This document shows positions 1 through 64,000 of a DNA stretch of 64,000 nucleotides, piece by piece. This DNA comes from Candidatus Moraniibacteriota bacterium. Lineage in GTDB: Bacteria; Patescibacteriota; Minisyncoccia; Moranbacterales; UBA1568. A model generated the notes under the pieces. The model saw nothing but the letters and a program-made list of their open reading frames with translations. It did not search any database and had not been told where the DNA came from. Location: positions 590,098-654,097 of the forward strand of contig CP064975.1 of NCBI GenBank assembly GCA_016699425.1, in the 5' to 3' direction. The translations under genes were made by a program, and so were the position numbers. Position 1 is the stretch's first letter; the number at the start of each line of letters is the position of its first letter.

Positions 1-927
1 AGACAGGATCGCCGCGAAATACAGGAGATAGGTGAGGCCAAGCTCCGACATCTGTTTCGTCAAGGTCACGATACCCACCGGTCCGGCGATATCCATCTCT
101 GTCTTGGCCCCCGTAAACACACTTGCGATCATACCACCGAGCGCACCAAGGATTTCGGCCGTCTTCACATACGTCTGTTCGAAGCCGAGCCGAATTGCCT
201 GATACCAGGGGTACCGGACAATCGCTGTCTCAGAGAAACTGATGCCGAGTGCCCCTTCGCCTTCGGGCGTCGACACCCGCGGAGTACCGGAGAGGATTAG
301 CTCTGCGCCACCGCGCCGCACCTTCACCGAGATCTCTTGGCCGCGATGCTCACGGATATAGGTCGAGACAAAATCAAGTGTCGTGACCGGAGTCGTATCC
401 AGGGCGAGGATGATATCACCCGCCTTCAGTCCAATCTCTTCCGCTGGGGTATGCGGCTGCACCTGGAGGATCTGCACATCAGTCCGGGTATATTTCCCCC
501 GGTTCGTCGGGTCGATCTGCTCTGGGAAACCAAGCATCAACACGATGGAGAACAAGAGCCACGCAAGGAGGAAATTCATCGCGACTCCCGCACCGAGCAC
601 CTTGATCCGAGTCCACGCACTCCGACTCGCAAAGCTATCCACCTCGGCGGCGCTGTTCCGATCCTCGCCCTTGATCTTTACGAAGCCACCCAAGGGAATC
701 CAGTTGAGCGAATACACCGTATGTGGACTGACGACGTCCGTATTGCCGCGCACGAAACGATAACGGCCAGTCGCATCGTCTTTCACGACGCCGAAGATAC
801 GCGGCGGGAAACCGAAACCGAACTCGTCCGCCTTGATACCATTCATCCGAGCGACAACGAAATGACCAAGCTCATGTACGAACACGAGCACACCGAGTAC
901 CAAGGCAAAAATCAGAATCGTCAGCAT
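1..927 (-). CDS. rseP: RIP metalloprotease RseP (site-2 protease), 5'-partial in window; runs off the window start
   Basis: Reverse-strand translation from ATG (rc of 925-927) gives MLTILIFALVLGVLVFVHELGHF (HExxH), a PDZ-like middle region and C-terminal GPVGIV...LLYFAAILS. The forward ORFs 337-942 and 383-763 are spurious antisense. Confidence 0.85.
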   Translation of the reverse strand, partial: MLTILIFALVLGVLVFVHELGHFVVARMNGIKADEFGFGFPPRIFGVVKDDATGRYRFVRGNTDVVSPHTVYSLNWIPLGGFVKIKGEDRNSAAEVDSFASRSAWTRIKVLGAGVAMNFLLAWLLFSIVLMLGFPEQIDPTNRGKYTRTDVQILQVQPHTPAEEIGLKAGDIILALDTTPVTTLDFVSTYIREHRGQEISVKVRRGGAELILSGTPRVSTPEGEGALGISFSETAIVRYPWYQAIRLGFEQTYVKTAEILGALGGMIASVFTGAKTEMDIAGPVGIVTLTKQMSELGLTYLLYFAAILS

Positions 928-962
928 GATAGTAGGCAGTAAGGGTTACGAGGACAGACTCT

Positions 963-1520
963 CTACACGGTCATGATCTCTCCTTCTTTTCTCTCGCGCA
1001 CGGCTTCCAGCTTTTCATTGAACCCATCGATGACCTTCTGAAGATCATCTTTACCACGAAACTTCTCATCTTCACTGATCGTCCCTCCCTTTTCGGCCTC
1101 CTGAATCTCTTTCCAGGCTTCTTCGCGAGCATTGCGGATCGAGATGCGGGCTTCCTCAGCCCGGCTATTGAGCGTCTTGACCAACTCCCGACGCCGTTCC
1201 TCGGTCAAAGCCGGTAGTGTGATCCGAATAACGGAACCATCGTTCACCGGGTTCAGACCAAGGTCGGATTCACGAATGGCCGCCTCAACTTGGGTAAGCG
1301 CCCCCTTGTCCCAGGGTGAGATGACAATCTGCCGCGGTTCAGGAATCGAAATGCTTGCGATCTGTACGAGCGGCGTCCGCGCATTATAATACTCAACGAG
1401 GAGATTTTCGACGATCCCCGGATTAGCCCGACCGGTTCGAAGCGTCCCTGCCTCTTCGGTGAAGTGACTGAGAGCTTTCTCAAACGCTGTCTGCTGACTA
1501 TCGATGATATCTTTCACCAT
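963..1520 (-). CDS. frr: ribosome recycling factor
   Basis: 185 aa; matches the RRF family throughout (…NPVNDGSVIRITLPALTEERRRELVK…). Confidence 0.9.
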   Translation of the reverse strand: MVKDIIDSQQTAFEKALSHFTEEAGTLRTGRANPGIVENLLVEYYNARTPLVQIASISIPEPRQIVISPWDKGALTQVEAAIRESDLGLNPVNDGSVIRITLPALTEERRRELVKTLNSRAEEARISIRNAREEAWKEIQEAEKGGTISEDEKFRGKDDLQKVIDGFNEKLEAVRERKEGEIMTV

Positions 1521-1531
1521 AGGGATGATAA

Positions 1532-2695
1532 TTATTTGATCTTACGGAGACCGAGATAGAGCACTTCCGGATACACGGGATCATAGGTGATGACCGAGAC
1601 TTCGCGGTCGACATTGAGCATATTCACGGACCAAGTCTCCCCGCCATTTTGAGACTTGTACAGCGCCCGGCCCGCAACAAAGACGATCTCATTGGAGTTC
1701 TTCGGATTGATGGCAAAGGAACGCAGCTGGAATTTTTCGGCGCTTTCGATGATATTCATCTTCTCCCAGTTCTTGCCGAAATCCCGGCTCCGGTACAGCC
1801 CATTCTTGGTCCCGGCATAGACAGTCCCCGAGATATTTGGATCGGCCGCCAGCGAGGCAAACCCCTGGATAGCCACGGCGTTCGTCCCCGCGGTATTCGG
1901 ATTCTTCTTGCGCTCCTCTTGCCGGGCCTTCTCCCAATCGTCCCAGGTTTCGCCCATATCGAGCGAGACATAGACCTTTGCATTGAACGCCAGGAGGTAC
2001 ATGACATTGCGGTCCTTGGCATCGAACGCGATCGCGGTGACCGGGCCACTCACCTTGGTGCCGACATTCTTCCAAGTATCCCCGCCATCTGAGCTCTTCA
2101 CGACAGTTCCCGTACTTGTCCCAGCAAAGAGGAGATTCACATCCATCGGGTGCTCGGCCAGAGCCGGGAGTGATGACCCTGTGCCTGGTTCGCTATACAC
2201 GTCCTGCCAGGTCGTCCCACCATCCGTTGTCCGGAAAATCTTGCCGCGTTCCCCAGCGACACCGGTCGCATACATCCGGTCGACGCTCCGATGCGAAGCG
2301 ATAAAACTGTACACTTTCTGCGGCGGGAAATTCACCGGCTGCCACACTTCGGCGCCGTCTTCGGTTTTGAAAATCATGTCCTCTGCGGTCCCAACATAGA
2401 CATCGGGCGTACGACGGAGCTCTTGGGCTTTAGCCTGAGCATCATCGCGCTGCAAGAATGAGATAGCCAACACATCCGCCTTGGTGAACTTACGTTTTTC
2501 ATCGACAAAGGTCTTGGGTGCGAATGTCTTGCCACCATCATCCGATCGCCACACACTCCCCGGCAAAGCTGCCGTATCGAAAGCCGTCGTTTCCCCTCGG
2601 TCCACATTACCAATCGTGGGCGGAGTGAGACTGCAACCAGAAAGAGAGATGAGCGTAACCGAAAGGGCACCGAAACGGAGTGCTTTTTTGAGCAT
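1532..2695 (-). CDS. BNR/Asp-box repeat lipoprotein (Ycf48/sortilin-like beta-propeller)
   Basis: Lipoprotein signal (LISLSGCS); seven S/T-x-D-G-G-x-T-W Asp-box repeats (SDDGGKTF, TTDGGTTWQ, SSDGGDTWK, SQNGGETW, …). Confidence 0.7.
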   Translation of the reverse strand: MLKKALRFGALSVTLISLSGCSLTPPTIGNVDRGETTAFDTAALPGSVWRSDDGGKTFAPKTFVDEKRKFTKADVLAISFLQRDDAQAKAQELRRTPDVYVGTAEDMIFKTEDGAEVWQPVNFPPQKVYSFIASHRSVDRMYATGVAGERGKIFRTTDGGTTWQDVYSEPGTGSSLPALAEHPMDVNLLFAGTSTGTVVKSSDGGDTWKNVGTKVSGPVTAIAFDAKDRNVMYLLAFNAKVYVSLDMGETWDDWEKARQEERKKNPNTAGTNAVAIQGFASLAADPNISGTVYAGTKNGLYRSRDFGKNWEKMNIIESAEKFQLRSFAINPKNSNEIVFVAGRALYKSQNGGETWSVNMLNVDREVSVITYDPVYPEVLYLGLRKIK

Positions 2696-2808
2696 AACAA
2701 AAATATTGATTCGCCCCCATTATACCATGGCGCAAAAGACAGAAAAGCCGCCCTACAGGCGACCTATCCGAGATCTGATTGAGTAAGGCTCTGGGACAAT
2801 GTAGGAGC

Positions 2809-3099
2809 TTATTTTTTGTAATAGCTTTCCATCCACCATTTTTTTAGTAAAGGGAGAGATTGAGTGGAAAGAAAATAGCCGATCACTGGGATAAGAGCAT
2901 TTCGTAGAGGGTTTTCATTGCCGATGACTATGAACGCTCCATATGCGATCACATATGTCACCAGCATAATACTTGCAATCCTACATAGGCTCGTTTCCCA
3001 CGCCTTTTCAGCTTCTACACGAGCATTTCTTTTTTCGATTATTTCTAAGCGTTCGTCAATATTCATACAGTTGCGTGCCGAATCTTGGGACAAAGCCAA
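2809..3099 (-). CDS. small hypothetical membrane protein
   Basis: 96-aa ORF with one hydrophobic helix in an AT-rich segment; no recognisable family. Confidence 0.3.
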   Translation of the reverse strand: MALSQDSARNCMNIDERLEIIEKRNARVEAEKAWETSLCRIASIMLVTYVIAYGAFIVIGNENPLRNALIPVIGYFLSTQSLPLLKKWWMESYYKK

Positions 3100-3116
3100 A
3101 ACGCCTTATTAGAAAA

Positions 3117-3749
3117 TTAACCCCTTTCGATATAATTACGCAATTCTTCTACCGTGTCTACGATTCCTATGAGATTGTCATGTTTTTCGCGCTCAAAAAA
3201 AGTTTTGTCATGGACTCCCCACGTAACGGCTACTGTAGGCACCCCGGCAGTGTCTGCATCTCTTACATCTCCTAGTGCATCCGTCACAAACAGAGCATCC
3301 CCCATATTGATGTCATATTTTTCACCTATTAGGTTGAACTTTTCCACCTTATCCTTCGATATCTCTGCGGTAGGGATGAAATCGAACAGCGATCTTATGC
3401 CGGCGCGTTCGAGCAGGGGCAAACAATTTCTTTCGAACGCGTTTGTATTGAGCACGAGCAGATAACCCGCGCTATGCAAAGCCTTTAGAAAGTTGTCTAT
3501 TCCTTCAAACAACGGGGCTTCTTTTTTCTTCTCAGCATACGCAAGATTGCGGCGTACCACTTCTTCCTCAGTTTCCTCTTTCTTGAGGTGCGAGTATTTT
3601 TTTATCTCTTCGTGAAAATTGCCACTATGCAATTCCTTATACATTTCGCTCGTCACACCGAGATGACCCCCTAGAAAAGTTTCCTCTGCATATGGAATAG
3701 TGTCAAACAACACCCCATCCATATCAAAGATAATCACCTTTTTTCGCAT
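3117..3749 (-). CDS. HAD-superfamily hydrolase (beta-phosphoglucomutase-like)
   Basis: N-terminal motif I FDMDGVLFDT, then motifs II-IV of HAD subfamily IA. Confidence 0.75.
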   Translation of the reverse strand: MRKKVIIFDMDGVLFDTIPYAEETFLGGHLGVTSEMYKELHSGNFHEEIKKYSHLKKEETEEEVVRRNLAYAEKKKEAPLFEGIDNFLKALHSAGYLLVLNTNAFERNCLPLLERAGIRSLFDFIPTAEISKDKVEKFNLIGEKYDINMGDALFVTDALGDVRDADTAGVPTVAVTWGVHDKTFFEREKHDNLIGIVDTVEELRNYIERG

Positions 3750-3785
3750 AGTATATAATTCACTGGCTAAACTTATGGTACGAGA

Positions 3786-4406
3786 CTAGGGCTTACATTG
3801 AGCATCCGTGTCAATGGTAATACCGGAAAGGTAGTCTGCAAACGAGGCGCAATCGCTATAAACGAAGCCTTTTATACCGAGTGCAATCGCGGCGTCTACA
3901 TTGGGTTCACTGTCATCAATAAACAACGATTCTTCTGGTTTCGACTTCGCAAGATCAAGGGCGTGTAAATATATTTCTGAATCAGGCTTGACCATCCCCA
4001 CCGCCGAAGAGATTATTACCTCTGTAAAAAGACTTTTAAATTCAGGGTACTGGGTATAGACTTTTCTTTCAAAGAAAGCGTTGTTAGCGTTAGAGAGAAG
4101 AATAGTCTTGGAACCATCCCGCTTTAACTTTTTGATTATTTCTACGAGGTCCTTATCTATTGTGAGGTAGCTGTCAATTTCTCGGCGAAGTTGTGCTTTG
4201 TCTGAAATTATATTTGGGTACTGTAAGAAGTAATCAAGCATATCATCTTCAGATAAAAAACCGAGATCAAACTGCTTGAAAGTCTCTTGTAAATTCTCAT
4301 CTATAAAATCGTACTTTGTGCTGTGCTCTCTGTACCAAGTATTGAGTACGGGACTGCATACGACACCGAAGCAGTCGAAAATAAAAGTCGTGATGCGTGT
4401 AGACAT
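3786..4406 (-). CDS. HAD-superfamily hydrolase
   Basis: FIFDCFGVV (DxxG-type motif I) near the N-terminus and DD motif near the C-terminus; paralog of the upstream HAD gene. Confidence 0.65.
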   Translation of the reverse strand: MSTRITTFIFDCFGVVCSPVLNTWYREHSTKYDFIDENLQETFKQFDLGFLSEDDMLDYFLQYPNIISDKAQLRREIDSYLTIDKDLVEIIKKLKRDGSKTILLSNANNAFFERKVYTQYPEFKSLFTEVIISSAVGMVKPDSEIYLHALDLAKSKPEESLFIDDSEPNVDAAIALGIKGFVYSDCASFADYLSGITIDTDAQCKP

Positions 4407-4410
4407 ACAT

Positions 4411-4446
4411 TACTAGGTGAGAGATCGAGCTCTCGACCGTTGGCAT
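4411..4446 (-). pseudogene. degenerate tRNA-Lys 3'-half remnant
   Basis: rc reads TGCCAACGGTCGAGAGCTCGATCTCTC, versus tRNA-Lys nt 36-66 AGCCAACGGTCGAGGGTTCGATCCCCC (13-nt identical core plus TCGATC). Confidence 0.5.
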
Positions 4447-4500
4447 ACAAGCCCGCCAGTTGGCAGGCCTACTGCCTGAGGCGGGAGCGATGAATAAATT
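4447..4500 (-). repeat. GC-rich nested hairpin element flanking the tRNA-Lys 3' end
   Basis: gcccgcc-agttggcaggcctactgcctgag-gcggg: outer cccgcc/ggcggg stem with inner ggcag/ctgcc stem. Confidence 0.4.
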
Positions 4501-4576
4501 TGGTGGGTGCGGGGGGGATCGAACCCTCGACCGTTGGCTTAAAAGGCCACTGCTCTACCGACTGAGCTACGCACCC
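4501..4576 (-). tRNA. tRNA-Lys (anticodon UUU), CCA encoded
   Basis: rc is GGGTGCGTAGCTCAGTCGGTAGAGCAGTGGCCTTTTAAGCCAACGGTCGAGGGTTCGATCCCCCCCGCACCCACCA. 7-bp acceptor stem GGGTGCG/CGCACCC, D-arm GCTC-AGTCGGTA-GAGC, anticodon loop CTTTTAA, T-loop TTCGATC. Confidence 0.85.
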
Positions 4577-4812
4577 ATGTTTAGAACATTTTTTAAGAAC
4601 TTTCTCCCAGCTGCCGATTTTAGATACTTTTCTCTTTTTCTCGCTGATAGTCTATCTGACAGCTCTTCGGAGTATACTACACGCAGTCCACTCATGAAAC
4701 GCGTGGTTTTAGTACCGCCTGCTGTATGTTCCGCAAGGCGCCTTGAAAGGTCATTTGTCATGCCTTTATAAAGCTTTCCTAGACTATCTTGGAGGACATA
4801 GACAGTATACAT
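4567..4812 (-). CDS. GIY-YIG nuclease-domain protein (YhbQ/UPF0213-like, 81 aa)
   Basis: MYTVYVLQDSLGKLYKGMTNDLSRRLAEH is the GIY-YIG signature (Y-x-Y…Y-x-G…R…E). The stop TAG lies inside the first 10 nt of tRNA-Lys (…AAC ATG GGT GCG TAG = GGGTGCGTAG). Confidence 0.7.
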   Translation of the reverse strand: MYTVYVLQDSLGKLYKGMTNDLSRRLAEHTAGGTKTTRFMSGLRVVYSEELSDRLSARKREKYLKSAAGRKFLKNVLNMGA

Positions 4813-4815
4813 ACA

Positions 4816-4900
4816 ACTTTACCGACTGAGCCCCGCCCGTACCGAACGCTAGCCCGACAGACTACTGTCATTCTGGCGGGGTACGTTCGGGTGGGTACGC
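4816..4900 (-). pseudogene. tRNA-Lys 5' remnant split by a GC-rich palindromic element
   Basis: rc reads GGGTGCGTA + 64-nt insert (CCCACCCGAACGTACC…CGTTCGGTACGGGCGGG) + GCTCAGTCGGTAAAG. This duplicates tRNA-Lys nt 1-9 and 10-21 with the insert between them. Confidence 0.55.
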
Positions 4901-4959
4901 ACCCGAACATGTTCATCCAAAACACAAGCATTGTACCAAAACCACCCCTTCGGTCAATG

Positions 4960-6288
4960 CTACGCCACTTTTTTCCGAATTATATCCGTCCCGACGAATG
5001 GCTGCAGCACTTTCGGAACGCGGACATTACCATCGACATCCTGATGATTCTCGAGGATAGCGATAAGGATACGCGGAGTCGGTAGTGCTGTGTTGTTCAG
5101 CATATAGACGAACCGCTTCTCGCCGGTCTTTGCGTCGTTGTACTTCACATTGAGCCGACGCGCCTGCCAATCGAGAAAATTCGAGGCTGAACCGGTTTCT
5201 CCGTAGCGGTTCATGCCCGGCATCCACGCCTCGAGATCGAAGGCGCGATACTTACCGGCGCTCATGTCGCCCGTGCAGATCTGAATCTTGCGATACGGGA
5301 GCCCGAGCTCTTCGTGCATCTCCTGCGATAGGCCAATCATCTCTTCCTGCAGGGCATCCGAGAGATCGATATCCGCTGGTGCGATCACGACCTGCTCGAC
5401 CTTCATGAATTCATGGACACGATACATACCTTTCGTATCCTTGCCATACGAGCCGATCTCGCTCCGATAGCACTGGCTGAACCCGGCAAGACGCAGCGGC
5501 AAGACCGCTCCATCGAGCACCTCACCACTATAATACGCGAGGAGCGACGGTTCCGCCGTCCCGACGAGGAACTTCTGTTCTTTGGAAACGCGGCCATCGC
5601 TTTCCTTGTCAGTCGAAGCGATTTCGTATACCTCATCCACCGACCCGTCATATTCGAGCCCTTTGAAATAGCCGGAACCGAAGAGCGGAAAGCCCTTTAC
5701 GAGGGTTGGCGGGATCATCGGCTGATAGCCTTTGGCCGCGAGCTTCTGAAGCGCATACATCATGAGTCCCATGACGAGGGGGACCCCTTCATTCTTCACA
5801 TAGTAGCCACGGTAACCGCCGACTTTCGCCCCACGCTCGAGATCGAGGATATCAAGGTCGCGGCCAAGCTCGATATGTGTTTTCGGCGTAAAATCAAACA
5901 CTGGCTTTTCACCGGAAACATAAACCTCCTTATTTTCGGCATCGCTTTTCCCAACCGGTGTATCCGGTGAGACGATATTTGGCACCATGGCCATCAACTT
6001 ACGAAACTCGTCCTTGGTACGACGGTAAGACACATCCTTTTCCTCAAGCCTCACTTTGATCTCTTTCCCATTGGCGATGATTTCGGCTTTCTCCGTATCG
6101 CCAGCAGCCTTCTGAATCAATTCATTAAGATCATTTTTGAGCGAACGCAGCCCCTCCACTTCCTGGATGATCGAAGTATAATCGTCATGTTTAGCCAAGA
6201 GTGCATCAAGGTCGAGCGACAAATTCTTGTTCGTGATCGCTGTACGAATGGCCGCCTCATTGTCCCGGATAAATGCGATATCAAGCAT
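4960..6288 (-). CDS. serS: seryl-tRNA synthetase
   Basis: 442 aa with N-terminal coiled-coil arm; class II motifs (…GFSQCYRSE…, TGDMSAGKYRAFDLEAW) match SerRS. Confidence 0.9.
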   Translation of the reverse strand: MLDIAFIRDNEAAIRTAITNKNLSLDLDALLAKHDDYTSIIQEVEGLRSLKNDLNELIQKAAGDTEKAEIIANGKEIKVRLEEKDVSYRRTKDEFRKLMAMVPNIVSPDTPVGKSDAENKEVYVSGEKPVFDFTPKTHIELGRDLDILDLERGAKVGGYRGYYVKNEGVPLVMGLMMYALQKLAAKGYQPMIPPTLVKGFPLFGSGYFKGLEYDGSVDEVYEIASTDKESDGRVSKEQKFLVGTAEPSLLAYYSGEVLDGAVLPLRLAGFSQCYRSEIGSYGKDTKGMYRVHEFMKVEQVVIAPADIDLSDALQEEMIGLSQEMHEELGLPYRKIQICTGDMSAGKYRAFDLEAWMPGMNRYGETGSASNFLDWQARRLNVKYNDAKTGEKRFVYMLNNTALPTPRILIAILENHQDVDGNVRVPKVLQPFVGTDIIRKKVA

Positions 6289-6293
6289 ATGGG

Positions 6294-6331
6294 TAGCCTG
6301 CTAGCTTATTAGCTTTAATCTTCGTTAGCTT
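6294..6331. repeat. four direct TAGC(T/C)T hexamers upstream of serS
   Basis: tagcct (6294), tagctt (6302), tagctt (6310), tagctt (6326), all within 40 bp of the serS start. Confidence 0.3.
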
Positions 6332-6408
6332 TCTTAGGTATAAGAGATTCTCACCTAACAGCCTTCAGTGTACCGTTTTCACAAAAAACAGGAAGGATCT
6401 CATATTAC

Positions 6409-6984
6409 TCATTTGCTTTTCTCATTCTTCAGATATTCGTTCGCTTTCAAAATAAGAACGCATGTTGGGCCATGCGTGATTGCTCCAGTCATAACCATAT
6501 TCAAAACTTCTTGAAATGGCATCTTTATTAACTCTATCTGTTCCGTACCTTCTGGTAAAGCACTTCCCCCTACAACCAGTTCTCGTGCGAGAAAAAGAGC
6601 AGAGGGACAATTAACAACCGATGTGAAGGGATCAACACTGCCCAAAGGAACCCATTCAGAAGCTGTAATGCCCAGTTCTTCTTGCAGCTCGCGTTTGGCA
6701 GCAGTGAGAACATCTTCATTCTTGTCGATACCGCCACTCACCGATTCTATACTTTCCCTGTTGATTGCAAAACGAAACTCCTTGGTCAGATATACCGTTC
6801 TGTCGGAATCCATCGGCAACACAGAAACACCCGCTATCATTTCTACAATTCCGAATATGCCATCTTTCCCATCGGGGCGTATGACCTGATGTTCAGTAAC
6901 AGCGATCCACTTGTTCTTGTACTTTTCAATACTCTCTTTGATTTTCCAGGGTCCGTGAGTTCGCATATAATCAAAGTTCTTCAT
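6409..6984 (-). CDS. NUDIX hydrolase (ADP-ribose pyrophosphatase-like)
   Basis: Nudix box GGIDKNEDVLTAAKRELQEELGI (Gx5Ex7REUxEExGU). Confidence 0.85.
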   Translation of the reverse strand: MKNFDYMRTHGPWKIKESIEKYKNKWIAVTEHQVIRPDGKDGIFGIVEMIAGVSVLPMDSDRTVYLTKEFRFAINRESIESVSGGIDKNEDVLTAAKRELQEELGITASEWVPLGSVDPFTSVVNCPSALFLARELVVGGSALPEGTEQIELIKMPFQEVLNMVMTGAITHGPTCVLILKANEYLKNEKSK

Positions 6985-6999
6985 TTTTTTGTGGTCGCT

Positions 7000-7063
7000 G
7001 GTGGATTCCCCGCCTGCCGGACGGGCAGGGAACCAGGGACCCTTGCAATGTGAATGCTGTGCT
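7000..7063 (-). pseudogene. degenerate tRNA-Val-like 3' half with a GC hairpin inserted in the T-loop
   Basis: rc reads GAGCACAGCATTCACATTGCAAGGGTCCCTGGTTCC[ctgcccgtccggcaggcgggg]AATCCACCAGCGACCAC. The first 20 nt are identical to nt 22-41 of the complete tRNA-Val at 7123-7196. Confidence 0.5.
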
Positions 7064-7099
7064 CCCCGCCCGTACCGAACGCGGTACGTTCGGGCGGGT
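7064..7099. repeat. GC-rich palindromic element (second copy of the one at 4830-4900)
   Basis: ccccgcccgtaccgaacgc-ggtacgttcgggcggg. The 19-nt left arm is identical to the copy at 4831-4849; cccgcccg/cgggcggg form an 8-bp stem with an inner taccg/cggta stem. Confidence 0.6.
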
Positions 7100-7122
7100 A
7101 ACCTTTATCCCGTCACCTTTTG

Positions 7123-7196
7123 TGGATGATACTGGATTCGAACCAGTGACCCCAGCAATGTGAATGCTGTGCTCTAACCAACTGAGCTAATCATCC
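7123..7196 (-). tRNA. tRNA-Val (anticodon CAC), CCA not encoded
   Basis: rc is GGATGATTAGCTCAGTTGGTTAGAGCACAGCATTCACATTGCTGGGGTCACTGGTTCGAATCCAGTATCATCCA. Acceptor GGATGAT/ATCATCC, D-arm, anticodon stem CAGCA/TGCTG with loop TTCACAT, T-arm ACTGG-TTCGAAT-CCAGT. Flanked by the 12-bp inverted repeat cccgtcaccttt (7103-7114) / aaaggtgacggg (7201-7212). Confidence 0.8.
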
Positions 7197-7212
7197 GCCG
7201 AAAGGTGACGGG

Positions 7213-7270
7213 ACAAGCCTGAGCCCCGCCTGCAAAGCCTGTGCGTAGCACTACGGGCAGGGATGCGACC
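7213..7270 (-). pseudogene. tRNA-like 5' remnant with GC-rich hairpin insert
   Basis: rc reads GGTCGCAT-[CCCTGCCCGTAGTGCTACGCACAGGCTTTGCAGGCGGG]-GCTCAGGCTTGT. The 5' acceptor strand GGTCGCA is complementary to GCGACC at the end of the 3' remnant at 7000-7063. Confidence 0.35.
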
Positions 7271-7286
7271 ATATACAGCTCTCAAT

Positions 7287-7547
7287 TTAGCGTGTTTCCT
7301 CAGGCTTGTCTATCGCCTTTTCTCCCCAAAACCACTTGTAGATCCCATAGACCCAAATCGCCGAATAAACGATAGAGTTCAGGAAGATCCCCCACTGGTC
7401 ATGCGTGTAAGCCGTGAAAAACCAGAACGGCTGAGCGAGCAGACCCAGCACAAACCCCCATTTATTCTTCCGGGCGACGAGAAACATCGCCGAGAATCCG
7501 AAGATGGGTATACCAACCTGAGCGATCACATCGGCATTGATACTCAT
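7287..7547 (-). CDS. small Trp-rich membrane protein (PnuC-like fragment?)
   Basis: 86 aa, two or three predicted TM helices, W-rich (…KNKWGFVLGLLAQPFWFFTAYTHDQWGIFLN…). Confidence 0.4.
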   Translation of the reverse strand: MSINADVIAQVGIPIFGFSAMFLVARKNKWGFVLGLLAQPFWFFTAYTHDQWGIFLNSIVYSAIWVYGIYKWFWGEKAIDKPEETR

Positions 7548-7605
7548 AGAGCTACTCCTTCGTCTTCATCTCAGCACCAAAATATAAGACTGCACCCTGA
7601 ATTTC

Positions 7606-9138
7606 TTATCTCGTTCCTGCCTGGGACAACGGGTCATCTGTCGTCTTTCCCGATTGCTTTGGTGCGGGACGAGTCGGTGGAAAGATGACCGTCTCGCGTA
7701 TGCCCTTGTCCATGAGGACGGCAAAGAGCCGTTCACTCATGCCAAACCCAAACGCCGGTGGCATCCCGTACTCGAGCGCCTGGAGGAAATCCTCATCGAG
7801 CATCTGTGCCTCGGCATCCCCGGCCTCACGGAGCTTCATCTGCGCTTCGAAACGCGCGCGCTGGTCAATCGGGTCGTTCAATTCAGCGAAGCCGTTGCCG
7901 AGCTCACTGCGTCCCGCGATCGGCTGCATCCGGAGCGTTCTCTTTGAATTTTTCGGATCGAGTTTAGCCAAGGGCGACACCTCGACCGGATGACCGACCA
8001 GGATGCAGGGCTGGATCAATTTCTGTCGTACGGTTTTCTTGTAAATCGTATCGATGAGCCGACCCTTACCGGCTGCTGATTCATACTTGATGCCGAGCTC
8101 GTCTGCCTTGGCACGCAGCATCTCGACCGTCACTTCGCTCGAAAGATCAATACCGGTCTCAGTCTTGAAGGCTTCGAAGTAATCAATCCGCGGGAACGGC
8201 TTCGACCAATCGAGTGTCTCGCCCTCATGCGTTGTCGTGAGACTATCGCCCGCCACCGCCCGGACGATTTCACGGTACAGTTCCTCTACCATGGCACAGC
8301 CCGCCTCAAAATCAGTATAGGCGCTGTAGAACTCGATATGATCGAATTCCTGAAGATGTTCACGATCAATGCCCTCGTTCCGGAATACGCGACCGATTTC
8401 AAACACGCGTTCATAGCCGCCGACGAGGAGCCGCTTCAGTGGCAGTTCAAGCGAGATGCGCAGATAGAAATCCTGATCCAGTGCATGGTGATGCGTGACA
8501 AATGGCTCTGCCTCAGCCCCGCCTGGTACATGCTCCAAAACCGGTGTCTGTACCTCGAGAAAACCACGGGTCGCGAGAAAGGTGCGGACTGTCTGCCAAA
8601 ATGTGTTCTTCTTCACAAACAACTCTCGCGTCTCAGGATTCATCACCAGGTCAAGATAGCGTTGCCGGAGCAGCGCCTCTTCATCTTTCAGTCCGTAGAA
8701 CTCCGTCGGAAGCGGGAGGAGCGACTTCGACAACATCTGCCAACTTTCGACCCGGACGCTCTTCTCATTCTGTTTCGTCAGAAACACCGTACCAGTCATC
8801 GAAATGAAGTCACCCAGCTCGACCGTTTCTTTAAAAAGAGCAAACTTACTATTGTCTTGTGGTGCGTCAACTGGAGCAAGTAATTCCTGTGAAAAGAATC
8901 CTTGAATTTTTCCACTCCCATCTTCGATGTGACAGAACGCGATCTTGCCCATAGTCCGAAGCGAGCGCACCCGACCGACCACCGAGACCTGCGTGGCCGT
9001 GCCGTTCAGCTCATCAAAACGATCAAGGACCGCCTGGTTCGTATCTGTCCGACGGGCTTTTTCCGGATACGCCGAACCGAGCGCGGTGACGATCTTCGCG
9101 AGTTTTTCATGTTTTGCGGTGAGAATATCTTCGCGCAT
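7606..9138 (-). CDS. lysS: lysyl-tRNA synthetase, class II
   Basis: 510 aa with N-terminal OB anticodon-binding domain; class II motifs (FRNEGIDREHLQEFDHIEFY, motif 3 GFGMSERLFAVL). Confidence 0.9.
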   Translation of the reverse strand: MREDILTAKHEKLAKIVTALGSAYPEKARRTDTNQAVLDRFDELNGTATQVSVVGRVRSLRTMGKIAFCHIEDGSGKIQGFFSQELLAPVDAPQDNSKFALFKETVELGDFISMTGTVFLTKQNEKSVRVESWQMLSKSLLPLPTEFYGLKDEEALLRQRYLDLVMNPETRELFVKKNTFWQTVRTFLATRGFLEVQTPVLEHVPGGAEAEPFVTHHHALDQDFYLRISLELPLKRLLVGGYERVFEIGRVFRNEGIDREHLQEFDHIEFYSAYTDFEAGCAMVEELYREIVRAVAGDSLTTTHEGETLDWSKPFPRIDYFEAFKTETGIDLSSEVTVEMLRAKADELGIKYESAAGKGRLIDTIYKKTVRQKLIQPCILVGHPVEVSPLAKLDPKNSKRTLRMQPIAGRSELGNGFAELNDPIDQRARFEAQMKLREAGDAEAQMLDEDFLQALEYGMPPAFGFGMSERLFAVLMDKGIRETVIFPPTRPAPKQSGKTTDDPLSQAGTR

Positions 9139-9317
9139 ACCCGGTCAGTAGAATCTCGACATTTCTTCTGCGAAGAAACATCAATAAATGTATAAATAGA
9201 TCGTTAAGCCGGGGAAAGTTATTGTCTATTGTCCTCCGAACTCAAAGTGTAGCCTGGTCGAGATTTCACTGCCGGGCATATAGTCCACTCTATCGGTTTC
9301 TTTGACTCAAAGCAAGC

Positions 9318-9354
9318 CTGAACAAAAGGAAAACCCGCCCTTTCGGAGCGGGAG
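9318..9354 (-). terminator. rho-independent terminator after greA
   Basis: Minus-strand RNA forms cccgcucc-gaaa-gggcggg followed by UUUUCCUUUUGUU. Confidence 0.6.
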
Positions 9355-9370
9355 CAGTCATCCAAGAGAA

Positions 9371-9832
9371 TTATTTCACGGCGAGGATTTCGTACTTGAT
9401 ATTCCCGGCCGGGGCCATGACCGTGATGGTCTCGCCTTTCTCTTTGCCCATGAATTCGCGGCCAAGCGGCGACTCACTCGAAATCTTACCATGCTCCGGG
9501 TCGACTTCGTTCGCACCGACGATCTCAAAATCCATCTCCTTCCCATGGAGCTTCACCGAAAGCTTCGAACCAACCTGGACCTTCGATGATTTCTTGTGCG
9601 GGGCGGCCACGACGGATTCCTTCAAGAGCGCCTCAAGTTCCGCGATGCGCGTCTCGTTTTCATTCTGATGATGCTTGGCTTCGGTGTACTCGGCATTTTC
9701 CGACAAGTCACCCTGCTCCTTGGCCTCTTTGATCGAATGCGCGATCTCTTGCCGGACACGCGACTTGCGGTCCTCAAGTTCTGATTGCAATTTCTTCAAT
9801 CCTTCTTCCGTGAAAATTCTCGACATAGTCAT
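9371..9832 (-). CDS. greA: transcription elongation factor GreA
   Basis: N-terminal coiled coil plus C-terminal FKBP-like domain (…GKEKGETITVMAPAGNIKYEIL…). The start is placed at MTMSRIF rather than the 172-aa ORF start, so it is uncertain by a few codons. Confidence 0.85.
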   Translation of the reverse strand: MTMSRIFTEEGLKKLQSELEDRKSRVRQEIAHSIKEAKEQGDLSENAEYTEAKHHQNENETRIAELEALLKESVVAAPHKKSSKVQVGSKLSVKLHGKEMDFEIVGANEVDPEHGKISSESPLGREFMGKEKGETITVMAPAGNIKYEILAVK

Positions 9833-9922
9833 GAAATGAATATTTGTATCCTGCCACATGCACGATGCCACCCATGCTACTATACGCAACTCCCCCTGTC
9901 AACTGCCATGTTTGAGGCTCTA

Positions 9923-11776
9923 TCAAGGCCTTTTTTCACGGGAGAAATACCAATCATAAACGGCTTTCGTAATCGGCACCGCATGATAGGTACTGTCTTT
10001 CGACTGACCCTCGACGAGGACGATCATTACAAGCTCCGGATTCTCATATGGTGCAAAAGATACGAACCAGCCGTGTGTCTTGTCTCCCGTGCCGTACTGT
10101 GCTGTCCCCGTCTTGCCCGCCGCGGCCACGGAGAGCGTCTGAAGTGACTGTGCTGTCCCTTCGGTCACCGTCTCACGCATCCCTTCTCGGACGACCTGCA
10201 GGATATCAGGTGAGACTGATACGGGCTTCGAAGCCGTCGCTATTCCATCGCGAACATGTGGGACATAGAGCGTGCCACCATTGGCGATCGCGGCGATTGC
10301 ATTTACGATCTGGAGCGGCGTAGCCGTCACGAAACCCTGACCGATAGCCGCATGATAATCATCGCCGATATACCAACGCTCACCGATTTTCTCTTTTTTC
10401 CAGTCTGGATCTGGGAGGAAGCCATTCGCTTCGCCTGGCAAATCGATGCCCGAGACTGCCCCATAGCCGAACACCTGCTCATAGCGCTTCATCCGCTCCA
10501 TCCCGAGCCCACCGATACCACCATAGCCCCCACCGAGAGTATAAAAATACACATCACTCGAGACAGCGATCGCACGGCGGAGATCGGTAAATCCATGTAC
10601 CTTCCAATCACCGAAGAAAAAATTTCCCACGCTGATACCGCCCCGGCTTTCGATCCTCGTCTCGGGCGTGATGATATGTTCTGCGAGCGCGGCCGTTGCG
10701 ATGACTGGCTTGATGGTTGAACCCGGTGGATATTCACCCGCGATGGCCCGATTGAAAAGTGGCATCGCTGGATTCTCGATCAAGGCCGCATACTCATCGC
10801 TCTGAATGCCGCACGAAAAGAGGTTGTTGTCATAGCCCGGATAGGAAACGAGAGCTCGGATCGCGCCGGAGCGTGGGTCGATCGCGATCGCTGCTCCCAC
10901 CGACAGCCCGTTGGTCATGAACCAATCAGCCATGGTCGTGTAGAGTTTCTCCGTTAGCGCCTTGTCGATCGTGAGGGTGATGTCCTGACCCGGCTTCGGC
11001 GGAATGACGCCGAGCTCTTTCTTCACCCGGCCGAGCGAATCGACCTCCACCACTTCCCGCCCGTGAACACCGCGAAGCGTTGACTCATATGCCTTCTCAA
11101 CTCCCTGTTTCCCGATCGAGTCCGTGAAAAGGTATTCGGGATGCTCCGCGAGTTCTTCTTTTTTTATTTTCCCTTCGTACCCGAGAATGTGAGAAAAGAT
11201 CGTCCCATTCACATACTCACGCCGAGCTGATTTTTGAATGCCGATACCGGGCAGAGTATTCGCCTGGCTGTAATACCTGATCGCCTCTTCCTGTGTCAGG
11301 TCTTCCTTGATGAGTACCGCTTCATTCGGCCCAAACACCCGCGTCTCGACCGACAGACGCCACTCCGGTGACTCGAGAGGGAACAATTGTTCAGCTGCAT
11401 CCAAGACGCGCCGGCGCTCGGTAGGGTCTTCTGGTAGCACGGTGGGGATGATGATGCTATCGAGGCTCGGAGTATTCTTCACGAGCGGTTCACCGAAACG
11501 ATCTCTAATGATACCCCGTGGGGCCGCCAAGAGGATGGAACGCAAACTATTGTCCCGCGCCAATTGTTCATAATATGCACCCTTCCAGATATTCATGTAA
11601 GCGAAACGCCCGCCAAGCAAGAGGAGTGCGAACATAACCGCGATAAAATATATCCCTACTGGGCGACGATCGAGCGTCCACTCAATACGCGCTGCTTCCT
11701 GCTTGGTCAGTGTCAACACCGCGTCGTCGATTTCGCTCAGGGACGGAGGCTGTTGGCGTTGTGATCTGAATAGCAT
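9923..11776 (-). CDS. mrdA: peptidoglycan D,D-transpeptidase PBP2
   Basis: N-terminal TM anchor; SxxK (STIKP), SxN (SSD) and KTG (KTGTA) motifs; lies downstream of mreBCD. Confidence 0.9.
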   Translation of the reverse strand: MLFRSQRQQPPSLSEIDDAVLTLTKQEAARIEWTLDRRPVGIYFIAVMFALLLLGGRFAYMNIWKGAYYEQLARDNSLRSILLAAPRGIIRDRFGEPLVKNTPSLDSIIIPTVLPEDPTERRRVLDAAEQLFPLESPEWRLSVETRVFGPNEAVLIKEDLTQEEAIRYYSQANTLPGIGIQKSARREYVNGTIFSHILGYEGKIKKEELAEHPEYLFTDSIGKQGVEKAYESTLRGVHGREVVEVDSLGRVKKELGVIPPKPGQDITLTIDKALTEKLYTTMADWFMTNGLSVGAAIAIDPRSGAIRALVSYPGYDNNLFSCGIQSDEYAALIENPAMPLFNRAIAGEYPPGSTIKPVIATAALAEHIITPETRIESRGGISVGNFFFGDWKVHGFTDLRRAIAVSSDVYFYTLGGGYGGIGGLGMERMKRYEQVFGYGAVSGIDLPGEANGFLPDPDWKKEKIGERWYIGDDYHAAIGQGFVTATPLQIVNAIAAIANGGTLYVPHVRDGIATASKPVSVSPDILQVVREGMRETVTEGTAQSLQTLSVAAAGKTGTAQYGTGDKTHGWFVSFAPYENPELVMIVLVEGQSKDSTYHAVPITKAVYDWYFSREKRP

Positions 11777-11779
11777 AGG

Positions 11780-12283
11780 CTAAGAACGTACCCCTCGGAA
11801 CTCAGACATGAGGCTTGTTTCGATCTGTTCCTCATGCCAGCGGAAGACACCGAAGATGATCGGAAAAACTGCGAGGGCCACCAGCGCATTCCCGAGAACA
11901 AGCCAGGGCGAGAGGCCGGTTCCCTGGAGGAATGTGAGGGAGAGCATATAGATACTAGCGGAAAACGCCGCGACCAGCGAGAGGGCGAAGACATTTTGGA
12001 CCCGATGTTCGATCCGGAGACGACGCGACAGAAAGCTGGCGCCATACGCGATGCCGACCGCAAAGACCGGGAAGACACTGACTTCACCGATAAGGAGAGA
12101 CAGCCACGCCACGAGGAGTACCCAGCCGATACTCCGTTTGAAGCCCAGGAGAAATACGTAAGAAATGATAACCGCGATGAGAATACTCGGCGTCTCGAGA
12201 TTCGGCCAGAGGATATCGAGGAATGAGTGTTGGAGAACGACCGCCAACAGGAGCATGAAAAAACGTTGAAAGAAGAAGCTCAT
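11780..12283 (-). CDS. mreD: rod shape-determining protein MreD
   Basis: 167-aa polytopic membrane protein; placed between mreC and mrdA. Confidence 0.7.
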   Translation of the reverse strand: MSFFFQRFFMLLLAVVLQHSFLDILWPNLETPSILIAVIISYVFLLGFKRSIGWVLLVAWLSLLIGEVSVFPVFAVGIAYGASFLSRRLRIEHRVQNVFALSLVAAFSASIYMLSLTFLQGTGLSPWLVLGNALVALAVFPIIFGVFRWHEEQIETSLMSEFRGVRS

Positions 12284-13101
12284 GATGCTGGCACAATGAC
12301 GATAGTCACGAAACGGATATCACTCTCGGCGGCTGGGGTCACGACGACGGCCTGCTGGAAAAGCCGATCAGCGGATGGCCGCACCGCACCGATCTCACCA
12401 ATGGAAAGTTCTTTTGGCAATTCATCATCCAATCCCGATGTCACAAGCCGAGCACCTGGTTCCAATTTTTCCCCAGAAAGTGCCATATCAAAGATAAGCC
12501 CGAGGCCATGATCGCCCCGGATCACCCCTTGAATCGATGTCCCTGCAATTCGGGCCGCGATCGTGCTCTCGGGATGAGAGAGCAGAAACACCGTACAGCT
12601 CGTCAAGTGGACTGCCGCAACGCGTCCAACGAGCTGACCGGTACCGACAATCACTGGTAGCCCGCTCCGGACTCCATCCAGACTGCCCCGATTGAGTGTA
12701 AGTGAAAAAGAAGTCCCGGATGTATCGCGGCTGATGACTTCAGCCGAGAGTGATTGCCCCGCTTCGGTCTTAGGCAACTGAAAGGCTTCGCGTAGCCGCC
12801 GATTCTCTTCTCTCACTTCGGACAAGAGTGTCGCCTCATGGACGAGTACCTGATTCTCACGGGCCAGGCGTTCGTTTTCTTGTTTCAGGCCGCTGACCGA
12901 AGAAAAAAATTGGAAAAAATTACTCGTCTCGAATGCAACCCATGAAAAAAATCCCTGAAAGGGTGCCACGACTGGAGCGAGCACGGCTTGGGCGGGGGCA
13001 AAGAATCCAGACGGCAGAAATGTCACACACCCCCAAACGAGCCCTGCCGCAATGAGCGCCCGAATACTATTCCTCTGGAGAAATGTGTGTTGGGTATTCA
13101 T
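12280..13101 (-). CDS. mreC: rod shape-determining protein MreC
   Basis: N-terminal TM helix, coiled coil and beta-rich periplasmic domain; 4-nt overlap with mreD. Confidence 0.75.
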   Translation of the reverse strand: MNTQHTFLQRNSIRALIAAGLVWGCVTFLPSGFFAPAQAVLAPVVAPFQGFFSWVAFETSNFFQFFSSVSGLKQENERLARENQVLVHEATLLSEVREENRRLREAFQLPKTEAGQSLSAEVISRDTSGTSFSLTLNRGSLDGVRSGLPVIVGTGQLVGRVAAVHLTSCTVFLLSHPESTIAARIAGTSIQGVIRGDHGLGLIFDMALSGEKLEPGARLVTSGLDDELPKELSIGEIGAVRPSADRLFQQAVVVTPAAESDIRFVTIVIVPAS

Positions 13102-13107
13102 GGCACA

Positions 13108-14223
13108 CTAGCCTAGCGGTCGATTTTGTTCGTCTTCAATGAGCACCTCTTTGAGTGTATCCATATCATCGAGGACGATCCCTGTCCCGCGAACCACAGC
13201 CGTCAGCGGATCTTCTACTCGATTCACGGGCATCCCTGTCTGGCTCGCGAGGAGCCGGTCCAGTCCGCGGATGAGACTGCCGCCACCCGAGATCGAAATG
13301 CCGCGCTGCATAATATCAGAAATGAGTTCGGGCGGTGTCTCCTCGATAAGCGTCTTGATATTGTTCACGATGATGCGAATCGAACGCGACAGTGCTTCAC
13401 GCACATGTTCATCAGTGATGACCACTTCTTTCGGTAAACCCGAGACCAGGTCCCGGCCACGGATCGAGTACTGCAGGCGTTCTTTCAGTGGAAAAGCACT
13501 CCCGATCGCGATCTTTACGTCCTCAGCCGTCCGCTCCCCGACGAGCAGATTGAACTCATCACGACAAAAACGGATGATATCCTCATTCATCTCATCACCC
13601 GCGATCCGCAGACTGCGCGAGATGACCACCCCCCCGAGCGAAATGACAGCCACTTCGGTCGTCCCACCACCGATGTCGACGACCATATTGCCAGCGGCAT
13701 CGATAACCGGAAGTCGTCCGCCGATCGCCGCTGCCATCGGTTCGTCGATAAGGAAGGCTTGTCGAGCACCCGCGTTCATCGCAGCCTCGATGACCGCGCG
13801 CTTCTCGACCTCGGTCACACCCGACGGGATACCGATCAAGACTCGCGGGCGACGCAGGAACTTGAAGCTCCCCTCAGTCACCTTGCCGATGAAGAAGCGG
13901 AGCATCTGCTGGGTGATCTCGAAATCAGACACAACGCCATCCACCAAGGGCCGCGTCGCGACGATGTGCCCCGGAGTCTTACCGACCATTTTCTTGGCCT
14001 CACGACCGATAGCGAGGATCTGCCCCGTGCGCTGATTGACCGCTACGACGGACGGCTCATTGATGACGATGCCCCGGCCTCGCACGTAGACGAGCGTGTT
14101 GGCTGTGCCGAGATCGATGCCGATATCCTGAGTAAAATTACCGAAAAACCGCTCAGTGAGACGCTTCCAGAAGGTGTTCCAGGAGAAAGGCATAACAAAA
14201 GAATGGCTAAAGGATTCCCTCAT
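13108..14223 (-). CDS. mreB: rod shape-determining protein MreB (actin homolog)
   Basis: DIGIDLGTANTLVY phosphate-1 motif and DIGGGTTEVAVIS phosphate-2. The ORF stays open upstream to 14508 (466 aa); start chosen at MRESFSHSFVMPFSW. Confidence 0.85.
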   Translation of the reverse strand: MRESFSHSFVMPFSWNTFWKRLTERFFGNFTQDIGIDLGTANTLVYVRGRGIVINEPSVVAVNQRTGQILAIGREAKKMVGKTPGHIVATRPLVDGVVSDFEITQQMLRFFIGKVTEGSFKFLRRPRVLIGIPSGVTEVEKRAVIEAAMNAGARQAFLIDEPMAAAIGGRLPVIDAAGNMVVDIGGGTTEVAVISLGGVVISRSLRIAGDEMNEDIIRFCRDEFNLLVGERTAEDVKIAIGSAFPLKERLQYSIRGRDLVSGLPKEVVITDEHVREALSRSIRIIVNNIKTLIEETPPELISDIMQRGISISGGGSLIRGLDRLLASQTGMPVNRVEDPLTAVVRGTGIVLDDMDTLKEVLIEDEQNRPLG

Positions 14224-14276
14224 TATAGCGGAAAATAGTCGCTCCTTCAAGGAAAGCTGTCCGTAACCATTCGTAG

Positions 14277-15431
14277 CTAGAGTCCGACGAGCAGCTCCAG
14301 AAAGGTCCGTCCCACGCGTCCCCAGGTGAAGTCTGAACGTCGGGCAAGAGCTCGTTCGCGGAGTTTCATCTGATACGATTTGTCGCCGAGAATGCCCCGG
14401 AAGGCCTGGAGAATCTCGTCGGGACGATAGGGATCGATGAGTACGCCGGCCTCCCCGACGACCTCCGGCAGAGAAGCCGAATGCGAAGGAATCACTGGCA
14501 CGCCACAAGCAAGTGCTTCGAGTGGAGGAAACCCGAACCCTTCATAGAAGGACGGGTAGACGAACACGCTAGCGAGATTGTAGAGGGCGGGCTTGTCTCT
14601 ATCCTCGACAAATCCAATCAGCCGGATCTTGTCCCGGACCGGTGACTGGTCGATCGCCTGAAAGAGCTCTTCGTATTTCCAGCCGGGCCGGCCTGCGAGA
14701 ACAAGTTCGTAGCGCGACATCTCCTCGCCGACCGCCTCCCGCTGAAATGCCTCGAAGGCCGACAGGAGCGCGCCGAGATTTTTCCGCGGTTCGATGGTGC
14801 CGAGATAGAGGATAAATTTGTAGGGCAATTGGTACTTCTCTTGGACCGCGAGGAGTGACACATCATTGCGATCCGCGGGTGCGAAACGCGCATCGATGCC
14901 GCTCAGGATGACATGGATCTTCGAAGCAGCAATCCCATAGCGAGTCACGAGGTCGTCCTTGGTTGATGCAGAAACTGCGATGACCGCATCCGCTCGACGA
15001 AGCAGCGATCGGAAATTGACCGCAAAGTGCCAGAGCCGCTGTCTCCACGCAAACATCTCAGGGAAAAATTCAAACGACAAATCATGCGCCGTGACGATGA
15101 GCTTTACCTCCCGCGAGAGGGCCGCGAAATTCAGATTGGGCATGAAGAACACATCCACGCCGCCGATAAGCCGATCGAGTCTCGGACGCTTCAGATACCA
15201 GAGGCACAGATTGAGGAGCTTATTCGGAATCCGAAAACGTTTGATCGTGACATGAGGGAAACGCTGCGCCCAGGAGAGGTCCGGTTCACCCCTCCCCCAC
15301 GCATTGAAAAAGAGCACGTAGGTATGCTCTGACCCGATCCGAAAGAGCTCTTGCAAGAGCCCGATTGTATATTCTTCCACGCCGGTTCGCCGCCCCGCGG
15401 CGAGCGAACGGATGTCGATGCCGATGCGCAT
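14277..15431 (-). CDS. glycosyltransferase family 1 (GT4)
   Basis: C-terminal EX7E motif ([23 protein letters not shown]). Confidence 0.8.
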
Positions 15432-15491
15432 GCGTCGTTCCGTTAATCCATCTTCACCGTCACACAGTATCCCGTTTCTCCCTAATACCGG

Positions 15492-16118
15492 TTACCTACC
15501 ACGCGGCTGCCCTCGCCAGTACCACAAGCCAAGCACCGTCCAGAACGCGACGCCGAGTCCTGCTGCCCCACCAATACCGAGCGCTATCGGCAAGGTGAAA
15601 CGTCCATCCCGCAAGAGAGCTTCGGTCGCGACGAGCGTAAACCAATTCCGATCCCCTGCCTGTTCATTCAGACCAGCGATGTACCGCTCCCCCGCCTCGG
15701 ACAACGCCCCCGCGATCCGTTCGGCTTCGGTCGGCGTCTTCGCCCGATACGTCACCTCTACCAAGTTCGAAGCGAGCACGAGGGCCGTGACTTGGCCTTT
15801 GATAAATTCGGCCTCCCGAGCCCCGGACAAGAGCGCGCGACGAGCGGTATCACGGCGACCGATCGCTGTCTCGAGGTAACGCGCTACGGTATTGGCCATC
15901 CGCTCATCGGCTTGGAGACGGTAGTATTGGTCATACTGATAGTCTGTGGCCGCCTCGGTCCCCTGTCGTGTCACGGAGAGGAGCACGGTGCCCTGGTACC
16001 ACTGGGTTTGGAGCCGATACGTGAGAAAGCCGACGAGGAGCGAAACCACGACCACCCCGAAAATGAGATTACCCCGGCGGATGAACAGTTCGAGAAAGGC
16101 GCGCAGTTCCATAGTCAT
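15492..16118 (-). CDS. Wzz-like polysaccharide chain-length determinant domain protein
   Basis: N- and C-terminal TM helices flanking a helical domain (…YQYDQYYRLQADERMANTVARYLET…), located inside the GT cluster. Confidence 0.5.
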   Translation of the reverse strand: MTMELRAFLELFIRRGNLIFGVVVVSLLVGFLTYRLQTQWYQGTVLLSVTRQGTEAATDYQYDQYYRLQADERMANTVARYLETAIGRRDTARRALLSGAREAEFIKGQVTALVLASNLVEVTYRAKTPTEAERIAGALSEAGERYIAGLNEQAGDRNWFTLVATEALLRDGRFTLPIALGIGGAAGLGVAFWTVLGLWYWRGQPRGR

Positions 16119-16121
16119 GTC

Positions 16122-17267
16122 TCATGAGTATATCGTCGGCCCCGGTCCAAGACCAGCGCCCCGCCTGGCGAGATGCCCTTGGACGAGTGCCTCCACCGAG
16201 TCCCGTATTGTAGCCTGAAAGAGCGCCTTGTCAAACCGTTCGGCCTTGGCGCGGATGTACGCCCCGTCATAGTGCTGCCCCTGAAACCGCTCGACCGCCG
16301 CCACGAGTGAATCAGCCGACTGAACATCAAAAAACTCTCCCATCGTGCCCGCTTCGAGATGCTCGACGATGTCACCACCACGGTAGGCGATCACCGGCCG
16401 GCCAGACGCAAAGGCTTCCTCCGCGACGATACCAAAGTCCTCCTCCTGCGGGAAAACGAATGCGCGGCACTCGGCATAGTACTTCGGGAGTTCACTGTCT
16501 GGTACGCGCCCGAGGAACTCAATCGTCGGACCAGCGAGTCGCTTCAGTCGCTCAAACTCTGGGCCACGGCCGATGATCTTGAGCGGCAGCTTCAGTCGAT
16601 TGAAGGCCTCAATCGCGATATCGTGCCGCTTGTAGGCGATGAGCCGCCCCACCATGAGGAAATACTCCCGCTGTTCGCTCTCCGGTGCCACTTGGAAGCG
16701 CGCGACATCGACGGGCGGATGGATGACGACCGACTCCTTGCGATAGTACTTGGCGATACGAGCGCGGACAAATTCGGAATTCGCGATGAAGGAGTCGACC
16801 CGGTCCGCCGAGGCCTTGTCCCACAGTCGGATTGGATTCATGAAAAACGGCACGAGTTGCCGGATGAAACGCGGGAAGCCAAAATCCTGCGTATATTTCT
16901 GGCAATCATCCCAGGCATAGCGCATCGGCGTATGGACATAGGAGATATGGAGTGTCTCGGGCCGCGTGATGATGCCTTTGGCATAGCTCGATGAATCCGA
17001 CAAGACGACATCATACTGAGAGAAATCAAAGCTCTCAATCGCGACCGGCATGAGCGGGGGAAAAAGTCGGTGGTGTTTGCGCGCAAACCGCGAACGCTGG
17101 AGGAAGGAGGTATAAATCCGCTTGTCGGCGAACTTACCATGCATGGCCTCGGGGTCATGAAGGAGCGTATAGATCGGCGCATACGGCCAGATCTCGGTGA
17201 ACGCCTCGAGCACACGCTCGGCGCCACCGTACTGCACCAGATAGTCATGGACGAGTGCGATTTTCAT
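16122..17267 (-). CDS. glycosyltransferase family 1 (GT4)
   Basis: MKIALVHDYLVQYGGAERV N-terminus and GT-B C-terminal domain (…FPQEEDFGIVAEEAFASGRPVIAY…). Confidence 0.8.
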   Translation of the reverse strand: MKIALVHDYLVQYGGAERVLEAFTEIWPYAPIYTLLHDPEAMHGKFADKRIYTSFLQRSRFARKHHRLFPPLMPVAIESFDFSQYDVVLSDSSSYAKGIITRPETLHISYVHTPMRYAWDDCQKYTQDFGFPRFIRQLVPFFMNPIRLWDKASADRVDSFIANSEFVRARIAKYYRKESVVIHPPVDVARFQVAPESEQREYFLMVGRLIAYKRHDIAIEAFNRLKLPLKIIGRGPEFERLKRLAGPTIEFLGRVPDSELPKYYAECRAFVFPQEEDFGIVAEEAFASGRPVIAYRGGDIVEHLEAGTMGEFFDVQSADSLVAAVERFQGQHYDGAYIRAKAERFDKALFQATIRDSVEALVQGHLARRGAGLGPGPTIYS

Positions 17268-17437
17268 ATCAGGTATTTCCTACAATCAGGGTACGTATGC
17301 TTATAATACTACCCTATTTCCGGCATCACCCGCGAGGCTCGACAGAAACAGTATTTTGTGCAATAATCGCAATCCCTCGTCTCGAGACGATACTGCCGGA
17401 ATTGGTCCGACGGTATCCACCTCGAAAGGAGAACGCT

Positions 17438-17860
17438 ATGCCGCAAGTTGTCATTCGGTTCAATGAGCAGTTGCCACATGCCCCGATGGATCATCCGAGG
17501 TGGGAAGATCTTGAAAGACAGATCGCGGTGATTGTCGCAACTGCCCTCAATGTCGAAGGGTCAGCGTCATTCAAACTCCATCCCGATGATGTTGAAGTCT
17601 TCATCGAGCCTATCTTGGAGCGGCGGAGCTATTTGGATCGCAACGCAGCACCCATCACGATCCTCGTGACCGCAAACAAGTGCCCTGAACGTGTGGCTAA
17701 CTTGACTGAACGAAACGACCAAATTATCGATGGGGTTCTCGAATACTCGTGGGCTCTGGCAGAGGTTCTACTGCAACCAGATATGCCTCCCACGGGAAAA
17801 TCAAGGAAATTACTCGGTGTCTGGACCCAGCTCGTCGACGGCGCCTACGCCACCCGGTAA
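17438..17860 (+). CDS. hypothetical protein (140 aa)
   Basis: Strong RBS (gaaaggagaacgctATG). The 201-aa track ORF (17255) has an implausible N-terminal extension. Confidence 0.5.
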   Translation: MPQVVIRFNEQLPHAPMDHPRWEDLERQIAVIVATALNVEGSASFKLHPDDVEVFIEPILERRSYLDRNAAPITILVTANKCPERVANLTERNDQIIDGVLEYSWALAEVLLQPDMPPTGKSRKLLGVWTQLVDGAYATR

Positions 17861-17937
17861 CATGTACATCTCTGCTCAACTGAGCACTCGCCGCCCCTGA
17901 TTCAGTTCACGGGCGGCCCATTTTTTTATTATGCTCG

Positions 17938-18888
17938 CTACGTCGTCAAAAGCGACCAAGCCTCGCGTGAATCACGGAGTAAAAGATCCCAGGCCGTGAC
18001 CGAACACACGCCGTCGAGCGCCGCTCGGTCCTCGGTCGTGAGCGTGAGATGCTTCACGTCCTGCGCACCCATGATCGGATACATGATCGAAGCCGGATTC
18101 ACCACATGTGCGATGCCGAGTGCGTGCCCCAGCTCATGGATCAGCACCATGCGGAGGTGTTCGCGGTCGTCGAATTGATAGATGTCGATACCGGTACCCT
18201 CATACACTCCCTGGTCGAATGAGCCCTCGGTGCCATAGGTCGCAGTGAAGTCATTCACCCGCTCATTATAGCGGTCGACCACTTTCTCCCCCTCCTTGGC
18301 ATAGCGGTTCACTTCCGTCACCAGCGCATTCACTCTGTCCCGCTCCTTTTCCAGTGCCGTTTGGTCCTGTCGCAGCCGCTTCTCTTCACTTTGGATACCC
18401 TCGAGCTCATCTTGGTCCGTCCGCGCGCTCCGATTCCAAGCATCGACACGCGCATTGTACCGCCCGAGCCGAGTGTCAAAAGTGGCGGCTGATGCATCGT
18501 ACTTCTGGCGGGCCTTGGCCAGTTCGGCTGAAAACGCATCATATTTCCCCTTGATCGTCGTCTGCTGGGATTGGACTGCTGCCCATTCATGGTCGAGCGC
18601 CTGGCCATCGATCGTCCGCGCCTGCCGCTCGTCAAAGATGAGATTCACCGGAAAGAGCGCCCCGGCTTCATAGCGGAAGAGGTCCCGACCAAGCGCTTCC
18701 TCCCATGGCTGTTCGGCACTGGCAATGGCCTGTCGGAATTCATCCTCCGAGATCCCGAAGCGCGGATCAAACTGGCCCACCGAGTAGGCGAGCGCCTGTT
18801 GGCAAGGCACGCGTGTCGACTCGAACGCGTAGAGCGTCCCGATACCCGCGCCGAGGATGATGATCCAGATGATGATGCGTTTCAGCAT
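17938..18888 (-). CDS. membrane-anchored metzincin (matrixin-like) zinc metalloprotease
   Basis: HELGHALGIAH (HExxHxxGxxH) and a Met-turn (SIMYP); N-terminal TM helix and a long coiled-coil linker. Confidence 0.75.
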   Translation of the reverse strand: MLKRIIIWIIILGAGIGTLYAFESTRVPCQQALAYSVGQFDPRFGISEDEFRQAIASAEQPWEEALGRDLFRYEAGALFPVNLIFDERQARTIDGQALDHEWAAVQSQQTTIKGKYDAFSAELAKARQKYDASAATFDTRLGRYNARVDAWNRSARTDQDELEGIQSEEKRLRQDQTALEKERDRVNALVTEVNRYAKEGEKVVDRYNERVNDFTATYGTEGSFDQGVYEGTGIDIYQFDDREHLRMVLIHELGHALGIAHVVNPASIMYPIMGAQDVKHLTLTTEDRAALDGVCSVTAWDLLLRDSREAWSLLTT

Positions 18889-18995
18889 AGTCCCCTCCAT
18901 GATAGCACTCTGGGCTTTGACAAGCCGGCCAGCGGATTGCTAGTATCGACGGGTTCCCATCCCTTACATTAACAACCCAAACCCAGAGGTACCCC

Positions 18996-19346
18996 ATGGT
19001 AATAGCGCATATCCTGTATGCTCCACCCGAACTGGACGGTCTCCTCGCTGCTGCACTCGTCGGCTGTGTCGCCTGCATCCGTCCAGAGCTAGCTACCCTG
19101 TCCGATGACCCGGCGATTGGTCGGGATGCCGAGTTCGTCTGGTTCGACAACACCGATCTCCTGACCGGCCTCGTTCTTTGCCGAGGAGATGAGATGGCCG
19201 CTCGGCTCGTCCCCTTTCTCCCCATTGGCCGTGCAACCCGAATTCCTCGCGATTGCCTCGAGTGTTCTGAGGAAACCGAAAGTCCCGACATTATTCCGGG
19301 AAGTCAACCAAAACGCCCACCGAGGGCTCGTCCCTCTCATCACTAG
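18996..19346 (+). CDS. hypothetical protein
   Basis: 116-aa ORF with upstream agagg RBS; no recognisable family. Confidence 0.4.
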   Translation: MVIAHILYAPPELDGLLAAALVGCVACIRPELATLSDDPAIGRDAEFVWFDNTDLLTGLVLCRGDEMAARLVPFLPIGRATRIPRDCLECSEETESPDIIPGSQPKRPPRARPSHH

Positions 19347-19355
19347 GAGCACACC

Positions 19356-19652
19356 ATGGCAAAGGAAATCCTGATTATCTCCACTCCGAACGGCCCAGCC
19401 ACACCGGCTTTCCGTCAACCGCTCGTCGGCTGCATAATCGAGATCGATGAAGATGCGATACGATCAGCACTCAATGAAACATCGGGTGGCCGATGCATCA
19501 CAACTGACCAGACCGGTTACCTCGTGATGGTGAGTGCGATCGTCGCTGCCCTCAGAAAAGCCGGTTCGGATGCTGCCGCAACATACTGGAATGGCTTACC
19601 GGCAGGAGTATTCCGCTTCAACCGACAGTTCTGCCAGCCCATCAATGACTGA
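19356..19652 (+). CDS. hypothetical small protein, tandem paralog A
   Basis: 98 aa; aggag RBS; alignable along its length with the next ORF (…P.GPA.PA.R...VGC/I.I.ID…GY.VM…A…YRFN..C..I). Confidence 0.6.
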   Translation: MAKEILIISTPNGPATPAFRQPLVGCIIEIDEDAIRSALNETSGGRCITTDQTGYLVMVSAIVAALRKAGSDAAATYWNGLPAGVFRFNRQFCQPIND

Positions 19653-19663
19653 GGGAGACCAAC

Positions 19664-19954
19664 ATGCCCAAGAAACTTCGCATCACCGCGGTCCCGCCCG
19701 GTCCGGCACCACTCGCCATCCGCAAGCAGTGGGTCGGCATCGATATCCCGATCGACGAAGCTGCTGTGGAGCACGAGCTCCGAACTGACCCCGCCTGGGC
19801 ATACTCCAAAGTCGACGGCTACTATGTCATGGCTCTCGATGCCATTCAGGCGCTCACCGAGGCCGAGCGATTCGCAGCGGCATTCTTTTGGGACGGTATG
19901 CCCGTAACCATGTACCGCTTCAATAAGAATTGCGGCGAGATCATCGAAGCCTGA
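19664..19954 (+). CDS. hypothetical small protein, tandem paralog B
   Basis: 96 aa; gagggag RBS; paralogous to 19356-19652. Confidence 0.6.
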   Translation: MPKKLRITAVPPGPAPLAIRKQWVGIDIPIDEAAVEHELRTDPAWAYSKVDGYYVMALDAIQALTEAERFAAAFFWDGMPVTMYRFNKNCGEIIEA

Positions 19955-19960
19955 ATCCAC

Positions 19961-20010
19961 CTGCGCGCTGCGCAGATTCATCGGACGACCTCTCAAGGCC
20001 GTCCGTTTTC
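19961..20010 (+). terminator. intrinsic terminator
   Basis: ctgcgcgctgcgcag palindrome, then cggacg-acctctcaagg-ccgtccg hairpin and TTTTC. Confidence 0.6.
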
Positions 20011-20114
20011 ATTGACGGTAACCTGGATAACTGGTAGAGTGAGGTGTCCCAAAAGACATTTACCTAGAATCTTAGGTAAGCCGTTATCCCTTAACAATAT
20101 ATTTTGGAGGGCAT

Positions 20115-20633
20115 ATGCCCACGCTCGAACAAGAATCAAACATCGCAGCCGCCATCGCTGATGCTGCGGTCCATGCAAACCGACGACCCAGCCCGCTCAA
20201 GAAAGTGTATCTCCTCATCGCAGGCGGACCCGCGAACCGAGTCGAGATCATCCTCGAGGTCAAACTGGATGCCTATGACAGTTACCGCATGGACTGCCGA
20301 TTTGTCCCAAACTATTCTGTTCGACCGTTTTCAAGGGATACGCTGTACGACCAGTCCCGCCGATCAGAGGAATGGGCCCAACATGCGTGGGCTCGTCGAA
20401 CCAACATGGCGCTCAAGCTCATCGGTGTCAGACTAGAGACACTCGATCTGTCGGAAATCTCAGCCGCTACCGATGGATACCCCCTCGACGTCACCTGTCT
20501 TCCAATAGGCTGGGGCGATGAGAATTCCTGGGTATATCGGCACCTCCTCGAGGATGTACAAGGCAGTCAGGATCCAGGCTTCCTCGTCCGCGCCCGGGAA
20601 CACCGGCTACGGTTCTTTCCTCTACCAGCCTGA
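20115..20633 (+). CDS. hypothetical protein
   Basis: 172 aa; RBS ggaggg 7 nt upstream. Confidence 0.5.
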   Translation: MPTLEQESNIAAAIADAAVHANRRPSPLKKVYLLIAGGPANRVEIILEVKLDAYDSYRMDCRFVPNYSVRPFSRDTLYDQSRRSEEWAQHAWARRTNMALKLIGVRLETLDLSEISAATDGYPLDVTCLPIGWGDENSWVYRHLLEDVQGSQDPGFLVRAREHRLRFFPLPA

Positions 20634-20640
20634 CGCCCCC

Positions 20641-20695
20641 CTGCGCACTGCGCAAAACAAGAGACGACCCCGCAAAGGCCGTCTCACTTTTTTGT
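20641..20695 (+). terminator. intrinsic terminator, same architecture as 19961-20010
   Basis: ctgcgcactgcgcaa palindrome, then gagacg-accccgcaaaggcc-gtctc hairpin and CTTTTTTG. Confidence 0.6.
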
Positions 20696-20709
20696 ATACA
20701 CTATAATCT

Positions 20710-21723
20710 TTACTTTTTTTCTTTCGCTTTCAAGAAACTCAATCGCTTCTTTTTGAGCGCTTCGAGCGTTTGTACAGCTGAATTATCATCCTTGCCCATA
20801 TCGCCCAACCTTCGAAAGGCTCCCTCTCCAAAAGTTCCTTCAACGAGCTTCGCGATAGTCGGGAGCCGCCCACTAAAATGACCTTTGAGAAATTCAAAAT
20901 AAACTTCATTATCCGTACTCCCCTGTTCATCAGCAATCTCCCGACACAGGTAGCGTAGTACTTTCCTCTGCCCAGGATATCCGACCATTTCGTATTCTCC
21001 GGATTCGGAATCAAACCAGGACAAATCATCTTCAACCAATCCGGTACGGGTCAATATTTCTCGCTTCGTCTGCTGGCCGGATTCAGAATCCATTCTCTCT
21101 TTCAGTTCGCGGAATTCTGGACGTCTCAATAAATCGAACGAGAAATAGACCTCTTCCTGGGCGACAACGGCCTCTTCTAAGCCAATCAGATGCGTATGTT
21201 TTTCACCCTCGCGATTCTTCTTATTCGTTGACCCCACAACAAGACCTGATCGAAGCACGTTCTCGTGGATGTCTCCCTCGTGTTGAGACAGCTCTATGAC
21301 GATCTTCCCCTTACAATGCATGATCTCATGAAAGACGAAGGCCGTAAGCCTAAACGTATTCGCCCGATCGATTGCGACTACTCTCTGAGATTCGACATAC
21401 GCCGCTCCACTTCCTCGACCCCGGACCATTTCTCGATAACCCTCCTCCGTAAGTAGAAAGATATTCCGCGGAGGAAAGTCATAAGTCTGCACTCCGCAGA
21501 TTTTCTGCCGCTCTTGAGCCCAGGTATCGGCATGCTCAAATAGCTGTACATTTTTGGGTGATTTCGGAACTTCGTACTGATTGAGTTTTGCTTCTATCTC
21601 CGGCGTCAGATTGAGCCGGTGATCCTCGGTCACCTGCTGCTCATATTCCAGGGCCTTTTTCTCAACCGACTCCGCCGATACTCTTCCCACAAAGGAGATA
21701 TTTGGGAATTTTTCCATGGGCAT
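20710..21723 (-). CDS. hypothetical protein with HExxH motif (putative zinc metallopeptidase)
   Basis: FHEIMH motif. Start moved to MPMEKF to avoid overlap with the epimerase gene. Confidence 0.45.
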   Translation of the reverse strand: MPMEKFPNISFVGRVSAESVEKKALEYEQQVTEDHRLNLTPEIEAKLNQYEVPKSPKNVQLFEHADTWAQERQKICGVQTYDFPPRNIFLLTEEGYREMVRGRGSGAAYVESQRVVAIDRANTFRLTAFVFHEIMHCKGKIVIELSQHEGDIHENVLRSGLVVGSTNKKNREGEKHTHLIGLEEAVVAQEEVYFSFDLLRRPEFRELKERMDSESGQQTKREILTRTGLVEDDLSWFDSESGEYEMVGYPGQRKVLRYLCREIADEQGSTDNEVYFEFLKGHFSGRLPTIAKLVEGTFGEGAFRRLGDMGKDDNSAVQTLEALKKKRLSFLKAKEKK

Positions 21724-21746
21724 ACAGAAGTCTCTTAATAACCAAA

Positions 21747-22799
21747 CTACACTTTGAAATACTCCTTGTACCACTCGACAAAATTCTTGATACCGACTTC
21801 GATGCGGGTCGTCGGCTTCCAACCGAGCTTGCGGAGCCGGCGGATATCCGCGACAGTACTTGGTACATCGCCGGGCTGGATGGGCATCATTTTTTTCTTT
21901 GCTTTCTTCCCCACATTCTCCTCGATCACTTCGATGAAACGGGTGAGCTTTTCTTCTTTGTCACCACCAATATTCATCACCGCGCAGGCGAGGTTGGCGT
22001 CGAGGCAGGTCAAGATGCCCGACACAATGTCGTCGATATAAGTAAAGTTCCGCGTCATCAACCCATAGTTATAGACCTTGATCGGCCGTCCCGCGATGAT
22101 GTCCTGGGTAAAGGTGAAGAGGGCCATGTCTGGCCGGCCCCAGGGACCATAGACCGTGAAGAAGCGCAAACCCGTCGTCGGCATGCCGTGGATATGGCTG
22201 TAGACATGGGCCATGAGTTCGGTCGCTTTCTTCGTCGCAGCATAGGGTGAGATGGGCGTATCGACCGAGTCAGTCTCAGCAAACGGGAGTTTCTTGTTAT
22301 TGCCGTAGACAGATGATGACGAGGCGTAGAGGAAATTCTTCACCCCGTACTTCACCGCCAGGTCGAGGAGATAGGTGGTCCCCATCACGTTCACATCGGC
22401 GTAGAGCGCGGGGTCGCGCAGACTGTTCCGCACCCCCGCCATCGCCGCGAGGTGGACAACTTTGTCGGGCCGTTCTTTCTTGTAAAGTTTCTCCAGAAAT
22501 GCGCGGTCGCGGATATCGCCGCGATAGAGCTTGAACCCGCCCACGGCTCGCTTGTCGCTCGCAATGTTTCGGACAGGCTGTCCCTTGTAATTCTTCAAAA
22601 ATTTCTTGATGCGGTCCTCCTTGATCTGCGGATCATAGTAATCATTGAAATTGTCGATGAGGACTACTGTGTCGCCGCGCTCCATGAGGGCCTTCGCCGT
22701 CGCGCTCCCGATGAAGCCTGCCCCGCCGGTGATGAGAATCTTTATCCCTTCAAACTGCGCTTTCTTCGTCGTTTTCTTCGCTGTCTTTTCAACTGTCAT
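21747..22799 (-). CDS. NAD-dependent epimerase/dehydratase (UDP-glucuronate/UDP-GlcNAc 4-epimerase-like SDR)
   Basis: Rossmann ILITGGAGFIGS; catalytic S…YxxxK (SSSVYG…YAATKKATE). Confidence 0.85.
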   Translation of the reverse strand: MTVEKTAKKTTKKAQFEGIKILITGGAGFIGSATAKALMERGDTVVLIDNFNDYYDPQIKEDRIKKFLKNYKGQPVRNIASDKRAVGGFKLYRGDIRDRAFLEKLYKKERPDKVVHLAAMAGVRNSLRDPALYADVNVMGTTYLLDLAVKYGVKNFLYASSSSVYGNNKKLPFAETDSVDTPISPYAATKKATELMAHVYSHIHGMPTTGLRFFTVYGPWGRPDMALFTFTQDIIAGRPIKVYNYGLMTRNFTYIDDIVSGILTCLDANLACAVMNIGGDKEEKLTRFIEVIEENVGKKAKKKMMPIQPGDVPSTVADIRRLRKLGWKPTTRIEVGIKNFVEWYKEYFKV

Positions 22800-22812
22800 A
22801 CGGTTAAAGAAA

Positions 22813-23604
22813 TTATTTACGGATGAATTCACGAATGCGTTTCACGAGCCCGAGCGGCCCGCCGCGGAGGAGTTCGCGGTACGCGTTTCCGGCAAGCTCC
22901 AACGCTCGCCCGACCGTCGAACCGGGGCGGAAGAACGACTGCTCAAGCGCCTGCCGCTTTTCGAGATACGCGGCCCATTTCGCATCGATGTGGCGCCGCT
23001 CATCATCCGAGAGGATCCCCTTCCGGAGGACGACCGCAAAGCCGTTCCCTATCTTATCATCCGTGTCCTGAAAATCAACCAGCTCCCAGCCCTGGCCGAT
23101 ACTTCGGACGAGTTCGACGATATCCTCGGTTACCCAGTAGTTGCAGTGCCCGGTCTCGGGATCGGGCGTCGCGACCGAAGTCCCAGTATGCCGCGCCTGG
23201 AGGCTCGCCAACGTCGTCCGCTCCCGGCCCCGATCGAACGTCCGCTCCATATGCGGCACGATCATATAGATGTAGCCGTCCGGCCGGACGATGCGGTACC
23301 ACTCGAGGAGCGCAGCAATCGGATCAGCGAAATGCTCGAGCACATGCGACGAGATGATGAAATCAGCCGATGCATCCGGCACCGGAATCCTATCACCCGG
23401 CGCGACGATATCAATCGGTGCCACTTCGCCCGAGATCTGGAGCTCGCGCTTCTTGTAGGTGCTCCGGTTGAATTCGTCGGCGATGTCGACATTCTTCGTA
23501 TCGAGCCCAAAAGGGTTGTGTGCCGAAGCGCCGATCTCGAGGCCAGTGAGCCCGTCGAGATAGCGGTGCGCCAACTTGCTTTCGGGGAAAATACGTTTCA
23601 CCAT
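22813..23604 (-). CDS. class I SAM-dependent methyltransferase
   Basis: Motif I LEIGAS and Methyltransf_11-like core (…FIISSHVLEHF…RIVRPDGYIYMIVP). Confidence 0.75.
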   Translation of the reverse strand: MVKRIFPESKLAHRYLDGLTGLEIGASAHNPFGLDTKNVDIADEFNRSTYKKRELQISGEVAPIDIVAPGDRIPVPDASADFIISSHVLEHFADPIAALLEWYRIVRPDGYIYMIVPHMERTFDRGRERTTLASLQARHTGTSVATPDPETGHCNYWVTEDIVELVRSIGQGWELVDFQDTDDKIGNGFAVVLRKGILSDDERRHIDAKWAAYLEKRQALEQSFFRPGSTVGRALELAGNAYRELLRGGPLGLVKRIREFIRK

Positions 23605-23611
23605 AAGTCCT

Positions 23612-24790
23612 CTATCGCTTTTCCTTCAATACAGAACGCAAGTATGCGTAGTACGTTTCATTCCTTGCATTCGCATTCGTATACTTTTCCAACGCCGTCT
23701 CCCGGGCCGCCTGGCCCAGCCGGACGCGCAGTTCAGAGTCGGTGATGAGGCGGTTCAGCTTCTCCGTCCATTCCTCGGTCGTCGCCGCGACGAAGCCATC
23801 GGTGCCGTCCGTGATCGCCTCACGAAATGTCTGTGTCGCCGCTGCCACGGTCGGCACCCCGACGATCCCCGCTTCAAAAAACTTCAGCTCGGATTTGGAC
23901 TCTGGGTACGGATCACCTATCACCAGAGGTGCGAGATTGATATCGGCTCGGGCGATATTGGCAAAATGCTGACTCCGAGACGCAAACGGGAGCCGTTCAA
24001 TCTGACTTTTCACCGATTCAAATTCCTCGCCCAGCTCTAACATACCAACAATCATCAGCCGCGTCTGGGGATGTGTACTTAGGAGCGAGGTGAGCACCGG
24101 TACGATCGTGGCAAAGTCCTCAGAATGTGTCGGGGACCCGCTGAAGTATGCGAGTCGGATCAGACCATCACCCGGACGCCCGGTGTGGACGAGTTTTTCA
24201 GCGACTGCAACGTCGTGCTGCGAGAGTCGGTTCGGGACGATGATGACGTGCTTCTTTTCTCGGAGTTTTTCAGCGAGGAAACTGGTCGTCGTTGTCGCGA
24301 CCGCAACATACGGGTCATTGAAGAGACCGCCCCCGACCCCGTTCTTGTAGAGTTCTTTCTCCAAAAGATTGAGATCCTGAAAGTACTTCATGTGGAAAAG
24401 ATATTTCGGATCAAAAACCAAATCATCAGTCTCGAAAATGATCGTCTTGTTCCCCTCTTTGAGTCCGGTAATGAATTTTTGAATCGCTGGAACTTCGAGT
24501 ACGCGATGGAAGACAAATACCTGGAATTTGTCCGTATACGTTGGGAGAAAGGGGTTATCTGGAATCGTCACTGCTGTCTTGAAGCCATGCAAGGTGAGCT
24601 CCTCGGCAACGTGCGTGGTCCGATAACGCGCACTGTCCCCCACTCCGCTGGCGATGAACAAGATGTCTCCGGGCTCGACCCGACGAAACTGTGCGAGGAA
24701 TGCACGGAGGATGCGCCGTCCGCCATGAACCAGCCCTTCTCTTCGTAGGGCTCCCCAGGCCTTCCCAATTTTGATGAACAACAGTTTCAT
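23612..24790 (-). CDS. glycosyltransferase (GT-B fold, GT4-like)
   Basis: Two Rossmann-like halves; start set at MKLLFIK, which gives a 4-nt ATGA overlap with the upstream gene. Confidence 0.6.
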   Translation of the reverse strand: MKLLFIKIGKAWGALRREGLVHGGRRILRAFLAQFRRVEPGDILFIASGVGDSARYRTTHVAEELTLHGFKTAVTIPDNPFLPTYTDKFQVFVFHRVLEVPAIQKFITGLKEGNKTIIFETDDLVFDPKYLFHMKYFQDLNLLEKELYKNGVGGGLFNDPYVAVATTTTSFLAEKLREKKHVIIVPNRLSQHDVAVAEKLVHTGRPGDGLIRLAYFSGSPTHSEDFATIVPVLTSLLSTHPQTRLMIVGMLELGEEFESVKSQIERLPFASRSQHFANIARADINLAPLVIGDPYPESKSELKFFEAGIVGVPTVAAATQTFREAITDGTDGFVAATTEEWTEKLNRLITDSELRVRLGQAARETALEKYTNANARNETYYAYLRSVLKEKR

Positions 24791-26004
24791 ATCGAGAGAG
24801 TTTTCCGATACACCCCTTCCAAAATTTCTCCCGCCCGGTCCCAAGAGAATTTCTCTTTAGCCCGCGCCTGATTCGCCACGCCCTTGCGCCGGCGCAATTC
24901 GGGATCACGGAGGAGTCGGAGCACCGCAGCGGCCAGTCCTGAGCCCGAGAGGTCCCGCGCGTACTCACCGCCGTCCGCCAGATACTCACGGTTGTTCTCA
25001 GTATCAAAGCATGCAACCGGCAACCCGGCCCCCATATATTGGAGCATTTTCCCGCTTGCCTGACCCACCCCCTCTTCCTTTGGGTCGATGCCGACATCAC
25101 TCATGGCGAGAATTTCACGCAGTGAGAAATATGGGAGCGGTGTGATTGGCGTCACCCGATCCATCCAATGCTTGCCTTCGAAATACGGCGCGACTTCATT
25201 CCAGGGAAATCCCGCGACCACGACATGCGCCCGCGGATCACCTGCGAGGATCGCTGGGATCGCGTTCACGAAATGCCGGATGCCTTTGTTGGCGACCAGG
25301 GCACCGGTATACGTCACGACCAATGCGTCCTCTGAGATCCCATATTTATGCCGGAGTGCCGCGCGGGGAAACTCGATCGATGCCTCATCATCCGTCCCGA
25401 CACCATCCGGTACCGTGATCGGGGTGCTCTTCTTCCGGAGTGCCGCGATCTCACGCGTATTCCGCCACGAACTGGTCACGGCCTGGTCGCCGAGATCATC
25501 GACGACTCGCTCCACCCACTCAAAGAGGCGGCGGAGCAACCCCGCGCGGAGATACGCATGCGAGACCATTTCCTTCGTCAGACTGCCATGGAAGTCGCCC
25601 ACGAGTTTCATACCTCGCCAGAACAGAACCTTCTGCACGATCCAACCGATGAGGACACCCTCGTGGAGGTGCCCATGCAAGATGTCTGGCCGTGTGGTCC
25701 GCGCGAGGAAGAACACTTTCCGGATCAGCATCAAGTCGAGGACGAGCTTCTGCCAGTCCGGCCCGGCTTCGAGTTTCTGGTACCAAAAAAGGAGTCGACG
25801 GATCCGGCGGACTTCCACCTGGGCCGCCAATGGCTCGGGCAAATCCTGACCGATATGGTAGGTCGCGATCGTGACGGCAAAACCACGTCGGATCAAAGCC
25901 AACGCTTCCTCCAAAATGCGAATATGCGTCCCCCGATCCGAAAAGAACGGAGTCGGCGCGATCATCAGCACTTTCCGTTTTGTCTCCTTGGATGTTTCGG
26001 TCAT
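24787..26004 (-). CDS. glycosyltransferase family 1 (GT4)
   Basis: KVLMIAPTPFFSDRGTHIR N-terminus, GT-B C-terminal domain. Confidence 0.7.
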   Translation of the reverse strand: MTETSKETKRKVLMIAPTPFFSDRGTHIRILEEALALIRRGFAVTIATYHIGQDLPEPLAAQVEVRRIRRLLFWYQKLEAGPDWQKLVLDLMLIRKVFFLARTTRPDILHGHLHEGVLIGWIVQKVLFWRGMKLVGDFHGSLTKEMVSHAYLRAGLLRRLFEWVERVVDDLGDQAVTSSWRNTREIAALRKKSTPITVPDGVGTDDEASIEFPRAALRHKYGISEDALVVTYTGALVANKGIRHFVNAIPAILAGDPRAHVVVAGFPWNEVAPYFEGKHWMDRVTPITPLPYFSLREILAMSDVGIDPKEEGVGQASGKMLQYMGAGLPVACFDTENNREYLADGGEYARDLSGSGLAAAVLRLLRDPELRRRKGVANQARAKEKFSWDRAGEILEGVYRKTLSI

Positions 26005-26062
26005 AGCCCTTTCAGTATACCCTAGGCGCTATTTCGTAGGAAAAAGCTATCAGATACCACGT

Positions 26063-27822
26063 TTACTCGAGAGAATCACACCAGTTGTACCGGTGAAACT
26101 TGTCCTGCGGCATGCCATTTTTCCCTTTCAATACAAAGGTCTCTACATCAGCGCCAGAAAGAATGCTCCCTTCACAAAATACATTATCTTTATCTCTCGC
26201 ATAGCTATAGTAGATGAAATCACCATAGCCTTCATCAGAACTCAGCCCACGTCCCAAAACTCTGAAAGAATCATGGTCTGCACCACCTATTTTTTCCCCA
26301 TTATGATAGATGGATTCCTTATCCTTTCCATATACTCCACTACCCTCTGGTATCAACTGGAATGTAGAGACATCAGCCCCGATCTTTCTTGCTGGATGAT
26401 CAAAGTAGTAGACCGAATTTTTATCTTTGCTGTAACGAGATTTTTGAATTACCGTAAATGACACTGGATCAGCCCCGTCTATCACCTCATTTTCGTAGTA
26501 AACCTTACTACTGTCTTTCGAGTAGGGATATTCGAGCGGAGTAAAACTTTGAGCAGGGTCCCGCGTAAGAAGGTATTCGCGTAAATAGACATTTTCTTTA
26601 TCGCGAGCATACCCATTGTTCAACACTCGAAATGTAGGAGCATCCGCGTATGCTGGAGACTCGGAGAAAGAGTTCGCACGCACACGAACAAGATATGGAG
26701 GTTCATGACCACCAGGAGGAGATTGGTAGTAAATTGCTTCTTGATAAAGGTAGTAATTTTCCCCCAGGCTCTTAGCGCTTGTTGGCAGCTTCCCGCGCTT
26801 AAGGAAAGCAAGGTCCTGTTTCGGGAAAACCTGACCATCTTTGTAGGCTCTATTCTTGTCTTCTCCAAAACTACTGAAGAGTAATTGGACATCCTCGACT
26901 ATATGGAAGGTTTCTGGATCAGCCCCCTCTATTCGCTTGTGAGTGTGGTATACACTGTTCTTATCTTTCGCATACATGTTTGAATGTGGACCGTCGTCGT
27001 TGGCTCCTAAGATCTCAAGCGTAGCTGGGTCAGAACCCTCAATCAGGTGCGTCCCATAGTAAGTGTTCGTCCTATCCCTTGCCCACGCGCCTCTTATGAC
27101 TTCGAAAGTGGTCGGATCTGCGTCTAACACCTGCCTCATTTCATGTGCATCTGAATCAGAAAACCAAGCCTGCAGCAGCACCTTCTTGTCATCGACAAGA
27201 TAGGTCATCACAGGACTGCTCCCCTGGAGAATCCGAAAGCTACTCGCGTCAATATCGGTTAGTCTTTCTGCTTTGTAGAAAGCAAAGTTCTTGTCTTTAG
27301 CATAGAAAACAAAAGGTAAATCAGTTACCCAAAAAGTCTCAGGATCAGCCCCGTCAATCTCTTCGCCGCTAAAGTAAGCATTGTTTTTATCAGCTGCATA
27401 CCCATTTCCCAATATTCGGAATGTTGCAACATCTACCCCCTGAATCTGATACAACTTCCTCGTACTCCCGTCCTTTACATAGCCGTTAACATAAACAGCT
27501 CTATTATCGTGTGCGTACTCATTATTGTAGATTTGGAATGAATTCACGTCAGCATCAGCTATCACGTAAGAATCTAACCAGTAGACAGCCTCTTCATCTT
27601 TGGAAAAGTCTTCGGACAATTCTACTTTCCTATTAATATCATCCCAAGTTTCAACAAGGGATGCACGAGTTGGTGTTGAAACCTCCACTAAACTCGTGCT
27701 TCCAACCTGCTCTACTGCAGGAGATGTTTCTTTCTTTACGCCGCGAGAATACACCATACTTGCCGTGATGACAATCACAAGCGTAAGGAGCGCAACAATG
27801 ATAATTGATCGATAATTCATGT
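26063..27822 (-). CDS. DKNYY-repeat membrane-anchored protein
   Basis: N-terminal TM helix, then at least 10 repeats of (Y/F)xKDKNxVYxxGxxIxGADPxTFxxL. AT-rich relative to flanking genes. Confidence 0.75.
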
Positions 27823-27845
27823 CCCCAGTATACCCTAGGGATATT

Positions 27846-27907
27846 GCAGAGGAAAAAAGAAAAAGCGCCCAGGATCCATTCGGACCCCAGGCACTCAAGA
27901 CCTCGTT
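27846..27907. repeat. 62-bp conserved intergenic element, copy 1
   Basis: aagaaaaagcgcccaggatccattcggaccccaggcactcaagacctcgtttgttttgaaa; near-identical copy at 39508-39569. Confidence 0.8.
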
Positions 27908-27940
27908 TGTTTTGAAATCAAGTCCAGACTCCCTCAATAG

Positions 27941-29131
27941 ACCGTGATGGGACTACTCACCGTGCAATTGTTGGCTTCATTTGACTCTGTGACCGCACTT
28001 TGATAATCAGCGCAGCCCTTGAAGTAGTACGTGCCACGGGCACCAGATCTTCATGCCGCCATCGTACTGCTCGCGTTCTTCACAACCGACGCAGAGTTTG
28101 GAAGCCTCGGTCCCATCATCGGTAATGTACGTCCAGGTACCGCCCGTGCCCGGACCCATGAACCAGTACGAGCTCCGGATTGCTGCTGGTGAGGGAGCGG
28201 TGCCGACGTTTTTCACGTACATCGCTGGATAGAACTTGCTCCCCGCCTTGATCGACGCTGACCCACCCGCTGGACCAACCGCTCTCACGATGAAGTCGGG
28301 TTGGGGTGGTGGTTTGGGCGCCAACGTCACCGTCAGGCTGGCTGAGTTGTTGGTCTCATCTGTTTCCGGTTGTGTTCCCTGGTAGTCGGTGAAAAAAGAG
28401 AGGGTGCAGGTTCCGACCACATTCGGCAATTGAACCGGGGTAAGAGTCTCTTCCCAAGCACTCGCACCAGCCGTGAGGCTGCTGGCCATGGTGCCATCGT
28501 CAGTGAGCAGTATGTTCGATCCCCCATTGCAGGAAACCGTGTAGGCACTGCGGATGTCAGCTGTGGCATTGACCGTGCCTTGATTGGTGATGGTGGCGCC
28601 GAGACGGACGAAGTCGCCAGCGTAGGTAGGGGCTTGGAGGAGGGTGAAGCCGCTCGGGGTGAGGTCGACATCGGGGACGTTGACTGTCCCTTCGACGACT
28701 TCAATCACTGCTTCGGTACTGCAGTTGTTGGACTCGTGCTTTTCGTCGTGCTCGCCGCCGTTGTTGTGATCGTCCTGGGGATGATCGATACAGGCGACAA
28801 TATTGTAAATGCCGGGTTCCGTGATCCACTCCCGGATGACCGTATTCTTGGTCTCGGTATGCGTATCGCCTGGCTTCAAGCTGTCGCACTGGGTCGTCGT
28901 GCTATCGATCCTGCGCCGCGCACCGTCACCACTAGAAGAATCCTTCTTGTAGCCCTTGGAGAGGTAGAAGTGGCCGGTAATGGTCTGCGTGGTATCGTCT
29001 GGATTGCAGGGGCCGTCACCGATATTCTTGGTTTGGGCTTTGGTATCGAAGGATTCATCCAGGCCGAACGTGTTGACTCTGGTACCCCAGGGGGTTTCGA
29101 GCCAGGTCTTGGTGGTAACGAAGTCGGGTGG
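27941..29131 (-). pseudogene. C-terminal half of an IS-disrupted secreted M23-peptidase/CARDB gene (two CARDB-like domains)
   Basis: With the IS removed, the reading frame is continuous from the M23 ORF into this segment (…APPAPEPPD|FVTTKTWLETPWG…LKPGDTHTE…). An extra +1 frame break near 28030-28045 separates the final CARDB motif (…GTYYFKGCADYQSAVTESNEANNCTVSSPITVY*). Confidence 0.7.
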
Positions 29132-29231
29132 GATACCGTTACCTTTTCAGTTGATGGAAAGTGTTGTTCTTGTTAGACTAGAGCCTCAAACCGGCTGTAA
29201 AGTTGACTTTAAGCCTTAAATTTCATTCAGC

Positions 29232-29975
29232 ATGTCAAAAAAATGGTCACGTCACTGTCCCCGCTGCAGCAGTCGTGAGACGGTGAAGAATGGCTCCCAA
29301 GGCTACAGCCATCACTACCTGTGTCGTGCTTGTGAACATTCTTTTTCTCGTTACTTCGGGCATGATCCGAGACTGCTGTGGATCGAGCATATTGATGGGG
29401 TACCGTTTCGTAAATTAGGAGATGAATATGGTCTCTCGGGAAAACAAGCCTTCGTGAGAGTTACAAGAGAATTAGCACAACTTCCTTCCAATGACGCTCT
29501 GACGCAAACCCTCTGTGACCCGAGACGCTTCTCGGGCATCCTTGTCATGGATGGGAAGTATGTGGCGGTCAAAGGCTTTGCGAGAAAGATTCCTTTTCTC
29601 TACGGCATTGATTACTTGACCCACGATATTCCCTTCGGGGCTTTGTATACAGCGGAAGATGAGGTGTCCTTCTCACGTTTCTTCCATCAAGTGAAGCAAC
29701 TTGGCTATGATCTTCAGATCGTGGTCGCCGATGACCGCTCTGGCCTGAAAAAGGCTCTCCTGAAGGTTTTTCCGTCGGCTCGGCTGCAGCTCTGCCACAA
29801 CCACTACCTGGAGAATATCCGGGTGGCTTTACGGGTGCGGAGTGAAGAGCGATACCGGCCCTTCTTTTACGCTCTCAAGGAGAGCGTGTTTGGAGAACGA
29901 GAGGATGTGACGAACGCCATTCGATCTTTGCCGCGAGCATCAAGAGAGAGAAACGTCTGCTCAAAAACATCGTAA
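29232..29975 (+). CDS. IS transposase ORF A (InsA-like zinc finger plus most of the DDE domain)
   Basis: CPRCSSRETVKNGSQGYSHHYLCRACEHSF is an IS1 InsA-type zinc ribbon. Candidate catalytic D residues in LVMDGKY and IVVADDRSG. Ends …CSKTS* immediately after a CAAAAAC run. Confidence 0.75.
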   Translation: MSKKWSRHCPRCSSRETVKNGSQGYSHHYLCRACEHSFSRYFGHDPRLLWIEHIDGVPFRKLGDEYGLSGKQAFVRVTRELAQLPSNDALTQTLCDPRRFSGILVMDGKYVAVKGFARKIPFLYGIDYLTHDIPFGALYTAEDEVSFSRFFHQVKQLGYDLQIVVADDRSGLKKALLKVFPSARLQLCHNHYLENIRVALRVRSEERYRPFFYALKESVFGEREDVTNAIRSLPRASRERNVCSKTS

Positions 29976-30319
29976 GTGAGATAGCGTACCGGCAGGAGGA
30001 ACTCTTCAATTACTTGCTGCTGCCAGGCTGTCCCAACAACACCAATCTCATTGAACTCTACAATTCCCATCTCAATGGGAGGCTGAAGACGATCAAGGGT
30101 TTTCAGAGTTTTGCTTCGGCTCAGTGTTGGTTGAATGCGTGGATGATACGGAGGAGAACCAAGCCTTTTACAGATTGTGAAGCTAAATTTAAATATTTGA
30201 ACGGTTACCCTTCACTCTCTTTGAGTATCAAAAAACAGGCTCGCTGGCCTGAGACATTAGTAAAACTAGGCGTAGAAGCAGTAAAACTTTTTGAAAAAAA
30301 GCGCCCTACTATCAACTGA
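29846..30319 (+). CDS. IS transposase ORF B (-1 frame; carries the N…E…N motif with the catalytic Glu)
   Basis: …EIAYRQEELFNYLLLPGCPNNTNLIELYNSHLNGRLKTIKGFQSFASAQCW is the DDE-transposase E-region. Open from 29846 and overlaps ORF A by ~130 nt. Confidence 0.7.
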   Translation, partial: RAIPALLLRSQGERVWRTRGCDERHSIFAASIKREKRLLKNIVSEIAYRQEELFNYLLLPGCPNNTNLIELYNSHLNGRLKTIKGFQSFASAQCWLNAWMIRRRTKPFTDCEAKFKYLNGYPSLSLSIKKQARWPETLVKLGVEAVKLFEKKRPTIN

Positions 30320-30343
30320 AAAGGTAACGGTAACGTCGGGTGG

Positions 30344-31375
30344 CTCGGGAGCGGGCGGGGCGATAGCTTGGATGGGATAGCCCTGACCGGTACCGTACAC
30401 TGCTTTGGAAGCATTGCCCGCGACCACGTTGCCTGTGTAGACATTGATGGTGTTGATGGTCCCGAAAGCACGAATATCAGCTGCGCTGACTGTTTCCCCG
30501 AAGAAGTTACGAATGGCACGCCAGAACCTCTGCCACAGTGGATCTTCTGGTACTTGCTCTTGCGGATCCTGACTGTCCGCAATCGAAAAGAGTTGATTCT
30601 GGGCTTCGACACAGGCGTCCATACCAGCCGGTTGAGCAAACATATTGGTGCCCAGACGGTAACGAGTATCTGCGCCTTCACAAGAACTGGTGGTCGGTGT
30701 CCAACAGACTGTGCCCTGACAGCGCGCTTGGACTTCGGTAGATTGGTTGTAGGCAGAGTGGGTTTGAATGAAGCGGATGGGATCCTCGAATGAATTCGTA
30801 CAGGTGTTATCCCCTTCGCACGGAGTCCTCCATTCGGTATTTGCCATCATCCCCCAACCCTTTACACCCTTAACGGTAGCGGGAGGCGTACTTCCGAAGA
30901 AGATACCGAAATGCAAGTGGATGCCGCAACACCAGTCTCCGGTTTTCCCTATGGGTCTTCCAGCATAAACATCGTTTCCTGCCGGCAGACTTTCTTTCGA
31001 GAGATGCCCGTACAACGCAGTAAATACCTTCCCATCATACATTTTGTGTCGGATGAACAAGGCACAATTTCCGGGGCCCCATGCAGCATCATCACAATGA
31101 CGCTTGTAGATCGTACCATCTGCAATGGCATAGACATTGGCGTCCAGCCTGCGCGTCATCATATCCACGCCATTATGGTAGAAGCCATCGAAATAGTGCG
31201 GGGCTTCCGATGCGCTTTCATGTGCGTCATCCCTTCCTAACCATGTACCTCCCCCGCTCTCAAACGTTGCTTTTCCAATTGGATAGAAGAATCCCGTCTC
31301 CGTCTGGTCAATAGCATATACCGCATGCGCAAACAGACACAGCACTACCAGGATGAACATCGTTACTGCTTTCAT
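30344..31375 (-). pseudogene. N-terminal half of the IS-disrupted gene: secreted M23 (LytM-type) metallopeptidase domain
   Basis: Signal peptide MKAVTMFILVVLCLFAHAVYA and M23 motifs (…GRPIGKTGDWCCGIHLHFGIF…). The 369-aa track ORF (30266-31375) ends with 26 IS-encoded residues. Confidence 0.8.
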
Positions 31376-31485
31376 GTTGCTCTCCTTTCTGAGAGACTGA
31401 TTGTAAAGGGACTGCTGGTGTAGAGATAAAAAATACTATCCTACAGAATCTACGCATCATCTGATGTGTAGATTATTGTAAGACA

Positions 31486-32136
31486 CTATCTAACAAGCCT
31501 GATCGAGGAGAGAAATTGCTTTTTTATATTCTCATCCAATTGTTTTTGTACCCACGGGAAACTTATTCGGTAATATCCGCCATTGTATTCGAACATTATC
31601 GCTTCATAACCCATTTCGCCAGGCATTGAGAGGATGTATGCCTTTGTTCCATCTATTGTTGTCTCACCAGTTACATTAATGTATGTGTGTTCGCTATCTG
31701 CAAGAAAATCCTCAAAATTCTCATACTTTTTCTCTTCTTCCCAACTACCCCCTTTCAATTCCGGATTATTTATGTCTTCCCATCGATTAATTGAAATAAC
31801 CAGGAAATAGCCTGGGATCTTCTGACCAGTTAAATCCTTTGCGTCTCCATCAAACTCCATGAACATAACCACACAACCGATATCTGTTGACTCGCTATCT
31901 ACCTTGAATGCTGTCGGATATTTAACGCTGAGCTTTAGTGTATCATTTCGATAGGTTTTCCAGTCGGAAGTATCGATCGGGTTCGCTGGTTCAGTCTGTG
32001 TCACTGGCTCGACGACGGGCTCAGTGGTCACAGGTGGATGAATGACTGCCTGCCGCTTTTGCATCATCCAAAAGGCGCCAGCAATGACGAGCAGGGCGAT
32101 AAGGGCGGTAGCGAGGAAGAGGGGTTTATGATTCAT
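31486..32136 (-). CDS. membrane-anchored hypothetical protein, paralog family A
   Basis: MNHKPLFLATALIALLVIAGAFWMMQ N-terminal anchor; paralog of 41008-41688 (MHQKPLFLTIILITLLAVIAGAFWCLQ). Immediately upstream of the M23 gene. Confidence 0.6.
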   Translation of the reverse strand: MNHKPLFLATALIALLVIAGAFWMMQKRQAVIHPPVTTEPVVEPVTQTEPANPIDTSDWKTYRNDTLKLSVKYPTAFKVDSESTDIGCVVMFMEFDGDAKDLTGQKIPGYFLVISINRWEDINNPELKGGSWEEEKKYENFEDFLADSEHTYINVTGETTIDGTKAYILSMPGEMGYEAIMFEYNGGYYRISFPWVQKQLDENIKKQFLSSIRLVR

Positions 32137-32283
32137 AGATTTGGAAATTGAAAGTAGCAAAAAGGGACTGAGACTGTCAAGCCCAGAATACTTGATTCCG
32201 AACGGACGGTCGAGAAGCGTGAACAGTCCCGCAAGGATTCCGACCAGGTGATCAGGAATTAGCCATTGACTCGAGGAAATTCT

Positions 32284-33624
32284 TTACGGTGTGAGGCGCT
32301 TGACGTCGCGCGGATAGAGGATGGCTTCCTTGATAGAGCCGAGGCCGAGGAGCTTCTGGACGATACGTTCGCTGCCGAGCCCCCAACCACCGTGCGGGGG
32401 TGTCCCGTACTTGAAGATGTCGAGATAATCCTTGAAGGCTTCCGGATCGAGTCCTCGTTGTTCAAGTGTTTCTCTCAGTTGGGCATAGTCATGAATCCGT
32501 TCGGCACCTGACGCGATCTCCACACCGCGGAAAACGAGGTCGAAGGTTTCACTCTGCTTCGGGTCCCCAGGACTCGGCAGGCTATAAAAAGCGCGAGCCG
32601 CCGTCGGGTAATGCGTCAGGAATACCAGATCAGAATTGTACTTCTGCTTGACGTATTCGCCGATCAGCCGTTCCCCTTCACTGTCGATATCCTCTGCCTC
32701 CAATTCCTTGCCATATTCTTTCTTCAGAATTTCAAACGCCTCGGCAAGACGCATACGCGGAATAGCCACTGGCTCGGGGACCGTCGCTCCATACTGGGCA
32801 AGTGCACCGGCACACGTCGCGCCGATATGACGGAACATGTGGTGTATGGTCTTTTCTAGCATCGCCATCACGTCTTCCATGCTGTCGATGAACCCCATCT
32901 CGGCATCAAGTCCTGTAAACTCCGTCACGTGGCGGGTGGTATAGCTGGGCTCCGCGCGGAACACGCTGCCGATCTCGAAGACACGCTCGAATGCGCTCAT
33001 CCCCGCCTGTTTGTAGAACTGCGGACTCTGGGCCAGGTACGCATCCCGATCAAAGTACTTGATCTTGAAAAAGTTCGCCCCACCTTCGGTCGCGGCCGAA
33101 AGGATCTTCGGTGTCTTGATCTCCATAAATCCCTCGCTCCGCATATAACCCTCGTAGGATTCGAGGAGCACATCATACACCTGAAATATCGCCTGCACTT
33201 TCGGATTGCGCAGGGTCGCTGTCCGATGATTCAACAATGTCTCGAGCTGAAGATGCATCTCGGGCTGTGAGACGTCAATCGGCAAGTCCTCGACTGGCTG
33301 CCCAACAATCGTAAGCGCAGTGACTTCGATTTCGATCCGATCTTCCGGCCGAACCGAAACTCCTTCTCCATCGCTCCCCTTTTTCAGCGGACGCTCCTTG
33401 ACCAGCCCCTCAACAGTCACCGCATACTCCGCGCGAACCTCTCTGGCAGCCTCGATAACCGTCGACTTCTCTGGTGTCACGACGAGCTGCACCGCGCCGC
33501 TCCGATCACGCAGGACAAAGAAGATAAGCTTGCCATGGTCTCGGCGCTCCATTATCCAACCCGAGAGTCGGACCGTCTCACCGCCATTCCCCGCCGCGTC
33601 ATGAATCAGTGTCCGTGCCAGCAT
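32284..33624 (-). CDS. aspS: class IIb aminoacyl-tRNA synthetase, archaeal-type AspRS (or AsnRS)
   Basis: 446 aa with OB anticodon-binding domain; motif 2 FRAEPSYTTRHVTEFTGLDAEM; C-terminal GGWGLGSERIVQKLLGLGSIKEAILYPRDVKRLTP. AspRS type 2 and AsnRS cannot be separated by eye. Confidence 0.6.
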   Translation of the reverse strand: MLARTLIHDAAGNGGETVRLSGWIMERRDHGKLIFFVLRDRSGAVQLVVTPEKSTVIEAAREVRAEYAVTVEGLVKERPLKKGSDGEGVSVRPEDRIEIEVTALTIVGQPVEDLPIDVSQPEMHLQLETLLNHRTATLRNPKVQAIFQVYDVLLESYEGYMRSEGFMEIKTPKILSAATEGGANFFKIKYFDRDAYLAQSPQFYKQAGMSAFERVFEIGSVFRAEPSYTTRHVTEFTGLDAEMGFIDSMEDVMAMLEKTIHHMFRHIGATCAGALAQYGATVPEPVAIPRMRLAEAFEILKKEYGKELEAEDIDSEGERLIGEYVKQKYNSDLVFLTHYPTAARAFYSLPSPGDPKQSETFDLVFRGVEIASGAERIHDYAQLRETLEQRGLDPEAFKDYLDIFKYGTPPHGGWGLGSERIVQKLLGLGSIKEAILYPRDVKRLTP

Positions 33625-33645
33625 ATGTTTCCGTTCTCAGTCAGA

Positions 33646-34488
33646 TTATTTCTCAGAAAAAAATTCCTTCGCGATTGAGGTGAGTTCACTCGGCGTCACC
33701 TGAGTCTTCAGAAACGAACGATCCACCGCTCCCGATGCTTCAAGCGCTTTCACTTCTTCTTCCTCGAGTGAAGCGGTAAGGAGGAATATCGGTGTATGTT
33801 TCGTCTGCTCATCGGCCCGCAACGTCTCGATGATGGCTTTACCGTTCATCGTTGGCAGTAGATGGTCAGTAATGACGAGATCGAATCCCCCCGTCCGGGC
33901 CTGCTCCAACCCTGCCCGGCCATCGCTCTCGACCACGACATCATAGCCATCATCCCGGAGCGGCTTTCCAAACATCTCGGCGAACACCGGCTCGTCCTCG
34001 AGAAGCAGGATACGCTTCTTCATCCCCGGTTCCAGCACTGTCTCAGCAGACGAATTGACCTCGGCATGAATCGAGTCAGCCGCCGCCAGGAGGCTCGCAT
34101 GCCTTTGTTGGGAAGCAAATTGATCGAGATACCGCTGAACCTCAACAACGACTTCCGAAGGAGTGAAATCCGTTTTCGAAATGAAACCGTCCGCCCCGGC
34201 GGCGAGGGCCTCTTGCCGCTCCTGCGGACCAGACAGGTTGCTGAAGATGACGATCTTCAGACCAGTATCGAAGTCCCTATCCGTACGGAGCTCATGCAAG
34301 ACCTCCATACCGGACAGCTCCGGGAGGACCATGTCGAGCAGAACGAGGTCGAAAGTGCCCTCACGAACCTTCTTCAATGCATCGCGACCAGACAACGCCG
34401 GCACGACCTCGAACCCCGACGATTGAAATTTCTTGGTATAGATCTCGGATATGAACGGGTCATCTTCGACGAACAGGAGGGTGGCCAT
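33646..34488 (-). CDS. response regulator with two tandem receiver (REC) domains and no output domain
   Basis: REC1 LFVEDDP…DLVLLDMVLP…KIVIFSN; REC2 ILLLEDEP…DLVITDHLLP…PIFLLTAS. Confidence 0.8.
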   Translation of the reverse strand: MATLLFVEDDPFISEIYTKKFQSSGFEVVPALSGRDALKKVREGTFDLVLLDMVLPELSGMEVLHELRTDRDFDTGLKIVIFSNLSGPQERQEALAAGADGFISKTDFTPSEVVVEVQRYLDQFASQQRHASLLAAADSIHAEVNSSAETVLEPGMKKRILLLEDEPVFAEMFGKPLRDDGYDVVVESDGRAGLEQARTGGFDLVITDHLLPTMNGKAIIETLRADEQTKHTPIFLLTASLEEEEVKALEASGAVDRSFLKTQVTPSELTSIAKEFFSEK

Positions 34489-34520
34489 AGGGGTGATTCA
34501 TTTCTATCTTCTGCAGAGTA

Positions 34521-36188
34521 TCAGTGTTCGGATTCCTTTTCAAGCGGCGGATGACCAATTGGCAGACTAATCGTGAAGCACGTCCCCTTCCCACGTCCCG
34601 CTGACTCCACGCTGATCGTGCCGCCGTGTGCCTCGATGAAGCTCTTACCTACATAAAGACCGAGTCCCGTACTTGAGACGTTTACCTTGGCGGCATCCTT
34701 ACCCCGTTCGAATTTTTTGAAGAGGTGCGGCAGATCATCAGCATCAACTCCGACACCTGTGTCCGACACTGTCACCACGACCCGATCCCCCGCTTTCCCC
34801 GCCTTTACAGCGACCTCGCCCTTTTCAGTATATTTGATGGAATTATCAATGATGTTGGAGATCGCCTCCCGGATCTTTGCACTGTCAATCTGGAGCATCG
34901 GCAGCGGGTCCTTGGGGAGCGTAATCCCTAGCTTCAAGCCCTTCGCATGGGCCGCAAGAACAAAGACATCTCGCAGCTCGGTGAGAATATCCTCGATGTG
35001 TGCAGAGGCGAACTGATATTGGATCCGTCCCGCCTCGATGCGCGAGATATTGAGCAGGTTTTCCACCAGGTTCATGAGTCGATTGTTGGCGAGATACACT
35101 TTGTTCAAAGTATCCGAGACGCTTGGTTCGAGCCGACCATACGCGCCTTCGAGGAGGAGTGAAACGAAACCCTTGATCGCCGTCAGTGGCGTCCGGAGCT
35201 GATGCGAAGCAATCGAGATGAACTCGCTCTTGGCATTGTCCAGCCGCCGCAGCTCAGCATTGGCGATCGCGAGACTATCGCTGATTTTCTGTAATTCTTC
35301 CTTGCGTTTAATCTCCTCCTTCACTGAACGGATGAGGAAATAGGCAAATATAATTGCTATGAAAAGTGTGATTGTTGTGAGAATAAGTCCTGAAGTCGAA
35401 ACGATAAAGAAATATTCTGTCCCGATGAGTATGATGAAAGCCCCCATGAGTGCTTGAGCAGCCAGTATCTTTATGTTGAACGCTTCATACTTAACGATCA
35501 TTACAACGAGGAAAGCCATGAACACAAACATACCGAAAAGGCCATATTGTTCATACTCCCATGTCCCAAGGACATCCGCGACTAAATTCCCTGTGTAGAA
35601 ACTCATTATAAAGAAACCAGTACCCAAAGAAAGGAGGAGGGCCTGTCTCCTGTTTAACCACCAATTCTTTCGACACTCATAGAGAAGGAATAGCGTAAGC
35701 CAAACAAAATATACTGCTTGGAGACCACGGAAATAGACGGTAAGCCCACCTTCATTCGCCTCACAGATTGACAAGTCGAAGCCTGTGAGATTTAGATTCG
35801 TAGGAAGTAATAGTAAAAAAGGGAAAAGCGGCAAGACCCCCAGAGAAAAAAGCCATGCGCGAGGGTCCTTTCGTTCTAAAAATACATAAGAAAAATATAG
35901 CGTTAATGCTGGAACGAGAATATAGGTAAAATTCATGAAGGACCATGAGACCATGATGATCCGACTATCAACGTTGGTCCAATTAATCAGATCGATGAAA
36001 TTCCAGAGAGAGAATATGGAAACGACCGATAAAAGCAGTTTACTCTCAAGGCTCTTGTTCTTTGAAAAGACTAGCAGTCCGATAAGGATTGCTGTGAAAA
36101 TGACTGGAATATGAGAGTAATAAAGAAGAGTCGGAGTGGAGTTCGAGAAAATCAGCGCTATCGGTGATGGAATGTCAGTACAAAACAT
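34521..36188 (-). CDS. sensor histidine kinase with polytopic N-terminal membrane domain
   Basis: About 8 TM helices, then HisKA H-box SIASHQLRTPLTAIKG and HATPase_c boxes (DTGVGV…GTGLGLYVGK). Confidence 0.85.
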   Translation of the reverse strand: MFCTDIPSPIALIFSNSTPTLLYYSHIPVIFTAILIGLLVFSKNKSLESKLLLSVVSIFSLWNFIDLINWTNVDSRIIMVSWSFMNFTYILVPALTLYFSYVFLERKDPRAWLFSLGVLPLFPFLLLLPTNLNLTGFDLSICEANEGGLTVYFRGLQAVYFVWLTLFLLYECRKNWWLNRRQALLLSLGTGFFIMSFYTGNLVADVLGTWEYEQYGLFGMFVFMAFLVVMIVKYEAFNIKILAAQALMGAFIILIGTEYFFIVSTSGLILTTITLFIAIIFAYFLIRSVKEEIKRKEELQKISDSLAIANAELRRLDNAKSEFISIASHQLRTPLTAIKGFVSLLLEGAYGRLEPSVSDTLNKVYLANNRLMNLVENLLNISRIEAGRIQYQFASAHIEDILTELRDVFVLAAHAKGLKLGITLPKDPLPMLQIDSAKIREAISNIIDNSIKYTEKGEVAVKAGKAGDRVVVTVSDTGVGVDADDLPHLFKKFERGKDAAKVNVSSTGLGLYVGKSFIEAHGGTISVESAGRGKGTCFTISLPIGHPPLEKESEH

Positions 36189-36219
36189 AATATATTTTCA
36201 CTATAGCAATATATCGGCG

Positions 36220-37158
36220 TTACGTGGAGAGGAAGAATACACCGGTGCTAATTATAATGGAGCAAAAAATCTTAATTTTATACCCGACAAGCTGCTGACC
36301 ATACATCGCCACCCTAGCCTTAAGGGATGAAGAAAACTCAGAGGATAAGACAATAAAAACGCTAAACAGCATGACAATTATCGGACTCAGACTTTCTATT
36401 GTTGCCACCAGCGCAGATGAGGGGCTTAAGTCTAGCGCTCGCTGAGAAAACATGGTCCCCACCAACGCTAGGGCCTCAGCTGAGAAGAATACAAGAAAGT
36501 AACTTCTTGAAAGAGTGAAAATTCTCGCGAGATTTCCACTACCATGACGCAGGCGTCGGAATGCCACAAGAAATAACGTCCCAGCTATGGCTCCAGATGA
36601 GAACAATAGATAACCGTCGAAAAAAATTCCATCGGAGAGACTATAGCCATGGCTAGCCAATAACATACTGACTGAGAGAAAAACAACCGCTGACCCCATA
36701 GGTGCAAGGAGCGGAGTGAGTTGGTTCAAGCTAAAAGATTTACTTAAATGGAGTGCTGATACACCTAAGAACACAAGGAGACAACCGATATATTGATTTG
36801 CATGTAATACATCTCGATACATTACCCATGAGAGTAGCATCGTCATAGGGACTGTAAAATTCCAAAGGAGCTGAACCAATGAGGCATCGTTTTTTGCGAA
36901 TAGAGCCTTGAAGTAGAAAAAATTTGCCCAGACGAACAGTGCACCAGACAGAGCCAGACTTAAAACCCCCGCATTTGGTAGCGAAAATCTCCAGGCACCA
37001 ACAAGAACAGTGAGCCAGGGCAATAGTTGAAAAGCTCCAGAGACAATGGCGCCATCGTACTCGTCTGAATAGATAGAATCAACAAAGTAAACATCTATCA
37101 AATTCACGATTGCCCACAGCAACGGAGCGACTAGGGCGATAAACAGCCAGGATTCCAT
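36220..37158 (-). CDS. DMT/EamA-family membrane transporter
   Basis: 10 predicted TM helices in a two-fold EamA-like arrangement. Confidence 0.55.
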   Translation of the reverse strand: MESWLFIALVAPLLWAIVNLIDVYFVDSIYSDEYDGAIVSGAFQLLPWLTVLVGAWRFSLPNAGVLSLALSGALFVWANFFYFKALFAKNDASLVQLLWNFTVPMTMLLSWVMYRDVLHANQYIGCLLVFLGVSALHLSKSFSLNQLTPLLAPMGSAVVFLSVSMLLASHGYSLSDGIFFDGYLLFSSGAIAGTLFLVAFRRLRHGSGNLARIFTLSRSYFLVFFSAEALALVGTMFSQRALDLSPSSALVATIESLSPIIVMLFSVFIVLSSEFSSSLKARVAMYGQQLVGYKIKIFCSIIISTGVFFLST

Positions 37159-37167
37159 ATGATTCCA

Positions 37168-38472
37168 CTAATCTAACCAACCCCAATTTTTCAGCTGATT
37201 TCGGCTACTCAATTCAAAAGAAACACCGATATCATCACGGTAAAACGCCTTTGGAATAATGAGGTTTTTAACCCGTGTATATGCTTCGTCCCGCGCCAGT
37301 TCTATTGTCTTCCCGGAGCCACAGACATGAGCGACACAACCACGATTCCCAGCTATGTACAACTCCCCCATATCTTTGCAAGCCGCCTCTTCGAATCCGT
37401 AATGCTGCAACCCATCTAATGAAACCTTCTCTCTGAAAAGAATTGGTAGACCATTCGATGTTTCTGCAGTATGAACGTTCACATAGTAAGGATAGGGCGG
37501 GACAGCTACCGTCACGACGATGCCATACCCAGTCTTGTATTTCAGATCATATGTCTCTCCATCTGCAATCGCTGATAGAAACTCGATCCACGGAGACTCG
37601 TGTAACTCGATTTGAAGAGCTGTCGATGGGTTACCAAAACGAGCAGTGAACTCTAGTGGCCATGCTCCGTCTTGATTGACAATACAATTAATATCCACAT
37701 CTCCGCGGAAATCAATGTCTCTGAGATAATCAGCAACTTTCGCAAGTGTAGAAGAAAACAAGTGATTCTTCTCATTTCCGTCATACCACATCAAAGTACC
37801 CATCTCCGCCGTTTTTGGCCCAATCTCACCAGACATTAAGGCCTTGTGCTCAACATTCATTTCGATCGGACCAACCCAATCCTTACCGTTGAAATAACGT
37901 GCGACGCCAACCTCCACTCCGTCTACGCGCTGTTGCAGGTTTACTGCGGTTACGCCTTGATCCCGATAGTGCTCCAGCATGCCAATAAGGTCAGACTGAT
38001 CCTGGCTCTCGCCGACGAAGCAGAGCGAACTAATGTGCCCCCCATTCACCTTTGCCACCCAGCGATTCTCCGTATGTGTCTCAAGAAATCTCACCGCGTC
38101 CAAGAGATTCGAGAAGGTATAAGCCGGAAGTACATTCATTCCCGCCATTTCAAAGATCTGCTTCCCTACCAATCTATCAGTTTCGATGCGATCACCCTCC
38201 CGACTACCGCCAACTACTCGATACCCTTCCTTACGTAGGCTTGACTGTTCTACTCCGAAACCAATATCATCAAAAATGATAAGACCTTGCTTTCCAACCC
38301 ACGTCAATTCGCCCTTCCAGTCAGTAGTCTTCTGAACAAACCCGTCTAGACCAGAGGCAACTTCCGGATCTTGGATATACATCTTTACCTCACACTGCTC
38401 ACTGATAAGTTTAAATACAAGCTCAGACGCACCGAGTTCTCGGGATATAAAAAGTACTCGCATATTTTTCAT
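37168..38472 (-). CDS. ATP-grasp enzyme, PurD (phosphoribosylamine-glycine ligase)-like
   Basis: Collinear with GARS: MRVLFISRE… (N-domain), GPKTAEMGTL (cf. GPNTGGMGAY), EFTARFGNPST (cf. EFNCRFGDPE). Confidence 0.55.
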   Translation of the reverse strand: MKNMRVLFISRELGASELVFKLISEQCEVKMYIQDPEVASGLDGFVQKTTDWKGELTWVGKQGLIIFDDIGFGVEQSSLRKEGYRVVGGSREGDRIETDRLVGKQIFEMAGMNVLPAYTFSNLLDAVRFLETHTENRWVAKVNGGHISSLCFVGESQDQSDLIGMLEHYRDQGVTAVNLQQRVDGVEVGVARYFNGKDWVGPIEMNVEHKALMSGEIGPKTAEMGTLMWYDGNEKNHLFSSTLAKVADYLRDIDFRGDVDINCIVNQDGAWPLEFTARFGNPSTALQIELHESPWIEFLSAIADGETYDLKYKTGYGIVVTVAVPPYPYYVNVHTAETSNGLPILFREKVSLDGLQHYGFEEAACKDMGELYIAGNRGCVAHVCGSGKTIELARDEAYTRVKNLIIPKAFYRDDIGVSFELSSRNQLKNWGWLD

Positions 38473-38948
38473 TAATCTCCATCGTTCTTCCCCTCACCCT
38501 CAACCATATCCGAAACCGAGTCCGATTCCAATTCTGATACTAAGCCTGATTCACTCTCCTCGTCGACAGAAATCTGGCTACACTGCTCATTCTCCGGAAC
38601 ATTATTTTCACCACAGAACTCCTCTCTACAAGTGGCTACTTCTGAGCAAAGAATCTCCGGGCACGCACCTTCATTCGGACTACACAAAGGAACCTCTGCT
38701 GCCGAGACTGTTCTTATCTTATAGTAGTCAACTTCGCCCTCTTCACAATCTTCCTCACAAACGCGAACAAAACACGCCTCAATATCTGGATCACACACAA
38801 CTTCGCTCACTAGTAAATAATTCCTATCAATGTAAACCCTCTTCACGACAAGTCCGAAGGAAACCATAAAAAAAAGGAGAAAAGCAAGAATAATAGAAAA
38901 CTGTATCTTGCCCCCCCTTACATCCTGGCTCTGCATAGATTCAATCAA
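38472..38948 (-). CDS. Cys-rich acidic membrane-anchored hypothetical protein
   Basis: One TM helix, then 14 Cys in CxxxC/CxEE spacing and an acidic tail; ATGA overlap with the ATP-grasp gene. Confidence 0.45.
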   Translation of the reverse strand: MIESMQSQDVRGGKIQFSIILAFLLFFMVSFGLVVKRVYIDRNYLLVSEVVCDPDIEACFVRVCEEDCEEGEVDYYKIRTVSAAEVPLCSPNEGACPEILCSEVATCREEFCGENNVPENEQCSQISVDEESESGLVSELESDSVSDMVEGEGKNDGD

Positions 38949-39507
38949 ACTTTACTCTGCTTATATTCTACCAGATTATTCCTAAACCACTATAGAAAGT
39001 GCCGAATGTTTAGAATATTCTCACTATGGACACAACTAAAATAGAATCTGCTTGTTGTTAGTACTGCTCGTTGATATTTACCCCGAACGATACGAGAAGT
39101 GGGGATCTATCCTGAAATATCAATAGAAAGAAACACTCAAAGAAGAAAAAGGATTCGTCTCGGAGATGGAGTAATGTCACAACACCTGAAAGCCCCCACT
39201 GACTTATACCTGGGGTTAGATTCCCTTCGGACTTGGCTTACCTGTGCACGACCTAGTCACCGCTGTCCAGCCGAGATCGGCTGCACCAGCGGCAGTGAGG
39301 CTGGCAGCCCGGTCAAAAACGCCGCCAGAACGAAATACCCACCAAATAATAGAAAGACAATGGAAGAAAACACTACTGCCCGGTGAGACCCTTCAGTACG
39401 CATAAATTTTTTGTTTCGTGAGTTCAGTATAGTCCTCTCCATCCAAAAGGCGCAAGCAATCTCGCGACACTTAAGTGTGCTTGAGACTTTCCAGGTGTTT
39501 ATCTATT

Positions 39508-39569
39508 GCAAAAGAAAAAGCGCCCAGGATCCAGTCGGACCCCAGGCACTCAAGACCTCGTTTGTTTTG
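39508..39569. repeat. 62-bp conserved intergenic element, copy 2
   Basis: aagaaaaagcgcccaggatccagtcggaccccaggcactcaagacctcgtttgttttgaaa; 61/62 identical to copy 1. Confidence 0.8.
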
Positions 39570-39588
39570 AAAAAGCTCCACCGTGCCC

Positions 39589-40890
39589 TCAGTTCGTGAC
39601 CGTAATGGTCAGGCCTAAGGGTACTCCAGGGACGTTGTTGACGACTGAAAACGTCTGGATCTCCGTCCAGCTATCACCTTCATTGCTCTCAAAGGCTTCG
39701 TCCTCGGCATCGATCTTGGCTTTGAACGAAATGGTCGAGACCCCGAGTGGGACCGTGTAGTCGATGTGCTCGGTATGCGTAGCACCACTGGGGAGGTTGG
39801 TGGCCTGGATGTATTCGCGCTTGAGGAAGAACCAATCACCGAGGTCCAGACGAGCGTAGAGATCGACTTCGATTCGGTTCTTGCCGGGACGCATGTGGTC
39901 ATGGGTGTCGCCGTCCTTGGCTTTGACTTGGATCCGGGGTTGAATAACCTGACCAACTCGGACAGTTGATGTGGCCGGGTCAAGATCGGTACCCGATGCC
40001 ACGTCCCGCACCCAGAAACGGTTGACTTTCAGGTTAAAGGGGTCAGTACCGGCACCACCAAACACGCCATAGTGCTTGGTATCACTCGTTGCAACCCGAC
40101 CAGAGATCCGAGAACAGAGTCCCATAGTTGGATTGGAGAGACAGTAGGTCCTGTCCTGAGTGATATGGATGAAGTAATGTGGAAACTTAACGTCATTCGG
40201 ATCAGCGCTCTTGCACACCTTTCTCGCCCCAGTCCGACGGCCAAAGTTAAGTTCGTTGTCCCAGTTGTACTCAGAGACCTGCACGCACTTCACCCCGTTG
40301 TCTGCTCCGTCTGGTTCACCGTCTTCCTCTACTAGGGCAACATGGCCGTACTTATTGGCAGCGCGAATGATATTACCTTTCACATCTTTTTTCGCATCCC
40401 AGGCTTCCCAGACTGCGATATCTCCCTCGAATGCCCCGTTGAGACGGCTCTTTTCGAATGTGAACCTGTCTCGAGCGCCAGTGATTCCGATTTCGGATAC
40501 TCGAGCAGCATCGAACCAGTGATACCCACTCCCCCATGTCTGGCCGTAGTAGCTGTTCTTGAACTCGGGAGTTGTATTCCCCCAAGCCTCGTTCAGTTTA
40601 CTGGCCACATAAGAGGTACAGTTGCACTGGGCAAAACTCCATTTGTCGATGAAGTAACTCAGGTTATCCCACCGATATCTTGAGGTGCTGGCTATGTACT
40701 TGAAAGAATCAGCACTAGAGAGCACTCCTCCAGCCACCTGCTTTGTCTCATTTTCTCGTGTGACTTCGTCACCTTCATCTTTTGGACACTTGTCACGATA
40801 GAGGTATGTATCGTTTGTGTCTTCAGCAAAAGATGGAGATGGGGCAAACTGAAACATCAATGTACATAAGAAACACAGGAAAACTCGCAT
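39589..40890 (-). CDS. secreted CHAP-domain peptidoglycan hydrolase with C-terminal CARDB-like domain
   Basis: Start at MRVFLCF with RBS gaaggaggtgatagaATG (signal peptide). CHAP catalytic Cys (CNCTSYVASKL) and His (GHVALVEE). C-terminal …AEDEAFESNEGDSWTEIQTFSVVNN… resembles the CARDB motif. Confidence 0.75.
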   Translation of the reverse strand: MRVFLCFLCTLMFQFAPSPSFAEDTNDTYLYRDKCPKDEGDEVTRENETKQVAGGVLSSADSFKYIASTSRYRWDNLSYFIDKWSFAQCNCTSYVASKLNEAWGNTTPEFKNSYYGQTWGSGYHWFDAARVSEIGITGARDRFTFEKSRLNGAFEGDIAVWEAWDAKKDVKGNIIRAANKYGHVALVEEDGEPDGADNGVKCVQVSEYNWDNELNFGRRTGARKVCKSADPNDVKFPHYFIHITQDRTYCLSNPTMGLCSRISGRVATSDTKHYGVFGGAGTDPFNLKVNRFWVRDVASGTDLDPATSTVRVGQVIQPRIQVKAKDGDTHDHMRPGKNRIEVDLYARLDLGDWFFLKREYIQATNLPSGATHTEHIDYTVPLGVSTISFKAKIDAEDEAFESNEGDSWTEIQTFSVVNNVPGVPLGLTITVTN

Positions 40891-41007
40891 TCTATCACCT
40901 CCTTCGGTTGGAAAAGGACCACTCGCCAATGATACTGACGAGTCCTGAAACGATTATAGGTAAGTCGTTTCAAGACTAGCCACCATAAAGTATGGATCTT
41001 TGAATAG

Positions 41008-41688
41008 CTACCGAATCTCTTCCACTGAGGCGAAGACTTTCTTTAGGACTACAGATTGCGTTTCAATAAAATTCCCAATCCTGTTCTTTTCTTCACTCGA
41101 AATCTCTGATCGCAACCATTTACTATCATCGCTGTGGAAGCACATTGGAACTGTGGGGACATCTTCACCCGTTGGGATACCAAACGCAATAAAGAAGTCA
41201 GTGAACTGCAAACGTCCAATGAAGAAATCGGAAGGGGTCGACCATTCTTTCATGTCGCCTGCTTCTTTAGTAAAGTATCCGATAGCCCGCGTCCCTGGCT
41301 CACAAGCGGGCTCGAGCCCTAAGAGTGAATGAGAAGAAAAATGCACAGTTTCATGAAATGGCGTAGAGAATTTTTTTTCACCTTCAGTAATTTTCCCGTC
41401 TGACTTCGAATAAATGTATATCAAATCCTCTGCAAACTCTCTGTTTAACTTCATCCGGATACCCATCTCCGGGATGTTGTACCAGACCTCATCGGCATTC
41501 CCAGGGATAGTCTCGATGTGCTGGGGATACTTCTCTGTTTCAGCTTGGATGGGAGCCTGAGCGACTGGTTCAGACACGATTGGTTGATTCATCGCTCCCG
41601 GGCGGTTTTGGAGACACCAAAAGGCGCCAGCAATGACGGCGAGGAGAGTGATAAGGATGATCGTGAGGAAGAGGGGTTTCTGATGCAT
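41008..41688 (-). CDS. membrane-anchored hypothetical protein, paralog family A
   Basis: Paralog of 31486-32136; immediately upstream of the CHAP hydrolase gene. Confidence 0.6.
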   Translation of the reverse strand: MHQKPLFLTIILITLLAVIAGAFWCLQNRPGAMNQPIVSEPVAQAPIQAETEKYPQHIETIPGNADEVWYNIPEMGIRMKLNREFAEDLIYIYSKSDGKITEGEKKFSTPFHETVHFSSHSLLGLEPACEPGTRAIGYFTKEAGDMKEWSTPSDFFIGRLQFTDFFIAFGIPTGEDVPTVPMCFHSDDSKWLRSEISSEEKNRIGNFIETQSVVLKKVFASVEEIR

Positions 41689-41740
41689 AGAAATTAAAGG
41701 TGGAGATTAGCAAAAAAAAAATACAAGTTGTCAAATTCTT

Positions 41741-44302
41741 CTACCCGCCCAGGTCCGCCTCGGTGAAGGTGATTTCGGCCCCTTCGGCGAGCGTGCCTTC
41801 GAGGAGACGCTTCACGATCGTGTCTTCCACGACATCGGCGATATAGCGGTTGATCGAGCGCGCACCGAACTCGCGTTCGTAGCCATGTGCGACGACCGCG
41901 CGGATCGCGTCGGGTGTGAATGCGAGTTTCACTTTCTTTTCCTTATAGAGCTTGTCGGCAAAGGCCTGCAGCCGAAGAGTGGTCACCTGTTCCATCTCCT
42001 CCGTCGTGAGTGAATTAAAGAGGATGACTCCATCGAAACGGTTCAGGAATTCCGGCCGGAACGTACCTTTGGCGATGATCGCATCCATGAGTTCGTCTTT
42101 GATCTCGACCATCGAGCGGCCCGCCCCGGTTGCTTCGTGAATCATGTCCGCGCCGGCATTTGAGGTCGCGATGACGATCGTGTTCCGGAAGTTCACCTTG
42201 TGACCAAAGCCATCCGTAACATAGCCTTCATCGAGGATCTGGAGGAAGAGATCAAGTGCCCGTGGGTATGCCTTCTCCAGTTCATCGAGGAGGAGGATGG
42301 AATACGGTCGTTCTTTGATGAGGGACGTCATCCGGCCTTGGACATTCATCTCGGCTGAGCCAATGAGCTCATCGATTGATTGCGGTGTCTGAAATTCGCT
42401 CATGTCGAGTCGGACCATCCGGTTCTCGTCCCCGAAATACACCGCTGCTAGGGCTTTGGCGGTTTCCGTCTTGCCGACACCGGTCGGACCGAGGAAGAGG
42501 AAGGAGCCAATCGGTTTCTTGTCGTTCCCGAGTCCCGCGCGCGCCTTGCGGAAGGCCTCGGACATTTGTTTGATGGCTTCCTCTTGCCCGATGACTCGCT
42601 CATGGAGGAGTGCTTCCAAATTGAGCAGTTTCTGCCGCTCCTCTTCATTCGCTTCGCCCATCGGGATACCAGATTTCGCTTCGAGGAAATCCTCGACGGT
42701 TGTCCGTTCGATAAAAGCGAGATCGGGATGCTTCTCCCAATAGATAAGCACTTCCTGAGCGAGATCGATGGCCCGCTCCGGAAATGGCATCTCCCAATTG
42801 TAACGCTCGGAACCATCAACGATCGCCTGAAGCGCCTGGATGGTGAAGACCGGACGATTTTTCTCAAGCGTCTTGAAGGTATCGACGAGAATGGTGATCG
42901 TCTCTTCTTGCGTCGGTTCGGGTACTTGAATGGCCTCGAAGTACTTGAGCGCGGGGATCTGACGCTGACCCAAGGTGTGATAGGCCTCAGCCGTCATCAG
43001 CCCGATGATGCGGCAGGTCGGCAGCGAGAGGTAATCGTTCAGGACATCACTGACCGCCATATCGCTCTCGGGATCGAGGAAGAGGTTGATGTTTTCGATG
43101 ACCAGAACGACATTACCAGCATAGACCGCGCCGTTCAAGAGATCACGCAAGAGTCCTTTGGGGTCAATCCCCTGCGACCGACCGTCCGAGATGACCTGTC
43201 CCATGTCAAAGATGACCACGCGTGCCTCATCGATGATTTTGTCGGTGAAGGAATTTTCCCGGATGCGACGAGCGAAGGCATGGACGAGCGAACGTTTGCC
43301 GATACCAGGGTCACCCACGAGGAGCGCACTATTGTCCGTCGGTCGCGACAAGGTGAGCGTGAGCATCTCCATCACTGGTTCGCGCCCAACAAGCTCTTGA
43401 TGCGCATAGTTACTGAAATCATGCTCGGACAGATCGCTGATGTAGTGATCAAGGCGCGGTGTATAGGCATAGGCCCAGTACTTGCCGATGCGGGTCGCCT
43501 GGCGAAGTTCGGTCCATTCCCAGAATCGGCTCTGACGTTCTTTCGCGGCATAGGCGGCACCCTCGATCGCCCAGGCCAGGTCGAATAGTTCCGGCGTGAG
43601 GTGATGAGCCGAGAGAAAAGCTGTGCGCTGCTCTGGCACGGCGATCACCTCTGCCCGCGCCTCTTTGGCGGCGAGTCCCAATCGCATCATCGCCCGACCG
43701 CGCCACGGTGCGTGCTCGGGCTGTACCGTATAGTCGATCCGGCCGCGTTCATACTCATGCCACGCGAGCACCGCAACGATTGTCACGACAATCGCGACGA
43801 CGAAAGCAGCGATACCGGCGAACGTCCCAAAGAGCCCGCCGATGATGACACTGCCCCCGATGAGGATGAGCGGGGCGAGAGCCGCGAAGAGGGACAGGGC
43901 GATGACGGCGACCGCCATGAGCACGATGGCACCGAAACCCCAGGCCAAGACGACCGAACGGACAATCGCACCGAGAAAACGGGTGATCAGGTTATTCGCG
44001 AGGGCCTGGACAAAGAGAATCGGGTGCAGCCCCTGCCAAGTATGAAAGCTGATGTCACGCTTCCACGGCGAGATGAGCGTCCGGAAGAGACCGACGACAT
44101 TGAAGCGGTGCAAAACATAACGGACATAATTGCCCGCAATCCTCGCAATCGAGAGGATCCCGACGGAATAGTACCAAAGGAAGAAATTCATCTCAGAACG
44201 TTTTTGTCTGTTTTCTCTATTGTACCGTTTCGATACCCTTTCGTAAATTGAAGCCAGGCCTGTTTTTGCGTATACTAGAGCCATACTATGATATTCCCTC
44301 AT
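41741..44302 (-). CDS. Clp/Hsp100-family AAA+ ATPase (two AAA modules) with N-terminal transmembrane region
   Basis: Walker A1 GDPGIGKRS, Walker A2 GPTGVGKTE, sensor-2 region (…REFGARSINRYI…). Residues ~100-180 are strongly hydrophobic (GAIVLMAVAVIALSLFAALAPLILIGGSVIIGGLFG…). Confidence 0.75.
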   Translation of the reverse strand: MREYHSMALVYAKTGLASIYERVSKRYNRENRQKRSEMNFFLWYYSVGILSIARIAGNYVRYVLHRFNVVGLFRTLISPWKRDISFHTWQGLHPILFVQALANNLITRFLGAIVRSVVLAWGFGAIVLMAVAVIALSLFAALAPLILIGGSVIIGGLFGTFAGIAAFVVAIVVTIVAVLAWHEYERGRIDYTVQPEHAPWRGRAMMRLGLAAKEARAEVIAVPEQRTAFLSAHHLTPELFDLAWAIEGAAYAAKERQSRFWEWTELRQATRIGKYWAYAYTPRLDHYISDLSEHDFSNYAHQELVGREPVMEMLTLTLSRPTDNSALLVGDPGIGKRSLVHAFARRIRENSFTDKIIDEARVVIFDMGQVISDGRSQGIDPKGLLRDLLNGAVYAGNVVLVIENINLFLDPESDMAVSDVLNDYLSLPTCRIIGLMTAEAYHTLGQRQIPALKYFEAIQVPEPTQEETITILVDTFKTLEKNRPVFTIQALQAIVDGSERYNWEMPFPERAIDLAQEVLIYWEKHPDLAFIERTTVEDFLEAKSGIPMGEANEEERQKLLNLEALLHERVIGQEEAIKQMSEAFRKARAGLGNDKKPIGSFLFLGPTGVGKTETAKALAAVYFGDENRMVRLDMSEFQTPQSIDELIGSAEMNVQGRMTSLIKERPYSILLLDELEKAYPRALDLFLQILDEGYVTDGFGHKVNFRNTIVIATSNAGADMIHEATGAGRSMVEIKDELMDAIIAKGTFRPEFLNRFDGVILFNSLTTEEMEQVTTLRLQAFADKLYKEKKVKLAFTPDAIRAVVAHGYEREFGARSINRYIADVVEDTIVKRLLEGTLAEGAEITFTEADLGG

Positions 44303-46027
44303 CTCCTCTCTCGTTCGCCGTGGCTGATCGCCCTCTCTGGCTTCGTGCTCGCTCTCACGCTCGCTCTCACGCTCGCGCTATTCGGCTGGTTCCATCCGAC
44401 GCTGATTTTTGTTGCGGGCGGGTTTCTTTTCGGCGGCCTCGGTCTCGCCCTATTCGCTCTGTATCGGGAGCGTGACTGGTTGCGACTCTGCCTCATCAGC
44501 GGACTGACACTCTTGGCCATCCTCATCGCCCTCCGCGCCGAACCAACTATCTTCACCGGCCGCGACCAAGGATCAATCGCTCTTGCCGCGCTCGAACTCG
44601 CCGAGCGGCATGAACTCGCGTTCCAAACACCTGTTTCCGACGCCTTCTTCGCCATCTATGGTCCCGGCCGCGCGCTCAATTTCCCCGGTTTCTCTTACAG
44701 CGATTCTGGTGCGCTCCTCACTCAATTTCCCCTCGGCTATATCTCATACCTGGCGCTCTTCGCAAGCTGGTTCGGCCTCATTGGCCTCCTCCTGGCCAAT
44801 GCGCTCCTGTTCACTCTTTCCGGCTGGACTTTTTTTGAACTCGCTTCGCTCTTCGTCACCCGACGGAATGCGGTCCTCGGTACCACGCTCTTTGCGACAT
44901 CATTCCTCACGATCTGGCTCGCCCAGATGACACTGACCGAAAATCTCGCCCTCCTCCTCTTTCTCACCCTCGCCGTCGCACTCGTCCGCTTTGAACGCGA
45001 AGACGACCGCCACTTTCTCCCCCTGATTATCGTCACCGGATTTTTCCTCGCCCTGACACGTATCGAGGGCTTCGTCATCGCACCGCTCGCACTCGCTTTC
45101 ATACTCTGGCGGCCGATACTCCGCGCTCATCTCTTCACACTCCCTCGGAGGTGGTTCATCCCTGCCGTTCTCTTCCTCGGTTTTCTTCTCCTCCGTGATC
45201 TCTTCATGAATCTCCCCTTCTACACCATGATTGGCAAAGCGGCCGTCCGGTACTGGCACGAACTCGGGGCGATCGGCGGTGACAGTACCGAGCCACGACT
45301 TGGACCAATCCTTTCCTCCTACGGTCTCTTCCCCGTCTTCATCCTCGGTATCGCTTCGCTCGCGTTAGGCCTCATGCGACGCCGATTCACCCTCTTCATC
45401 CCCGTCCTGCTCGCGCTGCCAACTTTTGTCTATCTCCTGAACGGCCATATCTCGGATGACCACCCGTGGCTCTTGCGCCGTTACGCCTTCACACTGTTCC
45501 CCGTTTTCCTCCTCGCGACTGTCGTTCTCTCGCAAGTAGTAATAGACAAAGTGAATGCGGGCCGGAAATCTTTGGTTACCCTCGGCGTGTTCGGCCTCCT
45601 CTTCCTTCTCCAGGCGTGGCCAGCATATCAGGCCCTCTCGGTGATCGAGTATCAGACGCTCCACGCTCAAGCGACCGATTTCGGTAAGCAATTCACGCCG
45701 CACGACCTCATCCTCATCGACCGAGCAGCCACCGGTGATCCGTTCGCGTTGATCGCTGGTCCACTCATGAGTCTCGACGGGAAAAACGCCGCCTATTTCT
45801 TTAATCCCGATGACTACGTCCGTCTCGATCGGAGCGCTTTCGACCGTATTTATCTGCTCACGACCGAGGACACCGTCGGCCACTTCGCCGAGGCTTTCGG
45901 AGACCATCTTCTCCCCGTCGAAGTCCGCTCATTCTCCTTCCCCTCGCTCGCCGCGCCGAAACCCTTTGCCTGGCCGATCGAGAAAACTGTTGGGAGTGAC
46001 GCGATACTCTTTGAGATAACCCCCTGA
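44288..46027 (+). CDS. polytopic membrane protein (possible GT-C/ArnT-like glycosyltransferase)
   Basis: 579 aa, more than 12 TM helices, C-terminal soluble domain. Contains a 12-bp tandem repeat (gctctcacgctc x2.5 at 44349-44385) coding ALTLALTLAL. Confidence 0.4.
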   Translation: MIFPHLLSRSPWLIALSGFVLALTLALTLALFGWFHPTLIFVAGGFLFGGLGLALFALYRERDWLRLCLISGLTLLAILIALRAEPTIFTGRDQGSIALAALELAERHELAFQTPVSDAFFAIYGPGRALNFPGFSYSDSGALLTQFPLGYISYLALFASWFGLIGLLLANALLFTLSGWTFFELASLFVTRRNAVLGTTLFATSFLTIWLAQMTLTENLALLLFLTLAVALVRFEREDDRHFLPLIIVTGFFLALTRIEGFVIAPLALAFILWRPILRAHLFTLPRRWFIPAVLFLGFLLLRDLFMNLPFYTMIGKAAVRYWHELGAIGGDSTEPRLGPILSSYGLFPVFILGIASLALGLMRRRFTLFIPVLLALPTFVYLLNGHISDDHPWLLRRYAFTLFPVFLLATVVLSQVVIDKVNAGRKSLVTLGVFGLLFLLQAWPAYQALSVIEYQTLHAQATDFGKQFTPHDLILIDRAATGDPFALIAGPLMSLDGKNAAYFFNPDDYVRLDRSAFDRIYLLTTEDTVGHFAEAFGDHLLPVEVRSFSFPSLAAPKPFAWPIEKTVGSDAILFEITP

Positions 46028-46030
46028 TCT

Positions 46031-47215
46031 TTGTCTATGGAGCCACCCCTTACGCCCATTCCCACACGTCTCCAACCGCTCTATACGAAGCTCCGTATCA
46101 CACTCGCGATTGGTCTCGCACTGGCTGGTCTCGCGCTTGTCTATACTTTTCTGTTCCCGACGGTGACGACTGGCTTTGACTTCCGCAATCCGAAATCGAG
46201 CCGGAATCAGATCTTCGAGCCGCGCGCTGAATCGGGCACACCGCGAACGAATGGCAAACTCGAAGCGCTCGGCCGCCTCGTCGCCAACACGAGCCCGCTC
46301 GGAAATTTTTCGCACCTCACGGTCAGTATCGATCTCGAGAAGCAATCCGAAACCCCGAGCCAAATCGCAGTCAGCATTCGGAAGGGGTATCGCGCCTTCC
46401 TCTATCCGACTGGGGCTGAGATCACCGACTTTCCACAATCAACCGTCTACCGCATCCGCGATACATACTATGAGTCACGAAGTGGTGTACTGTATCCCTT
46501 TGTCAGTGAAGCGGCGTATCTCTCACGTTACCCGGCCAGTCATACCACACTTGAAGCGGACGATTTTGGCTGCATCGGAATAGCAAACTGCGATGGTAGA
46601 GTAGATGTTTCCGATCAATTCATTGGGTTCCGCGTCGGCACGCTCCTCTCGTTCGCCGATGGTGTCTACGTGGTCACGAGCGAATCCGAGATCCGCCCTA
46701 TCGGCAGCGCCGAGATCTTCCTGGCGCTCGGCTACCGTTTCGAGGACGTCTTGCCAGCCAATGAAGAAGATCTGGGGATATACAAACGCGGTCGCATTCT
46801 CCTTATGGGCGCCCCGCACCCAGACGGCACCCTCTTCGTGGACCAAGACACCAGCACACTCTTTCTCATTGAGGGCGAGATGCGCCATCCAGTCAAACCG
46901 GGCGCGTACCATGATTTCCTCTTCGCCAACTCGCATCCGATAACCGCGAGCGAGTCCGGAAGTCGTCGGAGTGCTCAATGCACAGCCACATCCGGATTGC
47001 TCCCGCGTGCGCTCGATTGTGTCACTGAGCTTGGAACTCTTGACGGCGTCATCGGGTCAGACTATGAAGTGACGCTCTCGGACAATGACGTAGCGATCGA
47101 CATCGCGAACCTGACCCTCGCCTTCGAGACTCGCCTCAGTTCCGACAACCTGACGACGCTCCTCGCCAAAGTGAAACAGCGCATCCTCGCCCGCTTTGGT
47201 CTCGCCACACCGTAA
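46031..47215 (+). CDS. membrane-anchored hypothetical protein
   Basis: 394 aa, N-terminal TM helix; no recognisable family. Confidence 0.45.
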   Translation: MSMEPPLTPIPTRLQPLYTKLRITLAIGLALAGLALVYTFLFPTVTTGFDFRNPKSSRNQIFEPRAESGTPRTNGKLEALGRLVANTSPLGNFSHLTVSIDLEKQSETPSQIAVSIRKGYRAFLYPTGAEITDFPQSTVYRIRDTYYESRSGVLYPFVSEAAYLSRYPASHTTLEADDFGCIGIANCDGRVDVSDQFIGFRVGTLLSFADGVYVVTSESEIRPIGSAEIFLALGYRFEDVLPANEEDLGIYKRGRILLMGAPHPDGTLFVDQDTSTLFLIEGEMRHPVKPGAYHDFLFANSHPITASESGSRRSAQCTATSGLLPRALDCVTELGTLDGVIGSDYEVTLSDNDVAIDIANLTLAFETRLSSDNLTTLLAKVKQRILARFGLATP

Positions 47216-47220
47216 TCCCT

Positions 47221-47640
47221 ATGGACACATTCTTCAAGAGATCACTCGACAAATACGCGTCTGACGGACGACTCGCCATCGCCGCCAACCTCCTCTCGGA
47301 TATCGTCTGCGTCGGTTGGATCGCTTTTGCCGGTCTGTACGCCGTCGAAGTATTGCTCCCCACATTCGTCACCGCCCGACTCTCACTCGTGAAATTCGCT
47401 ATTCTGTTACTCGCGCTGACAAGTATCCTCGTCTGGCTCATTCAAAGTCTGGCACCGACGAAGCAACCATCAAATAGAATACTCTCGCGCCCCTTACGGA
47501 TTCTCCTCATTATAATTGCGATTGGTATCATTTCGCTTGCACACTATCGCTTCCCCTGGTGGAGCATCCCGATTATCGTCAGCGGCTACAGCCTCGTGCT
47601 GTGGCTCTTCTTCCGGCTCACCCGAGGTGGTGAACACTAA
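47221..47640 (+). CDS. hypothetical membrane protein
   Basis: 139 aa, 4 TM helices. Confidence 0.45.
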   Translation: MDTFFKRSLDKYASDGRLAIAANLLSDIVCVGWIAFAGLYAVEVLLPTFVTARLSLVKFAILLLALTSILVWLIQSLAPTKQPSNRILSRPLRILLIIIAIGIISLAHYRFPWWSIPIIVSGYSLVLWLFFRLTRGGEH

Positions 47641-48752
47641 CTGAGGATCGTATCGAGCGTTTCTCGCGCCGTCTGATCCCAAGAAAAACGCCTGAGTTCA
47701 CCGTTCGCTTTTTCCCGCAGCGAATCCTGCAATGGTCTATCGTTCCAGAGCAGGACGAGCTTTGCGGCGATGTCCGAAGTGTTTTCCGCATCGACATAGA
47801 GCGCGCCGTCACCCGCCACTTCGCGCAGACTGGAATTGTCGGCGGTGAGGACGGGCACGCCTGAAGCAAACGCCTCGAGAATTGGGAGCCCGAACCCCTC
47901 GTAGAGCGATGGAAAAGCGAACAAACGAGCCCCTTGATAGAGTGCTCGCAGGTCTTCGAAACTCACGCGTCCCGTAAGGACGATATCCTCCCGATAGACA
48001 CTCTGCTCTCTCGCAGTGAGGATTCCTTCCGAGAGCCAGGCGGGTTCACCGGCGAGCACCAGCCGCATCTCCGGGCAGGTTCTTTTCGCATGCTCGAAAG
48101 CCTGGATGAGGCGAACGAGGTTCTTGCGGGGCTGCAGGGCTCCGACGTAGAGCGCGTAGCTCGTAGGTTGTAGGTTGTAGCTTTTTAGTTTTTCCGATAC
48201 TGCATCCGGAGCGAGCCTCGCGCCGAAGAACTCAGCATCGAAGCCATGATGGATAACCCGGATAGTGTCCGGATCAAGTTCGGGGAAAAATTCAAGGAGA
48301 TCGCGTTTCGTAGACTCAGAAACCGCGATGAGTCGATCAGCCTGCCGCACCGCCGTGTCGAGCATGAAGTTGAGTTTACGGAGATGGCTCGGTGGGAAGG
48401 TTTCGGGAAAACGCCGGAAAGCGAGGTCGTGAATGGTCGCTGTCACCGTCAAGCCACGAGGCAAGATCACTGGAGCCGCCTGAATCGGCAGAAACAGCCG
48501 ATCGGGTCGGGACCGGAACATCTCCCACGCGAATCGCGTCTGCATCCATGCGTACGGAAACGGGAGCGTTTTGACGTGGTAATTGAGGAGATCTGGTGGG
48601 GCAAGCAAAGGATTAAAGGTCCCCCGATGGTACAGCAGAAACTGCGTCTCAGGCGACAACGCACCAAAGCGTTTGAGGAGTTCGCGCACATATACCCGCG
48701 TCCCATCAATCCGGACATGGTCGAGATCACTCGCTTGAATAGCCAGTTTCAT
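47637..48752 (-). CDS. glycosyltransferase family 1 (GT4)
   Basis: EX7E motif (FPSLYEGFGLPILEAFASGVPVL). Confidence 0.8.
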   Translation of the reverse strand: MKLAIQASDLDHVRIDGTRVYVRELLKRFGALSPETQFLLYHRGTFNPLLAPPDLLNYHVKTLPFPYAWMQTRFAWEMFRSRPDRLFLPIQAAPVILPRGLTVTATIHDLAFRRFPETFPPSHLRKLNFMLDTAVRQADRLIAVSESTKRDLLEFFPELDPDTIRVIHHGFDAEFFGARLAPDAVSEKLKSYNLQPTSYALYVGALQPRKNLVRLIQAFEHAKRTCPEMRLVLAGEPAWLSEGILTAREQSVYREDIVLTGRVSFEDLRALYQGARLFAFPSLYEGFGLPILEAFASGVPVLTADNSSLREVAGDGALYVDAENTSDIAAKLVLLWNDRPLQDSLREKANGELRRFSWDQTARETLDTILS

Positions 48753-49711
48753 ACCTTCGCTGCTCTCTCTCGACGGATCTGCATGAGTTCCACCGGTTCC
48801 GCGAAGAACATCTTTTCTTCCTTCACCGAGAATCGTTCGGCGACCGCCCCTTGTCCGGTGAAGTAGTCGATCACGGTCTGGATCCGATCCTCAGGTGCAC
48901 TCGCCCCACCAGTCACGCCAACTATTGAAACGCCATCAAACCACGCGGCTTCAAGGTCGCTCGCATCATCAACCAGGTAGGCCCGGGCACCGGCTTGCTC
49001 GGCCGTCTCGCGTAAACGATTGGAGTTGGACGAGGTCACCGATCCGACGACAATCACGATGGGGACGGTCTTTGCGAGTGCTTTGACTGCCTCCTGGCGA
49101 TTGGTTGTCGCATAGCAGATATCTTCAAGCGGCGGAGCGACGATCTGGGGATATTTCTTTCGGAGTGCCGCGATGACGGCTCGCGTCTCATCGATGGACA
49201 AGGTCGTCTGCGTCAGATACACGAGTTTATCTGATGTTGGGAGTGTCAAAGCTTCGACATCTGCGACCGTCTCAACCACCGGAATACTGACACCCGGCGC
49301 TTCACCGAGCACCCCGACACCCTCGATATGACCACGGTGGCCGATATAGATGATCCGGTAGCCCTCTTTGATAAATCGCAACACCTCGAGGTGAACTTTG
49401 GTCACCAGTGGACAGGTTGCATCGATGAGATGGAGCTGGCGCTCTCGGGCTACCTCATAATGAGCGCGCGGCGAACCGTGGGCGGAGAAGATGACCACCG
49501 AACCCTCAGGCACTTCCTCGAGTGTTTCGACCGTGATCGCGCCTTGCTTCGTGATCGCATCGACCACATGCTTGTTGTGGACGATCTCATGCTTCACATA
49601 CACCGGCGCACCGAATATCGCCAGCGTATCCTCGACTGCCTTCACCGCCCGAGCGACCCCCGCACAAAACCCGTGCGGCTGTGCAATGAGGACTTTCTTG
49701 ATAGAATTCAT
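48749..49711 (-). CDS. ispH: 4-hydroxy-3-methylbut-2-enyl diphosphate reductase
   Basis: AQPHGFCAGVARAV and three conserved Cys/His clusters of LytB/IspH. Confidence 0.9.
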   Translation of the reverse strand: MNSIKKVLIAQPHGFCAGVARAVKAVEDTLAIFGAPVYVKHEIVHNKHVVDAITKQGAITVETLEEVPEGSVVIFSAHGSPRAHYEVARERQLHLIDATCPLVTKVHLEVLRFIKEGYRIIYIGHRGHIEGVGVLGEAPGVSIPVVETVADVEALTLPTSDKLVYLTQTTLSIDETRAVIAALRKKYPQIVAPPLEDICYATTNRQEAVKALAKTVPIVIVVGSVTSSNSNRLRETAEQAGARAYLVDDASDLEAAWFDGVSIVGVTGGASAPEDRIQTVIDYFTGQGAVAERFSVKEEKMFFAEPVELMQIRRERAAKV

Positions 49712-49826
49712 AGAGATTCACTATCCCAATGTCAGGATTTCATTACTCATTGACAAAAGCGAGGATCAACGATACTCTCTGCCTCAAACTACAGTATACC
49801 ATTCTGGTATATTAGAATAATCCGGA

Positions 49827-50273
49827 ATGAGAAACACTATGCCCGAAAAATCCCGCCCCTGTAAACTCGGTATGGTCTTCGGTGTCTTTGATGGACTCCA
49901 TCCCGGACATCAGAATTTCCTTCTCGAAGCGGCTCAATCCTGCGAGAAGCTCGTTGTGGTAGTCGCTCGGACAAGTATCGTCCGGAAGCTCAAGGGACAT
50001 GCTCCCCGGCACGGTACCCGCGTCCGGATGAATGCCATTCGAAGTTTCCTGGATCATGCCCACATCGTCCCGAGCGATCGAACTATCGGAAAGTGGCGCG
50101 TCCTCCGAGACCACTCACCAGACATAGTCTTCCTTGGCTATGACCAGGAGCGGATGGCCGAAAGCCTCACTCAAATCAAACAGCCCTTCCAATTCCTCAG
50201 TCCCCATCAACCGAAGAGATTCAAGTCCAGTCTGCTACACACGTCCGAGGAAAAGAAGAGGATCTCCCGATAG
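49827..50273 (+). CDS. FMN adenylyltransferase-like cytidylyltransferase-fold protein (stand-alone RibF N-domain)
   Basis: GVFDGLHPGHQ (HxGH nucleotidyltransferase motif); 148 aa; faces the rib operon convergently. Confidence 0.65.
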   Translation: MRNTMPEKSRPCKLGMVFGVFDGLHPGHQNFLLEAAQSCEKLVVVVARTSIVRKLKGHAPRHGTRVRMNAIRSFLDHAHIVPSDRTIGKWRVLRDHSPDIVFLGYDQERMAESLTQIKQPFQFLSPHQPKRFKSSLLHTSEEKKRISR

Positions 50274-50275
50274 AG

Positions 50276-50737
50276 CTAGAGGAGTGCTGCTTCAAGCGCG
50301 GCCGCCGTCGCTTCCCGACCCTTGTTATTCCCCTGTGTTGATCGGGCGATGGCTTGTTCGAGTGTGTTGACCGTCAACACGCCGAGCGTAATCGGGATCT
50401 CATACTTGATCGTCAGGTCAATGAGCCCTTGGGCCACTGCCTGAGCGATGATCTGGTCATGGTTGGTCTCACCCTTCACAACACAACCAAGCGTGACAAT
50501 TGCATCCGGCCGATGCTGCTTCATCAGTGAGACACAACCATAAGGGATTTCGAAGCTTCCCGAAACCTGCATCACAAAGATATTCTTCTTCTCCACCCTC
50601 CACTCTCCGAGCTCCGCCAATGCACCCCGAAGGAGTTTCTTGGCGATTGCCTCATAGTAAGGCGAGACAACAATTCCGACTCTGAGCCGCGAGGCATCCC
50701 TCCTGTTGGTGCGACTGACACTGCGTTTCCTTTGCAT
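50276..50737 (-). CDS. ribH: 6,7-dimethyl-8-ribityllumazine synthase
   Basis: …RVGIVVSPYYEAIAKKLLRGA…VMQVSGSFEIPYG… lumazine synthase core. Confidence 0.85.
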   Translation of the reverse strand: MQRKRSVSRTNRRDASRLRVGIVVSPYYEAIAKKLLRGALAELGEWRVEKKNIFVMQVSGSFEIPYGCVSLMKQHRPDAIVTLGCVVKGETNHDQIIAQAVAQGLIDLTIKYEIPITLGVLTVNTLEQAIARSTQGNNKGREATAAALEAALL

Positions 50738-50749
50738 AGGATTGATTCG

Positions 50750-51343
50750 TCAATGATTACTCTTTCCGAGGGCGTTCACCACATAGCGGGCCAAGAGATC
50801 CACCTCGAGATTCACCACACTCCCCTCTTCCAATAATTGCAGGTTCGAATGCCGCAGTGTATATGGAATGAGCGCCACTGTAAACGTCCGCTCCGTTTTA
50901 CGCGCCACAGTGAGGCTGACACCATTGACGGTAATCGCACCGTGTGGAGCGATATACGGTTTCAATGCCGGCGGAATGTTCACGGTCACTTCATGTTTCC
51001 CATGGACTTTCACAATTGATACGACCTCACTCGAACTATCGACATGCCCCTGAATGAGATGGCCATCCAAGGGTGATCGCAGCGTCACAGACCGCTCCAG
51101 ATTGAGCTCCGTTCCGCGCTCGACAAACTGCATAGTCGTCTTGGACAATGTTTCCGGCATATACTCGACATTGAAAGCGACCGGGCTCTGGCTCACTACC
51201 GTCGTACAGACTCCATCGATCGAGACGCTCTGCCCTTTCCGAAGTTTCCAATTCCTCGGCTTCCCGATCCGGACGTGACGAGAGCCATCTTTGTCCTGAA
51301 CCGAGAGCACGGGTTTTACTGCTTCGATGATACCGGTAAACAT
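50750..51343 (-). CDS. ribE: riboflavin synthase alpha subunit
   Basis: MFTGIIEAVKPV start and duplicated lumazine-binding half-domains. Confidence 0.9.
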   Translation of the reverse strand: MFTGIIEAVKPVLSVQDKDGSRHVRIGKPRNWKLRKGQSVSIDGVCTTVVSQSPVAFNVEYMPETLSKTTMQFVERGTELNLERSVTLRSPLDGHLIQGHVDSSSEVVSIVKVHGKHEVTVNIPPALKPYIAPHGAITVNGVSLTVARKTERTFTVALIPYTLRHSNLQLLEEGSVVNLEVDLLARYVVNALGKSNH

Positions 51344-51356
51344 AAAAAATAGGTCT

Positions 51357-51716
51357 CTAGATCTGAAAATAATCCTTCACTTTCTGCACAACCTGAGTAA
51401 TGAATTCTCGGGCATCAGTTTCCGATGTGAATTCAGCTGCTTCCGCGACTTTCGCCAGGAGGGTGATGCGAATTTCTTCGCCATAGAGATCGCCTGAAAA
51501 CCCAAAGAGATGAGCCTCGAGAAGCTGCCTCCCCTGATTCGCATATACCGCAGCGCGATATTCTCTCTCTCCGACCCATACCAGACCTGCATAGGTACCG
51601 GAAATATTCGGCTGATCGAAGTGAATATTGGCTGTCGGGAAGCCGATCGGTTTCCCGAGTTCCATGCCTTTCTCCACCACCCCGCTCTGCTCGTACACAA
51701 ATTCCTTCATCATCAC
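51357..51716 (-). CDS. riboflavin kinase (stand-alone RibF C-domain)
   Basis: GKPIGFPTANIHF flavokinase motif; 119 aa. Confidence 0.8.
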   Translation of the reverse strand: MMMKEFVYEQSGVVEKGMELGKPIGFPTANIHFDQPNISGTYAGLVWVGEREYRAAVYANQGRQLLEAHLFGFSGDLYGEEIRITLLAKVAEAAEFTSETDAREFITQVVQKVKDYFQI

Positions 51717-51767
51717 ATCATCATTAGGATTCCAGTTTCAATCACTATTCTTTCACGTTTTCTTCTC

Positions 51768-51796
51768 ATTGACAAGTATAGATATTGATGCTAGAA
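51768..51796 (+). promoter_or_regulatory. sigma70-like promoter for 51871-52367
   Basis: TTGACA, 17-nt spacer, TAGAAT; about 70 nt upstream of a GGAGGTG RBS and ATG. Confidence 0.5.
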
Positions 51797-51870
51797 TGTG
51801 CAATCAACTGGGGAGCATTCCTCTTTTGATGCATTCCTTGTCAATTGTAGTCCACAGCACAGGAGGTGCA

Positions 51871-52367
51871 CCATGACAACTGCGTTTCTCATCTCTCACG
51901 GCAAGCGGTATGAGGGGTTTAACCCGCTTCACACAAAAGACGGGCGCGAACAATTAGCCCGCCTCACCATCCCATCCGGTGTGACCAGGGTCGTCGCCGG
52001 AAGTGGCCGACGCTTCCAGGAAATCGCCGACGCTATCCGCCGCAAGTTGCCCATAGCGTCAGATGTGCCCTTTGAAACTTCCCCTTTCTGCGGCTCATGC
52101 GACGGCATCCGCTTCGGTAAGAATCCGGGCGAAGGCGACATGATCGTCTTGTCGGAGGGAGAAGTGCCGGTCGAGAAATATCTCGGCCTCGTCGGGACCC
52201 CGGGCTTCGATCCGTGGGCGTTCGTCAACGGACTGGGCAATGGCGCGTTGCTCTGCGGCGGCGGAGAACTACTACTTGCCCTCGGCTACAGTGGAGTCCC
52301 TCCGAAAGGGGCCCTGTTCGGCCTCGACGCCTTAACCAAGGAGATCACCCTGCTCCAACAGGGCTGA
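51871..52367 (+). CDS. SixA-sized histidine-phosphatase-fold protein with variant SHG catalytic motif
   Basis: MTTAFLISHGKRYEGF…DGREQLARLT parallels the RHG…LTxxG signature of PGAM/SixA-type phosphatases but with Ser in place of Arg; 165 aa; RBS caggaggtgcaccATG. Confidence 0.5.
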
Positions 52368-52441
52368 TCCACTCCCCTCGCCCCCGCTCCGCTTCCTCTC
52401 CTTTCACGCATCGCGCGAATGGTCGAGGAGTGGGGCTTTTT

Positions 52442-53848
52442 TTATTCTCCGAGAATCCGCACCACCCCCTCATTGGCATTCACCTCGACCAAGTCGCCAT
52501 CCTTAAGTACCTGCGTCGCAATCTTGGTGCCGATGATACAGGGGATGCCAAGCTCGCGGGAGACGATAGCCGCATGACAGGTTATCCCACCCTCATTGGT
52601 GACTACGGCCCCAGCCCGCTTCATGATCGGTACAAACTCTGGCCGCGTCATGCTCGTCACGAGTATGTCCCCCTCTTGAAAGCCATGATCATCGTGAGGG
52701 TCGGATACAACCCGCACGATTCCTTGCACGCGTCCGCGGCAAGCCGTTTGCCCCTTCAGCTCACTGGAGTCATGGACCTGATGTTTCGTCCAGGCATCAA
52801 ATTGTGCTATGGCATCTGGGAAATCACAGTACTCGACTTCGTACGAATGATCAGGATTCGCGAGATAGAGACATCCCTGATCCCGAGTGCTGATGTCGTC
52901 TTGTTTGCTCTTCAGATATGCAACTCCTTTTGTATATTCAGCGAGCAGAATATAGGGCACAAACCTCGGTTCTATACCGGCTCGCTCGGTCATGAGAGTG
53001 CCGACCTCGAGCATGACGGCGAGCATCTGAGCGATCGGATCCTTCCGGATATCACGTAAACGCATAACGAGCTGTGCATATTCGACGAGACGCCGTGCGT
53101 CTGGCGTGAGCGTCTCTCGCCAGGCCAGATGCGCATTCGCTCGATCTTGTGCCTCCGTATAGAGGCGCTCCGCTTCTTGTGTCTTCTCGGGGAGATGAGA
53201 TCGGACATCGTCCAGTGCCACCGCGATCTCGTCGTCGCTCTTCGACCGGAAGTAATCCGTGAACATGAACTTCGCCTTCCGCACGATGTCGCCCTGGCCA
53301 GCCGCTACGAGCTCGGTCATATTGCAGAGATAGCGCCCCTCAAAAGAGACAAAGGTCGCCTGTGTCGCGCGTTCCCATATCGCGTCGAGTTCACTCCTAT
53401 GCTCGATACCGATGACATCGAGTATCTTGTCGTGGTCGATCGTCTCGATATAGATAGTCGCTAGCAGTTCGGGGTACAGACGATTCATAATGACAAGCAT
53501 ATACTCCTGCAGTTCCGCGTCCGCTAGCTCAGAGAGCGTCTTGTCGGTCACCTCGTCATACAACTGCCGCGCATCCCGCTCGTATACGCGATACTCCTCT
53601 TCGAGTTCTCGGAGCGATATCGTCCCCGCATAGTATTGGCGAAATTTCTCTGTCGCGAGGGAAAAATATCTTTTCTCATTCAGAGCGATGCAGGTATCGC
53701 GCCCCTTCGCGAGAAAAAGGGTGTGTAGCGGATACTCCTGGGTATTCCATGGTACGCACATGAAGAAGGGTGCCATCGTGGCGTGAATGACAAAGACTGG
53801 GTCATCACCGACTATACTCTTAAATTTTTCCAGTATCTCGTAAGTCAT
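52442..53848 (-). CDS. PEP-utilising-enzyme mobile (phosphohistidine swivel) domain protein, paralog 1
   Basis: C-terminal GDILVTSMTRPEFVPIMKRAGAVVTNEGGITCHAAIVSRELGIPCIIGTKIATQVLKDGDLVEV, i.e. PpsA/PPDK-type swivel His (CHAAI). The ~380-aa N-terminal region belongs to no recognised family. Confidence 0.8.
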   Translation of the reverse strand: MTYEILEKFKSIVGDDPVFVIHATMAPFFMCVPWNTQEYPLHTLFLAKGRDTCIALNEKRYFSLATEKFRQYYAGTISLRELEEEYRVYERDARQLYDEVTDKTLSELADAELQEYMLVIMNRLYPELLATIYIETIDHDKILDVIGIEHRSELDAIWERATQATFVSFEGRYLCNMTELVAAGQGDIVRKAKFMFTDYFRSKSDDEIAVALDDVRSHLPEKTQEAERLYTEAQDRANAHLAWRETLTPDARRLVEYAQLVMRLRDIRKDPIAQMLAVMLEVGTLMTERAGIEPRFVPYILLAEYTKGVAYLKSKQDDISTRDQGCLYLANPDHSYEVEYCDFPDAIAQFDAWTKHQVHDSSELKGQTACRGRVQGIVRVVSDPHDDHGFQEGDILVTSMTRPEFVPIMKRAGAVVTNEGGITCHAAIVSRELGIPCIIGTKIATQVLKDGDLVEVNANEGVVRILGE

Positions 53849-53889
53849 ATTCCATACTACGTCCTAGAATGAGCATCAGGTATCGCTCA

Positions 53890-54849
53890 CTATTCCTGCT
53901 GATTGGCAGTGGTTACGAGTGTTTCGAATGCCTTCCGGTCATCGATAATTTTCGCCAATACCTCTCGACCAAATTGGACCGACTCCTTCCGATCACCTTG
54001 CTCGGCATCCTTGATCGTGTATGTCAGCACGATGGTCTGATCCATTCCGGTATTTACGATCTCGATACGCACACCCTCAGCCTCCAAAAAACCCGAACCG
54101 ATAGACTGTACGAACTTATCCTTGGCCTCCACACCTTTGACGGTCTCAAGTACTTTGGCAGTGAAGCACTCCGCGATACCCATATGTGTCCCTAGGTATC
54201 GCTCAAGTTGATTTCCGGTTTCCTCATATTTCCCCTCTGTATCCCTAGCAACGATCCGCTGGAAATTATTTCCCACCGTCGCATAGCGGGCGACGATCTC
54301 GGCTACGTTCCCGGCCATTCGGGTATACGTCGAGGATTTTTCATCTCCCTTTTCAATCGCGTCTCGATCACTGTCATTCATCGCCCATGGCAGGTAGCGC
54401 TTTTCCATATATGCCTTCACACCATCAGGACCGATCGGACCCTCATCAGTGAAACCCAAGCGATCATCCACGAGCATCTTTTTCCCATAGTGAACCTGCT
54501 CCGCGACCTTCGCTTCGATCACCTCAAGCGAATCATCTGGAGAAATATCCTCGTTGGCGAGCATCACCCGGTACGCCGTCTCCTGGGTCCGTACGCGCGA
54601 ACTCCCCATGCCCATGGCAACTTCCGGCTGAGGGTCGACTGTCTTCCCATGCTCGGTGACTTGTGCGCGGCCCTCTGGAGTCAGGCGCAGATTCGGATTT
54701 GCCTCCTCTTCCACTGTCTTCCCTCTCTCTCGCTTTCCATGGCGCATGAGTTCCAGGATCACCCTCGTGATTTGTTTTGGCTCTTGTTCTTTACTTTCTG
54801 GTCCCCGCTCGGGGCCACCCTCCATTGACTTGAAACTTCCCCCTTCCAT
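53890..54849 (-). CDS. histidine phosphatase superfamily protein (PGAM-like, branch 1)
   Basis: …ILELMRHGKRERG…LRLTPEGRAQVTEHGK… (RHGxR…LTxxG…H). Confidence 0.7.
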   Translation of the reverse strand: MEGGSFKSMEGGPERGPESKEQEPKQITRVILELMRHGKRERGKTVEEEANPNLRLTPEGRAQVTEHGKTVDPQPEVAMGMGSSRVRTQETAYRVMLANEDISPDDSLEVIEAKVAEQVHYGKKMLVDDRLGFTDEGPIGPDGVKAYMEKRYLPWAMNDSDRDAIEKGDEKSSTYTRMAGNVAEIVARYATVGNNFQRIVARDTEGKYEETGNQLERYLGTHMGIAECFTAKVLETVKGVEAKDKFVQSIGSGFLEAEGVRIEIVNTGMDQTIVLTYTIKDAEQGDRKESVQFGREVLAKIIDDRKAFETLVTTANQQE

Positions 54850-55058
54850 ACTTGTTTTCTTAAAAGTTTATAGTCTAGCGTATGACTCCTCTATTTTGAC
54901 ACAGAGCGTGTATTCTTGGAATTTGTCGACATCGGGATGTGCCGACGATTGACAGGACTATCGAATTGTGCTATCTTATCTTGTCAGAGCGACTCAAGTG
55001 TTGCTTTGATGAAACACCTTGACAACCCGATCAACGATCAAACCCAGGAGGTTACACC

Positions 55059-55754
55059 ATGATCGAACCCGTTTATACTGAACATCCTCTGCGTGGCATT
55101 TCGATGGCTCGAATGTCGGCACTCAGAGACAGGCTGCGGCCCGATGTGGAGTTCCACATCTACCGGCACGGCAATGCCGCCCCGCAAGCGAGTACGGCTG
55201 ATGGCACCGATTTCCAGCGTCAGCTGACGGAAAAGGGCCGGTCACAGGTCCGCAGGCTCGGTCAGAAGATCGTCGGGATTCCCTATGACCTGGTGATCTC
55301 GTCGCCGGCACCCCGCGCCATCCATACGGCACTGATCGCCACCGTTGAAAGCCGGATCGATTCCAATCCGATGTTCCACATCGGCACGGGGGTGCAGTTC
55401 TACTCGCCGACGACCCCGGGGCATTTCGCCGAGCTCCTCCGAATCGGCGCTGGACTACAATACAACAACTACGGCGAGTATCTCCGGGCCGACACGATGT
55501 CGATCTGGCCAACCTTCCGAGCCGAGATGCTCGGTAACCTACTCGGGATCCTCGGGATCGCAGCCGCCCGGCAGATTTTCGTGAGCAATCACGGAGTAAT
55601 CGGAAGCTGCCTCGCCGAGGCACTACTCCAGGTCCTCGCCGGCGAGATAGACGAACAGAGTCGGGAGGTGCTCTACAACACATCGGCGGCTGAGTGTAGC
55701 TGCTTCCAAGTGTCGAGAGCCGGCGTGCAATACATCGACTACCTGGCCACCTGA
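55059..55754 (+). CDS. histidine phosphatase family protein (SixA/PGAM-like)
   Basis: VEFHIYRHGNAAPQ…QRQLTEKGRSQVRRLGQKI…ISSPAPRAIHTA matches the canonical RHG/LTxKG/…SP..R…T signature. Confidence 0.75.
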   Translation: MIEPVYTEHPLRGISMARMSALRDRLRPDVEFHIYRHGNAAPQASTADGTDFQRQLTEKGRSQVRRLGQKIVGIPYDLVISSPAPRAIHTALIATVESRIDSNPMFHIGTGVQFYSPTTPGHFAELLRIGAGLQYNNYGEYLRADTMSIWPTFRAEMLGNLLGILGIAAARQIFVSNHGVIGSCLAEALLQVLAGEIDEQSREVLYNTSAAECSCFQVSRAGVQYIDYLAT

Positions 55755-55771
55755 TCACCCACCAACCGCAA

Positions 55772-55824
55772 CGCCCCGGAAGGGACGCCGCTCAATGAGC
55801 GCTGTCTCTCCGGGGCTTTTTTTT
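55772..55824 (+). terminator. intrinsic terminator
   Basis: gccccgga…tccggggc stem followed by T9. Confidence 0.5.
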
Positions 55825-55832
55825 TGAAGGGA

Positions 55833-57302
55833 TTATCCTGCCCGCTCGAGCACTCGCACCACCCCGTTGTCCGCGTCCACTTCGACCAGATCACCGTCGT
55901 GAAGTACTTGTGTTGCAATTTTCGTACCGATGATGCAGGGTTTTCGGAGCTCACGGGCGACGATGGCCGCGTGACAGGTGATGCCGCCTTCATCCGTGAT
56001 AATGGCAGTTGCTCGTTTCATAAGTGGAACAAACTCCGGACGAGTCATCCCGGTGACGAGGATATCGCCATCTCTGAAGTGGTCGAATTTGCTGGCATCC
56101 AATACTATACATGCCTTTCCCTGGATTTTCCCTGGTGATCCGATCTGCCCCCGTAGCGTATCTCCATTTTTTCCACCGGTAACCGATTGAACGTAAAACT
56201 CAGTGAGCTGCTGTTTGGCGATATCATACTCAATCGGCTCAAGCGTGATCGTTCCATCAAACTCGATGAGCAGAACAGCTCCATTCTTTCGCGCTTCAAT
56301 TTCAGTGGCATGCAGCTTCAGATACTCAACTCCGAGCAACATCTCATCGAACTGAATAGAGGTTATCAACGCATGATCCATCCGGGCTTCAGTCAGCACC
56401 TTTTCATAAATAAGCCACCAAATAACCAATGCCTTGGCAAAAAGATTCTTTCTCCGATCGCGGTATTCAATAATTCTCTGTATATACCAAACCAAAGCCT
56501 GCTCATCTTTTGAAAGCGTCTTGGTCCAATCATCAAGACGAGTCCTCGCTTCTTCTAATACATTATCCAGCGCCATCAATTTCAAACGAGCCTGATCTGG
56601 TGTGAAGGCGCCATATTCACTATCGATTTTCTCAGCCGTTTTTTCCAATGTTTCCACACCGAAATAGTTAGAGAAAATAAATCGGGCATTCTCTATTCTG
56701 TATTCATAAGGTCTGCCTTCGGCTATCGTCTTCAAAACAGATCGCTGCTGCGCTTTTTCGAACGACTCGACTGCTGGATGTGTCGCCCTCTCCCAGATTT
56801 CATCAAGTCGTTCTTGAAAGATCAAGGAATCGACCTCCTTCAGTACATCGAAACAAATCTCTTTATCGAAATACACCGTGAAAAATATGAAACCATTCAG
56901 GCCCCAGACTTCATCCCGAATAGCATCCATGACAGGGAGTAGTTCGCTTGTCGGAATTTCTAAGACTTTCTTACTGGTATACTCTTCGTAGAGTGAAGAT
57001 ATATGAGCCTCTATCTCATCAAATGTACGAAAACGATTTTCAGCCTCATTCGAGCCACTGAGGTACGATCTGAAAATATAACGAGAGCAATATTCGAGGG
57101 TATCGGCGGGAAGCATCTGCAGAGAATCCCCTTCTTTGGCAATCAGAATGAGATGCAGCGGCGGAAGGCCGGGATAGTAATCTCCAAAATATTTTGCCGT
57201 ATTAAATGCAGAACCTTGTCCAAAAAAAGTATAATTATGAAGCGGTGGCCACAGCTTCCGCCCATTCATCAAACCACTGAATTTTTGTAGCGCATTATTC
57301 AT
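55833..57302 (-). CDS. PEP-utilising-enzyme mobile domain protein, paralog 2
   Basis: C-terminal GDILVTGMTRPEFVPLMKRATAIITDEGGITCHAAIVARELRKPCIIGTKIATQVLHDGDLVEVDADNGVV. Confidence 0.8.
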   Translation of the reverse strand: MNNALQKFSGLMNGRKLWPPLHNYTFFGQGSAFNTAKYFGDYYPGLPPLHLILIAKEGDSLQMLPADTLEYCSRYIFRSYLSGSNEAENRFRTFDEIEAHISSLYEEYTSKKVLEIPTSELLPVMDAIRDEVWGLNGFIFFTVYFDKEICFDVLKEVDSLIFQERLDEIWERATHPAVESFEKAQQRSVLKTIAEGRPYEYRIENARFIFSNYFGVETLEKTAEKIDSEYGAFTPDQARLKLMALDNVLEEARTRLDDWTKTLSKDEQALVWYIQRIIEYRDRRKNLFAKALVIWWLIYEKVLTEARMDHALITSIQFDEMLLGVEYLKLHATEIEARKNGAVLLIEFDGTITLEPIEYDIAKQQLTEFYVQSVTGGKNGDTLRGQIGSPGKIQGKACIVLDASKFDHFRDGDILVTGMTRPEFVPLMKRATAIITDEGGITCHAAIVARELRKPCIIGTKIATQVLHDGDLVEVDADNGVVRVLERAG

Positions 57303-57303
57303 A

Positions 57304-59484
57304 CTATTTTATAATCCTCACCGCCCCATTATCTGTCACAGCACCAGAACTTCGTTCGGGGCTGGACTCCGCTTTGTTTTCACCGTCACCGAAAGCCACT
57401 CCGCTTTTCGCACTGGACGCTCTTTCAAGGATCATCACCACCCCATGATCCGCATCCACCTCGACGAGGTCGCCATCGTGGAGGACCTGCGTCGCGATCT
57501 TGGTCCCGATGATGCAGGGTTTCTTCATCTCCCGTGCGACGATGGCCGCGTGACACATGATACCGCCCTCATCAGTAATTATAGCGCCACACTTATGTAT
57601 TAGCGGCAAAAGAGAGGGATTTGAATTTATAGAAACCAAGATATCTCCCATGTTAAATTCTTTCTTCTCGTCGATTGAATACACGATACGCGCAATCCCC
57701 TTCACATTCCCCTGAAATACGGTCTGCCCTCGTACCCCATCGTGATCATCGACATGTTCGAGTGTTGCTATTACCGCAGCTGGATCTGAAACAAATGAAA
57801 CATTTTCGGCACCATCGAGAACCTGATAAACAAAGAATTTTCTTCTGTGAGATAGACTCATACGTTGGCTTGCGACCTCAGCGGCACCAGAGAGTAGTTC
57901 TTGCAAGGTCATGTAAGGAAGAACCGAGGGGTCAAGCCCACGCGCATGTAATTCCTCCTCAGCAAGAGGAATAATAACTTGAGAGACAAGATTCGGGTAT
58001 AAAGATACTGAACGAATATCTTCTGCCAATGTGAGGAGTTGTGTATCTTGATACGTTATATCTTCTGAGAAAGCGATAACCCAATATGGAAGAATGGTGG
58101 CTCGGAGAGAAAGACAAATCAGAAAATCCATCGCACTTGCAATGTCCACGAACTTCATTTCTCCTGAGAGATACTTTTTCGCCTCTTGATTTAAGAGTAC
58201 CCCCTCCTCAAGAAATACTATTACTTGTTGTTCATTCTGTTCGCATAACGTTTTGACATACCGCTTGTGGTCTTCTAACTCATCGTACTTTCTGTAGTTT
58301 CTCGCAACGCCAGTTACCTGTTCTATAAATAGGGCGTTCTTCATTTGTGAACCCAGAACCTTGAGAGTCTCTGGCGAGTTATACCACTCCTGCCAAAGCG
58401 ATGCGCCAAATAGCGTAAATGGACGCGTGAGGTAATGTGTCCAATGAGTATCTTTGTTATAGAGTGCATCTGAAACTCGCTCAATCACCCGCACCACCCC
58501 CCGATCTGCATCGACTTCGACCAGATCGCCATCGTGCAAGACCTGCGTCGCGATCTTGGTCCCGATGATACAGGGTTTCTTCATTTCCCGCGCGACGATG
58601 GCGGCGTGACAGGTGATGCCACCTTCATCGGTGACGAAGGCAATCGCTCTTTTCATAATAGGGAGAAAAGTCGGTATCGTCATCGGACTGACCAGCACCT
58701 CACCATCCCGGAAAGACTTCATATCCTCGTTTTTTATCACCCGCCGCACCCGACCCCTCACCACTCCGAAGCAGGCGACCTGTCCGGGAAATTCGCTCAT
58801 ATCTGATACGTCAACGCTTTCTTCGAGTCGAAAATCAAATTTCACCTGCAATTCATCAAACTCCGACGACGACGTCAACATATCATCCACCAATATAAGT
58901 TTCTCTTTTTTTCGTAAGGCAAGTGACGATAGTGAGGGAATATTTCCGGATGACACCTCCTCTAACATAAGGAAATCGGACTGCGATCCAAAATCTGGAT
59001 ATCGAGTTCTCAGTATCGTACGAACATGATTGAAAGCCTGATACTCAAATTGGTCTATCCCCTTCCGGAACCGAAAGGCGAGATCTCTGTCCTCTTCGCT
59101 GAATCGTTTATCCGAAGGGATATGGAGCGCTACGTATAATGAGTCCCAAGCCTCCAGAAGAAAATCTATGAATGTCATGAATTCCTTCTGACTCAGATCC
59201 GTACGCATACACAGGTTCCTCAAATCTTGAATTTTTTCTTGCGCCTGAAGAAAAAGACTTTCCACATACGCTGGGTTCTCGATGATTTTTTTCAGGAGGA
59301 TAGCATTGATTTCGCCATTCAATGCCGGGTGACGATACGCATCCCATACACCATTCCGAAAGATGCAGATGTTTCGAGGAAAAATATCAATTTTCGTGCC
59401 GAAAAAAGAGCGATACCGCTTCCCCCATATCTGGAGGAGGAGTAAGGGAAAATCCCTCGTATATATTTTCGGGAGGATAATCAT
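57304..59484 (-). CDS. PEP-utilising-enzyme mobile domain protein, paralog 3 (two swivel domains)
   Basis: Internal domain …GEVLVSPMTIPTFLPIMKRAIAFVTDEGGITCHAAIVAREMKKPCIIG… and C-terminal domain …GDILVSINSNPSLLPLIHKCGAIITDEGGIMCHAAIVAREMKKPCIIG…. Confidence 0.8.
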   Translation of the reverse strand: MIILPKIYTRDFPLLLLQIWGKRYRSFFGTKIDIFPRNICIFRNGVWDAYRHPALNGEINAILLKKIIENPAYVESLFLQAQEKIQDLRNLCMRTDLSQKEFMTFIDFLLEAWDSLYVALHIPSDKRFSEEDRDLAFRFRKGIDQFEYQAFNHVRTILRTRYPDFGSQSDFLMLEEVSSGNIPSLSSLALRKKEKLILVDDMLTSSSEFDELQVKFDFRLEESVDVSDMSEFPGQVACFGVVRGRVRRVIKNEDMKSFRDGEVLVSPMTIPTFLPIMKRAIAFVTDEGGITCHAAIVAREMKKPCIIGTKIATQVLHDGDLVEVDADRGVVRVIERVSDALYNKDTHWTHYLTRPFTLFGASLWQEWYNSPETLKVLGSQMKNALFIEQVTGVARNYRKYDELEDHKRYVKTLCEQNEQQVIVFLEEGVLLNQEAKKYLSGEMKFVDIASAMDFLICLSLRATILPYWVIAFSEDITYQDTQLLTLAEDIRSVSLYPNLVSQVIIPLAEEELHARGLDPSVLPYMTLQELLSGAAEVASQRMSLSHRRKFFVYQVLDGAENVSFVSDPAAVIATLEHVDDHDGVRGQTVFQGNVKGIARIVYSIDEKKEFNMGDILVSINSNPSLLPLIHKCGAIITDEGGIMCHAAIVAREMKKPCIIGTKIATQVLHDGDLVEVDADHGVVMILERASSAKSGVAFGDGENKAESSPERSSGAVTDNGAVRIIK

Positions 59485-60551
59485 ACTCTTTGTACTATCC
59501 TCACCACCCCGTGGTCCGCATCCACTTCCACTAGATCACCATCATGAAGGACTTGCGTCGCGACTCCGGTGCCGACAATACATGGGAGATCAAGTTCTCG
59601 GGCAGTTATCGCGGCATGCGAGAGCAACCCACCGACATCAGTCACCACGGCACTTGCTTTCTTGAACGCATCCATGAGATACGGATCAGTCGTGGTTGAA
59701 ACGAGCACATCTCCCTTATTCATTTCGTTTATTGTGCGGCGGGTTTTCTCAGGATCACCATAATCCCGTATGATAATTTTCACCTTGCCTCTCACTTTCC
59801 TCCCAGAATCATGCGCAACTTTTCCAGAAATCTCTGAGGCCTCGTCCTGGCCGTTCTTCGCATAAAACTGCTTTGCAAATTCTATTGCACGTTCGCCGGA
59901 GAAAAATCTATTGTTATCTTCAGAGATTTCAAAAACAAACGTCTGTCGCGCATCAATTTCCGCCTGCGAGACCCGCACACCATCAAACAACTGCCTCAGT
60001 TCCTCAATTCGATAGTACTGCAGCATTGTTTCTGGCATACTCAAACACTCGGATGTCTTCCGAACTAAAGTGCCAAGGTACCCGTCAGCATGGAAAAACG
60101 TCGGGTCGACATCCGCCCGAAGTTTATTTTTGCATTGCTGAACTATCGCTATTTTTTTGGCCGCTTGAGGATCGTCTGCCGCCGCGACAGAGACACGATC
60201 CCACGCGTACGGATCAAAAACAAAGTAGCTGTGACAAAATTTCGCGAGCATCTTTTCCATGTGTCCTGCGTCCTGTTTCGAGAAGTTTCTTTTTGTTGCA
60301 AACGTCGTCAGCTCAGCATTCATCGTCGCGATTGTCTGCTCTGTCTCTCTCACGATTGCCTCCAATTCGTCTGGCTGCAGAGCCATCCCGCGCTCGGCCA
60401 TTGTTTCAAGCGTCTTCGCTGACGTAAAAACTCTTTTACCACCGTTCTGCGAGATAGTTACCGTCCCGACAGGATCGTAATAGATATTAACGATACTTTC
60501 GAAAAACAGCGTTGTTCCTTTTGATTCAAAGGTAAATGTATACTCACTCAT
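59481..60551 (-). CDS. PEP-utilising-enzyme mobile domain protein, paralog 4
   Basis: C-terminal GDVLVSTTTDPYLMDAFKKASAVVTDVGGLLSHAAITARELDLPCIVGTGVATQVLHDGDLVEVDADHGVV. Start set at MSEYTF, which gives an ATGA overlap with paralog 5; the track ORF extends to 60695. Confidence 0.75.
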   Translation of the reverse strand: MSEYTFTFESKGTTLFFESIVNIYYDPVGTVTISQNGGKRVFTSAKTLETMAERGMALQPDELEAIVRETEQTIATMNAELTTFATKRNFSKQDAGHMEKMLAKFCHSYFVFDPYAWDRVSVAAADDPQAAKKIAIVQQCKNKLRADVDPTFFHADGYLGTLVRKTSECLSMPETMLQYYRIEELRQLFDGVRVSQAEIDARQTFVFEISEDNNRFFSGERAIEFAKQFYAKNGQDEASEISGKVAHDSGRKVRGKVKIIIRDYGDPEKTRRTINEMNKGDVLVSTTTDPYLMDAFKKASAVVTDVGGLLSHAAITARELDLPCIVGTGVATQVLHDGDLVEVDADHGVVRIVQRV

Positions 60552-63061
60552 AGTGATGCCCGTTGAATCACCCGCACCACCCCATGATCCGCATCGACCT
60601 CCACCAAGTCGCCATCGTGGAGGACCTGGGTCGCGATCTTGGTGCCGATAATACAGGGCTTTTTCATCTCTCTCGCGATGATTGCGGCGTGACAAGTGAT
60701 ACCCCCCTCGTCGGTAACAAACGCTGCAGCGCGCTGCATTGCTGGAACGTAATCGGGAGTAGTCATCGCAGTAATCAATATCTCACCTGCTTGTATAAGT
60801 AAGATATCGGCCTTTCTATGAAGTATCCGTGCTCTACCCTGAATTTTCCCTCTCGTAGCAGTCTGCCCCTTCAGCGTCCCCGTATCACTCCCCGGACTCA
60901 CACAGTCCTCCGTGATTTCAATATGAGCGCTCTTTAGAAATTGAATCAGAGTTCTGTCTGTATATATTTCCCTATCGTAATAGAGGAAATGCCTCTTTCG
61001 GTTCTTCAGAGCTGTAATAGTAGGAAACATATCATCTCCCCGTACCTCTTCAATTCGAATATATTTTACGAGGTCACCCAGTTCAGGATACAGAACACCC
61101 AAAGTGCGCTGAAACACATGATCTATCTCTTCCAAAAAATCAGAAGCCCGCTCACGCATACTCATCGCGAGCCGCTTATCGTCAACACTTGCCTGATCCA
61201 TTAGCGGAACAACATATGAGATATCCAAGCCACACCAGGCGTCCAAAGCCCGCTCATAGAATTCTAAAAGTTTTTCTCTACTTTGCAGCGGTCGCCCCAC
61301 TTTCCATACGGGCTCAAGATAATCTAGGATCTCCCCATACCAATGCATGGTCTTGGTGATAAAACCAGAATCCCTAAGCGTCTTCTTTATAATATTTGCT
61401 TCATAATCAATAAATGTCAGCTCATGATAATAGACATGAGCGACACCCTCATGAGCATCGAAAAGAATCGGACGATCAGCCCAATTCAATAATTCTGCAA
61501 TTGTTTTCGTCTGATGCTCCTCCCATACCTGAAACGCGAGTAGGCAATTCTCTCGCGTATATACTCTTTCGTACTTAGTCTGGGCATCGACATTATCCAC
61601 AGATAGCATCGTGTCCGATCGGCCTTGACCCTCTTCAACCACACCCCCCACTCGCTCAATCACCCGTACCACCCCCCGATCCGCATCGACCTCCACCAAG
61701 TCGCCGTCATGGAGCACCTGGGTGACGACTCCGGTGCCGACAATACACGGCACTTCCAGTTCCCGAGAGACGATCGCGGCATGTGAGGTAAGTCCGCCGG
61801 AATCCGTGACGATAGCCACTGCTCGGCGCATCGCAAAGATATATTCCGGGCTCGTCATCGGTGCCACGAGTACCTCTCCTGGCAACAGCCTATCCGATTG
61901 GTGGGGATCGAGCAGAATCCTCACCCGACCCGTAGCGAAACCTTTACTAGCAACGATACCGCTTATTTCCCGTTCGTCCCCTGAGGCCTCCTGATTTGAA
62001 TAGAGCTCAAAGTACTTTCTCGACTCGTCCGCATTCAAGAGCGTCCTCGTATTTGTAATATATTCGGCAAAACCTTTCTTCCGTTCTTCGATCTGTTCCG
62101 TGTAATCTATCCCAGTAAACGTCTCTGCGATTTCCTCGAAAGAAAAATTCAAGAGATCATCCTTCCGCCATCCTTTTCGACGAATCACCTCATCCAGCAA
62201 CATATTCTTATAATGCAGGTACCGGAGAATGTTCTCTTTCCGATTATCCTGCCAGAGAACACTCGATCCGATTGCCTTCCCGATAGACATGATTTCTTCT
62301 GGCAAGGAATATTTCCCCCGTACGTCGTCTTTGTTTCGTTGTACCTCGACTATCCTCAGACGTGACTTCTCTCGGAGACCAGGAAGCAGATTCTTCTTCC
62401 GCTCAATAAAAAACGACTGTGGCAAAGCTTCAACCTGAGAATAACTGTTTCCAATCCAATAATACTGCCTCTGGTGTTCCGCGATATCATCCGTTTCGGC
62501 GAGTCGCATCTCCTCTTCCTGATAGAACGAGATTTCCTCTGGCGCAGTGAGAACTTCCATGAGCGTCGGTATCGAGTCGACCGATGCCCCCAAATAACCC
62601 TTCAGTTTATCCTCGAGAAGTCTGTCGGCACCGTAATTACAAAGCTCGGGAATGAGCCCGGGGGTGATGAAACCGATGATTGCTCGGTGGAGCTCATTCC
62701 AACGGGCTATCAGATCCTCATCAGAGAGGCCCCCTACTCCGCTACCGTCGAGACGCCCCTCAATCCGGACGAGCTGGTCAAGCATCTGCTGATAGTCTCC
62801 TCGAATACGCTGCTCTTTTCCATTCAAGAATATATCCATGAAGGCAGCGCTCCCCTGTTTTCGCAAGGCGTCGAATTCATTCACCCACAAGATAGTGTGG
62901 TCGTTATAGAAAGCCAGTGCGGGCGGCCACATGTACTCGGGGTATTTTTTCTCAAATACTCCTCCACCCATCATCAGATTGAAGTCGCTCTGGTAGAAAT
63001 ACCGTAGCGGTGCCGGACCCCACTTGAACAATTCCACATGTGGATCAATGGGTATCTCCAT
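60548..63061 (-). CDS. PEP-utilising-enzyme mobile domain protein, paralog 5 (two swivel domains)
   Basis: Internal domain …GEVLVAPMTSPEYIFAMRRAVAIVTDSGGLTSHAAIVSRELEVPCIVG… and C-terminal domain …GEILITAMTTPDYVPAMQRAAAFVTDEGGITCHAAIIAREMKKPCIIG…. Confidence 0.8.
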   Translation of the reverse strand: MEIPIDPHVELFKWGPAPLRYFYQSDFNLMMGGGVFEKKYPEYMWPPALAFYNDHTILWVNEFDALRKQGSAAFMDIFLNGKEQRIRGDYQQMLDQLVRIEGRLDGSGVGGLSDEDLIARWNELHRAIIGFITPGLIPELCNYGADRLLEDKLKGYLGASVDSIPTLMEVLTAPEEISFYQEEEMRLAETDDIAEHQRQYYWIGNSYSQVEALPQSFFIERKKNLLPGLREKSRLRIVEVQRNKDDVRGKYSLPEEIMSIGKAIGSSVLWQDNRKENILRYLHYKNMLLDEVIRRKGWRKDDLLNFSFEEIAETFTGIDYTEQIEERKKGFAEYITNTRTLLNADESRKYFELYSNQEASGDEREISGIVASKGFATGRVRILLDPHQSDRLLPGEVLVAPMTSPEYIFAMRRAVAIVTDSGGLTSHAAIVSRELEVPCIVGTGVVTQVLHDGDLVEVDADRGVVRVIERVGGVVEEGQGRSDTMLSVDNVDAQTKYERVYTRENCLLAFQVWEEHQTKTIAELLNWADRPILFDAHEGVAHVYYHELTFIDYEANIIKKTLRDSGFITKTMHWYGEILDYLEPVWKVGRPLQSREKLLEFYERALDAWCGLDISYVVPLMDQASVDDKRLAMSMRERASDFLEEIDHVFQRTLGVLYPELGDLVKYIRIEEVRGDDMFPTITALKNRKRHFLYYDREIYTDRTLIQFLKSAHIEITEDCVSPGSDTGTLKGQTATRGKIQGRARILHRKADILLIQAGEILITAMTTPDYVPAMQRAAAFVTDEGGITCHAAIIAREMKKPCIIGTKIATQVLHDGDLVEVDADHGVVRVIQRASL

Positions 63062-63064
63062 ACC

Positions 63065-64000
63065 TTAATCTTGTTGACTCCAATCTTCTTTTCTTTTCCG
63101 AGAAAATACTTCGAGATCTTGTAGCATCTCTTCCAAACTCTTTTTCATAGCAACGACTTGATCACGATACTTCACCACGATCTGTTCCTCATGAAATTCT
63201 ATCTCTGTTGATTCCAAGAAATTTCTGAAGGTGCTCCCAAATTCCTCAAAGCTTTTCAGATTCAGCTCCTTGCCCATAAGAGCCATGGTAGCAAAGTCGC
63301 TGTAAAAATCATGCGTTATATTCACCACTTTCGTAAGCTGATGAGGAAAGTAGCGCTCAGCAAGGTCATGCATTCTTTTTATGGAAAGAATATAATTCCT
63401 GGCGAAATCTTCCGGCGTCAGGACAAAATCCCCCGAATAGAGAACTTCGGTATCAATACCCGGAACCTTCTTAGTGATCTCATCTTTCATCTGTTGCTGT
63501 TCCTCACTTGATGCCAACCAGAATTTTCCAGTCAGCTCTTCATCTCCATCGAACATCTGGAGATACTTTTTGAAAGCCGGGAGAGCAAGGTTGGTTTCTG
63601 TATAGCCCAAAAGAGTCTGCGGCGTAGCATCGGTAATAACAAACTTGTTATCAAAATTTCCTTTCGCCTGCTCGAGCGAATCACGAGAACGCTCTGCATC
63701 TGAGAGGGATATAAATCGAACATGTTCATTGCCCTGGTAATGTTCTTTCAGCTCCCGCTCGAAAATATCCCTCGTTAGAACATTGCGTGGAACAATCGAA
63801 GGAACGATGATCATCACTGACCCCATCGGCATCGCTTCAAGCTCCGAAATAAGCTCTTTCGCTTTCAATTTTGCCGCTTCCCTACCTTCTTCGGTAGGCT
63901 GAAAATCCTTGTCTCTTGGCAAGTGGCGCATCAAGGCAACTTTACGCTTTGCCTCTGCTGATTCTTCATTAGAAGGATTACCCTCCACTGGTGGCGTAAA
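63065..64000 (-). CDS. histidine-phosphatase-like protein with variant RHL motif; may continue past the window end
   Basis: …KVALMRHLPRDKDFQPTEEGREAAKLKAKEL… aligns with the RHGKR…LTPEGR segment of 53890-54849. The ORF is still open at 64000 (GTG at 63986-63988 is only a possible start). Its 3' end lies 3 nt upstream of paralog 5. Confidence 0.5.
   Translation of the reverse strand, partial: FTPPVEGNPSNEESAEAKRKVALMRHLPRDKDFQPTEEGREAAKLKAKELISELEAMPMGSVMIIVPSIVPRNVLTRDIFERELKEHYQGNEHVRFISLSDAERSRDSLEQAKGNFDNKFVITDATPQTLLGYTETNLALPAFKKYLQMFDGDEELTGKFWLASSEEQQQMKDEITKKVPGIDTEVLYSGDFVLTPEDFARNYILSIKRMHDLAERYFPHQLTKVVNITHDFYSDFATMALMGKELNLKSFEEFGSTFRNFLESTEIEFHEEQIVVKYRDQVVAMKKSLEEMLQDLEVFSRKRKEDWSQQD

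Follow-up and report, generated by a model that had tools for sequence, protein, structure and literature searches.

How should one interpret two gene clusters in which a small membrane-anchored protein is encoded just ahead of a secreted cell-wall hydrolase, and what would such a partner do to the enzyme? The original prediction, made from the sequence of the 64,000-nucleotide stretch analysed here (the window), had described a duplicated three-part arrangement in a CPR-like organism; both copies are present, on the minus strand, and the source, a Candidatus Moraniibacteriota genome, indeed belongs to the candidate phyla radiation (CPR). The two loci represent one family of two-gene cassettes. 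The first gene encodes a protein of about 200-250 aa, in which a Pro/Val/Glu-rich linker joins a nearly invariant signal-anchor helix to an extracytoplasmic domain that varies greatly; the product of the second is, by its domains, a peptidoglycan hydrolase that has a signal peptide of its own, an N-terminal M23 or CHAP catalytic domain and a conserved C-terminal tail, either CARDB-type or immunoglobulin-like. The same strong intrinsic terminator closes each cassette in the source species. In module 1 the order is partner gene A1 (31486-32136), M23-CARDB gene (31375-27934) and 63-nt terminator (27917-27855), with the following features:

27855-27917, minus strand: shared 63-nt element, copy 1, a predicted intrinsic terminator with a GAAU loop (15-bp stem and U-tract, with about 20 conserved nt before it)
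27934-29131, minus strand: 3' part of the M23-CARDB gene (rest of domain 1, CARDB domains 2 and 3, end TESNEANNCTVSSPITVY and stop), from reconstruction and sister-strain comparison
29123-29131 and 30335-30343, no strand: 9-bp target-site duplication GTCGGGTGG flanking the insertion sequence
29132-30334, plus strand: IS256-like insertion sequence of 1203 bp with 24-nt terminal inverted repeats (one mismatch), from the inverted repeat, the ends and Pfam
30344-31375, minus strand: 5' part of the M23-CARDB gene (Sec signal peptide …AVYA/ID, M23 domain, Cys-rich middle, start of CARDB-like domain 1), from Pfam, motifs and reconstruction
31376-31485, minus strand: A1-M23 intergenic spacer, with a strong predicted hairpin, a U-run and then a Shine-Dalgarno-like GGAGAG
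31486-32136, minus strand: partner gene A1, 216 aa, intact (signal-anchor helix at residues 4-29, linker at 30-50, predicted PsbP/Mog1/Tsi3-type outer domain)
31987-32136, minus strand: coding region of the conserved A1 leader and linker, the sole part in common with A2 (there 41539-41688), from BLASTP, hhalign and DNA repeats

Module 2 runs from A2 (41008-41688) through an intact CHAP hydrolase gene (40890-39589) to the second terminator (39572-39510):

39510-39572, minus strand: shared 63-nt element, copy 2, a predicted intrinsic terminator with a GACU loop, from the repeat match and fold
39589-40890, minus strand: CHAP hydrolase, 433 aa, intact (signal peptide, variable pre-Cys segment, CHAP domain, tail), from Pfam and motifs
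40042-41461, minus strand: strain-variable cassette, replaced in two sister strains (A2 ectodomain onward from residue ~77, intergenic spacer, first ~283 residues of CHAP)
41008-41688, minus strand: partner gene A2, 226 aa (leader and linker as in A1, invariant motif, variable ectodomain)

The two enzymes carry different catalytic domains, as had been predicted. For the first hydrolase, the Peptidase_M23 profile (PF01551) matches at 43.2 bits against a cut-off of 28.7, and the zinc-binding motifs H67xxxD (H67NGVD) and H153xH (H153LH) are found, so that the product of the disrupted gene can be assigned, from profile and motifs, to Peptidase family M23. For the second, the CHAP profile (PF05257) passes narrowly (26.9 bits, cut-off 26), with catalytic-type residues at C89 (QCNCTSY) and H183 (GHVA), and its homologues are annotated as CHAP. 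The tails proved less uniform than the CARDB-like pair first described. In the M23 protein, domains 2 and 3 match CARDB (PF07705) at 33 and 29.2 bits (cut-off 22.7), but domain 1 gives no Pfam CARDB match. The conserved tail of the CHAP protein (about 150 aa, beginning at DPFNL) stays under the threshold (13.3 bits, E 0.1); its comparison with the M23 CARDB domains by hhalign (E 5e-4, probability 33%) makes it weakly CARDB-like, and some relatives (L009 and L024) have an additional or canonical CARDB domain. The E-x-NE-x-NN ending attributed to both proteins exists in the M23 protein (TESNEANN) but not in the CHAP protein (FESNEGDS).

The M23-CARDB gene is interrupted twice. Interruption by an insertion sequence, already suspected, is borne out by the 24-nt inverted ends, the 9-bp duplication and the reading frame: when the element and one duplicate are deleted, a single continuous M23-CARDB frame results. 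The transposase, split over two frames (29232-29975 and 30014-30319), matches Pfam Transposase_mut at 32.7 bits (cut-off 21) and also MULE, while its best NCBIfam match, IS256_Zn_var, is below its cut-off. A predicted mutator-type DDE transposase, inverted repeats and a target duplication in the 8-9 bp range place the element in the IS256 family; it occurs as a single copy within the window. The further frame break that had been proposed is an insertion of one base at about 28037-28051, relative to the intact gene of a sister strain, to which the 3' part is 92-100% identical. The stop codon lies at 27936-27934, and the end of the gene had thus been misplaced at 27941. Module 1 is therefore an inactivated hydrolase (IS plus frameshift) beside an intact partner gene. 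Upstream of the hydrolase, the RNA fold of 31370-31490 reaches -32.3 kcal/mol (z -3.9). A separate promoter for each hydrolase may lie behind the intergenic hairpin, and hence co-transcription with the partner should not be assumed.

The 3' element is a real repeat: its two copies, the only ones in the window, are identical at 62 of 63 positions (blastn E 5e-29), and none of 100 shuffles gave a match. The 62 bp originally delimited, at 27846-27907, were off by about 10 nt. Each copy starts 17 nt past the stop codon and folds into a hairpin whose 15-bp stem contains 8 G-C pairs and whose loop has 4 nt; UUUUCUUUU comes directly after it. These features are those of a rho-independent terminator, and among the terminator-like sites in 15.5 kb the copies rank first and second. 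The element is also present 3' of the sister-strain M23 gene, with the same loop as copy 1, and elements identical to copy 2 lie 3' of the CHAP genes in L007 and L008. Similarity to the sister strain L002 stops at the end of copy 1. Its proposed role as a general part of the module does not hold, as it appears to be an ordinary intrinsic terminator found in the source species only.

The partner proteins had been taken for paralogs. Residues 1-50 of A1 and A2, comprising the signal anchor and linker, are indeed 50% identical (BLASTP E 5e-13), but the outer domains cannot be aligned by sequence: hhalign joins only 32 columns, and beyond the leader neither BLASTP nor profile-profile comparison extends the alignment. 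On this sequence evidence, A1 and A2 are not simple paralogs but have the leader alone in common. Of 1.84 billion representatives, a leader profile matched only 38 proteins; almost all of these are 100-280 aa long, and their ectodomains are of many different kinds. Across about 35 clusters, conservation is far higher in the leader and linker than in the mature domain. In A2 the leader and linker are followed by an invariant motif, YPQHIExIPGNxDEVWYNIPExGIRMKLNxEFAEDLxY, and the variable ectodomain has two conserved cysteines. Structure models predict an N-terminal helix, a linker (of low model confidence in A1, where it is Pro/Val/Glu-rich) and a folded outer domain, from which we infer the topology. 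The models of A1 and A2 have identical best fold matches, of PsbP/Mog1/Tsi3 type, and would fall in the fold group of Tsi3 and TplEi. The nearest structural neighbours of Tsi3 are 3hlz, Mog1p and PsbP, and its loops occlude the active site of a muramidase (PMC3792639).

The pairing of a leader protein with an M23 or CHAP hydrolase was then found wherever the survey proposed in the original prediction reached, that is, in 12/12 loci examined (two in the window, and L002, L003-5, L006, L007, L008, L009, L010/11, L020, L021/22 and L024), always adjacent and co-oriented, as is expected for effector-immunity pairs. The neighbourhoods are unrelated: L003-5 lies by SEC-C and TIR-NB-ARC genes, L009 after UvrD and L020 after ribosomal protein L15, and in one island a module is accompanied by genes for a recombinase, a transposase and a TIR-NB-ARC protein. 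The slot at the aspartyl-tRNA synthetase gene (AspRS) holds different modules in different strains, with a YPQHIE-type partner and a CHAP gene in L006 where the window has A1 and M23. In L002, two tandem partner genes precede a single hydrolase. Partner class follows enzyme class, with DTSDWKTYRN-type partners preceding M23 in 6/6 cases and YPQHIE-type partners preceding CHAP in 5/5. As far as these searches reached, the family appears to be confined to a narrow Candidatus Moraniibacteriota clade.

A modular reading, as first suggested, is supported by this pairing and by the comparison of strains. The module 2 cassette has been replaced as a whole in two sister strains whose sequence on either side of it is 98-100% identical; the flanks are 97-99% identical among the sister strains, and the cassette between them is unalignable. 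The exchanged stretch is contiguous; it starts with the partner ectodomain and takes in the hydrolase's signal peptide and catalytic domain, and its breakpoints are base-sharp within sequence coding for conserved motifs (…NIPEMG in the partner, DPFNL in the hydrolase). The swapped catalytic domains are only about 40% identical between strains that are 97-99% identical elsewhere. A chimeric origin of the window is excluded by an independent short-read contig, which matches the window allele at 100% identity over the entire replaced segment and across the left (partner) breakpoint; the CHAP gene is identical in the independent contig L001. Such wholesale exchange is typical of genes in biological conflict. 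At the level of alleles, partner and enzyme do not always move together. The CHAP cores of the window and L009 are 92% identical and the partner ectodomains 24%; with L021, M23 is 79% identical and the partners 23%; and only the comparison with L003 (catalytic domain 73%, partner 63%) agrees. The correlation is thus perfect for classes, but two of the three informative allele comparisons disagree; such incomplete tracking of the catalytic domain by the partner ectodomain weakens an effector-immunity model in its strict form.

Tentatively, and with a probability somewhat short of even, we read these loci as recombining cassettes that pair a Sec-exported peptidoglycan hydrolase with a partner tethered to the membrane, which would bind or restrain the enzyme as an immunity protein does; an immunity or chaperone role, as originally suggested for the partner, is plausible. 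Cassettes would be exchanged by homologous recombination, with the conserved leader and motif on one side and the conserved tail on the other as the homology arms. Once secreted, the hydrolase would be retained at, or guided to, a cell surface through its tail and would cut the peptidoglycan of a host or competitor, possibly also that of its own cell, while the tethered partner would bind and restrain it at the producer's surface, much as type VI cell-wall effectors are plugged by periplasmic immunity proteins such as Tsi3. Conflict may then impose a diversifying selection that drives the turnover among strains. The tandem partners in L002, as well as an intact A1 beside a dead hydrolase, are consistent with the behaviour of immunity genes. 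Against this reading, all domains are acidic, and charge gives no hint of a complex; moreover, the PsbP/Mog1 fold is widespread in envelope proteins (LpqN, Apa, DcrB) and is not specific to immunity.

The hydrolases could also be the organism's own autolysins, working in growth, septum splitting or envelope-spanning structures, with a tethered partner that anchors or regulates the enzyme by positioning or activating it, and with variability arising from phage or host targeting of both surface-exposed proteins of a single-membrane cell. M23 and CHAP enzymes are common housekeeping autolysins, and in other bacteria PcsB, CwlO or LytM-type factors are under the control of membrane complexes. The fit of partner class to hydrolase class agrees with this explanation, as does the position of both loci amid housekeeping genes (AspRS, ClpB, ribosomal proteins) and near MreB and PBP2, and an ectodomain that varies independently of the catalytic core suits surface exposure better than cognate inhibition. 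We nevertheless consider it unlikely, given that the swapping of such divergent catalytic domains between near-identical strains would be unusual for essential autolysins, that one copy is dead at no evident cost, and that the modules occupy differing genomic slots, one of them in the island with recombinase, transposase and TIR-NB-ARC genes.

Alternatively, the partner may be a variable surface protein, a host-recognition adhesin or decoy, and the hydrolase an accessory that opens the wall at contact, uncontrolled by the partner. The contrast between leader and mature domain would be expected in this case, variation is greatest in the ectodomain, whose replacement can occur on its own (window versus L021), and adhesin-like envelope proteins, Apa among them, have homologous folds. 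However, the constant adjacency to hydrolases and the match of classes argue for a direct functional tie, and no phase-variation switch (invertible promoter or repeat tract) was seen at either locus; we regard this explanation as doubtful, and slightly more so than autolysins. Phage-type lysis cassettes (holin plus endolysin) or prophage remnants, which the small protein with an N-terminal TM segment upstream of a lysin-type CHAP or M23 enzyme would recall, are very improbable and disfavoured, as, unlike a holin, the partner combines one anchor with a folded outer domain of about 150 aa, the hydrolases carry their own Sec signal peptides, and the flanks hold housekeeping rather than phage genes.

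If the partner does restrain the enzyme, the cassettes resemble type VI pairs (Tse3-Tsi3, Tae-Tai, TplE-TplEi), in which a gene for a peptidoglycan-degrading enzyme adjoins one for a small extracytoplasmic protein, in their allele variation from strain to strain, tandem partner genes and predicted Tsi3/TplEi fold group. They differ in that there is no type VI system, export being predicted to use an ordinary signal peptide; the enzyme gene follows that of the partner; a TM helix tethers the partner, which is neither a lipoprotein nor soluble in the periplasm; partner and catalytic domain are not strictly co-inherited; and inhibition is inferred. Bacteriolysins (lysostaphin, zoocin A, enterolysin A) are likewise Sec-secreted, with an N-terminal M23-type domain and a C-terminal surface-targeting domain, and in these class III bacteriocins a protective gene adjoins the enzyme gene. 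Their immunity, however, comes from FemABX-like enzymes that alter the producer's cross-bridges rather than from a binding protein, their targeting domain is SH3b-like instead of CARDB, and we know of no family of swappable bacteriolysin cassettes with conserved arms. As in polymorphic toxin systems, conserved blocks flank a variable toxic domain and neighbouring gene, with replacement by recombination at these blocks and diversity at the strain level; but the geometry is mirrored, with a variable N-terminus and conserved C-terminus of the enzyme, one of the two conserved arms is located within the partner gene, and the enzymes are cell-wall hydrolases with predicted Sec export. Mycoplasma variable surface lipoproteins also have an N-terminal leader much more conserved than the mature domain, but the cassette leader is a signal anchor and not a lipoprotein signal, the two loci lack a visible phase-variation switch, and a hydrolase gene is coupled to each member.

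One small repeat lies just downstream of terminator copy 2:

39440-39460, minus strand: 21-nt fragment, identical at 20 of 21 positions to the A1 leader codons for IAGAFWM (blastn-short E 6e-4)

By its similarity to the leader, this fragment is possibly a relic of another partner gene.

Each of the two modules consists of a membrane-tethered partner protein with an N-terminal leader (a signal-anchor helix plus linker), a cell-wall hydrolase and a 63-nt 3' element. On the minus strand, module 1 reads AspRS gene, partner A1, M23 gene, element, DKNYY-repeat protein, and module 2 reads ClpB-like gene, partner A2, CHAP hydrolase, element:

32284-33624, minus strand: AspRS gene, preceding module 1
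31486-32136, minus strand: partner A1 of module 1, identical in protein to hypothetical protein IPJ68_03140
31375 to the stop codon at 27936-27934, minus strand: M23 hydrolase gene of module 1
27917-27855, minus strand: 63-nt element, copy 1, module 1
41008-41688, minus strand: partner A2 of module 2 (IPJ68_03185)
40890-39589, minus strand: CHAP hydrolase of module 2
39572-39510, minus strand: 63-nt element, copy 2, module 2

IPJ68_03140 belongs to a Candidatus Moraniibacteriota metagenome-assembled genome, which agrees with the CPR-like organism of the original prediction. The two catalytic assignments also stand: the M23 enzyme of copy 1 scores above the Pfam threshold and carries the zinc motifs, and the CHAP enzyme of copy 2 passes its threshold narrowly, with the Cys and His motifs found. 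CARDB-like tails had been proposed for both; the M23 protein has three CARDB-type domains, but the tail of the CHAP protein falls below the CARDB threshold and ends in ESNEGDS, not in the E-x-NE-x-NN motif expected of it.

The M23 gene is interrupted, as had been suspected, by an insertion sequence (29132-30334; 24-nt inverted ends, 9-bp target duplication) that occurs once within the window and encodes an IS256-like transposase whose N-terminal zinc ribbon is of the IS1/IS1595/IS256 'Zn variant' type. In silico deletion of this element and one duplicate yields a single unbroken M23 frame through the three CARDB-type domains. The further frame break that had been noticed is a one-base insertion at 28037-28051 relative to the intact sister-strain gene, which reads …GGMKISARGTYYFKG… across the region; the site lies outside any homopolymer, and the extra base may be a sequencing error. 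The copy 1 hydrolase is inactivated. The transposase is itself split between two frames (29232-29975 and 30014-30319, plus strand), which could be due to a frameshift mutation, programmed frameshifting or a sequencing error.

Comparison with two Moraniibacteriota genomes that are 97-99% identical to the window in the housekeeping flanks (GCA_049662085.1 and GCA_049645545.1) bears out the modular-cassette reading, because segments have been replaced between conserved motifs in these sister strains. At module 2, the strains match the window at 98-100% as far as about 41461, within the …NIPEMG codons; over the next 1.42 kb they are no more similar than unrelated sequence, and 100% identity resumes at about 40041, at the DPFNL codons where the tail starts. 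The replacement takes in the partner ectodomain (its outer variable part), the spacer, and both the signal peptide and the CHAP domain of the hydrolase; between alleles, identity is 22% for the ectodomain and 43% for the catalytic domain, against 99% for the tails. Module 1 exhibits the same pattern: the sister strain has two tandem partner genes and a different M23 head (32% identity), and over the 3' 900 bp and the terminator its identity to the window is 92-100%. A third strain shows exchange between slots, a YPQHIE-type partner and CHAP gene replacing A1 and the M23 gene in the AspRS slot. These alignments demonstrate replacement at conserved motifs, evidently by recombination. Near-identical strains differ in few places, the cassettes among them, and the base-sharp breakpoints at conserved motifs give a natural and clear-cut illustration of cassette exchange at domain level.

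An assembly chimera is rejected, since L001, an independent short-read contig, matches window module 2 at 100% identity over its 2282 bp, spanning the left (partner) breakpoint and the entire replaced segment before ending within the shared terminator at window position 39543, and since the sister-strain contigs L007 and L008 are concordant with each other. A diversity-generating retroelement is unlikely, the differences being whole-segment replacements and not scattered substitutions. Several short-read contigs (L001, L006, L009 and L020-L023) end in or just after hydrolase genes or inside the 63-nt terminator; short-read assemblies break at these loci because the tails and terminators are repeated.

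The gene pair is real and conserved. A leader-bearing protein is followed by an M23 or CHAP hydrolase in 12 of the 12 contexts where the downstream gene is visible, in neighbourhoods that include AspRS, ClpB, UvrD, ribosomal protein L15, a glycosyltransferase cluster and an island with recombinase, transposase and TIR-NB-ARC genes. The first conserved motif of the partner, moreover, predicts the enzyme class: DTSDWKTYRN-type partners precede M23 enzymes (6/6), YPQHIE…EVWYNIPE-type partners precede CHAP enzymes (5/5), and a third partner type (protein P0072) precedes a CHAP-CARDB enzyme.

On the sister-strain contig L002 (6973-8645), two leader-bearing partner genes with different ectodomains (P0021, P0016) stand in tandem ahead of a single M23-CARDB gene, resembling arrays of spare immunity genes. 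On another sister-strain contig (L020, 5547-8121), a partner and M23 module, its hydrolase called as two ORFs (M23 head and CARDB part), directly follows the ribosomal protein L15 gene, which is usually followed by secY. In a more distant relative (L003-L005, about 1-16600), an A1-type partner and M23-CARDB pair shares an island with genes for a serine recombinase and a DDE transposase and for SEC-C-motif and TIR-NB-ARC-TPR proteins, which looks like a defence or mobile-element context. The partner-hydrolase spacers of the window (31376-31485 and 40891-41007, minus strand) each contain a stable hairpin, the one 3' of A1 (31376-31485) being followed by a U-run (z -3.9); these hairpins could attenuate read-through, leaving the partner in excess, or could conceal separate promoters (TACAAT and TATAAT boxes).

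A1 and A2 had been taken for paralogs, and this holds for the leader (residues 1-50, 50% identity) but not beyond it, where BLASTP and hhalign align nothing; profile-profile comparison aligns 32 leader columns and no others, and paralogy past the leader is rejected at the sequence level. A profile built from both window leaders matched only 38 proteins in 1.84 billion cluster representatives, nearly all of them 100-280 aa long and matched at the N-terminus. Members of this narrowly distributed family bear many unrelated-looking ectodomains; leader and linker are far better conserved than the mature protein, and nothing else in the system varies as much as the ectodomain. In the predicted model of each partner, a low-confidence linker joins an N-terminal helix to a folded α/β domain (pLDDT 82 and 78 for the two models), and judging from these models the two probably have one fold in common despite unalignable sequences. 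The immunity protein Tsi3, whose nearest structural neighbours are 3hlz, Mog1p and PsbP, puts loops into the active site of a peptidoglycan muramidase and so blocks the enzyme (PMC3792639). The predicted resemblance of the partner fold to inhibitors of cell-wall enzymes is a lead, not proof, because besides its use in neutralising such enzymes the fold is also common in envelope proteins. Isoelectric points are uninformative on charge complementarity, partner ectodomains and catalytic domains all being acidic.

Two further observations were made near module 2. A 158-aa protein (38472-38948, minus strand) that matches no Pfam family is conserved in the sister strains; it is rich in cysteines, contains a single hydrophobic segment and has a very acidic tail. 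A 21-nt stretch (39440-39460, minus strand), identical at 20 of 21 positions to A1 leader codons (IAGAFWM), closely follows terminator copy 2 and immediately precedes a small ORF containing a hydrophobic segment (39257-39442). The stretch may be what is left of a third partner gene, and it overlaps a possible promoter (TTGCGC…TATACT).

The 3' element is present in both modules, as proposed, but does not define them. It is 63 nt long, identical at 62 of 63 positions between the copies with the sole mismatch in the loop, begins 17 nt past each hydrolase stop codon, and folds as a 15-bp hairpin followed by UUUUCUUUU; the two copies in the window (none in shuffled sequence) are the top two terminator-like sites across a 15.5-kb region. 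Rfam holds no RNA family matching the element or the intergenic regions. Two sister strains have it at the same positions with the same copy-specific loops, whereas more distant relatives (L003, L010 and L024) lack it behind their hydrolase genes, and scans for the terminator hairpin in public genome and metagenome collections gave no further occurrence; hairpin matches in Nocardiopsis, Gemmatimonadales and Arthrobacter were rejected as chance-like, coming from unrelated taxa and containing the full element in no case. From this distribution, the element is a species-level shared terminator. Since the adjoining coding tails have only ~25% protein identity, the near-identity of the terminators suggests that the 3' end was recently copied or gene-converted.

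We infer that the hydrolases would be secreted and act on peptidoglycan, that the partner would bind and restrain the neighbouring hydrolase at the producer's surface, and that the conserved blocks would serve as homology arms. Comparison with other loci complicates the second of these steps. The CHAP catalytic cores of the window and contig L009 are 92% identical and the M23 cores of the window and contig L021 79%, with partner ectodomains at 23-24% in both comparisons; such similar cores beside divergent ectodomains, together with the ectodomain being the most variable part, argue against a strict cognate-immunity model. The mismatch therefore keeps in play two rivals: the partner could anchor or regulate an autolysin, or could itself be a variable surface protein. 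A holin-endolysin reading was considered and rejected. The window-L009 breakpoint falls at the conserved catalytic-Cys motif, revealing a third recombination joint. Tentatively, and as a reading that we consider rather unlikely, the cassettes could form a CPR-specific polymorphic weapon-and-shield system without a specialised secretion machine, in which partner leader and motif, and hydrolase tail and terminator, are kept as recombination arms, and strains exchange matched or new combinations of hydrolase head and tethered protective or recognition domain, setting which hosts or competitors can be attacked.

Among known systems, the cassettes come closest in function to type VI cell-wall effector-immunity pairs and to Sec-secreted bacteriolysins whose immunity genes lie adjacent, and closest in evolution to polymorphic-toxin style cassette exchange; the leader conservation recalls mycoplasma variable surface lipoprotein families. 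The cassettes differ from all four in export route and gene order, in their mirrored geometry (enzyme head variable, tail conserved), and in a partner that has a transmembrane tether and a recombination arm within its gene. We did not find such modules described in the literature on CPR/Patescibacteria with CARDB, M23, CHAP, peptidoglycan hydrolase or immunity. On the poorly understood questions of how ultra-small CPR bacteria breach host cell walls and what determines their host range, the cassettes offer concrete, testable candidates: predicted-secreted M23 and CHAP enzymes with putative surface-binding tails, each accompanied by a membrane-tethered protein with a predicted fold like that of known cell-wall-enzyme inhibitors. 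Their anatomy and population genetics are solid and bear on the dealings of CPR bacteria with cell walls; the function given for them is a proposal.

Similarity between the window and L002 stops exactly at the end of the element of module 1. Beyond it the window has, at 14277-27820 (minus strand), the DKNYY-repeat protein (26063-27820), several family 4 glycosyltransferases, a methyltransferase and a sugar epimerase/dehydratase, at a G+C content of 55-58% against 44-50% nearby, and in L002 the same terminator is followed by other genes, encoding ADP-forming acyl-CoA synthetase, beta-helix and GT4 proteins; a strain-variable surface-glycan region therefore begins exactly at the terminator. Among the glycan genes lies an ORF (17938-18900, minus strand) with a matrixin-type (Peptidase_M10) domain, possibly a secreted metalloprotease.

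Follow-up and report, generated by a model that had tools for sequence, protein, structure and literature searches.

An IS256-like insertion sequence with an IS1-like zinc ribbon splits an M23-peptidase/CARDB gene in a Moranbacteria genome and carries a candidate slippage site at an A8 run

Positions 29132-30334 of the window (the whole 64-kb stretch of DNA analyzed in this study) are a genuine copy of a multi-copy insertion sequence (IS) of approximately 1.2 kb, which splits a gene encoding an M23-peptidase/CARDB protein. The catalytic core of its transposase is of the IS256/Mutator type, and only the N-terminal zinc ribbon is IS1-like. The insertion itself is ordinary, since it consists of a DDE insertion sequence that hit the gene of a non-essential secreted peptidoglycan hydrolase; the one new feature is a run of eight adenines (A8) close to an ATG, with the transposase in the +1 frame. 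We have good confidence in this explanation as a whole, which combines an IS256-type insertion, a CPR-associated clade, proposed slippage at the A8 run, and probable assembly errors in the window copy.

The insertion and the interrupted gene

The features of the element and of the host gene are as follows.

29123..29131, no strand: left 9-bp copy of the target-site duplication (TSD), GTCGGGTGG, which on the host-gene strand reads CCACCCGAC and encodes Pro-Pro-Asp of the linker
29132..30334, plus strand: insertion sequence, 1203 bp as assembled (canonical population version 1205 bp)
29132..29157, plus strand: left terminal inverted repeat, GATACCGTTACCTTTTCAGTTGATGG
30309..30334, minus strand: right terminal inverted repeat, reading inward, GTTACCGTTACCTTTTCAGTTGATAG
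30335..30343, no strand: right 9-bp TSD copy, GTCGGGTGG
30344..31375, minus strand: 5' fragment of the host gene, with signal peptide, M23 peptidase domain and linker
28007..29122, minus strand: 3' fragment of the host gene, comprising the C-terminal module with CARDB
28043..28045, minus strand: second lesion of the host gene, an indel plus a substitution (ATCTGGTGC versus ATCAGTGC in strain L015)

The 9-mer GTCGGGTGG occurs exactly twice in the window (29123-29131 and 30335-30343) and abuts both ends of the IS, in agreement with the perfect target duplication given in the preliminary description; by our arithmetic, the chance identity of two flanking 9-mers is approximately 4e-6 (4^-9). The inverted repeats GATACCGTTACCTTTTCAGTTGATGG and GTTACCGTTACCTTTTCAGTTGATAG are identical at 23 of 24 and 24 of 26 positions, and their 20-mer core is confined to the two ends of the IS, where 100 shuffles led to an expectation of 0 matches. 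The GC content of the insertion sequence is 47%, compared to 52% for the window. In 11 other copies, the similarity to the window stops exactly at GATACC... and ...GGTAAC, which independently confirms the ends, and a real insertion sequence with 24/26-bp inverted repeats is thus borne out by repeat match, termini and additional copies alike.

Deletion of 29132-30343 yields a single 718-aa minus-strand ORF running from 31375 to 28007, which contains Peptidase_M23 and CARDB domains and aligns without gaps to full-length homologues across the junction (...APPAPEPPD/FVTTKTWL..., where the slash marks the junction). The identification of the split gene as a secreted M23-peptidase/CARDB gene is therefore upheld. 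The continuous M23-to-CARDB frame expected after excision was also recovered; however, the restored ORF ends at 28007 and not, as had been described, at approximately 27941, because of the extra indel at 28043-28045 relative to the L015 allele. This lesion, in a region that is single-copy within the window, exchanges the conserved C-terminal 38 aa for 13 aa, and the natural stop would be near 27934-27936. As assembled, the frame of the 5' fragment enters the IS and, after the three Pro-Pro-Asp codons of the right TSD copy, adds 22 IS-encoded residues before a stop at 30266-30268, while the 3' fragment has no in-frame ATG, GTG or TTG ahead of 28879. The IS sits in the linker that joins the M23 peptidase module to the CARDB module, and it knocks out the hydrolase gene.

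It is barely credible that the junctions instead reflect an assembly chimera, in which a repeat-induced misjoin brought together two loci or strains at a copy of the IS. The element is multi-copy, and chimeras at copies of the IS are plainly visible in metagenome (Logan) contigs (e.g., L020 and L001); furthermore, the two halves of the gene differ in their relation to strain L015, with no DNA-level alignment for the M23 half but 97-100% identity along most of the CARDB half. However, a misjoin fits poorly with a perfect 9-bp duplication located exactly at both ends, or with the excision junction peptide APPAPEPPDFVTTKTWL, which is identical to that of homologue P0121. A homologous uninterrupted gene (L011) also carries a single CCACCCGAC at the insertion spot and is approximately 81% identical at the nucleotide level on both sides, while the mosaic relation to L015 follows a family-wide domain boundary at which either M23 or CHAP heads are joined to the same tail.

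Other copies of the IS were found both in 11 Logan contigs and as variants on the same Moranbacteria contig. The first transposase ORF in the window is identical to QQR78061.1, encoded on a 1,217,328-bp Moranbacteria contig on which six more variants are present, for a total of at least seven transposase gene variants. The Logan contigs contain seven distinct left flanks and five distinct right flanks, including one left/right pair with a common 9-bp TSD (TCCTTTGCG), and represent at least eight insertion sites; one of these flanks is 92% identical to window positions 17807-17880, a spot where the window has no IS. That the host belongs to the CPR is corroborated by the aspartyl-tRNA synthetase (AspRS) of the window, which is 99% identical to the AspRS of a Candidatus Moraniibacteriota MAG. 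The earlier suggestion that mobile elements are rare in such a genome does not hold here, and the idea of this CPR genome as nearly free of mobile DNA needs correction, as a single IS accounts for at least seven copies in 1.2 Mb.

Transposase family and the CPR-associated clade

As assembled, the transposase is not one ORF but is read from 29232 to 29975 and then continues in the -1 frame to 30319.

29232..29975, plus strand: transposase ORF1 as assembled, 247 aa, identical to GenBank protein QQR78061.1
29237..29243, plus strand: A7 run directly after ATG TC, A8 in 11 of 11 other copies and in seven diverged relatives; proposed slippage site
29927..29929, plus strand: T3 run, T4 in all 11 other copies; the missing T leads to the -1 frame upstream of the catalytic Glu
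29927..30319, plus strand: remainder of the transposase in the shifted frame, residues 233-362, located by tblastn and alignment (stop codon 30317-30319)

ORF1 contains a 4-Cys zinc ribbon, an HTH region, D107 (29550-29552), D167/D168 (29730-29735) and a CxxH motif (C188 and H191), and terminates in 15 out-of-frame residues, while the catalytic E275 (30053-30055) lies within a NTNLIELYNSHLNGR motif in the shifted-frame part. All of these residues (D107, D167/D168, C188, H191 and E275) are invariant in 27 homologues, and the catalytic triad and CxxH align to the motifs of ISCth4.

The catalytic core matched the Pfam family Transposase_mut (PF00872) over residues 140-299 with 40.6 bits (cutoff 21), and also matched the NCBIfam IS256 (E 3.8e-15, residues 103-305) and IS256_Zn_var (E 1e-12) models. 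In a profile search of the PDB, ISCth4 (6xg8) was recovered at E 1e-4. An AF2 model (pLDDT 88.7) had ISCth4 as its top Foldseek match (E 1.3e-10, TM 0.54), and the five best matches were all ISCth4 chains (E 1e-10 to 8e-7, TM 0.5), with retroviral integrases far behind. In addition, all annotated relatives on plasmids are labelled 'IS256 family transposase'. IS256-family elements are approximately 1.2-1.5 kb long with a TSD of 8-9 bp, a range that includes the elements described here (1168-1220 bp, 9-bp TSD). However, the NCBIfam IS256 equivalog cutoff of 150 bits was missed widely (NF033543, 55.7 bits; NF048019, 47.8 bits), and the subterminal TGTAAA motif reported for IS256-family inverted repeats (PMC7780238, citing Dodd 1994) was absent from the first 60 bp of either IS end; the element is therefore a distant relative of IS256 and not a canonical member.

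The preliminary description had instead read the element as an intact member of the IS1 family, in which an InsA-type zinc ribbon is joined to an IS1 DDE domain and the 9-bp TSD is typical of IS1, a reading that is now very improbable. The ribbon half of that proposal was sound: the N-terminal CPRC...C..C ribbon scored 28.5 bits against the IS1/IS1595 Zn domain model NF050000 (cutoff 28), it matched Pfam Zn_ribbon_InsA weakly (17-18 bits, cutoff 26.1, E 0.002-0.004), and residues 17-41 fold as a three-stranded ribbon in the AF2 model. The DDE domain, however, is of the Mutator/IS256 and not the IS1 type by sequence, motif and fold, as Pfam DDE_Tnp_IS1 gave no match even at E<=1 and NCBIfam transpos_IS1 (NF033558) reached only 21.3 bits (cutoff 100), over residues 9-40 only. 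The 9-bp TSD is consistent with IS1 but does not discriminate, since IS256-type elements share the 8-9-bp size. The two ORFs as assembled, in a -1 relation, likewise resemble IS1, but the insA/insB' frameshift organization was not found, because the break is a missing T that is private to the window copy and absent from the 11 other copies, and more than 1100 homologues have a single ORF spanning this position. A -1 ribosomal frameshift at TCTTTG was considered for the T3 break and rejected, since the site lacks an X XXY YYZ heptamer and T4 is found in every other copy. IS1595, ISH6 and IS6 were also rejected, having only weak partial NCBIfam matches (E 1e-3 or worse).

Nine related elements of 1168-1220 bp have common termini, which are conserved and slightly asymmetric (GATACCGTT at the left and GTTACCGTT at the right), and perfect 9-bp TSDs are present in five of the nine. 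These elements form a CPR-associated clade of the IS256/Mutator superfamily with an IS1/IS1595-type N-terminal zinc ribbon and 9-bp TSDs. Every match to a named genome among the GTDB relatives was to a CPR member (one further match was to an 'uncultured bacterium' MAG), and relatives occur in Doudnabacteria and Saccharibacteria. A scan of metagenomes and viral contigs for the 20-nt inverted-repeat core recovered one real relative (L013); isolated 22-24-nt matches in L012 and L014, which had no transposase, were taken as chance, and profile searches identified no relatives in viral contigs. The clade was not described in the literature searched on CPR/Patescibacteria IS elements and on IS256 with zinc or slippage. 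Given its homology to IS256 and ISCth4, the element would be expected to move by a copy-out/paste-in route through a circular intermediate.

Homopolymer differences and the A8 run

Contrary to the earlier view of the element as intact, the missing T at 29927-29929 shifts the transposase frame, as assembled, at a point after the second Asp and before the Glu. All 11 Logan contigs have A8 and T4 where the window copy has A7 and T3, a count that should be read with the possibility that Logan contigs merge all copies into a majority sequence and could mask a minority A7/T3 copy. Nine of the 11 short metagenome contigs carry the 1205-bp version and are identical to the window copy except for these two homopolymer bases, and the breaks in the window copy are for this reason probably assembly errors. 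Homopolymer indels alone suffice to derive three variants on the same 1.2-Mb contig (P0512, P0514 and P0516) exactly from the canonical sequence, in a reconstruction that covered these three among P0512 to P0516; P0513 has two amino-acid substitutions. It is most likely, and we hold this with reasonable confidence from sequence comparison, that the A8-to-A7 and T4-to-T3 changes are long-read consensus errors in a repeat that was missed by short-read polishing.

Otherwise, the window copy would be truly defective, mobile only with transposase supplied in trans, and would represent an older insertion in which the IS and the disrupted host gene are decaying together. We consider such real decay unlikely, if worth weighing. 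The unique DNA beside the IS has 0 indels over 10.3 kb relative to L015 (98.7-99% identity), which argues that the assembly is accurate outside repeats; the second frameshift in the host gene (28043-28045) lies in single-copy DNA with no long homopolymer, as would be seen in a pseudogene; and homopolymers are natural mutation hot spots as well. On the other hand, decay would have to leave zero substitutions relative to nine independent short metagenome contigs, with both differences being single-base homopolymer deletions, and the three variants tested on the same contig require homopolymer indels only. Moreover, the flank of P0512 is also found in Logan contig L017, where this locus is canonical, and a private frameshift in each of several copies, with substitutions only in P0513, would be an unusual outcome. 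Because homopolymer indels alone set the copies apart from the short-read contigs, the entries annotated as 'pseudogenised transposases' in the deposited complete genome are probably artefacts of unpolished repeats, and pseudogene counts in long-read MAGs call for caution at such repeats.

In eight lineages, comprising the canonical element and seven diverged CPR relatives (46-64% amino-acid identity), an ATG-NNA-A8 arrangement precedes a zinc-ribbon ORF in the +1 frame, and in seven of the eight the main frame has a stop followed by no ATG, GTG or TTG up to the first Cys. Conservation extends to the main-frame peptide, KK..CPxC.S..T[IV]K.G, whereas the peptides read in the ATG frame range from 5 to 18 aa. 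An AAAGGA that resembles a Shine-Dalgarno sequence lies ahead of the ATG in L003 and L013. Slippage is indicated when the same ORF organization and the run are conserved in non-identical homologues (Baranov et al., PMC1088944), a pattern found in the eight lineages, whereas three lineages differ: the run of L016 is A7G and would call for a -1 shift, the A9 of L027 keeps the frame, and L028-30 lack the run. The length of the run at the frame change (A8 in all eight lineages) would also be sufficient, as IS1447 undergoes +1 transcriptional slippage on A9 and seven A's suffice (PMC6211511).

The A8 run and +1 layout suggest programmed slippage. In the canonical 1205-bp element, the whole transposase, including the first CxxC of the zinc ribbon, lies in the +1 frame relative to the ATG. 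As proposed, the full-length 362-aa protein would arise only from a minority of transcripts in which RNA-polymerase slippage has removed one A; less probably, the ribosome itself would make a +1 slip on AAA AAA A. Judging from its conservation, such a requirement would keep transposase levels low. We regard it as an even proposition, one drawn from sequence patterns, that this unnamed CPR-associated IS256/Mutator clade with an IS1-like ribbon gates its transposase by +1 recoding at A8, most likely through transcriptional slippage.

It is quite possible, if short of probable, that the tract is not programmed, and that most sequenced copies are switched off or dead (through DNA-level slippage or decay) or that translation starts downstream without the full zinc ribbon. 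Gene callers give ORFs of 300-345 aa that start downstream, relatives with A9 (L027) or no run (L028-30) are in frame, and L016 needs the opposite shift. A stimulatory RNA hairpin is located just 5' of the run in IS1447 and in a Roseiflexus IS630 element, and RNAalifold found no consensus pairs in the eight sequences upstream of the run, one input region of which was mis-specified. Translation in the Moranbacteria element could, in principle, also begin without slippage at a TTG that lies in frame 13 codons upstream. However, random decay would be expected to mix run lengths, and eight diverged lineages have exactly A8 and a +1 shift. The ATG two codons upstream is conserved, and the first CxxC with its preceding basic residues is conserved as protein in a frame that has no start codon in seven of the eight lineages. 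Translational coupling from the 15-codon ATG-frame ORF to a GTG at codon 18 was rejected as a general mechanism because the ends of the short ORFs vary (5-18 codons), and is further disfavoured as most relatives have no nearby start codon.

If slippage operates, a run two codons past the start would make a throw-away peptide the default product, with active enzyme coming only from slipped transcripts, and such a built-in brake would explain how many copies persist in gene-dense 1.2-Mb episymbiont genomes. On this reading, surface cell-wall hydrolase genes are repeated targets of the element in these populations. Recoding the tract to AAGAAGAA, with the frame still shifted, would then be expected to abolish transposition. 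The recoding IS families listed in the review by Atkins et al. (2016) are IS1, IS3, IS5 and IS630 only; if the ATG-NNA-A8/+1 layout is recoding, the IS256 superfamily would join them, with an unusual site at the start of the gene.

A promoter scan identified no sigma-70 consensus promoter in or around the IS, and a candidate noted by eye (TTGATG-17-TAGACT) matched at only 8 of 12 positions and is not claimed. An Rfam scan of the window recovered two tRNAs only.

Comparison with known systems

The closest counterparts are in the IS256 family (IS256 and, as the best fold match, ISCth4; PDB 6XG8/6XGW/6XGX), with which the Moranbacteria element shares the Mutator-type DDE core (D..D..CxxH..E) and a score above the PF00872 cutoff, in addition to a single transposase gene, an element of approximately 1.2 kb, terminal inverted repeats and multiple copies in the host. 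ISCth4 is 1503 bp long with an 8-bp TSD, compared to 9 bp in the Moranbacteria element (PMC7780238). The transposase is only approximately 15% identical to that of ISCth4 and approximately 25% identical to annotated IS256-family genes, and it begins with a 4-Cys zinc ribbon where ISCth4 has an N-terminal DNA-binding array. Compared to IS256, the inverted repeats lack the subterminal TGTAAA, and an out-of-frame ATG and A8 run precede the ORF. The combination of a 4-Cys ribbon and an IS256-type core is also captured by NF048019 ('IS256 family transposase, variant Zn-binding type') and NF048018 ('IS256_N_4Cys'). The N-terminal model NF048018 was passed (28.3 bits, cutoff 27); the full-length model NF048019 (cutoff 150) matched residues 11-200 only, far below its cutoff, so that the CPR clade is a separate, unnamed lineage.

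IS1 is approximately 770 bp long and has two functional ORFs, insA and insB', which are fused by programmed -1 ribosomal frameshifting at A6C. The likeness to IS1 (InsA/InsAB') consists of the CPxC...YxCxxC N-terminal ribbon, the 9-bp TSD and, as proposed here, a frame change at an A-rich run, but the two catalytic domains have no relation at the level of sequence families, and in the Moranbacteria element the shift is +1, falls at codons 3-5 and is not preceded by a functional protein. The IS1447 subgroup of the IS3 family (PMC6211511) provides a parallel for the proposed +1 change at an A run, as transcriptional slippage has been shown there and approximately 16% of transcripts lose one A. 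However, its transposase belongs to a different family, and its run follows a hairpin and joins the DNA-binding OrfA to OrfB, whereas the Moranbacteria run is almost at the start codon, with an upstream peptide of 5-18 aa and no conserved hairpin by RNAalifold. Finally, the ISMich2 group (PMC3942029) differs in having two substantial ORFs, a -1 shift and a place in an ISKra4-related branch, but it too consists of Mutator-superfamily IS with a conserved frameshift that has been taken as programmed regulation.

Insertion site and interrupted gene

The insertion and its ends are defined by the following features of the window:

29123-29131 and 30335-30343: target-site duplication (TSD) GTCGGGTGG, occurring only twice in the window
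29132-30334: insertion sequence (IS), 1203 bp between the TSD copies, starting with the left end GATACCGTTACCTTTTCAGTTGATGG and closing with a right end that is the reverse complement of GTTACCGTTACCTTTTCAGTTGATAG; the repeats match at 23/24 and 24/26 positions
29232-29975: transposase ORF1, 247 aa, starting with CPRC...CRAC
30344-31375 and 28007-29122, minus strand: 5' and 3' fragments of the interrupted secreted M23-peptidase/CARDB gene

The preliminary description had thus delimited the element correctly, with its 9-bp TSD and near-perfect inverted repeats. The 20-nt core of these repeats was absent elsewhere in the window, and no occurrence was expected in shuffled sequence. Deleting 29132-30343 fused the two minus-strand fragments into one 718-aa ORF with the Peptidase_M23 and CARDB domains on its two halves, confirming the continuous reading frame proposed earlier. 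More than 20 homologues have the same full-length architecture, the top one (P0121) being 64% identical over 100% of the length. The junction is gap-free against full-length homologues, and the peptide APPAPEPPD|FVTTKTWL is the same in P0121. The anticipated empty site was found in the gene of P0121 (locus L011), which is uninterrupted and carries one CCACCCGAC at the insertion site, with DNA approximately 81% identical on either side. The gap-free junction, the shared peptide and the single-copy site with both flanks conserved therefore rule out a chimeric join at the IS.

The 5' fragment keeps its signal peptide and M23 domain and reads on through the right-hand TSD copy and 22 IS codons, while in the 3' fragment no start codon is in frame before 28879. 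The window's aspartyl-tRNA synthetase (AspRS) has 99% identity to its counterpart in a Ca. Moraniibacteriota MAG, one contig of which (L015) matches window 32054-43778 at 98.7-99% identity. Compared to L015, where the CARDB allele is otherwise 97-100% identical, the gene also contains an indel at 28043-28045 (ATCTGGTGC versus ATCAGTGC) that replaces the conserved 38-residue C-terminus. Because the window contains this region only once, the lesion may reflect genuine decay of an inactivated gene; it may also be an assembly error. The M23 head differs from that of L015, which has a low-identity module (roughly 30%, an estimate) on a tail common to both, and relatives join CHAP heads to the same tail. 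The IS lies exactly at this head/tail module boundary. In locus L010 (5375-7404), a 467-aa CARDB tail forms an ORF of its own, with a 202-aa CHAP ORF 17 nt upstream of it, which may reflect the splitting of one gene or an arrangement of two genes; this tail is the closest among the cluster representatives listed (79%, with 51% of the query covered).

The surroundings of the insertion vary between the two strains. Between AspRS and the CARDB tail, window ~28850-32054 and L015 11571-14560 form a variable island in a strain pair that otherwise shows 98.7-99% identity. Here DNA identity drops from 97-100% to 63-78%, after which no alignment is possible; the small genes differ (one of 224 aa versus two of 251 and 214 aa), as do the M23 head modules. 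Downstream of the CARDB gene, the product of 26063-27937 (minus strand) is 624 aa long and contains four DKNYY repeats (Pfam PF13644, E 7e-67); L015 has a different gene at this position. In addition, one copy each of a 62-bp minus-strand repeat (27856-27917 and 39511-39572, 98% identity) directly follows the stop codon in the CARDB gene and in a CHAP-like gene (39589-40929). Its sequence (...GCCTGGGGTCCGAATGGATCCTGGGCGCTTTTTCTTTT) has a 10-bp stem with a T-run behind it and therefore resembles an intrinsic terminator module common to both genes.

Copy number, mobility and state of the assembled copy

ORF1, including 15 aberrant C-terminal residues, equals GenBank QQR78061.1 on a 1,217,328-bp Moranbacteria contig that carries six more transposase variants. 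The window is therefore part of this 1.2-Mb CPR genome, which has at least seven copies, and the rarity of mobile elements supposed in the preliminary description does not apply to this lineage. The search for other copies it had proposed also recovered the same element in Logan assemblies from at least 10 sequencing runs, with seven distinct left and five distinct right flanks. One left/right pair shares TCCTTTGCG, a further 9-bp TSD, and one IS-bearing left flank matches, at 92% identity, window 17807-17880, a site that lacks the IS in the window. Transposition of the IS has clearly taken place in these populations.

The flank matching 17807-17880, which in the window lies shortly downstream of the Peptidase_M10 gene at 17938-18900, is L001 1-74 (SRR11674000), where it adjoins an IS copy of 99.4% identity. 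The opposite flank of L001 has no match, and the contig is probably joined across two IS copies. In Logan contig L020, the left flank of the same IS (1-302) is 99% identical to the L015 CHAP gene, and its right flank (last 30 nt) matches the 3' part of the CARDB gene of L015 at 100%. The left flank of locus L018 (1-248) is approximately 70% identical to the CARDB regions of L011 and L015. These flanking sequences suggest that the same IS may have inserted recurrently in a surface-hydrolase gene family.

As assembled, the window copy is not intact, contrary to its first characterization. It is one T short at 29927-29929 (T4 in 11/11 other copies), which shifts the transposase frame between D167/D168 and E275, and one A short at 29237-29243 (A8 in 11/11); nine of these copies are otherwise the same as the window copy (0 mismatches in 1203 bp). 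Taken at face value, the assembled A7 and T3 would describe a real defective copy. However, each of the three transposase variants of the 1.2-Mb contig covered by this comparison (P0512, P0514 and P0516) is exactly the canonical 1205-bp element plus one or two homopolymer indels (A8 to A7, A7 to A6, A5 to A4 or T4 to T5). P0512 also has the flank of Logan contig L017, which reads the canonical sequence, and unique DNA beside the IS shows 0 indels in 10.3 kb against L015. Homopolymer-only errors within repeats fit a long-read assembly, a platform we infer, in which short-read polishing could not be placed in repeats. The A7 and T3 of the window copy are thus probably assembly artefacts, and a truly defective copy is less likely.

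Transposase family and distribution

The assignment to the IS1 family was not upheld. The only significant Pfam matches of ORF1 were Transposase_mut and MULE. Joined to the downstream frame, ORF1 gives a 362-aa protein that passes Pfam PF00872 and matches the NCBIfam models for IS256 (E 3.8e-15, residues 103-305) and "IS256 family transposase, variant Zn-binding type" (E 1e-12). The NCBIfam IS1 model covers just its 32-residue zinc ribbon, and Pfam gave no match to an IS1 catalytic domain at E<=1. Across an alignment of 27 homologues, D107, D167/D168, C188, H191 and E275 are invariant, the D..D..CxxH..E pattern of Mutator/IS256, and a PDB search with the alignment profile led to the IS256-family transposase ISCth4 (E 1e-4). 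The five best Foldseek matches of the AlphaFold model (pLDDT 88.7) were also ISCth4 chains (E 1.3e-10, TM 0.54), with generic retroviral integrase cores ranking well below, and annotated plasmid relatives were exclusively "IS256 family transposase" at approximately 25% identity. While the element shares the Mutator-type core of the IS256 family, the 362-aa protein did not reach the NCBIfam IS256 equivalog cutoffs, and a search of the terminal inverted repeats found no subterminal TGTAAA, a feature of IS256-family ends (PMC7780238). It is therefore no canonical IS256 member. Its zinc ribbon resembles that of IS1/IS1595, but its catalytic domain is not that of IS1; the element is a new, so far unnamed IS256-family relative, IS256/Mutator-like with an IS1/IS1595-type zinc ribbon.

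The transposase relatives form a coherent clade, mostly from CPR bacteria. A 90%-clustered protein collection contained more than 1100, mostly on contigs 1.2-2 kb long, which fits repeats that break assemblies, and a 50%-clustered library contained 71 representatives with a score below 1e-30. Confirmed matches in GTDB contigs (one genome per species) came from Saccharibacteria, Doudnabacteria, with three copies in one genome, and one further MAG, a census biased by the query-specific peptide patterns used for the scan. The termini GATACCGTT (left, IRL) and GTTACCGTT (right, IRR) are common to nine elements (1168-1220 bp; perfect 9-bp TSD in 5/9) whose transposases are 46-99% identical to that of the window. 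At position 2 (window 29133 and 30333), all nine (window, L001, L003-L007, L009 and L013) keep the same A/T difference, GA... in IRL and GT... in IRR, and this is therefore a conserved left/right distinction, not decay. At L028 (1501-3598), a distant transposase relative and a 338-aa RVT_1 reverse-transcriptase ORF overlap on opposite strands; this may be an IS beside or within a group II intron.

The A8 run and comparison with known recoding

The canonical element reads ATG TCA AAA AAA ATG G..., where the ATG opens a 15-codon ORF and the transposase, first CxxC included, lies in the +1 frame. The same layout (ATG, a single codon with a final A, a run of exactly eight A's, +1-frame zinc-ribbon ORF) is found in seven more lineages (L002, L003-5, L006, L007, L008, L009 and L013) with 46-64% identity, from several CPR phyla and with several short-read assemblies among them. 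In 7/8 lineages, the main frame has a stop and then no ATG, GTG or TTG up to the first Cys, and the stop adjoins the A-run in L007, L008 and L009. The main-frame peptide past the run is conserved (KK..CPxC.S..T[IV]K.G), the ATG-frame peptides are variable (5 to 18 residues), and AAAGGA lies 8-10 nt upstream of the ATG in L003 and L013. A conserved hairpin upstream of the run was looked for with RNAalifold, and none was predicted. The exceptions are L016 (A7G, needing a -1 shift), L027 (ATG and A9 in frame) and L028-30, which lack the run.

Judged by the comparative criterion that Baranov et al. set out (PMC1088944), the layout is a candidate for functional slippage, and it alone sets this element apart from an ordinary IS. 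From the sequence comparison, we lean slightly towards programmed recoding at the A8 run. In the 2016 review by Atkins et al., recoding is listed for IS1, IS3, IS5 and IS630, with +1 ribosomal frameshifting not known for any IS (PMC5009743), and a -1 case has been predicted in the Mutator-related ISMich2 group (PMC3942029). The experimental precedent for +1 slippage on an A-run is IS1447, where transcriptional slippage was shown on A9 and seven A's were enough (PMC6211511).

Follow-up and report, generated by a model that had tools for sequence, protein, structure and literature searches.

The question raised by this locus is what a small membrane protein does when it is encoded directly upstream of a secreted cell wall hydrolase. 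The two genes form an intact operon (membrane partner, then secreted hydrolase) in Candidatus Moraniibacteriota, of the CPR/Patescibacteria, and lie within the 64-kb stretch of DNA analysed here, referred to below as the window. A sequence-only reading had described two modules in the window, in each of which a small membrane protein and a secreted hydrolase are combined with a 3' element common to both, and had taken the second as the intact copy. This arrangement was indeed recovered twice, module 2 being intact and module 1 carrying an insertion sequence (IS) and a 3' frameshift; the outer domains of the two membrane proteins turned out to be unrelated, and the two hydrolases to have only their last few codons and 3' UTR in common. 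No further module was found in the 64-kb window. Taken alone, the structural parts of module 2, i.e., the partner gene, the hydrolase gene, the terminator and the cassette, are assigned with high confidence.

The operon and its two products

The features of module 2 and its surroundings are the following:

41704-41734, minus strand: promoter-like site read from the sequence (TTGACA at 41734-41729, a 19-nt spacer, TGc-TAATCT at 41709-41704)
41008-41688, minus strand: partner gene, 226 aa, NCBI IPJ68_03185 (ORF, homologues, AlphaFold2)
41452-41688, minus strand: constant 5' stretch of the partner gene, encoding residues 1-79 with the leader, the stalk and the invariant motif, 98% identical to assemblies L025, L026 and L017
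40046-41452, minus strand: strain-variable cassette of 1.4 kb (blastn and protein alignments against L025 and L026)
40894-40904, minus strand: ribosome-binding site AAGGAGGTGAT, 3 nt ahead of the hydrolase ATG
39589-40890, minus strand: hydrolase gene, 433 aa, NCBI IPJ68_03180 (CHAP match, homologue alignment, structure model)
39640-40041, minus strand: constant C-terminal beta-sandwich, CARDB-like (residues 284-417; structure model, Foldseek, homologues)
39510-39572, minus strand: 63-nt element of module 2 (lead-in UUUCAAAACAAACGAGGUCUUGA, 15-bp hairpin at 39518-39551, U-run)
39257-39402, minus strand: 48-aa single-transmembrane ORF, IPJ68_03175 (annotated by NCBI, conserved)

The two open reading frames proposed earlier, of 226 and 433 aa, were both recovered. 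Transcription of the operon probably starts at TTGACA...TGcTAATCT, just upstream of the partner gene; this promoter-like site lies 15 nt upstream of the partner ATG, with no Shine-Dalgarno sequence, and it is missing from the list of a consensus scan because its spacer is 19 nt long. DNA alignment showed that a TTGACA...TTTTTGCTA(A/C)T block also precedes the small gene of module 1. A perfect match to TATAAT is present in the spacer between the two genes of module 2, and the strong ribosome-binding site that had been noted for the hydrolase gene is borne out by AAGGAGGTGAT. The NCBI annotation of the hydrolase uses a shorter start, and a search of contigs for the exact protein of 433 aa returned no record.

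The partner is a single-pass membrane protein. Residues 6-27 form its N-terminal transmembrane anchor and residues 28-52 a Pro/Gln-rich stalk, on which a domain of about 170 aa most likely faces outward; the AlphaFold2 model (pLDDT 78) shows a helix at residues 6-27. A lipoprotein or a pilin-type leader was considered and rejected from the sequence, given that there is neither a lipobox nor a G-F-T-L-I-E motif. Twenty homologues were collected, and every named one comes from Moraniibacteriota. The family has an invariant motif, KYPQHIExIPGNxDEVWYNIPExGIRMKLN, and two conserved cysteines. The partner had no match in Pfam, NCBIfam, PADLOC or PHROG, and its outer domain had no sequence or structural match in PDB or BFVD (nothing significant with Foldseek); this domain, whose family comprises 504 sequence clusters, is an undescribed family without a Pfam model.

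The second gene is predicted to encode a Sec-secreted modular peptidoglycan hydrolase, with a CHAP cysteine peptidase/amidase head and an Ig-like tail of the CARDB type. Its signal-peptide-like N-terminus comprises residues 1-22, ending in SFA ahead of ED. The CHAP domain (PF05257; peptidase C51) is a marginal pass in Pfam, with 27.0 bits against a gathering cutoff of 26 over residues 83-209, and homologues of the hydrolase score 28.6-36.9 bits. The earlier assignment of a CHAP Cys/His pair is upheld by this match and by conservation: Cys91 (NCTSYV; codon at 40618-40620), His183 (GHVA; codon at 40342-40344) and Asn209 are invariant in 24 homologues, Glu207 is mostly kept, and in the family profile the stretch GHVA...SEYN aligns to the solved CHAP/C51 chains 9eum, 2lrj and 2k3a (E values from 8e-4 to 0.08). 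PADLOC and PHROGs gave no match for the hydrolase.

The tail is modelled entirely as beta-strand, with a pLDDT of about 90, and Foldseek relates it to RhoGDI, PDE-delta, UNC119 and the Wzt carbohydrate-binding domain with E values of about 1e-5; against the best Ig-like sandwiches of PDB the target-normalised TM-score is 0.45-0.56, and no CARDB structure is among them. The full-length 433-aa hydrolase had no Pfam match to CARDB, and residues 281-433 alone reached 13.2 bits (PF07705, E 0.11), below the cutoff of 22.7. The CARDB-like C-terminus that had been proposed therefore falls short in the window protein itself, and is supported by three homologues (P0022, P0025 and P0039) that pass the cutoff with 25.6-27.3 bits in columns aligned to residues ~284-417. 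The tail is also 47-66% identical to those of the M23+CARDB proteins P0047, P0049 and P0053, so that one type of tail carries CHAP heads here and M23 heads in other genomes.

Downstream of the operon, a spacer had been described as AT-rich and lacking any convincing ORF. It is moderately AT-rich (GC 0.444 versus 0.521 for the window), except for a stretch of 0.51-0.60 over the 48-aa ORF, and the second claim does not hold, since IPJ68_03175 is both annotated and conserved in three other assemblies. The ORF sequence is identical in NCBI and in a second MAG, with close copies in a third MAG and in seven JGI contigs; compared with L025 all its differences are synonymous, and L026 diverges right past its stop codon.

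The surroundings of the module in other genomes were also recorded. In GCA_964385515.1, a related genome, the orthologue lies immediately upstream of mreB-mreC-mreD-PBP2-greA-aspS, and in four genomes a gene for a ClpB-like membrane AAA+ protein adjoins the module. Five other loci have, after the CHAP gene, a gene for a secreted protein of about 110 aa; this third gene was searched for in the window and in the spacer, and is absent from both.

The disrupted module and the 3' element

Module 1 consists of the following features:

31486-32136, minus strand: module-1 partner gene (IPJ68_03140; 216 aa), which has promoter, leader and linker in common with module 2 and a PsbP_2-like outer domain
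27934-31375, minus strand: module-1 hydrolase pseudogene (M23 head at 30344-31375, CARDB part at 27934-29131)
27855-27917, minus strand: 63-nt element, copy 1, starting 16 nt past the restored stop codon at 27934-27936

The two partners had been called paralogs, and this is true of the promoter and of the first ~50 residues (anchor and linker), where BLASTP found 25 of 50 residues identical (E 5e-13) and hhalign aligned 51 columns; the outer domains are unrelated. That of the module-1 partner resembles PsbP_2 (PF18933), with 26.3 bits against a cutoff of 27, and eight of its homologues have a precomputed match to PF18933. The hydrolase gene of module 1 is interrupted by a 1,203-bp IS at 29132-30334, flanked by 9-bp target duplications (GTCGGGTGG at 29123-29131 and 30335-30343), and a second lesion, a 3' frameshift, is located near 28040. 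Once restored, the ORF encodes 718 aa and is collinear with orthologues of 731-774 aa. The IS is of the IS256/Mutator type (PF00872, 32.7 bits against a cutoff of 21), with perfect inverted repeats of 22 nt, and is probably inactive because its transposase ORF is split. The tail of the CHAP protein showed no BLASTP similarity to the module-1 CARDB ORF or to the restored M23 protein, and the hydrolases of the two modules share only the last few codons and the 3' UTR.

This shared 3' region contains the repeat that had been described as 62 bp long. It is real and occurs twice, although its exact length is 63 nt and the coordinates given for copy 1 were off by about 10 nt. The copies are identical at 62 of 63 positions, the sole mismatch being in the loop, and the coding DNA just upstream of them is only about 60% alike. 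Within 64 kb there are two copies against a chance expectation of 0, each of them 16 nt past a stop codon. The stem has 15 pairs (8 of them G-C) and a 4-nt loop, and is followed by UUUUUCUUUU; the hairpin would form only in the minus-strand RNA, because the stem includes G-U pairs. In the 18.5 kb scanned, no other terminator-like site is as strong as these two copies. At the same position, other genomes have hairpins of differing sequence, and compensatory changes were seen in 10 of the 14 consensus stem pairs, in a small sample (5 sequences from 3 genomes) with an imperfect alignment register.

We read the element as an ordinary Rho-independent terminator, on the basis of its predicted structure. 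As in intrinsic terminators, a G+C-rich hairpin and a U-run come directly past the stop codon, with strand-specific G-U pairs and compensatory changes in the stem; it departs from the usual ones in a conserved A-rich lead-in of 25 nt, 7-9 nt ahead of the stem, and in its near-identical paralogous copies. The earlier question of whether the repeat marks a transcript 3' end or a small RNA is probably answered by ordinary terminator anatomy, with nothing exotic about it. It is very improbable that the element has a further role, as a mobile repeat of small size, an anchor for recombination or the 3' end of a stable regulatory RNA, kept identical by selection. In line with such a role are the near-identity of the copies next to poorly conserved coding DNA, the conservation of the lead-in TTTnnAAACAAA in genomes with different hairpins, and the position of the element at the right-hand edge of a constant flank. 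On the other hand, its anatomy is that of a textbook terminator, it has neither terminal repeats nor target duplications, and its only copies in 64 kb both follow the stops of homologous genes. Exact-pattern scans for the hairpin and the lead-in gave 0 matches in genome and metagenome collections, from which the source genome is evidently absent, so that the count of two copies applies to the window. Rfam reported two tRNAs elsewhere and one chance lncRNA match, and none for the element.

Pairing across genomes and replacement of the facing halves

The pairing of partner and enzyme is conserved and type-specific. Of 12 informative loci with a KYPQHIE-motif partner, 10 have a co-oriented CHAP gene after it, an order also found in L025, L026, L017 and L019; a partner of the PsbP_2 type is followed by an M23+CARDB gene in all four loci of this kind, and module 1 of the window corresponds to this second type, with its M23+CARDB gene broken by the IS. 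At least four paralogous copies of the module are found in one reduced genome. It could be argued that the two genes are mere neighbours, linked in a variable island, which would stay syntenic and be replaced jointly without being functional partners. Intergenic distances between partner and CHAP gene of 110-450 bp in other genomes, together with the perfect TATAAT in the window spacer, make separate transcription possible and would agree with this explanation, as would the weak covariation reported below. Nevertheless, we give it very little credence, since the genes stay adjacent and co-oriented in many divergent genomes with differing surroundings, and since two independent types each show the correspondence of family to family.

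Strains of a single species differ in the halves of the two genes that face each other, which have been replaced jointly as one block. The cassette comprises partner residues ~80-226, the intergenic spacer, and the signal peptide and CHAP head of the hydrolase (residues 1-~282). On both sides of it, the window matches the MAGs L025 and L026 with 98.1-98.7% identity, whereas the cassette itself has no blastn similarity to them, apart from a 57-nt stretch around the catalytic Cys, with 79% identity. The break points coincide with domain boundaries, and the left one recurs in six comparisons; in distant loci, DNA similarity stops at 41408-41422. A second allele is present in three assemblies (L025, L026 and L017), and the allele of the window was also found in a Logan contig (P0001).

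A diversity-generating retroelement was considered as well and rejected: no repeat of the variable region was found in the 26-42 kb part of the window, and what distinguishes the alleles is indels and unalignable sequence, as opposed to A-specific substitutions.

Distances of the variable region of the partner correlate with those of the CHAP head (Mantel r 0.29, p 0.03) and not with those of the tail (r -0.04). Partner residues 1-77 and the tail show r 0.64, a value that shared phylogeny can explain. This co-variation of the constant parts could indicate a surface tether or host-attack complex without any immunity, in which the constant motif holds the constant tail while the exposed variable faces change under pressure from hosts or phages that use them as receptors. 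The variable region of the partner, with a mean p-distance of 0.70, is as divergent as exposed surface proteins typically are, and the tail is similar to Ig-like sandwiches that bind glycans and ligands. This explanation is quite unlikely, given that partners of the PsbP_2 type lack the invariant motif and still pair with M23+CARDB enzymes; moreover, it leaves unexplained why the family of the outer domain tracks the catalytic family.

Function and relation to known systems

The reading that we prefer, tentatively and with a probability of roughly 0.4 as a whole, is that the secreted wall hydrolase has its own membrane-anchored partner, serving as inhibitor or immunity protein, and that the pair is diversified by cassette exchange. 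According to this proposal, the partner would bind the catalytic head at the membrane surface of the producer and so stop the enzyme from cutting the producer's own wall, whereas, once released, the enzyme would be directed by its constant tail to the walls of other cells, either hosts or competitors, and would cut them. Recombination would take place in the constant flanks, formed on the left by the leader and invariant motif and on the right by the tail domain and terminator, and would swap the variable halves as one cassette; the transcript would end at the 63-nt terminator. The IS in one copy suggests that the module is dispensable, which was counted in favour of an immunity function.

Several observations weigh against immunity. 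The CHAP heads of the window and of L002/L006 are 92% identical while 78% of positions differ between the variable regions of their partners, which is not what a strict lock-and-key immunity pair predicts, and covariation is weak overall. The joint replacement could reflect mere adjacency between two recombination anchors, and the secreted protein of about 110 aa encoded in five other loci could be the true inhibitor. Comparison of the outer domain with known immunity proteins and folds gave no match, the CHAP score is marginal, and in the window protein CARDB remains below its cutoff.

The mre-PBP2 neighbourhood of GCA_964385515.1 hints, in turn, at housekeeping in wall growth. Membrane partners of wall hydrolases are known from FtsEX-PcsB, ActH-LytH and SpdC-SagB, and the module could likewise encode autolysins that make space or separate daughter cells and are positioned or activated by the membrane partner. 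The recurrent ClpB-like neighbour fits such a role, as does the tolerance of a near-identical CHAP head for very different partner variable regions, and the invariant N-terminal motif points to docking as a conserved function of the partner. An autolysin with its regulator is a serious rival, though we consider it less likely than the immunity reading, because wholesale replacement between 98%-identical strains, the number of paralogous copies in a reduced genome, the tolerance of IS disruption and the swap of CHAP for M23 chemistry on the same tail would all be unexpected.

If the inhibitor reading is extended to both modules, the locus would exemplify an undescribed Sec-dependent polymorphic system of hydrolases and cognate partners in the CPR group, exchanged by cassettes between conserved flanks (promoter, leader and motif on one side, tail domain and terminator on the other), in which the new outer domains control CHAP enzymes and the PsbP_2-like domains control M23 enzymes; this wider claim is doubtful. 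A life in attachment to other cells is assumed for CPR/Patescibacteria, and how walls are breached or remodelled, and self-damage avoided, bears on this lifestyle. The locus is a compact, testable pair, with natural alleles in 98%-identical strains and a second pair with M23 chemistry. If the partner is an inhibitor, it would represent a new family of regulators of peptidoglycan hydrolases; if the cassette governs strain antagonism or host range, it would offer one of the few ways into the ecology of uncultured Moranbacteria, and a polymorphic system would be a determinant of self/non-self or of host range in episymbionts. Even an autolysin with its regulator would be the first candidate mechanism for the control of wall hydrolases in Moranbacteria or the CPR group.

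The architecture of the enzyme recalls lysostaphin, zoocin A, phage endolysins and the staphylococcal CHAP autolysins, which likewise combine an N-terminal CHAP or M23 head with a C-terminal targeting domain. In modular Gram-positive lysins heads are shuffled on a common tail, as in this family; however, their tails are SH3b, LysM or cell-wall-binding domains, whereas here a CARDB-like Ig sandwich is found in a CPR host. Self-protection against lysostaphin and zoocin is provided by cytoplasmic FemABX-like enzymes, in contrast with the putative membrane-anchored, outward-facing partner described here. Domain shuffling of modular hydrolases has been documented (PMC12356512, PMC9662197).

Membrane-anchored, outward-facing immunity proteins against wall-targeting toxins are known in TipC, which acts on TelC (PMC6193138), and in Cmi, which acts on colicin M (PMC5277000). 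Like the partner, they are encoded beside a secreted wall-acting enzyme, and paralogous copies exist; nevertheless, there is no match in sequence or fold, the partner gene lies upstream and not downstream of the enzyme gene, and inhibition is here hypothetical.

Polymorphic toxin-immunity loci include CdiA-CT/CdiI, Rhs-CT and the T6SS peptidoglycan amidases Tae/Tai. The present locus differs from them in its mirrored geometry, with the variable enzyme domain N-terminal and the constant domain C-terminal, in a partner that is half constant and half variable, in having no dedicated secretion system, and in the weak covariation. In these systems, a variable toxin domain and its adjacent partner are likewise replaced jointly between strains, with a sharp break point at a conserved motif, and the locus described here shares with toxin-immunity pairs both the adjacent, co-oriented genes of matched families and the joint replacement of the toxin domain and its partner.

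Gene layout and terminator of module 2

Every gene in the part of the window described here is encoded on the minus strand, and exact or near-exact protein matches assign the window to a Candidatus Moraniibacteriota MAG with locus tags IPJ68_03140 to IPJ68_03185. In module 2 a small membrane-anchored protein, here called the partner, precedes a secreted hydrolase:

41688→41008, minus strand: partner ORF, 226 aa, with an N-terminal hydrophobic segment and then a Pro/Gln-rich stretch
40890→39589, minus strand: hydrolase ORF, 433 aa, with a signal-peptide-like N-terminus that ends ...SFA|ED
39572→39510, minus strand: 63-nt element, copy 2, starting 16 nt past the hydrolase stop codon
39402→39257, minus strand: 48-aa single-transmembrane ORF (NCBI IPJ68_03175), just 3' of the terminator
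27917→27855, minus strand: 63-nt element, copy 1 (module 1), with one mismatch to copy 2

The hydrolase RBS, AAGGAGGTGAT, is located 3 nt upstream of the ORF. Between the two genes there is a 10-bp hairpin just 5' of this RBS (40921-40943, minus strand) and a perfect TATAAT at ~40953-40958, which could represent a candidate internal promoter or regulatory structure. Judging from the flanking promoter-like site and the terminator, both genes would be carried on one transcript; there is firm support for the gene order itself, partner followed by hydrolase and closed off by a strong terminator. Immediately 5' of the module (41741-44302, minus strand) is the gene of an 853-aa ClpB/ClpA-like AAA+ protein, with a long N-terminal membrane region in place of the Clp_N domain; this gene also adjoins the module in the homologous loci L003/L005, L025 and L026, with 85% amino acid identity to L003.

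The sequence-only reading had described the element as a 62-bp repeat; the repeat is real and spans 63 nt with one mismatch, although the coordinates of copy 1 were about 10 nt off. It has two matches in 64 kb, with 0 expected (100 shuffles). The minus-strand RNA folds into a stem of 15 bp, several of them G-U, which is capped by a 4-nt loop that contains the single difference between the copies and is followed by UUUUUCUUUU, while folding of the plus strand is no better than that of shuffled sequence. In a scan of 18.5 kb the two copies were the top two terminator-like sites by strength, and no match was found in Rfam. Homologous genes in other genomes have hairpins of other sequence and T-runs at the equivalent position, and 10 of the 14 consensus hairpin pairs show compensatory change in a five-sequence alignment. 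The element is a predicted Rho-independent terminator. This reading leaves unexplained the A-rich lead-in (TTTnnAAACAAAC), whose sequence is kept across genomes, and the near-identity of both copies, 98% versus only about 60% in the coding DNA just upstream. A DKNYY-repeat protein gene (26063-27817, minus strand) begins 37 nt past copy 1, and a further DKNYY gene is present in another locus (L001, 11231-12673), about 4 kb from a CHAP module there.

The spacer after copy 2 had been said to contain no convincing ORF, which is contradicted by the NCBI-annotated 48-aa ORF; three other assemblies carry it in the same or almost the same form, and most of the differences are synonymous. Overall, the spacer has a GC content of 0.444, which rises to 0.51-0.60 across this ORF, and the similarity of L026 to the window stops right past its stop codon. 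Further along, at 38472-38936 (minus strand), IPJ68_03170 encodes a membrane-anchored protein of 154 aa that is rich in Cys and acidic residues and has no family match; the stop codon of this gene and the beginning of a purD-like ATP-grasp gene overlap.

Hydrolase domains and the interrupted copy

The CHAP domain assigned earlier to the hydrolase was upheld by a Pfam score of 27.0 bits (cutoff 26), by an alignment of 24 homologues in which Cys91 (NCTSYV), His183 (GHVA) and Asn209 never vary and Glu207 is retained in most sequences, and by matches of the resulting profile to solved CHAP/peptidase C51 chains, aligned over GHVA...SEYN. The CARDB-like C-terminus stood in part: the last 150 residues alone score 13.2 bits, under the CARDB cutoff of 22.7, but the aligned tail domain of the homologues clears it (25.6-27.3 bits). 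In an AlphaFold2 model the tail folds with confidence into a beta-sandwich (pLDDT about 90), and the top-ranking PDB matches to it are Ig-like sandwiches, among them a Wzt domain that binds glycans. Because the homologues clear the cutoff and the model is a beta-sandwich with Ig-like matches, 'CARDB-like' is acceptable as a description, not as a tested membership of this protein. The same tail, with 47-66% identity, is joined to M23 catalytic heads in other metagenomic proteins; therefore, heads have been shuffled on this tail. The prediction of a CHAP-type secreted wall hydrolase with an Ig-like tail is firmly supported.

In module 1, the M23 ORF is broken by an insertion sequence (IS):

29132-30334: IS of 1,203 bp, IS256/Mutator-type, with terminal inverted repeats of 22-24 nt
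29123-29131 and 30335-30343: 9-bp target duplications
29232-29975 and 30014-30319: Mutator/IS256-type transposase, split into two ORFs

In silico deletion of the IS and one duplication copy restored a 718-aa ORF, collinear with intact M23+CARDB orthologues of 731-774 aa (55% identity). The last ~25 codons of this hydrolase (GTYYFKGCADYQSAVTESNEANNCTVSSPITVY*) are out of frame, with the break at ~28040; the out-of-frame tail reads ...ESNEANNCTVSSPITVY* and its codons match the end of a CHAP-CARDB protein from another genome. This break may reflect a genuine frameshift or an indel introduced by long-read assembly. The module-1 hydrolase gene is a pseudogene, and the earlier proposal of module 2 as the functional copy is supported. 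The module-1 locus is strain-variable too (L025 16647-17860 versus window 31486-32136): the identity of L025 to the window stops within the module-1 leader, and after aspS two leader-sharing small-protein genes (251 and 214 aa) replace the PsbP_2-type gene.

Partner families and their pairing with hydrolases

The proposed paralogy of the two partners holds for a shared promoter-like block (TTGACA...TGCTA(A/C)T) and about 100 nt of coding DNA, with about 80% identity, and for the anchor and stalk; only these first ~50 residues align by BLASTP and profile comparison, and the remaining domains belong to different families. The module-1 partner is PsbP_2-like (26.3 bits versus a cutoff of 27), and its homologues carry PF18933. 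For the outer domain of the module-2 partner there is no model in Pfam, NCBIfam, PADLOC or PHROG, and nothing significant in PDB or BFVD by fold or sequence. Its family, named KYPQHIE-type after the invariant motif KYPQHIExIPGNxDEVWYNIPExGIRMKLN, is highly variable outside this motif, with two conserved cysteines. Searched with a profile, 1.84 billion representative proteins gave 504 clusters of this family at E≤1e-3; some members are duplicated and others are fused to PsbP_2-like domains, as in the metagenomic proteins P0207, P0224 and P0203, where the partner ectodomain shares one chain with them. One fused metagenomic protein joins the ectodomain to a FecR-domain protein. The conserved cysteine pair, the stalk and the pairing with secreted enzymes suggest that the partner faces outward.

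Thirteen KYPQHIE-type loci were retrieved from species-representative genomes, 12 of them with enough downstream DNA; of these 12, 10 have a same-strand CHAP gene with this tail within 110-450 bp downstream, and a CHAP gene also follows in L025, L026, L017 and L019. The two unpaired loci are a frameshifted gene beside secDF and a gene beside a transposase. Likewise, an M23+CARDB gene follows the PsbP_2-type gene in the window and in all four other loci with downstream DNA. Therefore, the outer-domain family tracks the catalytic family, and a conserved partner, family-matched to its hydrolase, is firmly supported. In five loci (L011 7954-, L012 2430-, L013 7818-, L014 3203- and L018 1366-1689) the gene directly 3' of the CHAP gene encodes a secreted, Cys-containing, highly divergent protein of 107-111 aa that could be an alternative inhibitor; the window has no counterpart. 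Many MAG records with Moranbacteria-type loci (among L004-L015) are titled 'uncultured Bdellovibrionales bacterium', probably a taxonomic mislabelling.

Cassette exchange and the role of the partner

Two MAGs, L025 and L026, match the window with 98.1-98.7% identity over 48000..41452 and again from 40046 on, in L025 down to 32054. The 1.4 kb between 41452 and 40046 shows no detectable DNA similarity to them save 57 nt around the catalytic cysteine. In protein sequence, the partners are identical to residue ~77 and then diverge completely, and the hydrolases share about 45% identity to 'DPFNLKVN' (residue ~283), after which they are nearly identical. The second allele of this cassette is present in L025, L026 and the Logan contig L017, and that of the window in the Logan protein P0001; since each allele occurs in independent assemblies, an assembly artefact was ruled out as the source of the difference. 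The left boundary (41408-41452) is found again in six comparisons that involve more distant genomes. The CHAP head of the window shares 92% identity with that of a different species (L002/L006) and only 39% with those of its own species-mates; therefore, heads move between lineages. Mosaic evolution through exchange of inner gene halves is firmly supported.

Tentatively, with a probability of about 0.4-0.45, we favour the partner as an inhibitor or immunity protein of an enzyme that attacks other cells; strain-level variation, the presence of several paralogues and the dispensability of one copy are in keeping with a conflict system. The main rival, an autolysin with a housekeeping role and its regulator, is less likely yet serious. 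In its favour, the partner co-varies with the head only weakly: across 12 partner-hydrolase pairs the distances of the partner variable region correlate with those of the head (Mantel r 0.29, p 0.03) and not with those of the tail (r -0.04), and head and tail are uncorrelated (r -0.09). The window and L002 are a clear counter-example to covariation, with heads nearly alike and partners that differ at 78% of positions; no other part of the module changes as fast as this variable region (mean p-distance 0.70). The autolysin would also suit an orthologous locus that adjoins mreBCD-PBP2 in a relative, and the possible alternative inhibitor gene at other loci. That the partner is purely a surface tether is improbable.

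Full-text searches yielded no paper that deals with CHAP, M23 or CARDB hydrolases of Moranbacteria or Patescibacteria, or with PF18933, and public annotation labels the module proteins as hypothetical, 'CHAP domain-containing' or 'surface antigen'. Each component is of a kind already known (modular lysin, anchored partner, terminator); what appears to be undescribed is the family of the partner domain, the type-specific pairing and the head-to-head cassette geometry. The architecture parallels that of the immunity proteins TipC and Cmi (PMC6193138, PMC5277000), a likeness that we count in favour of the immunity role.
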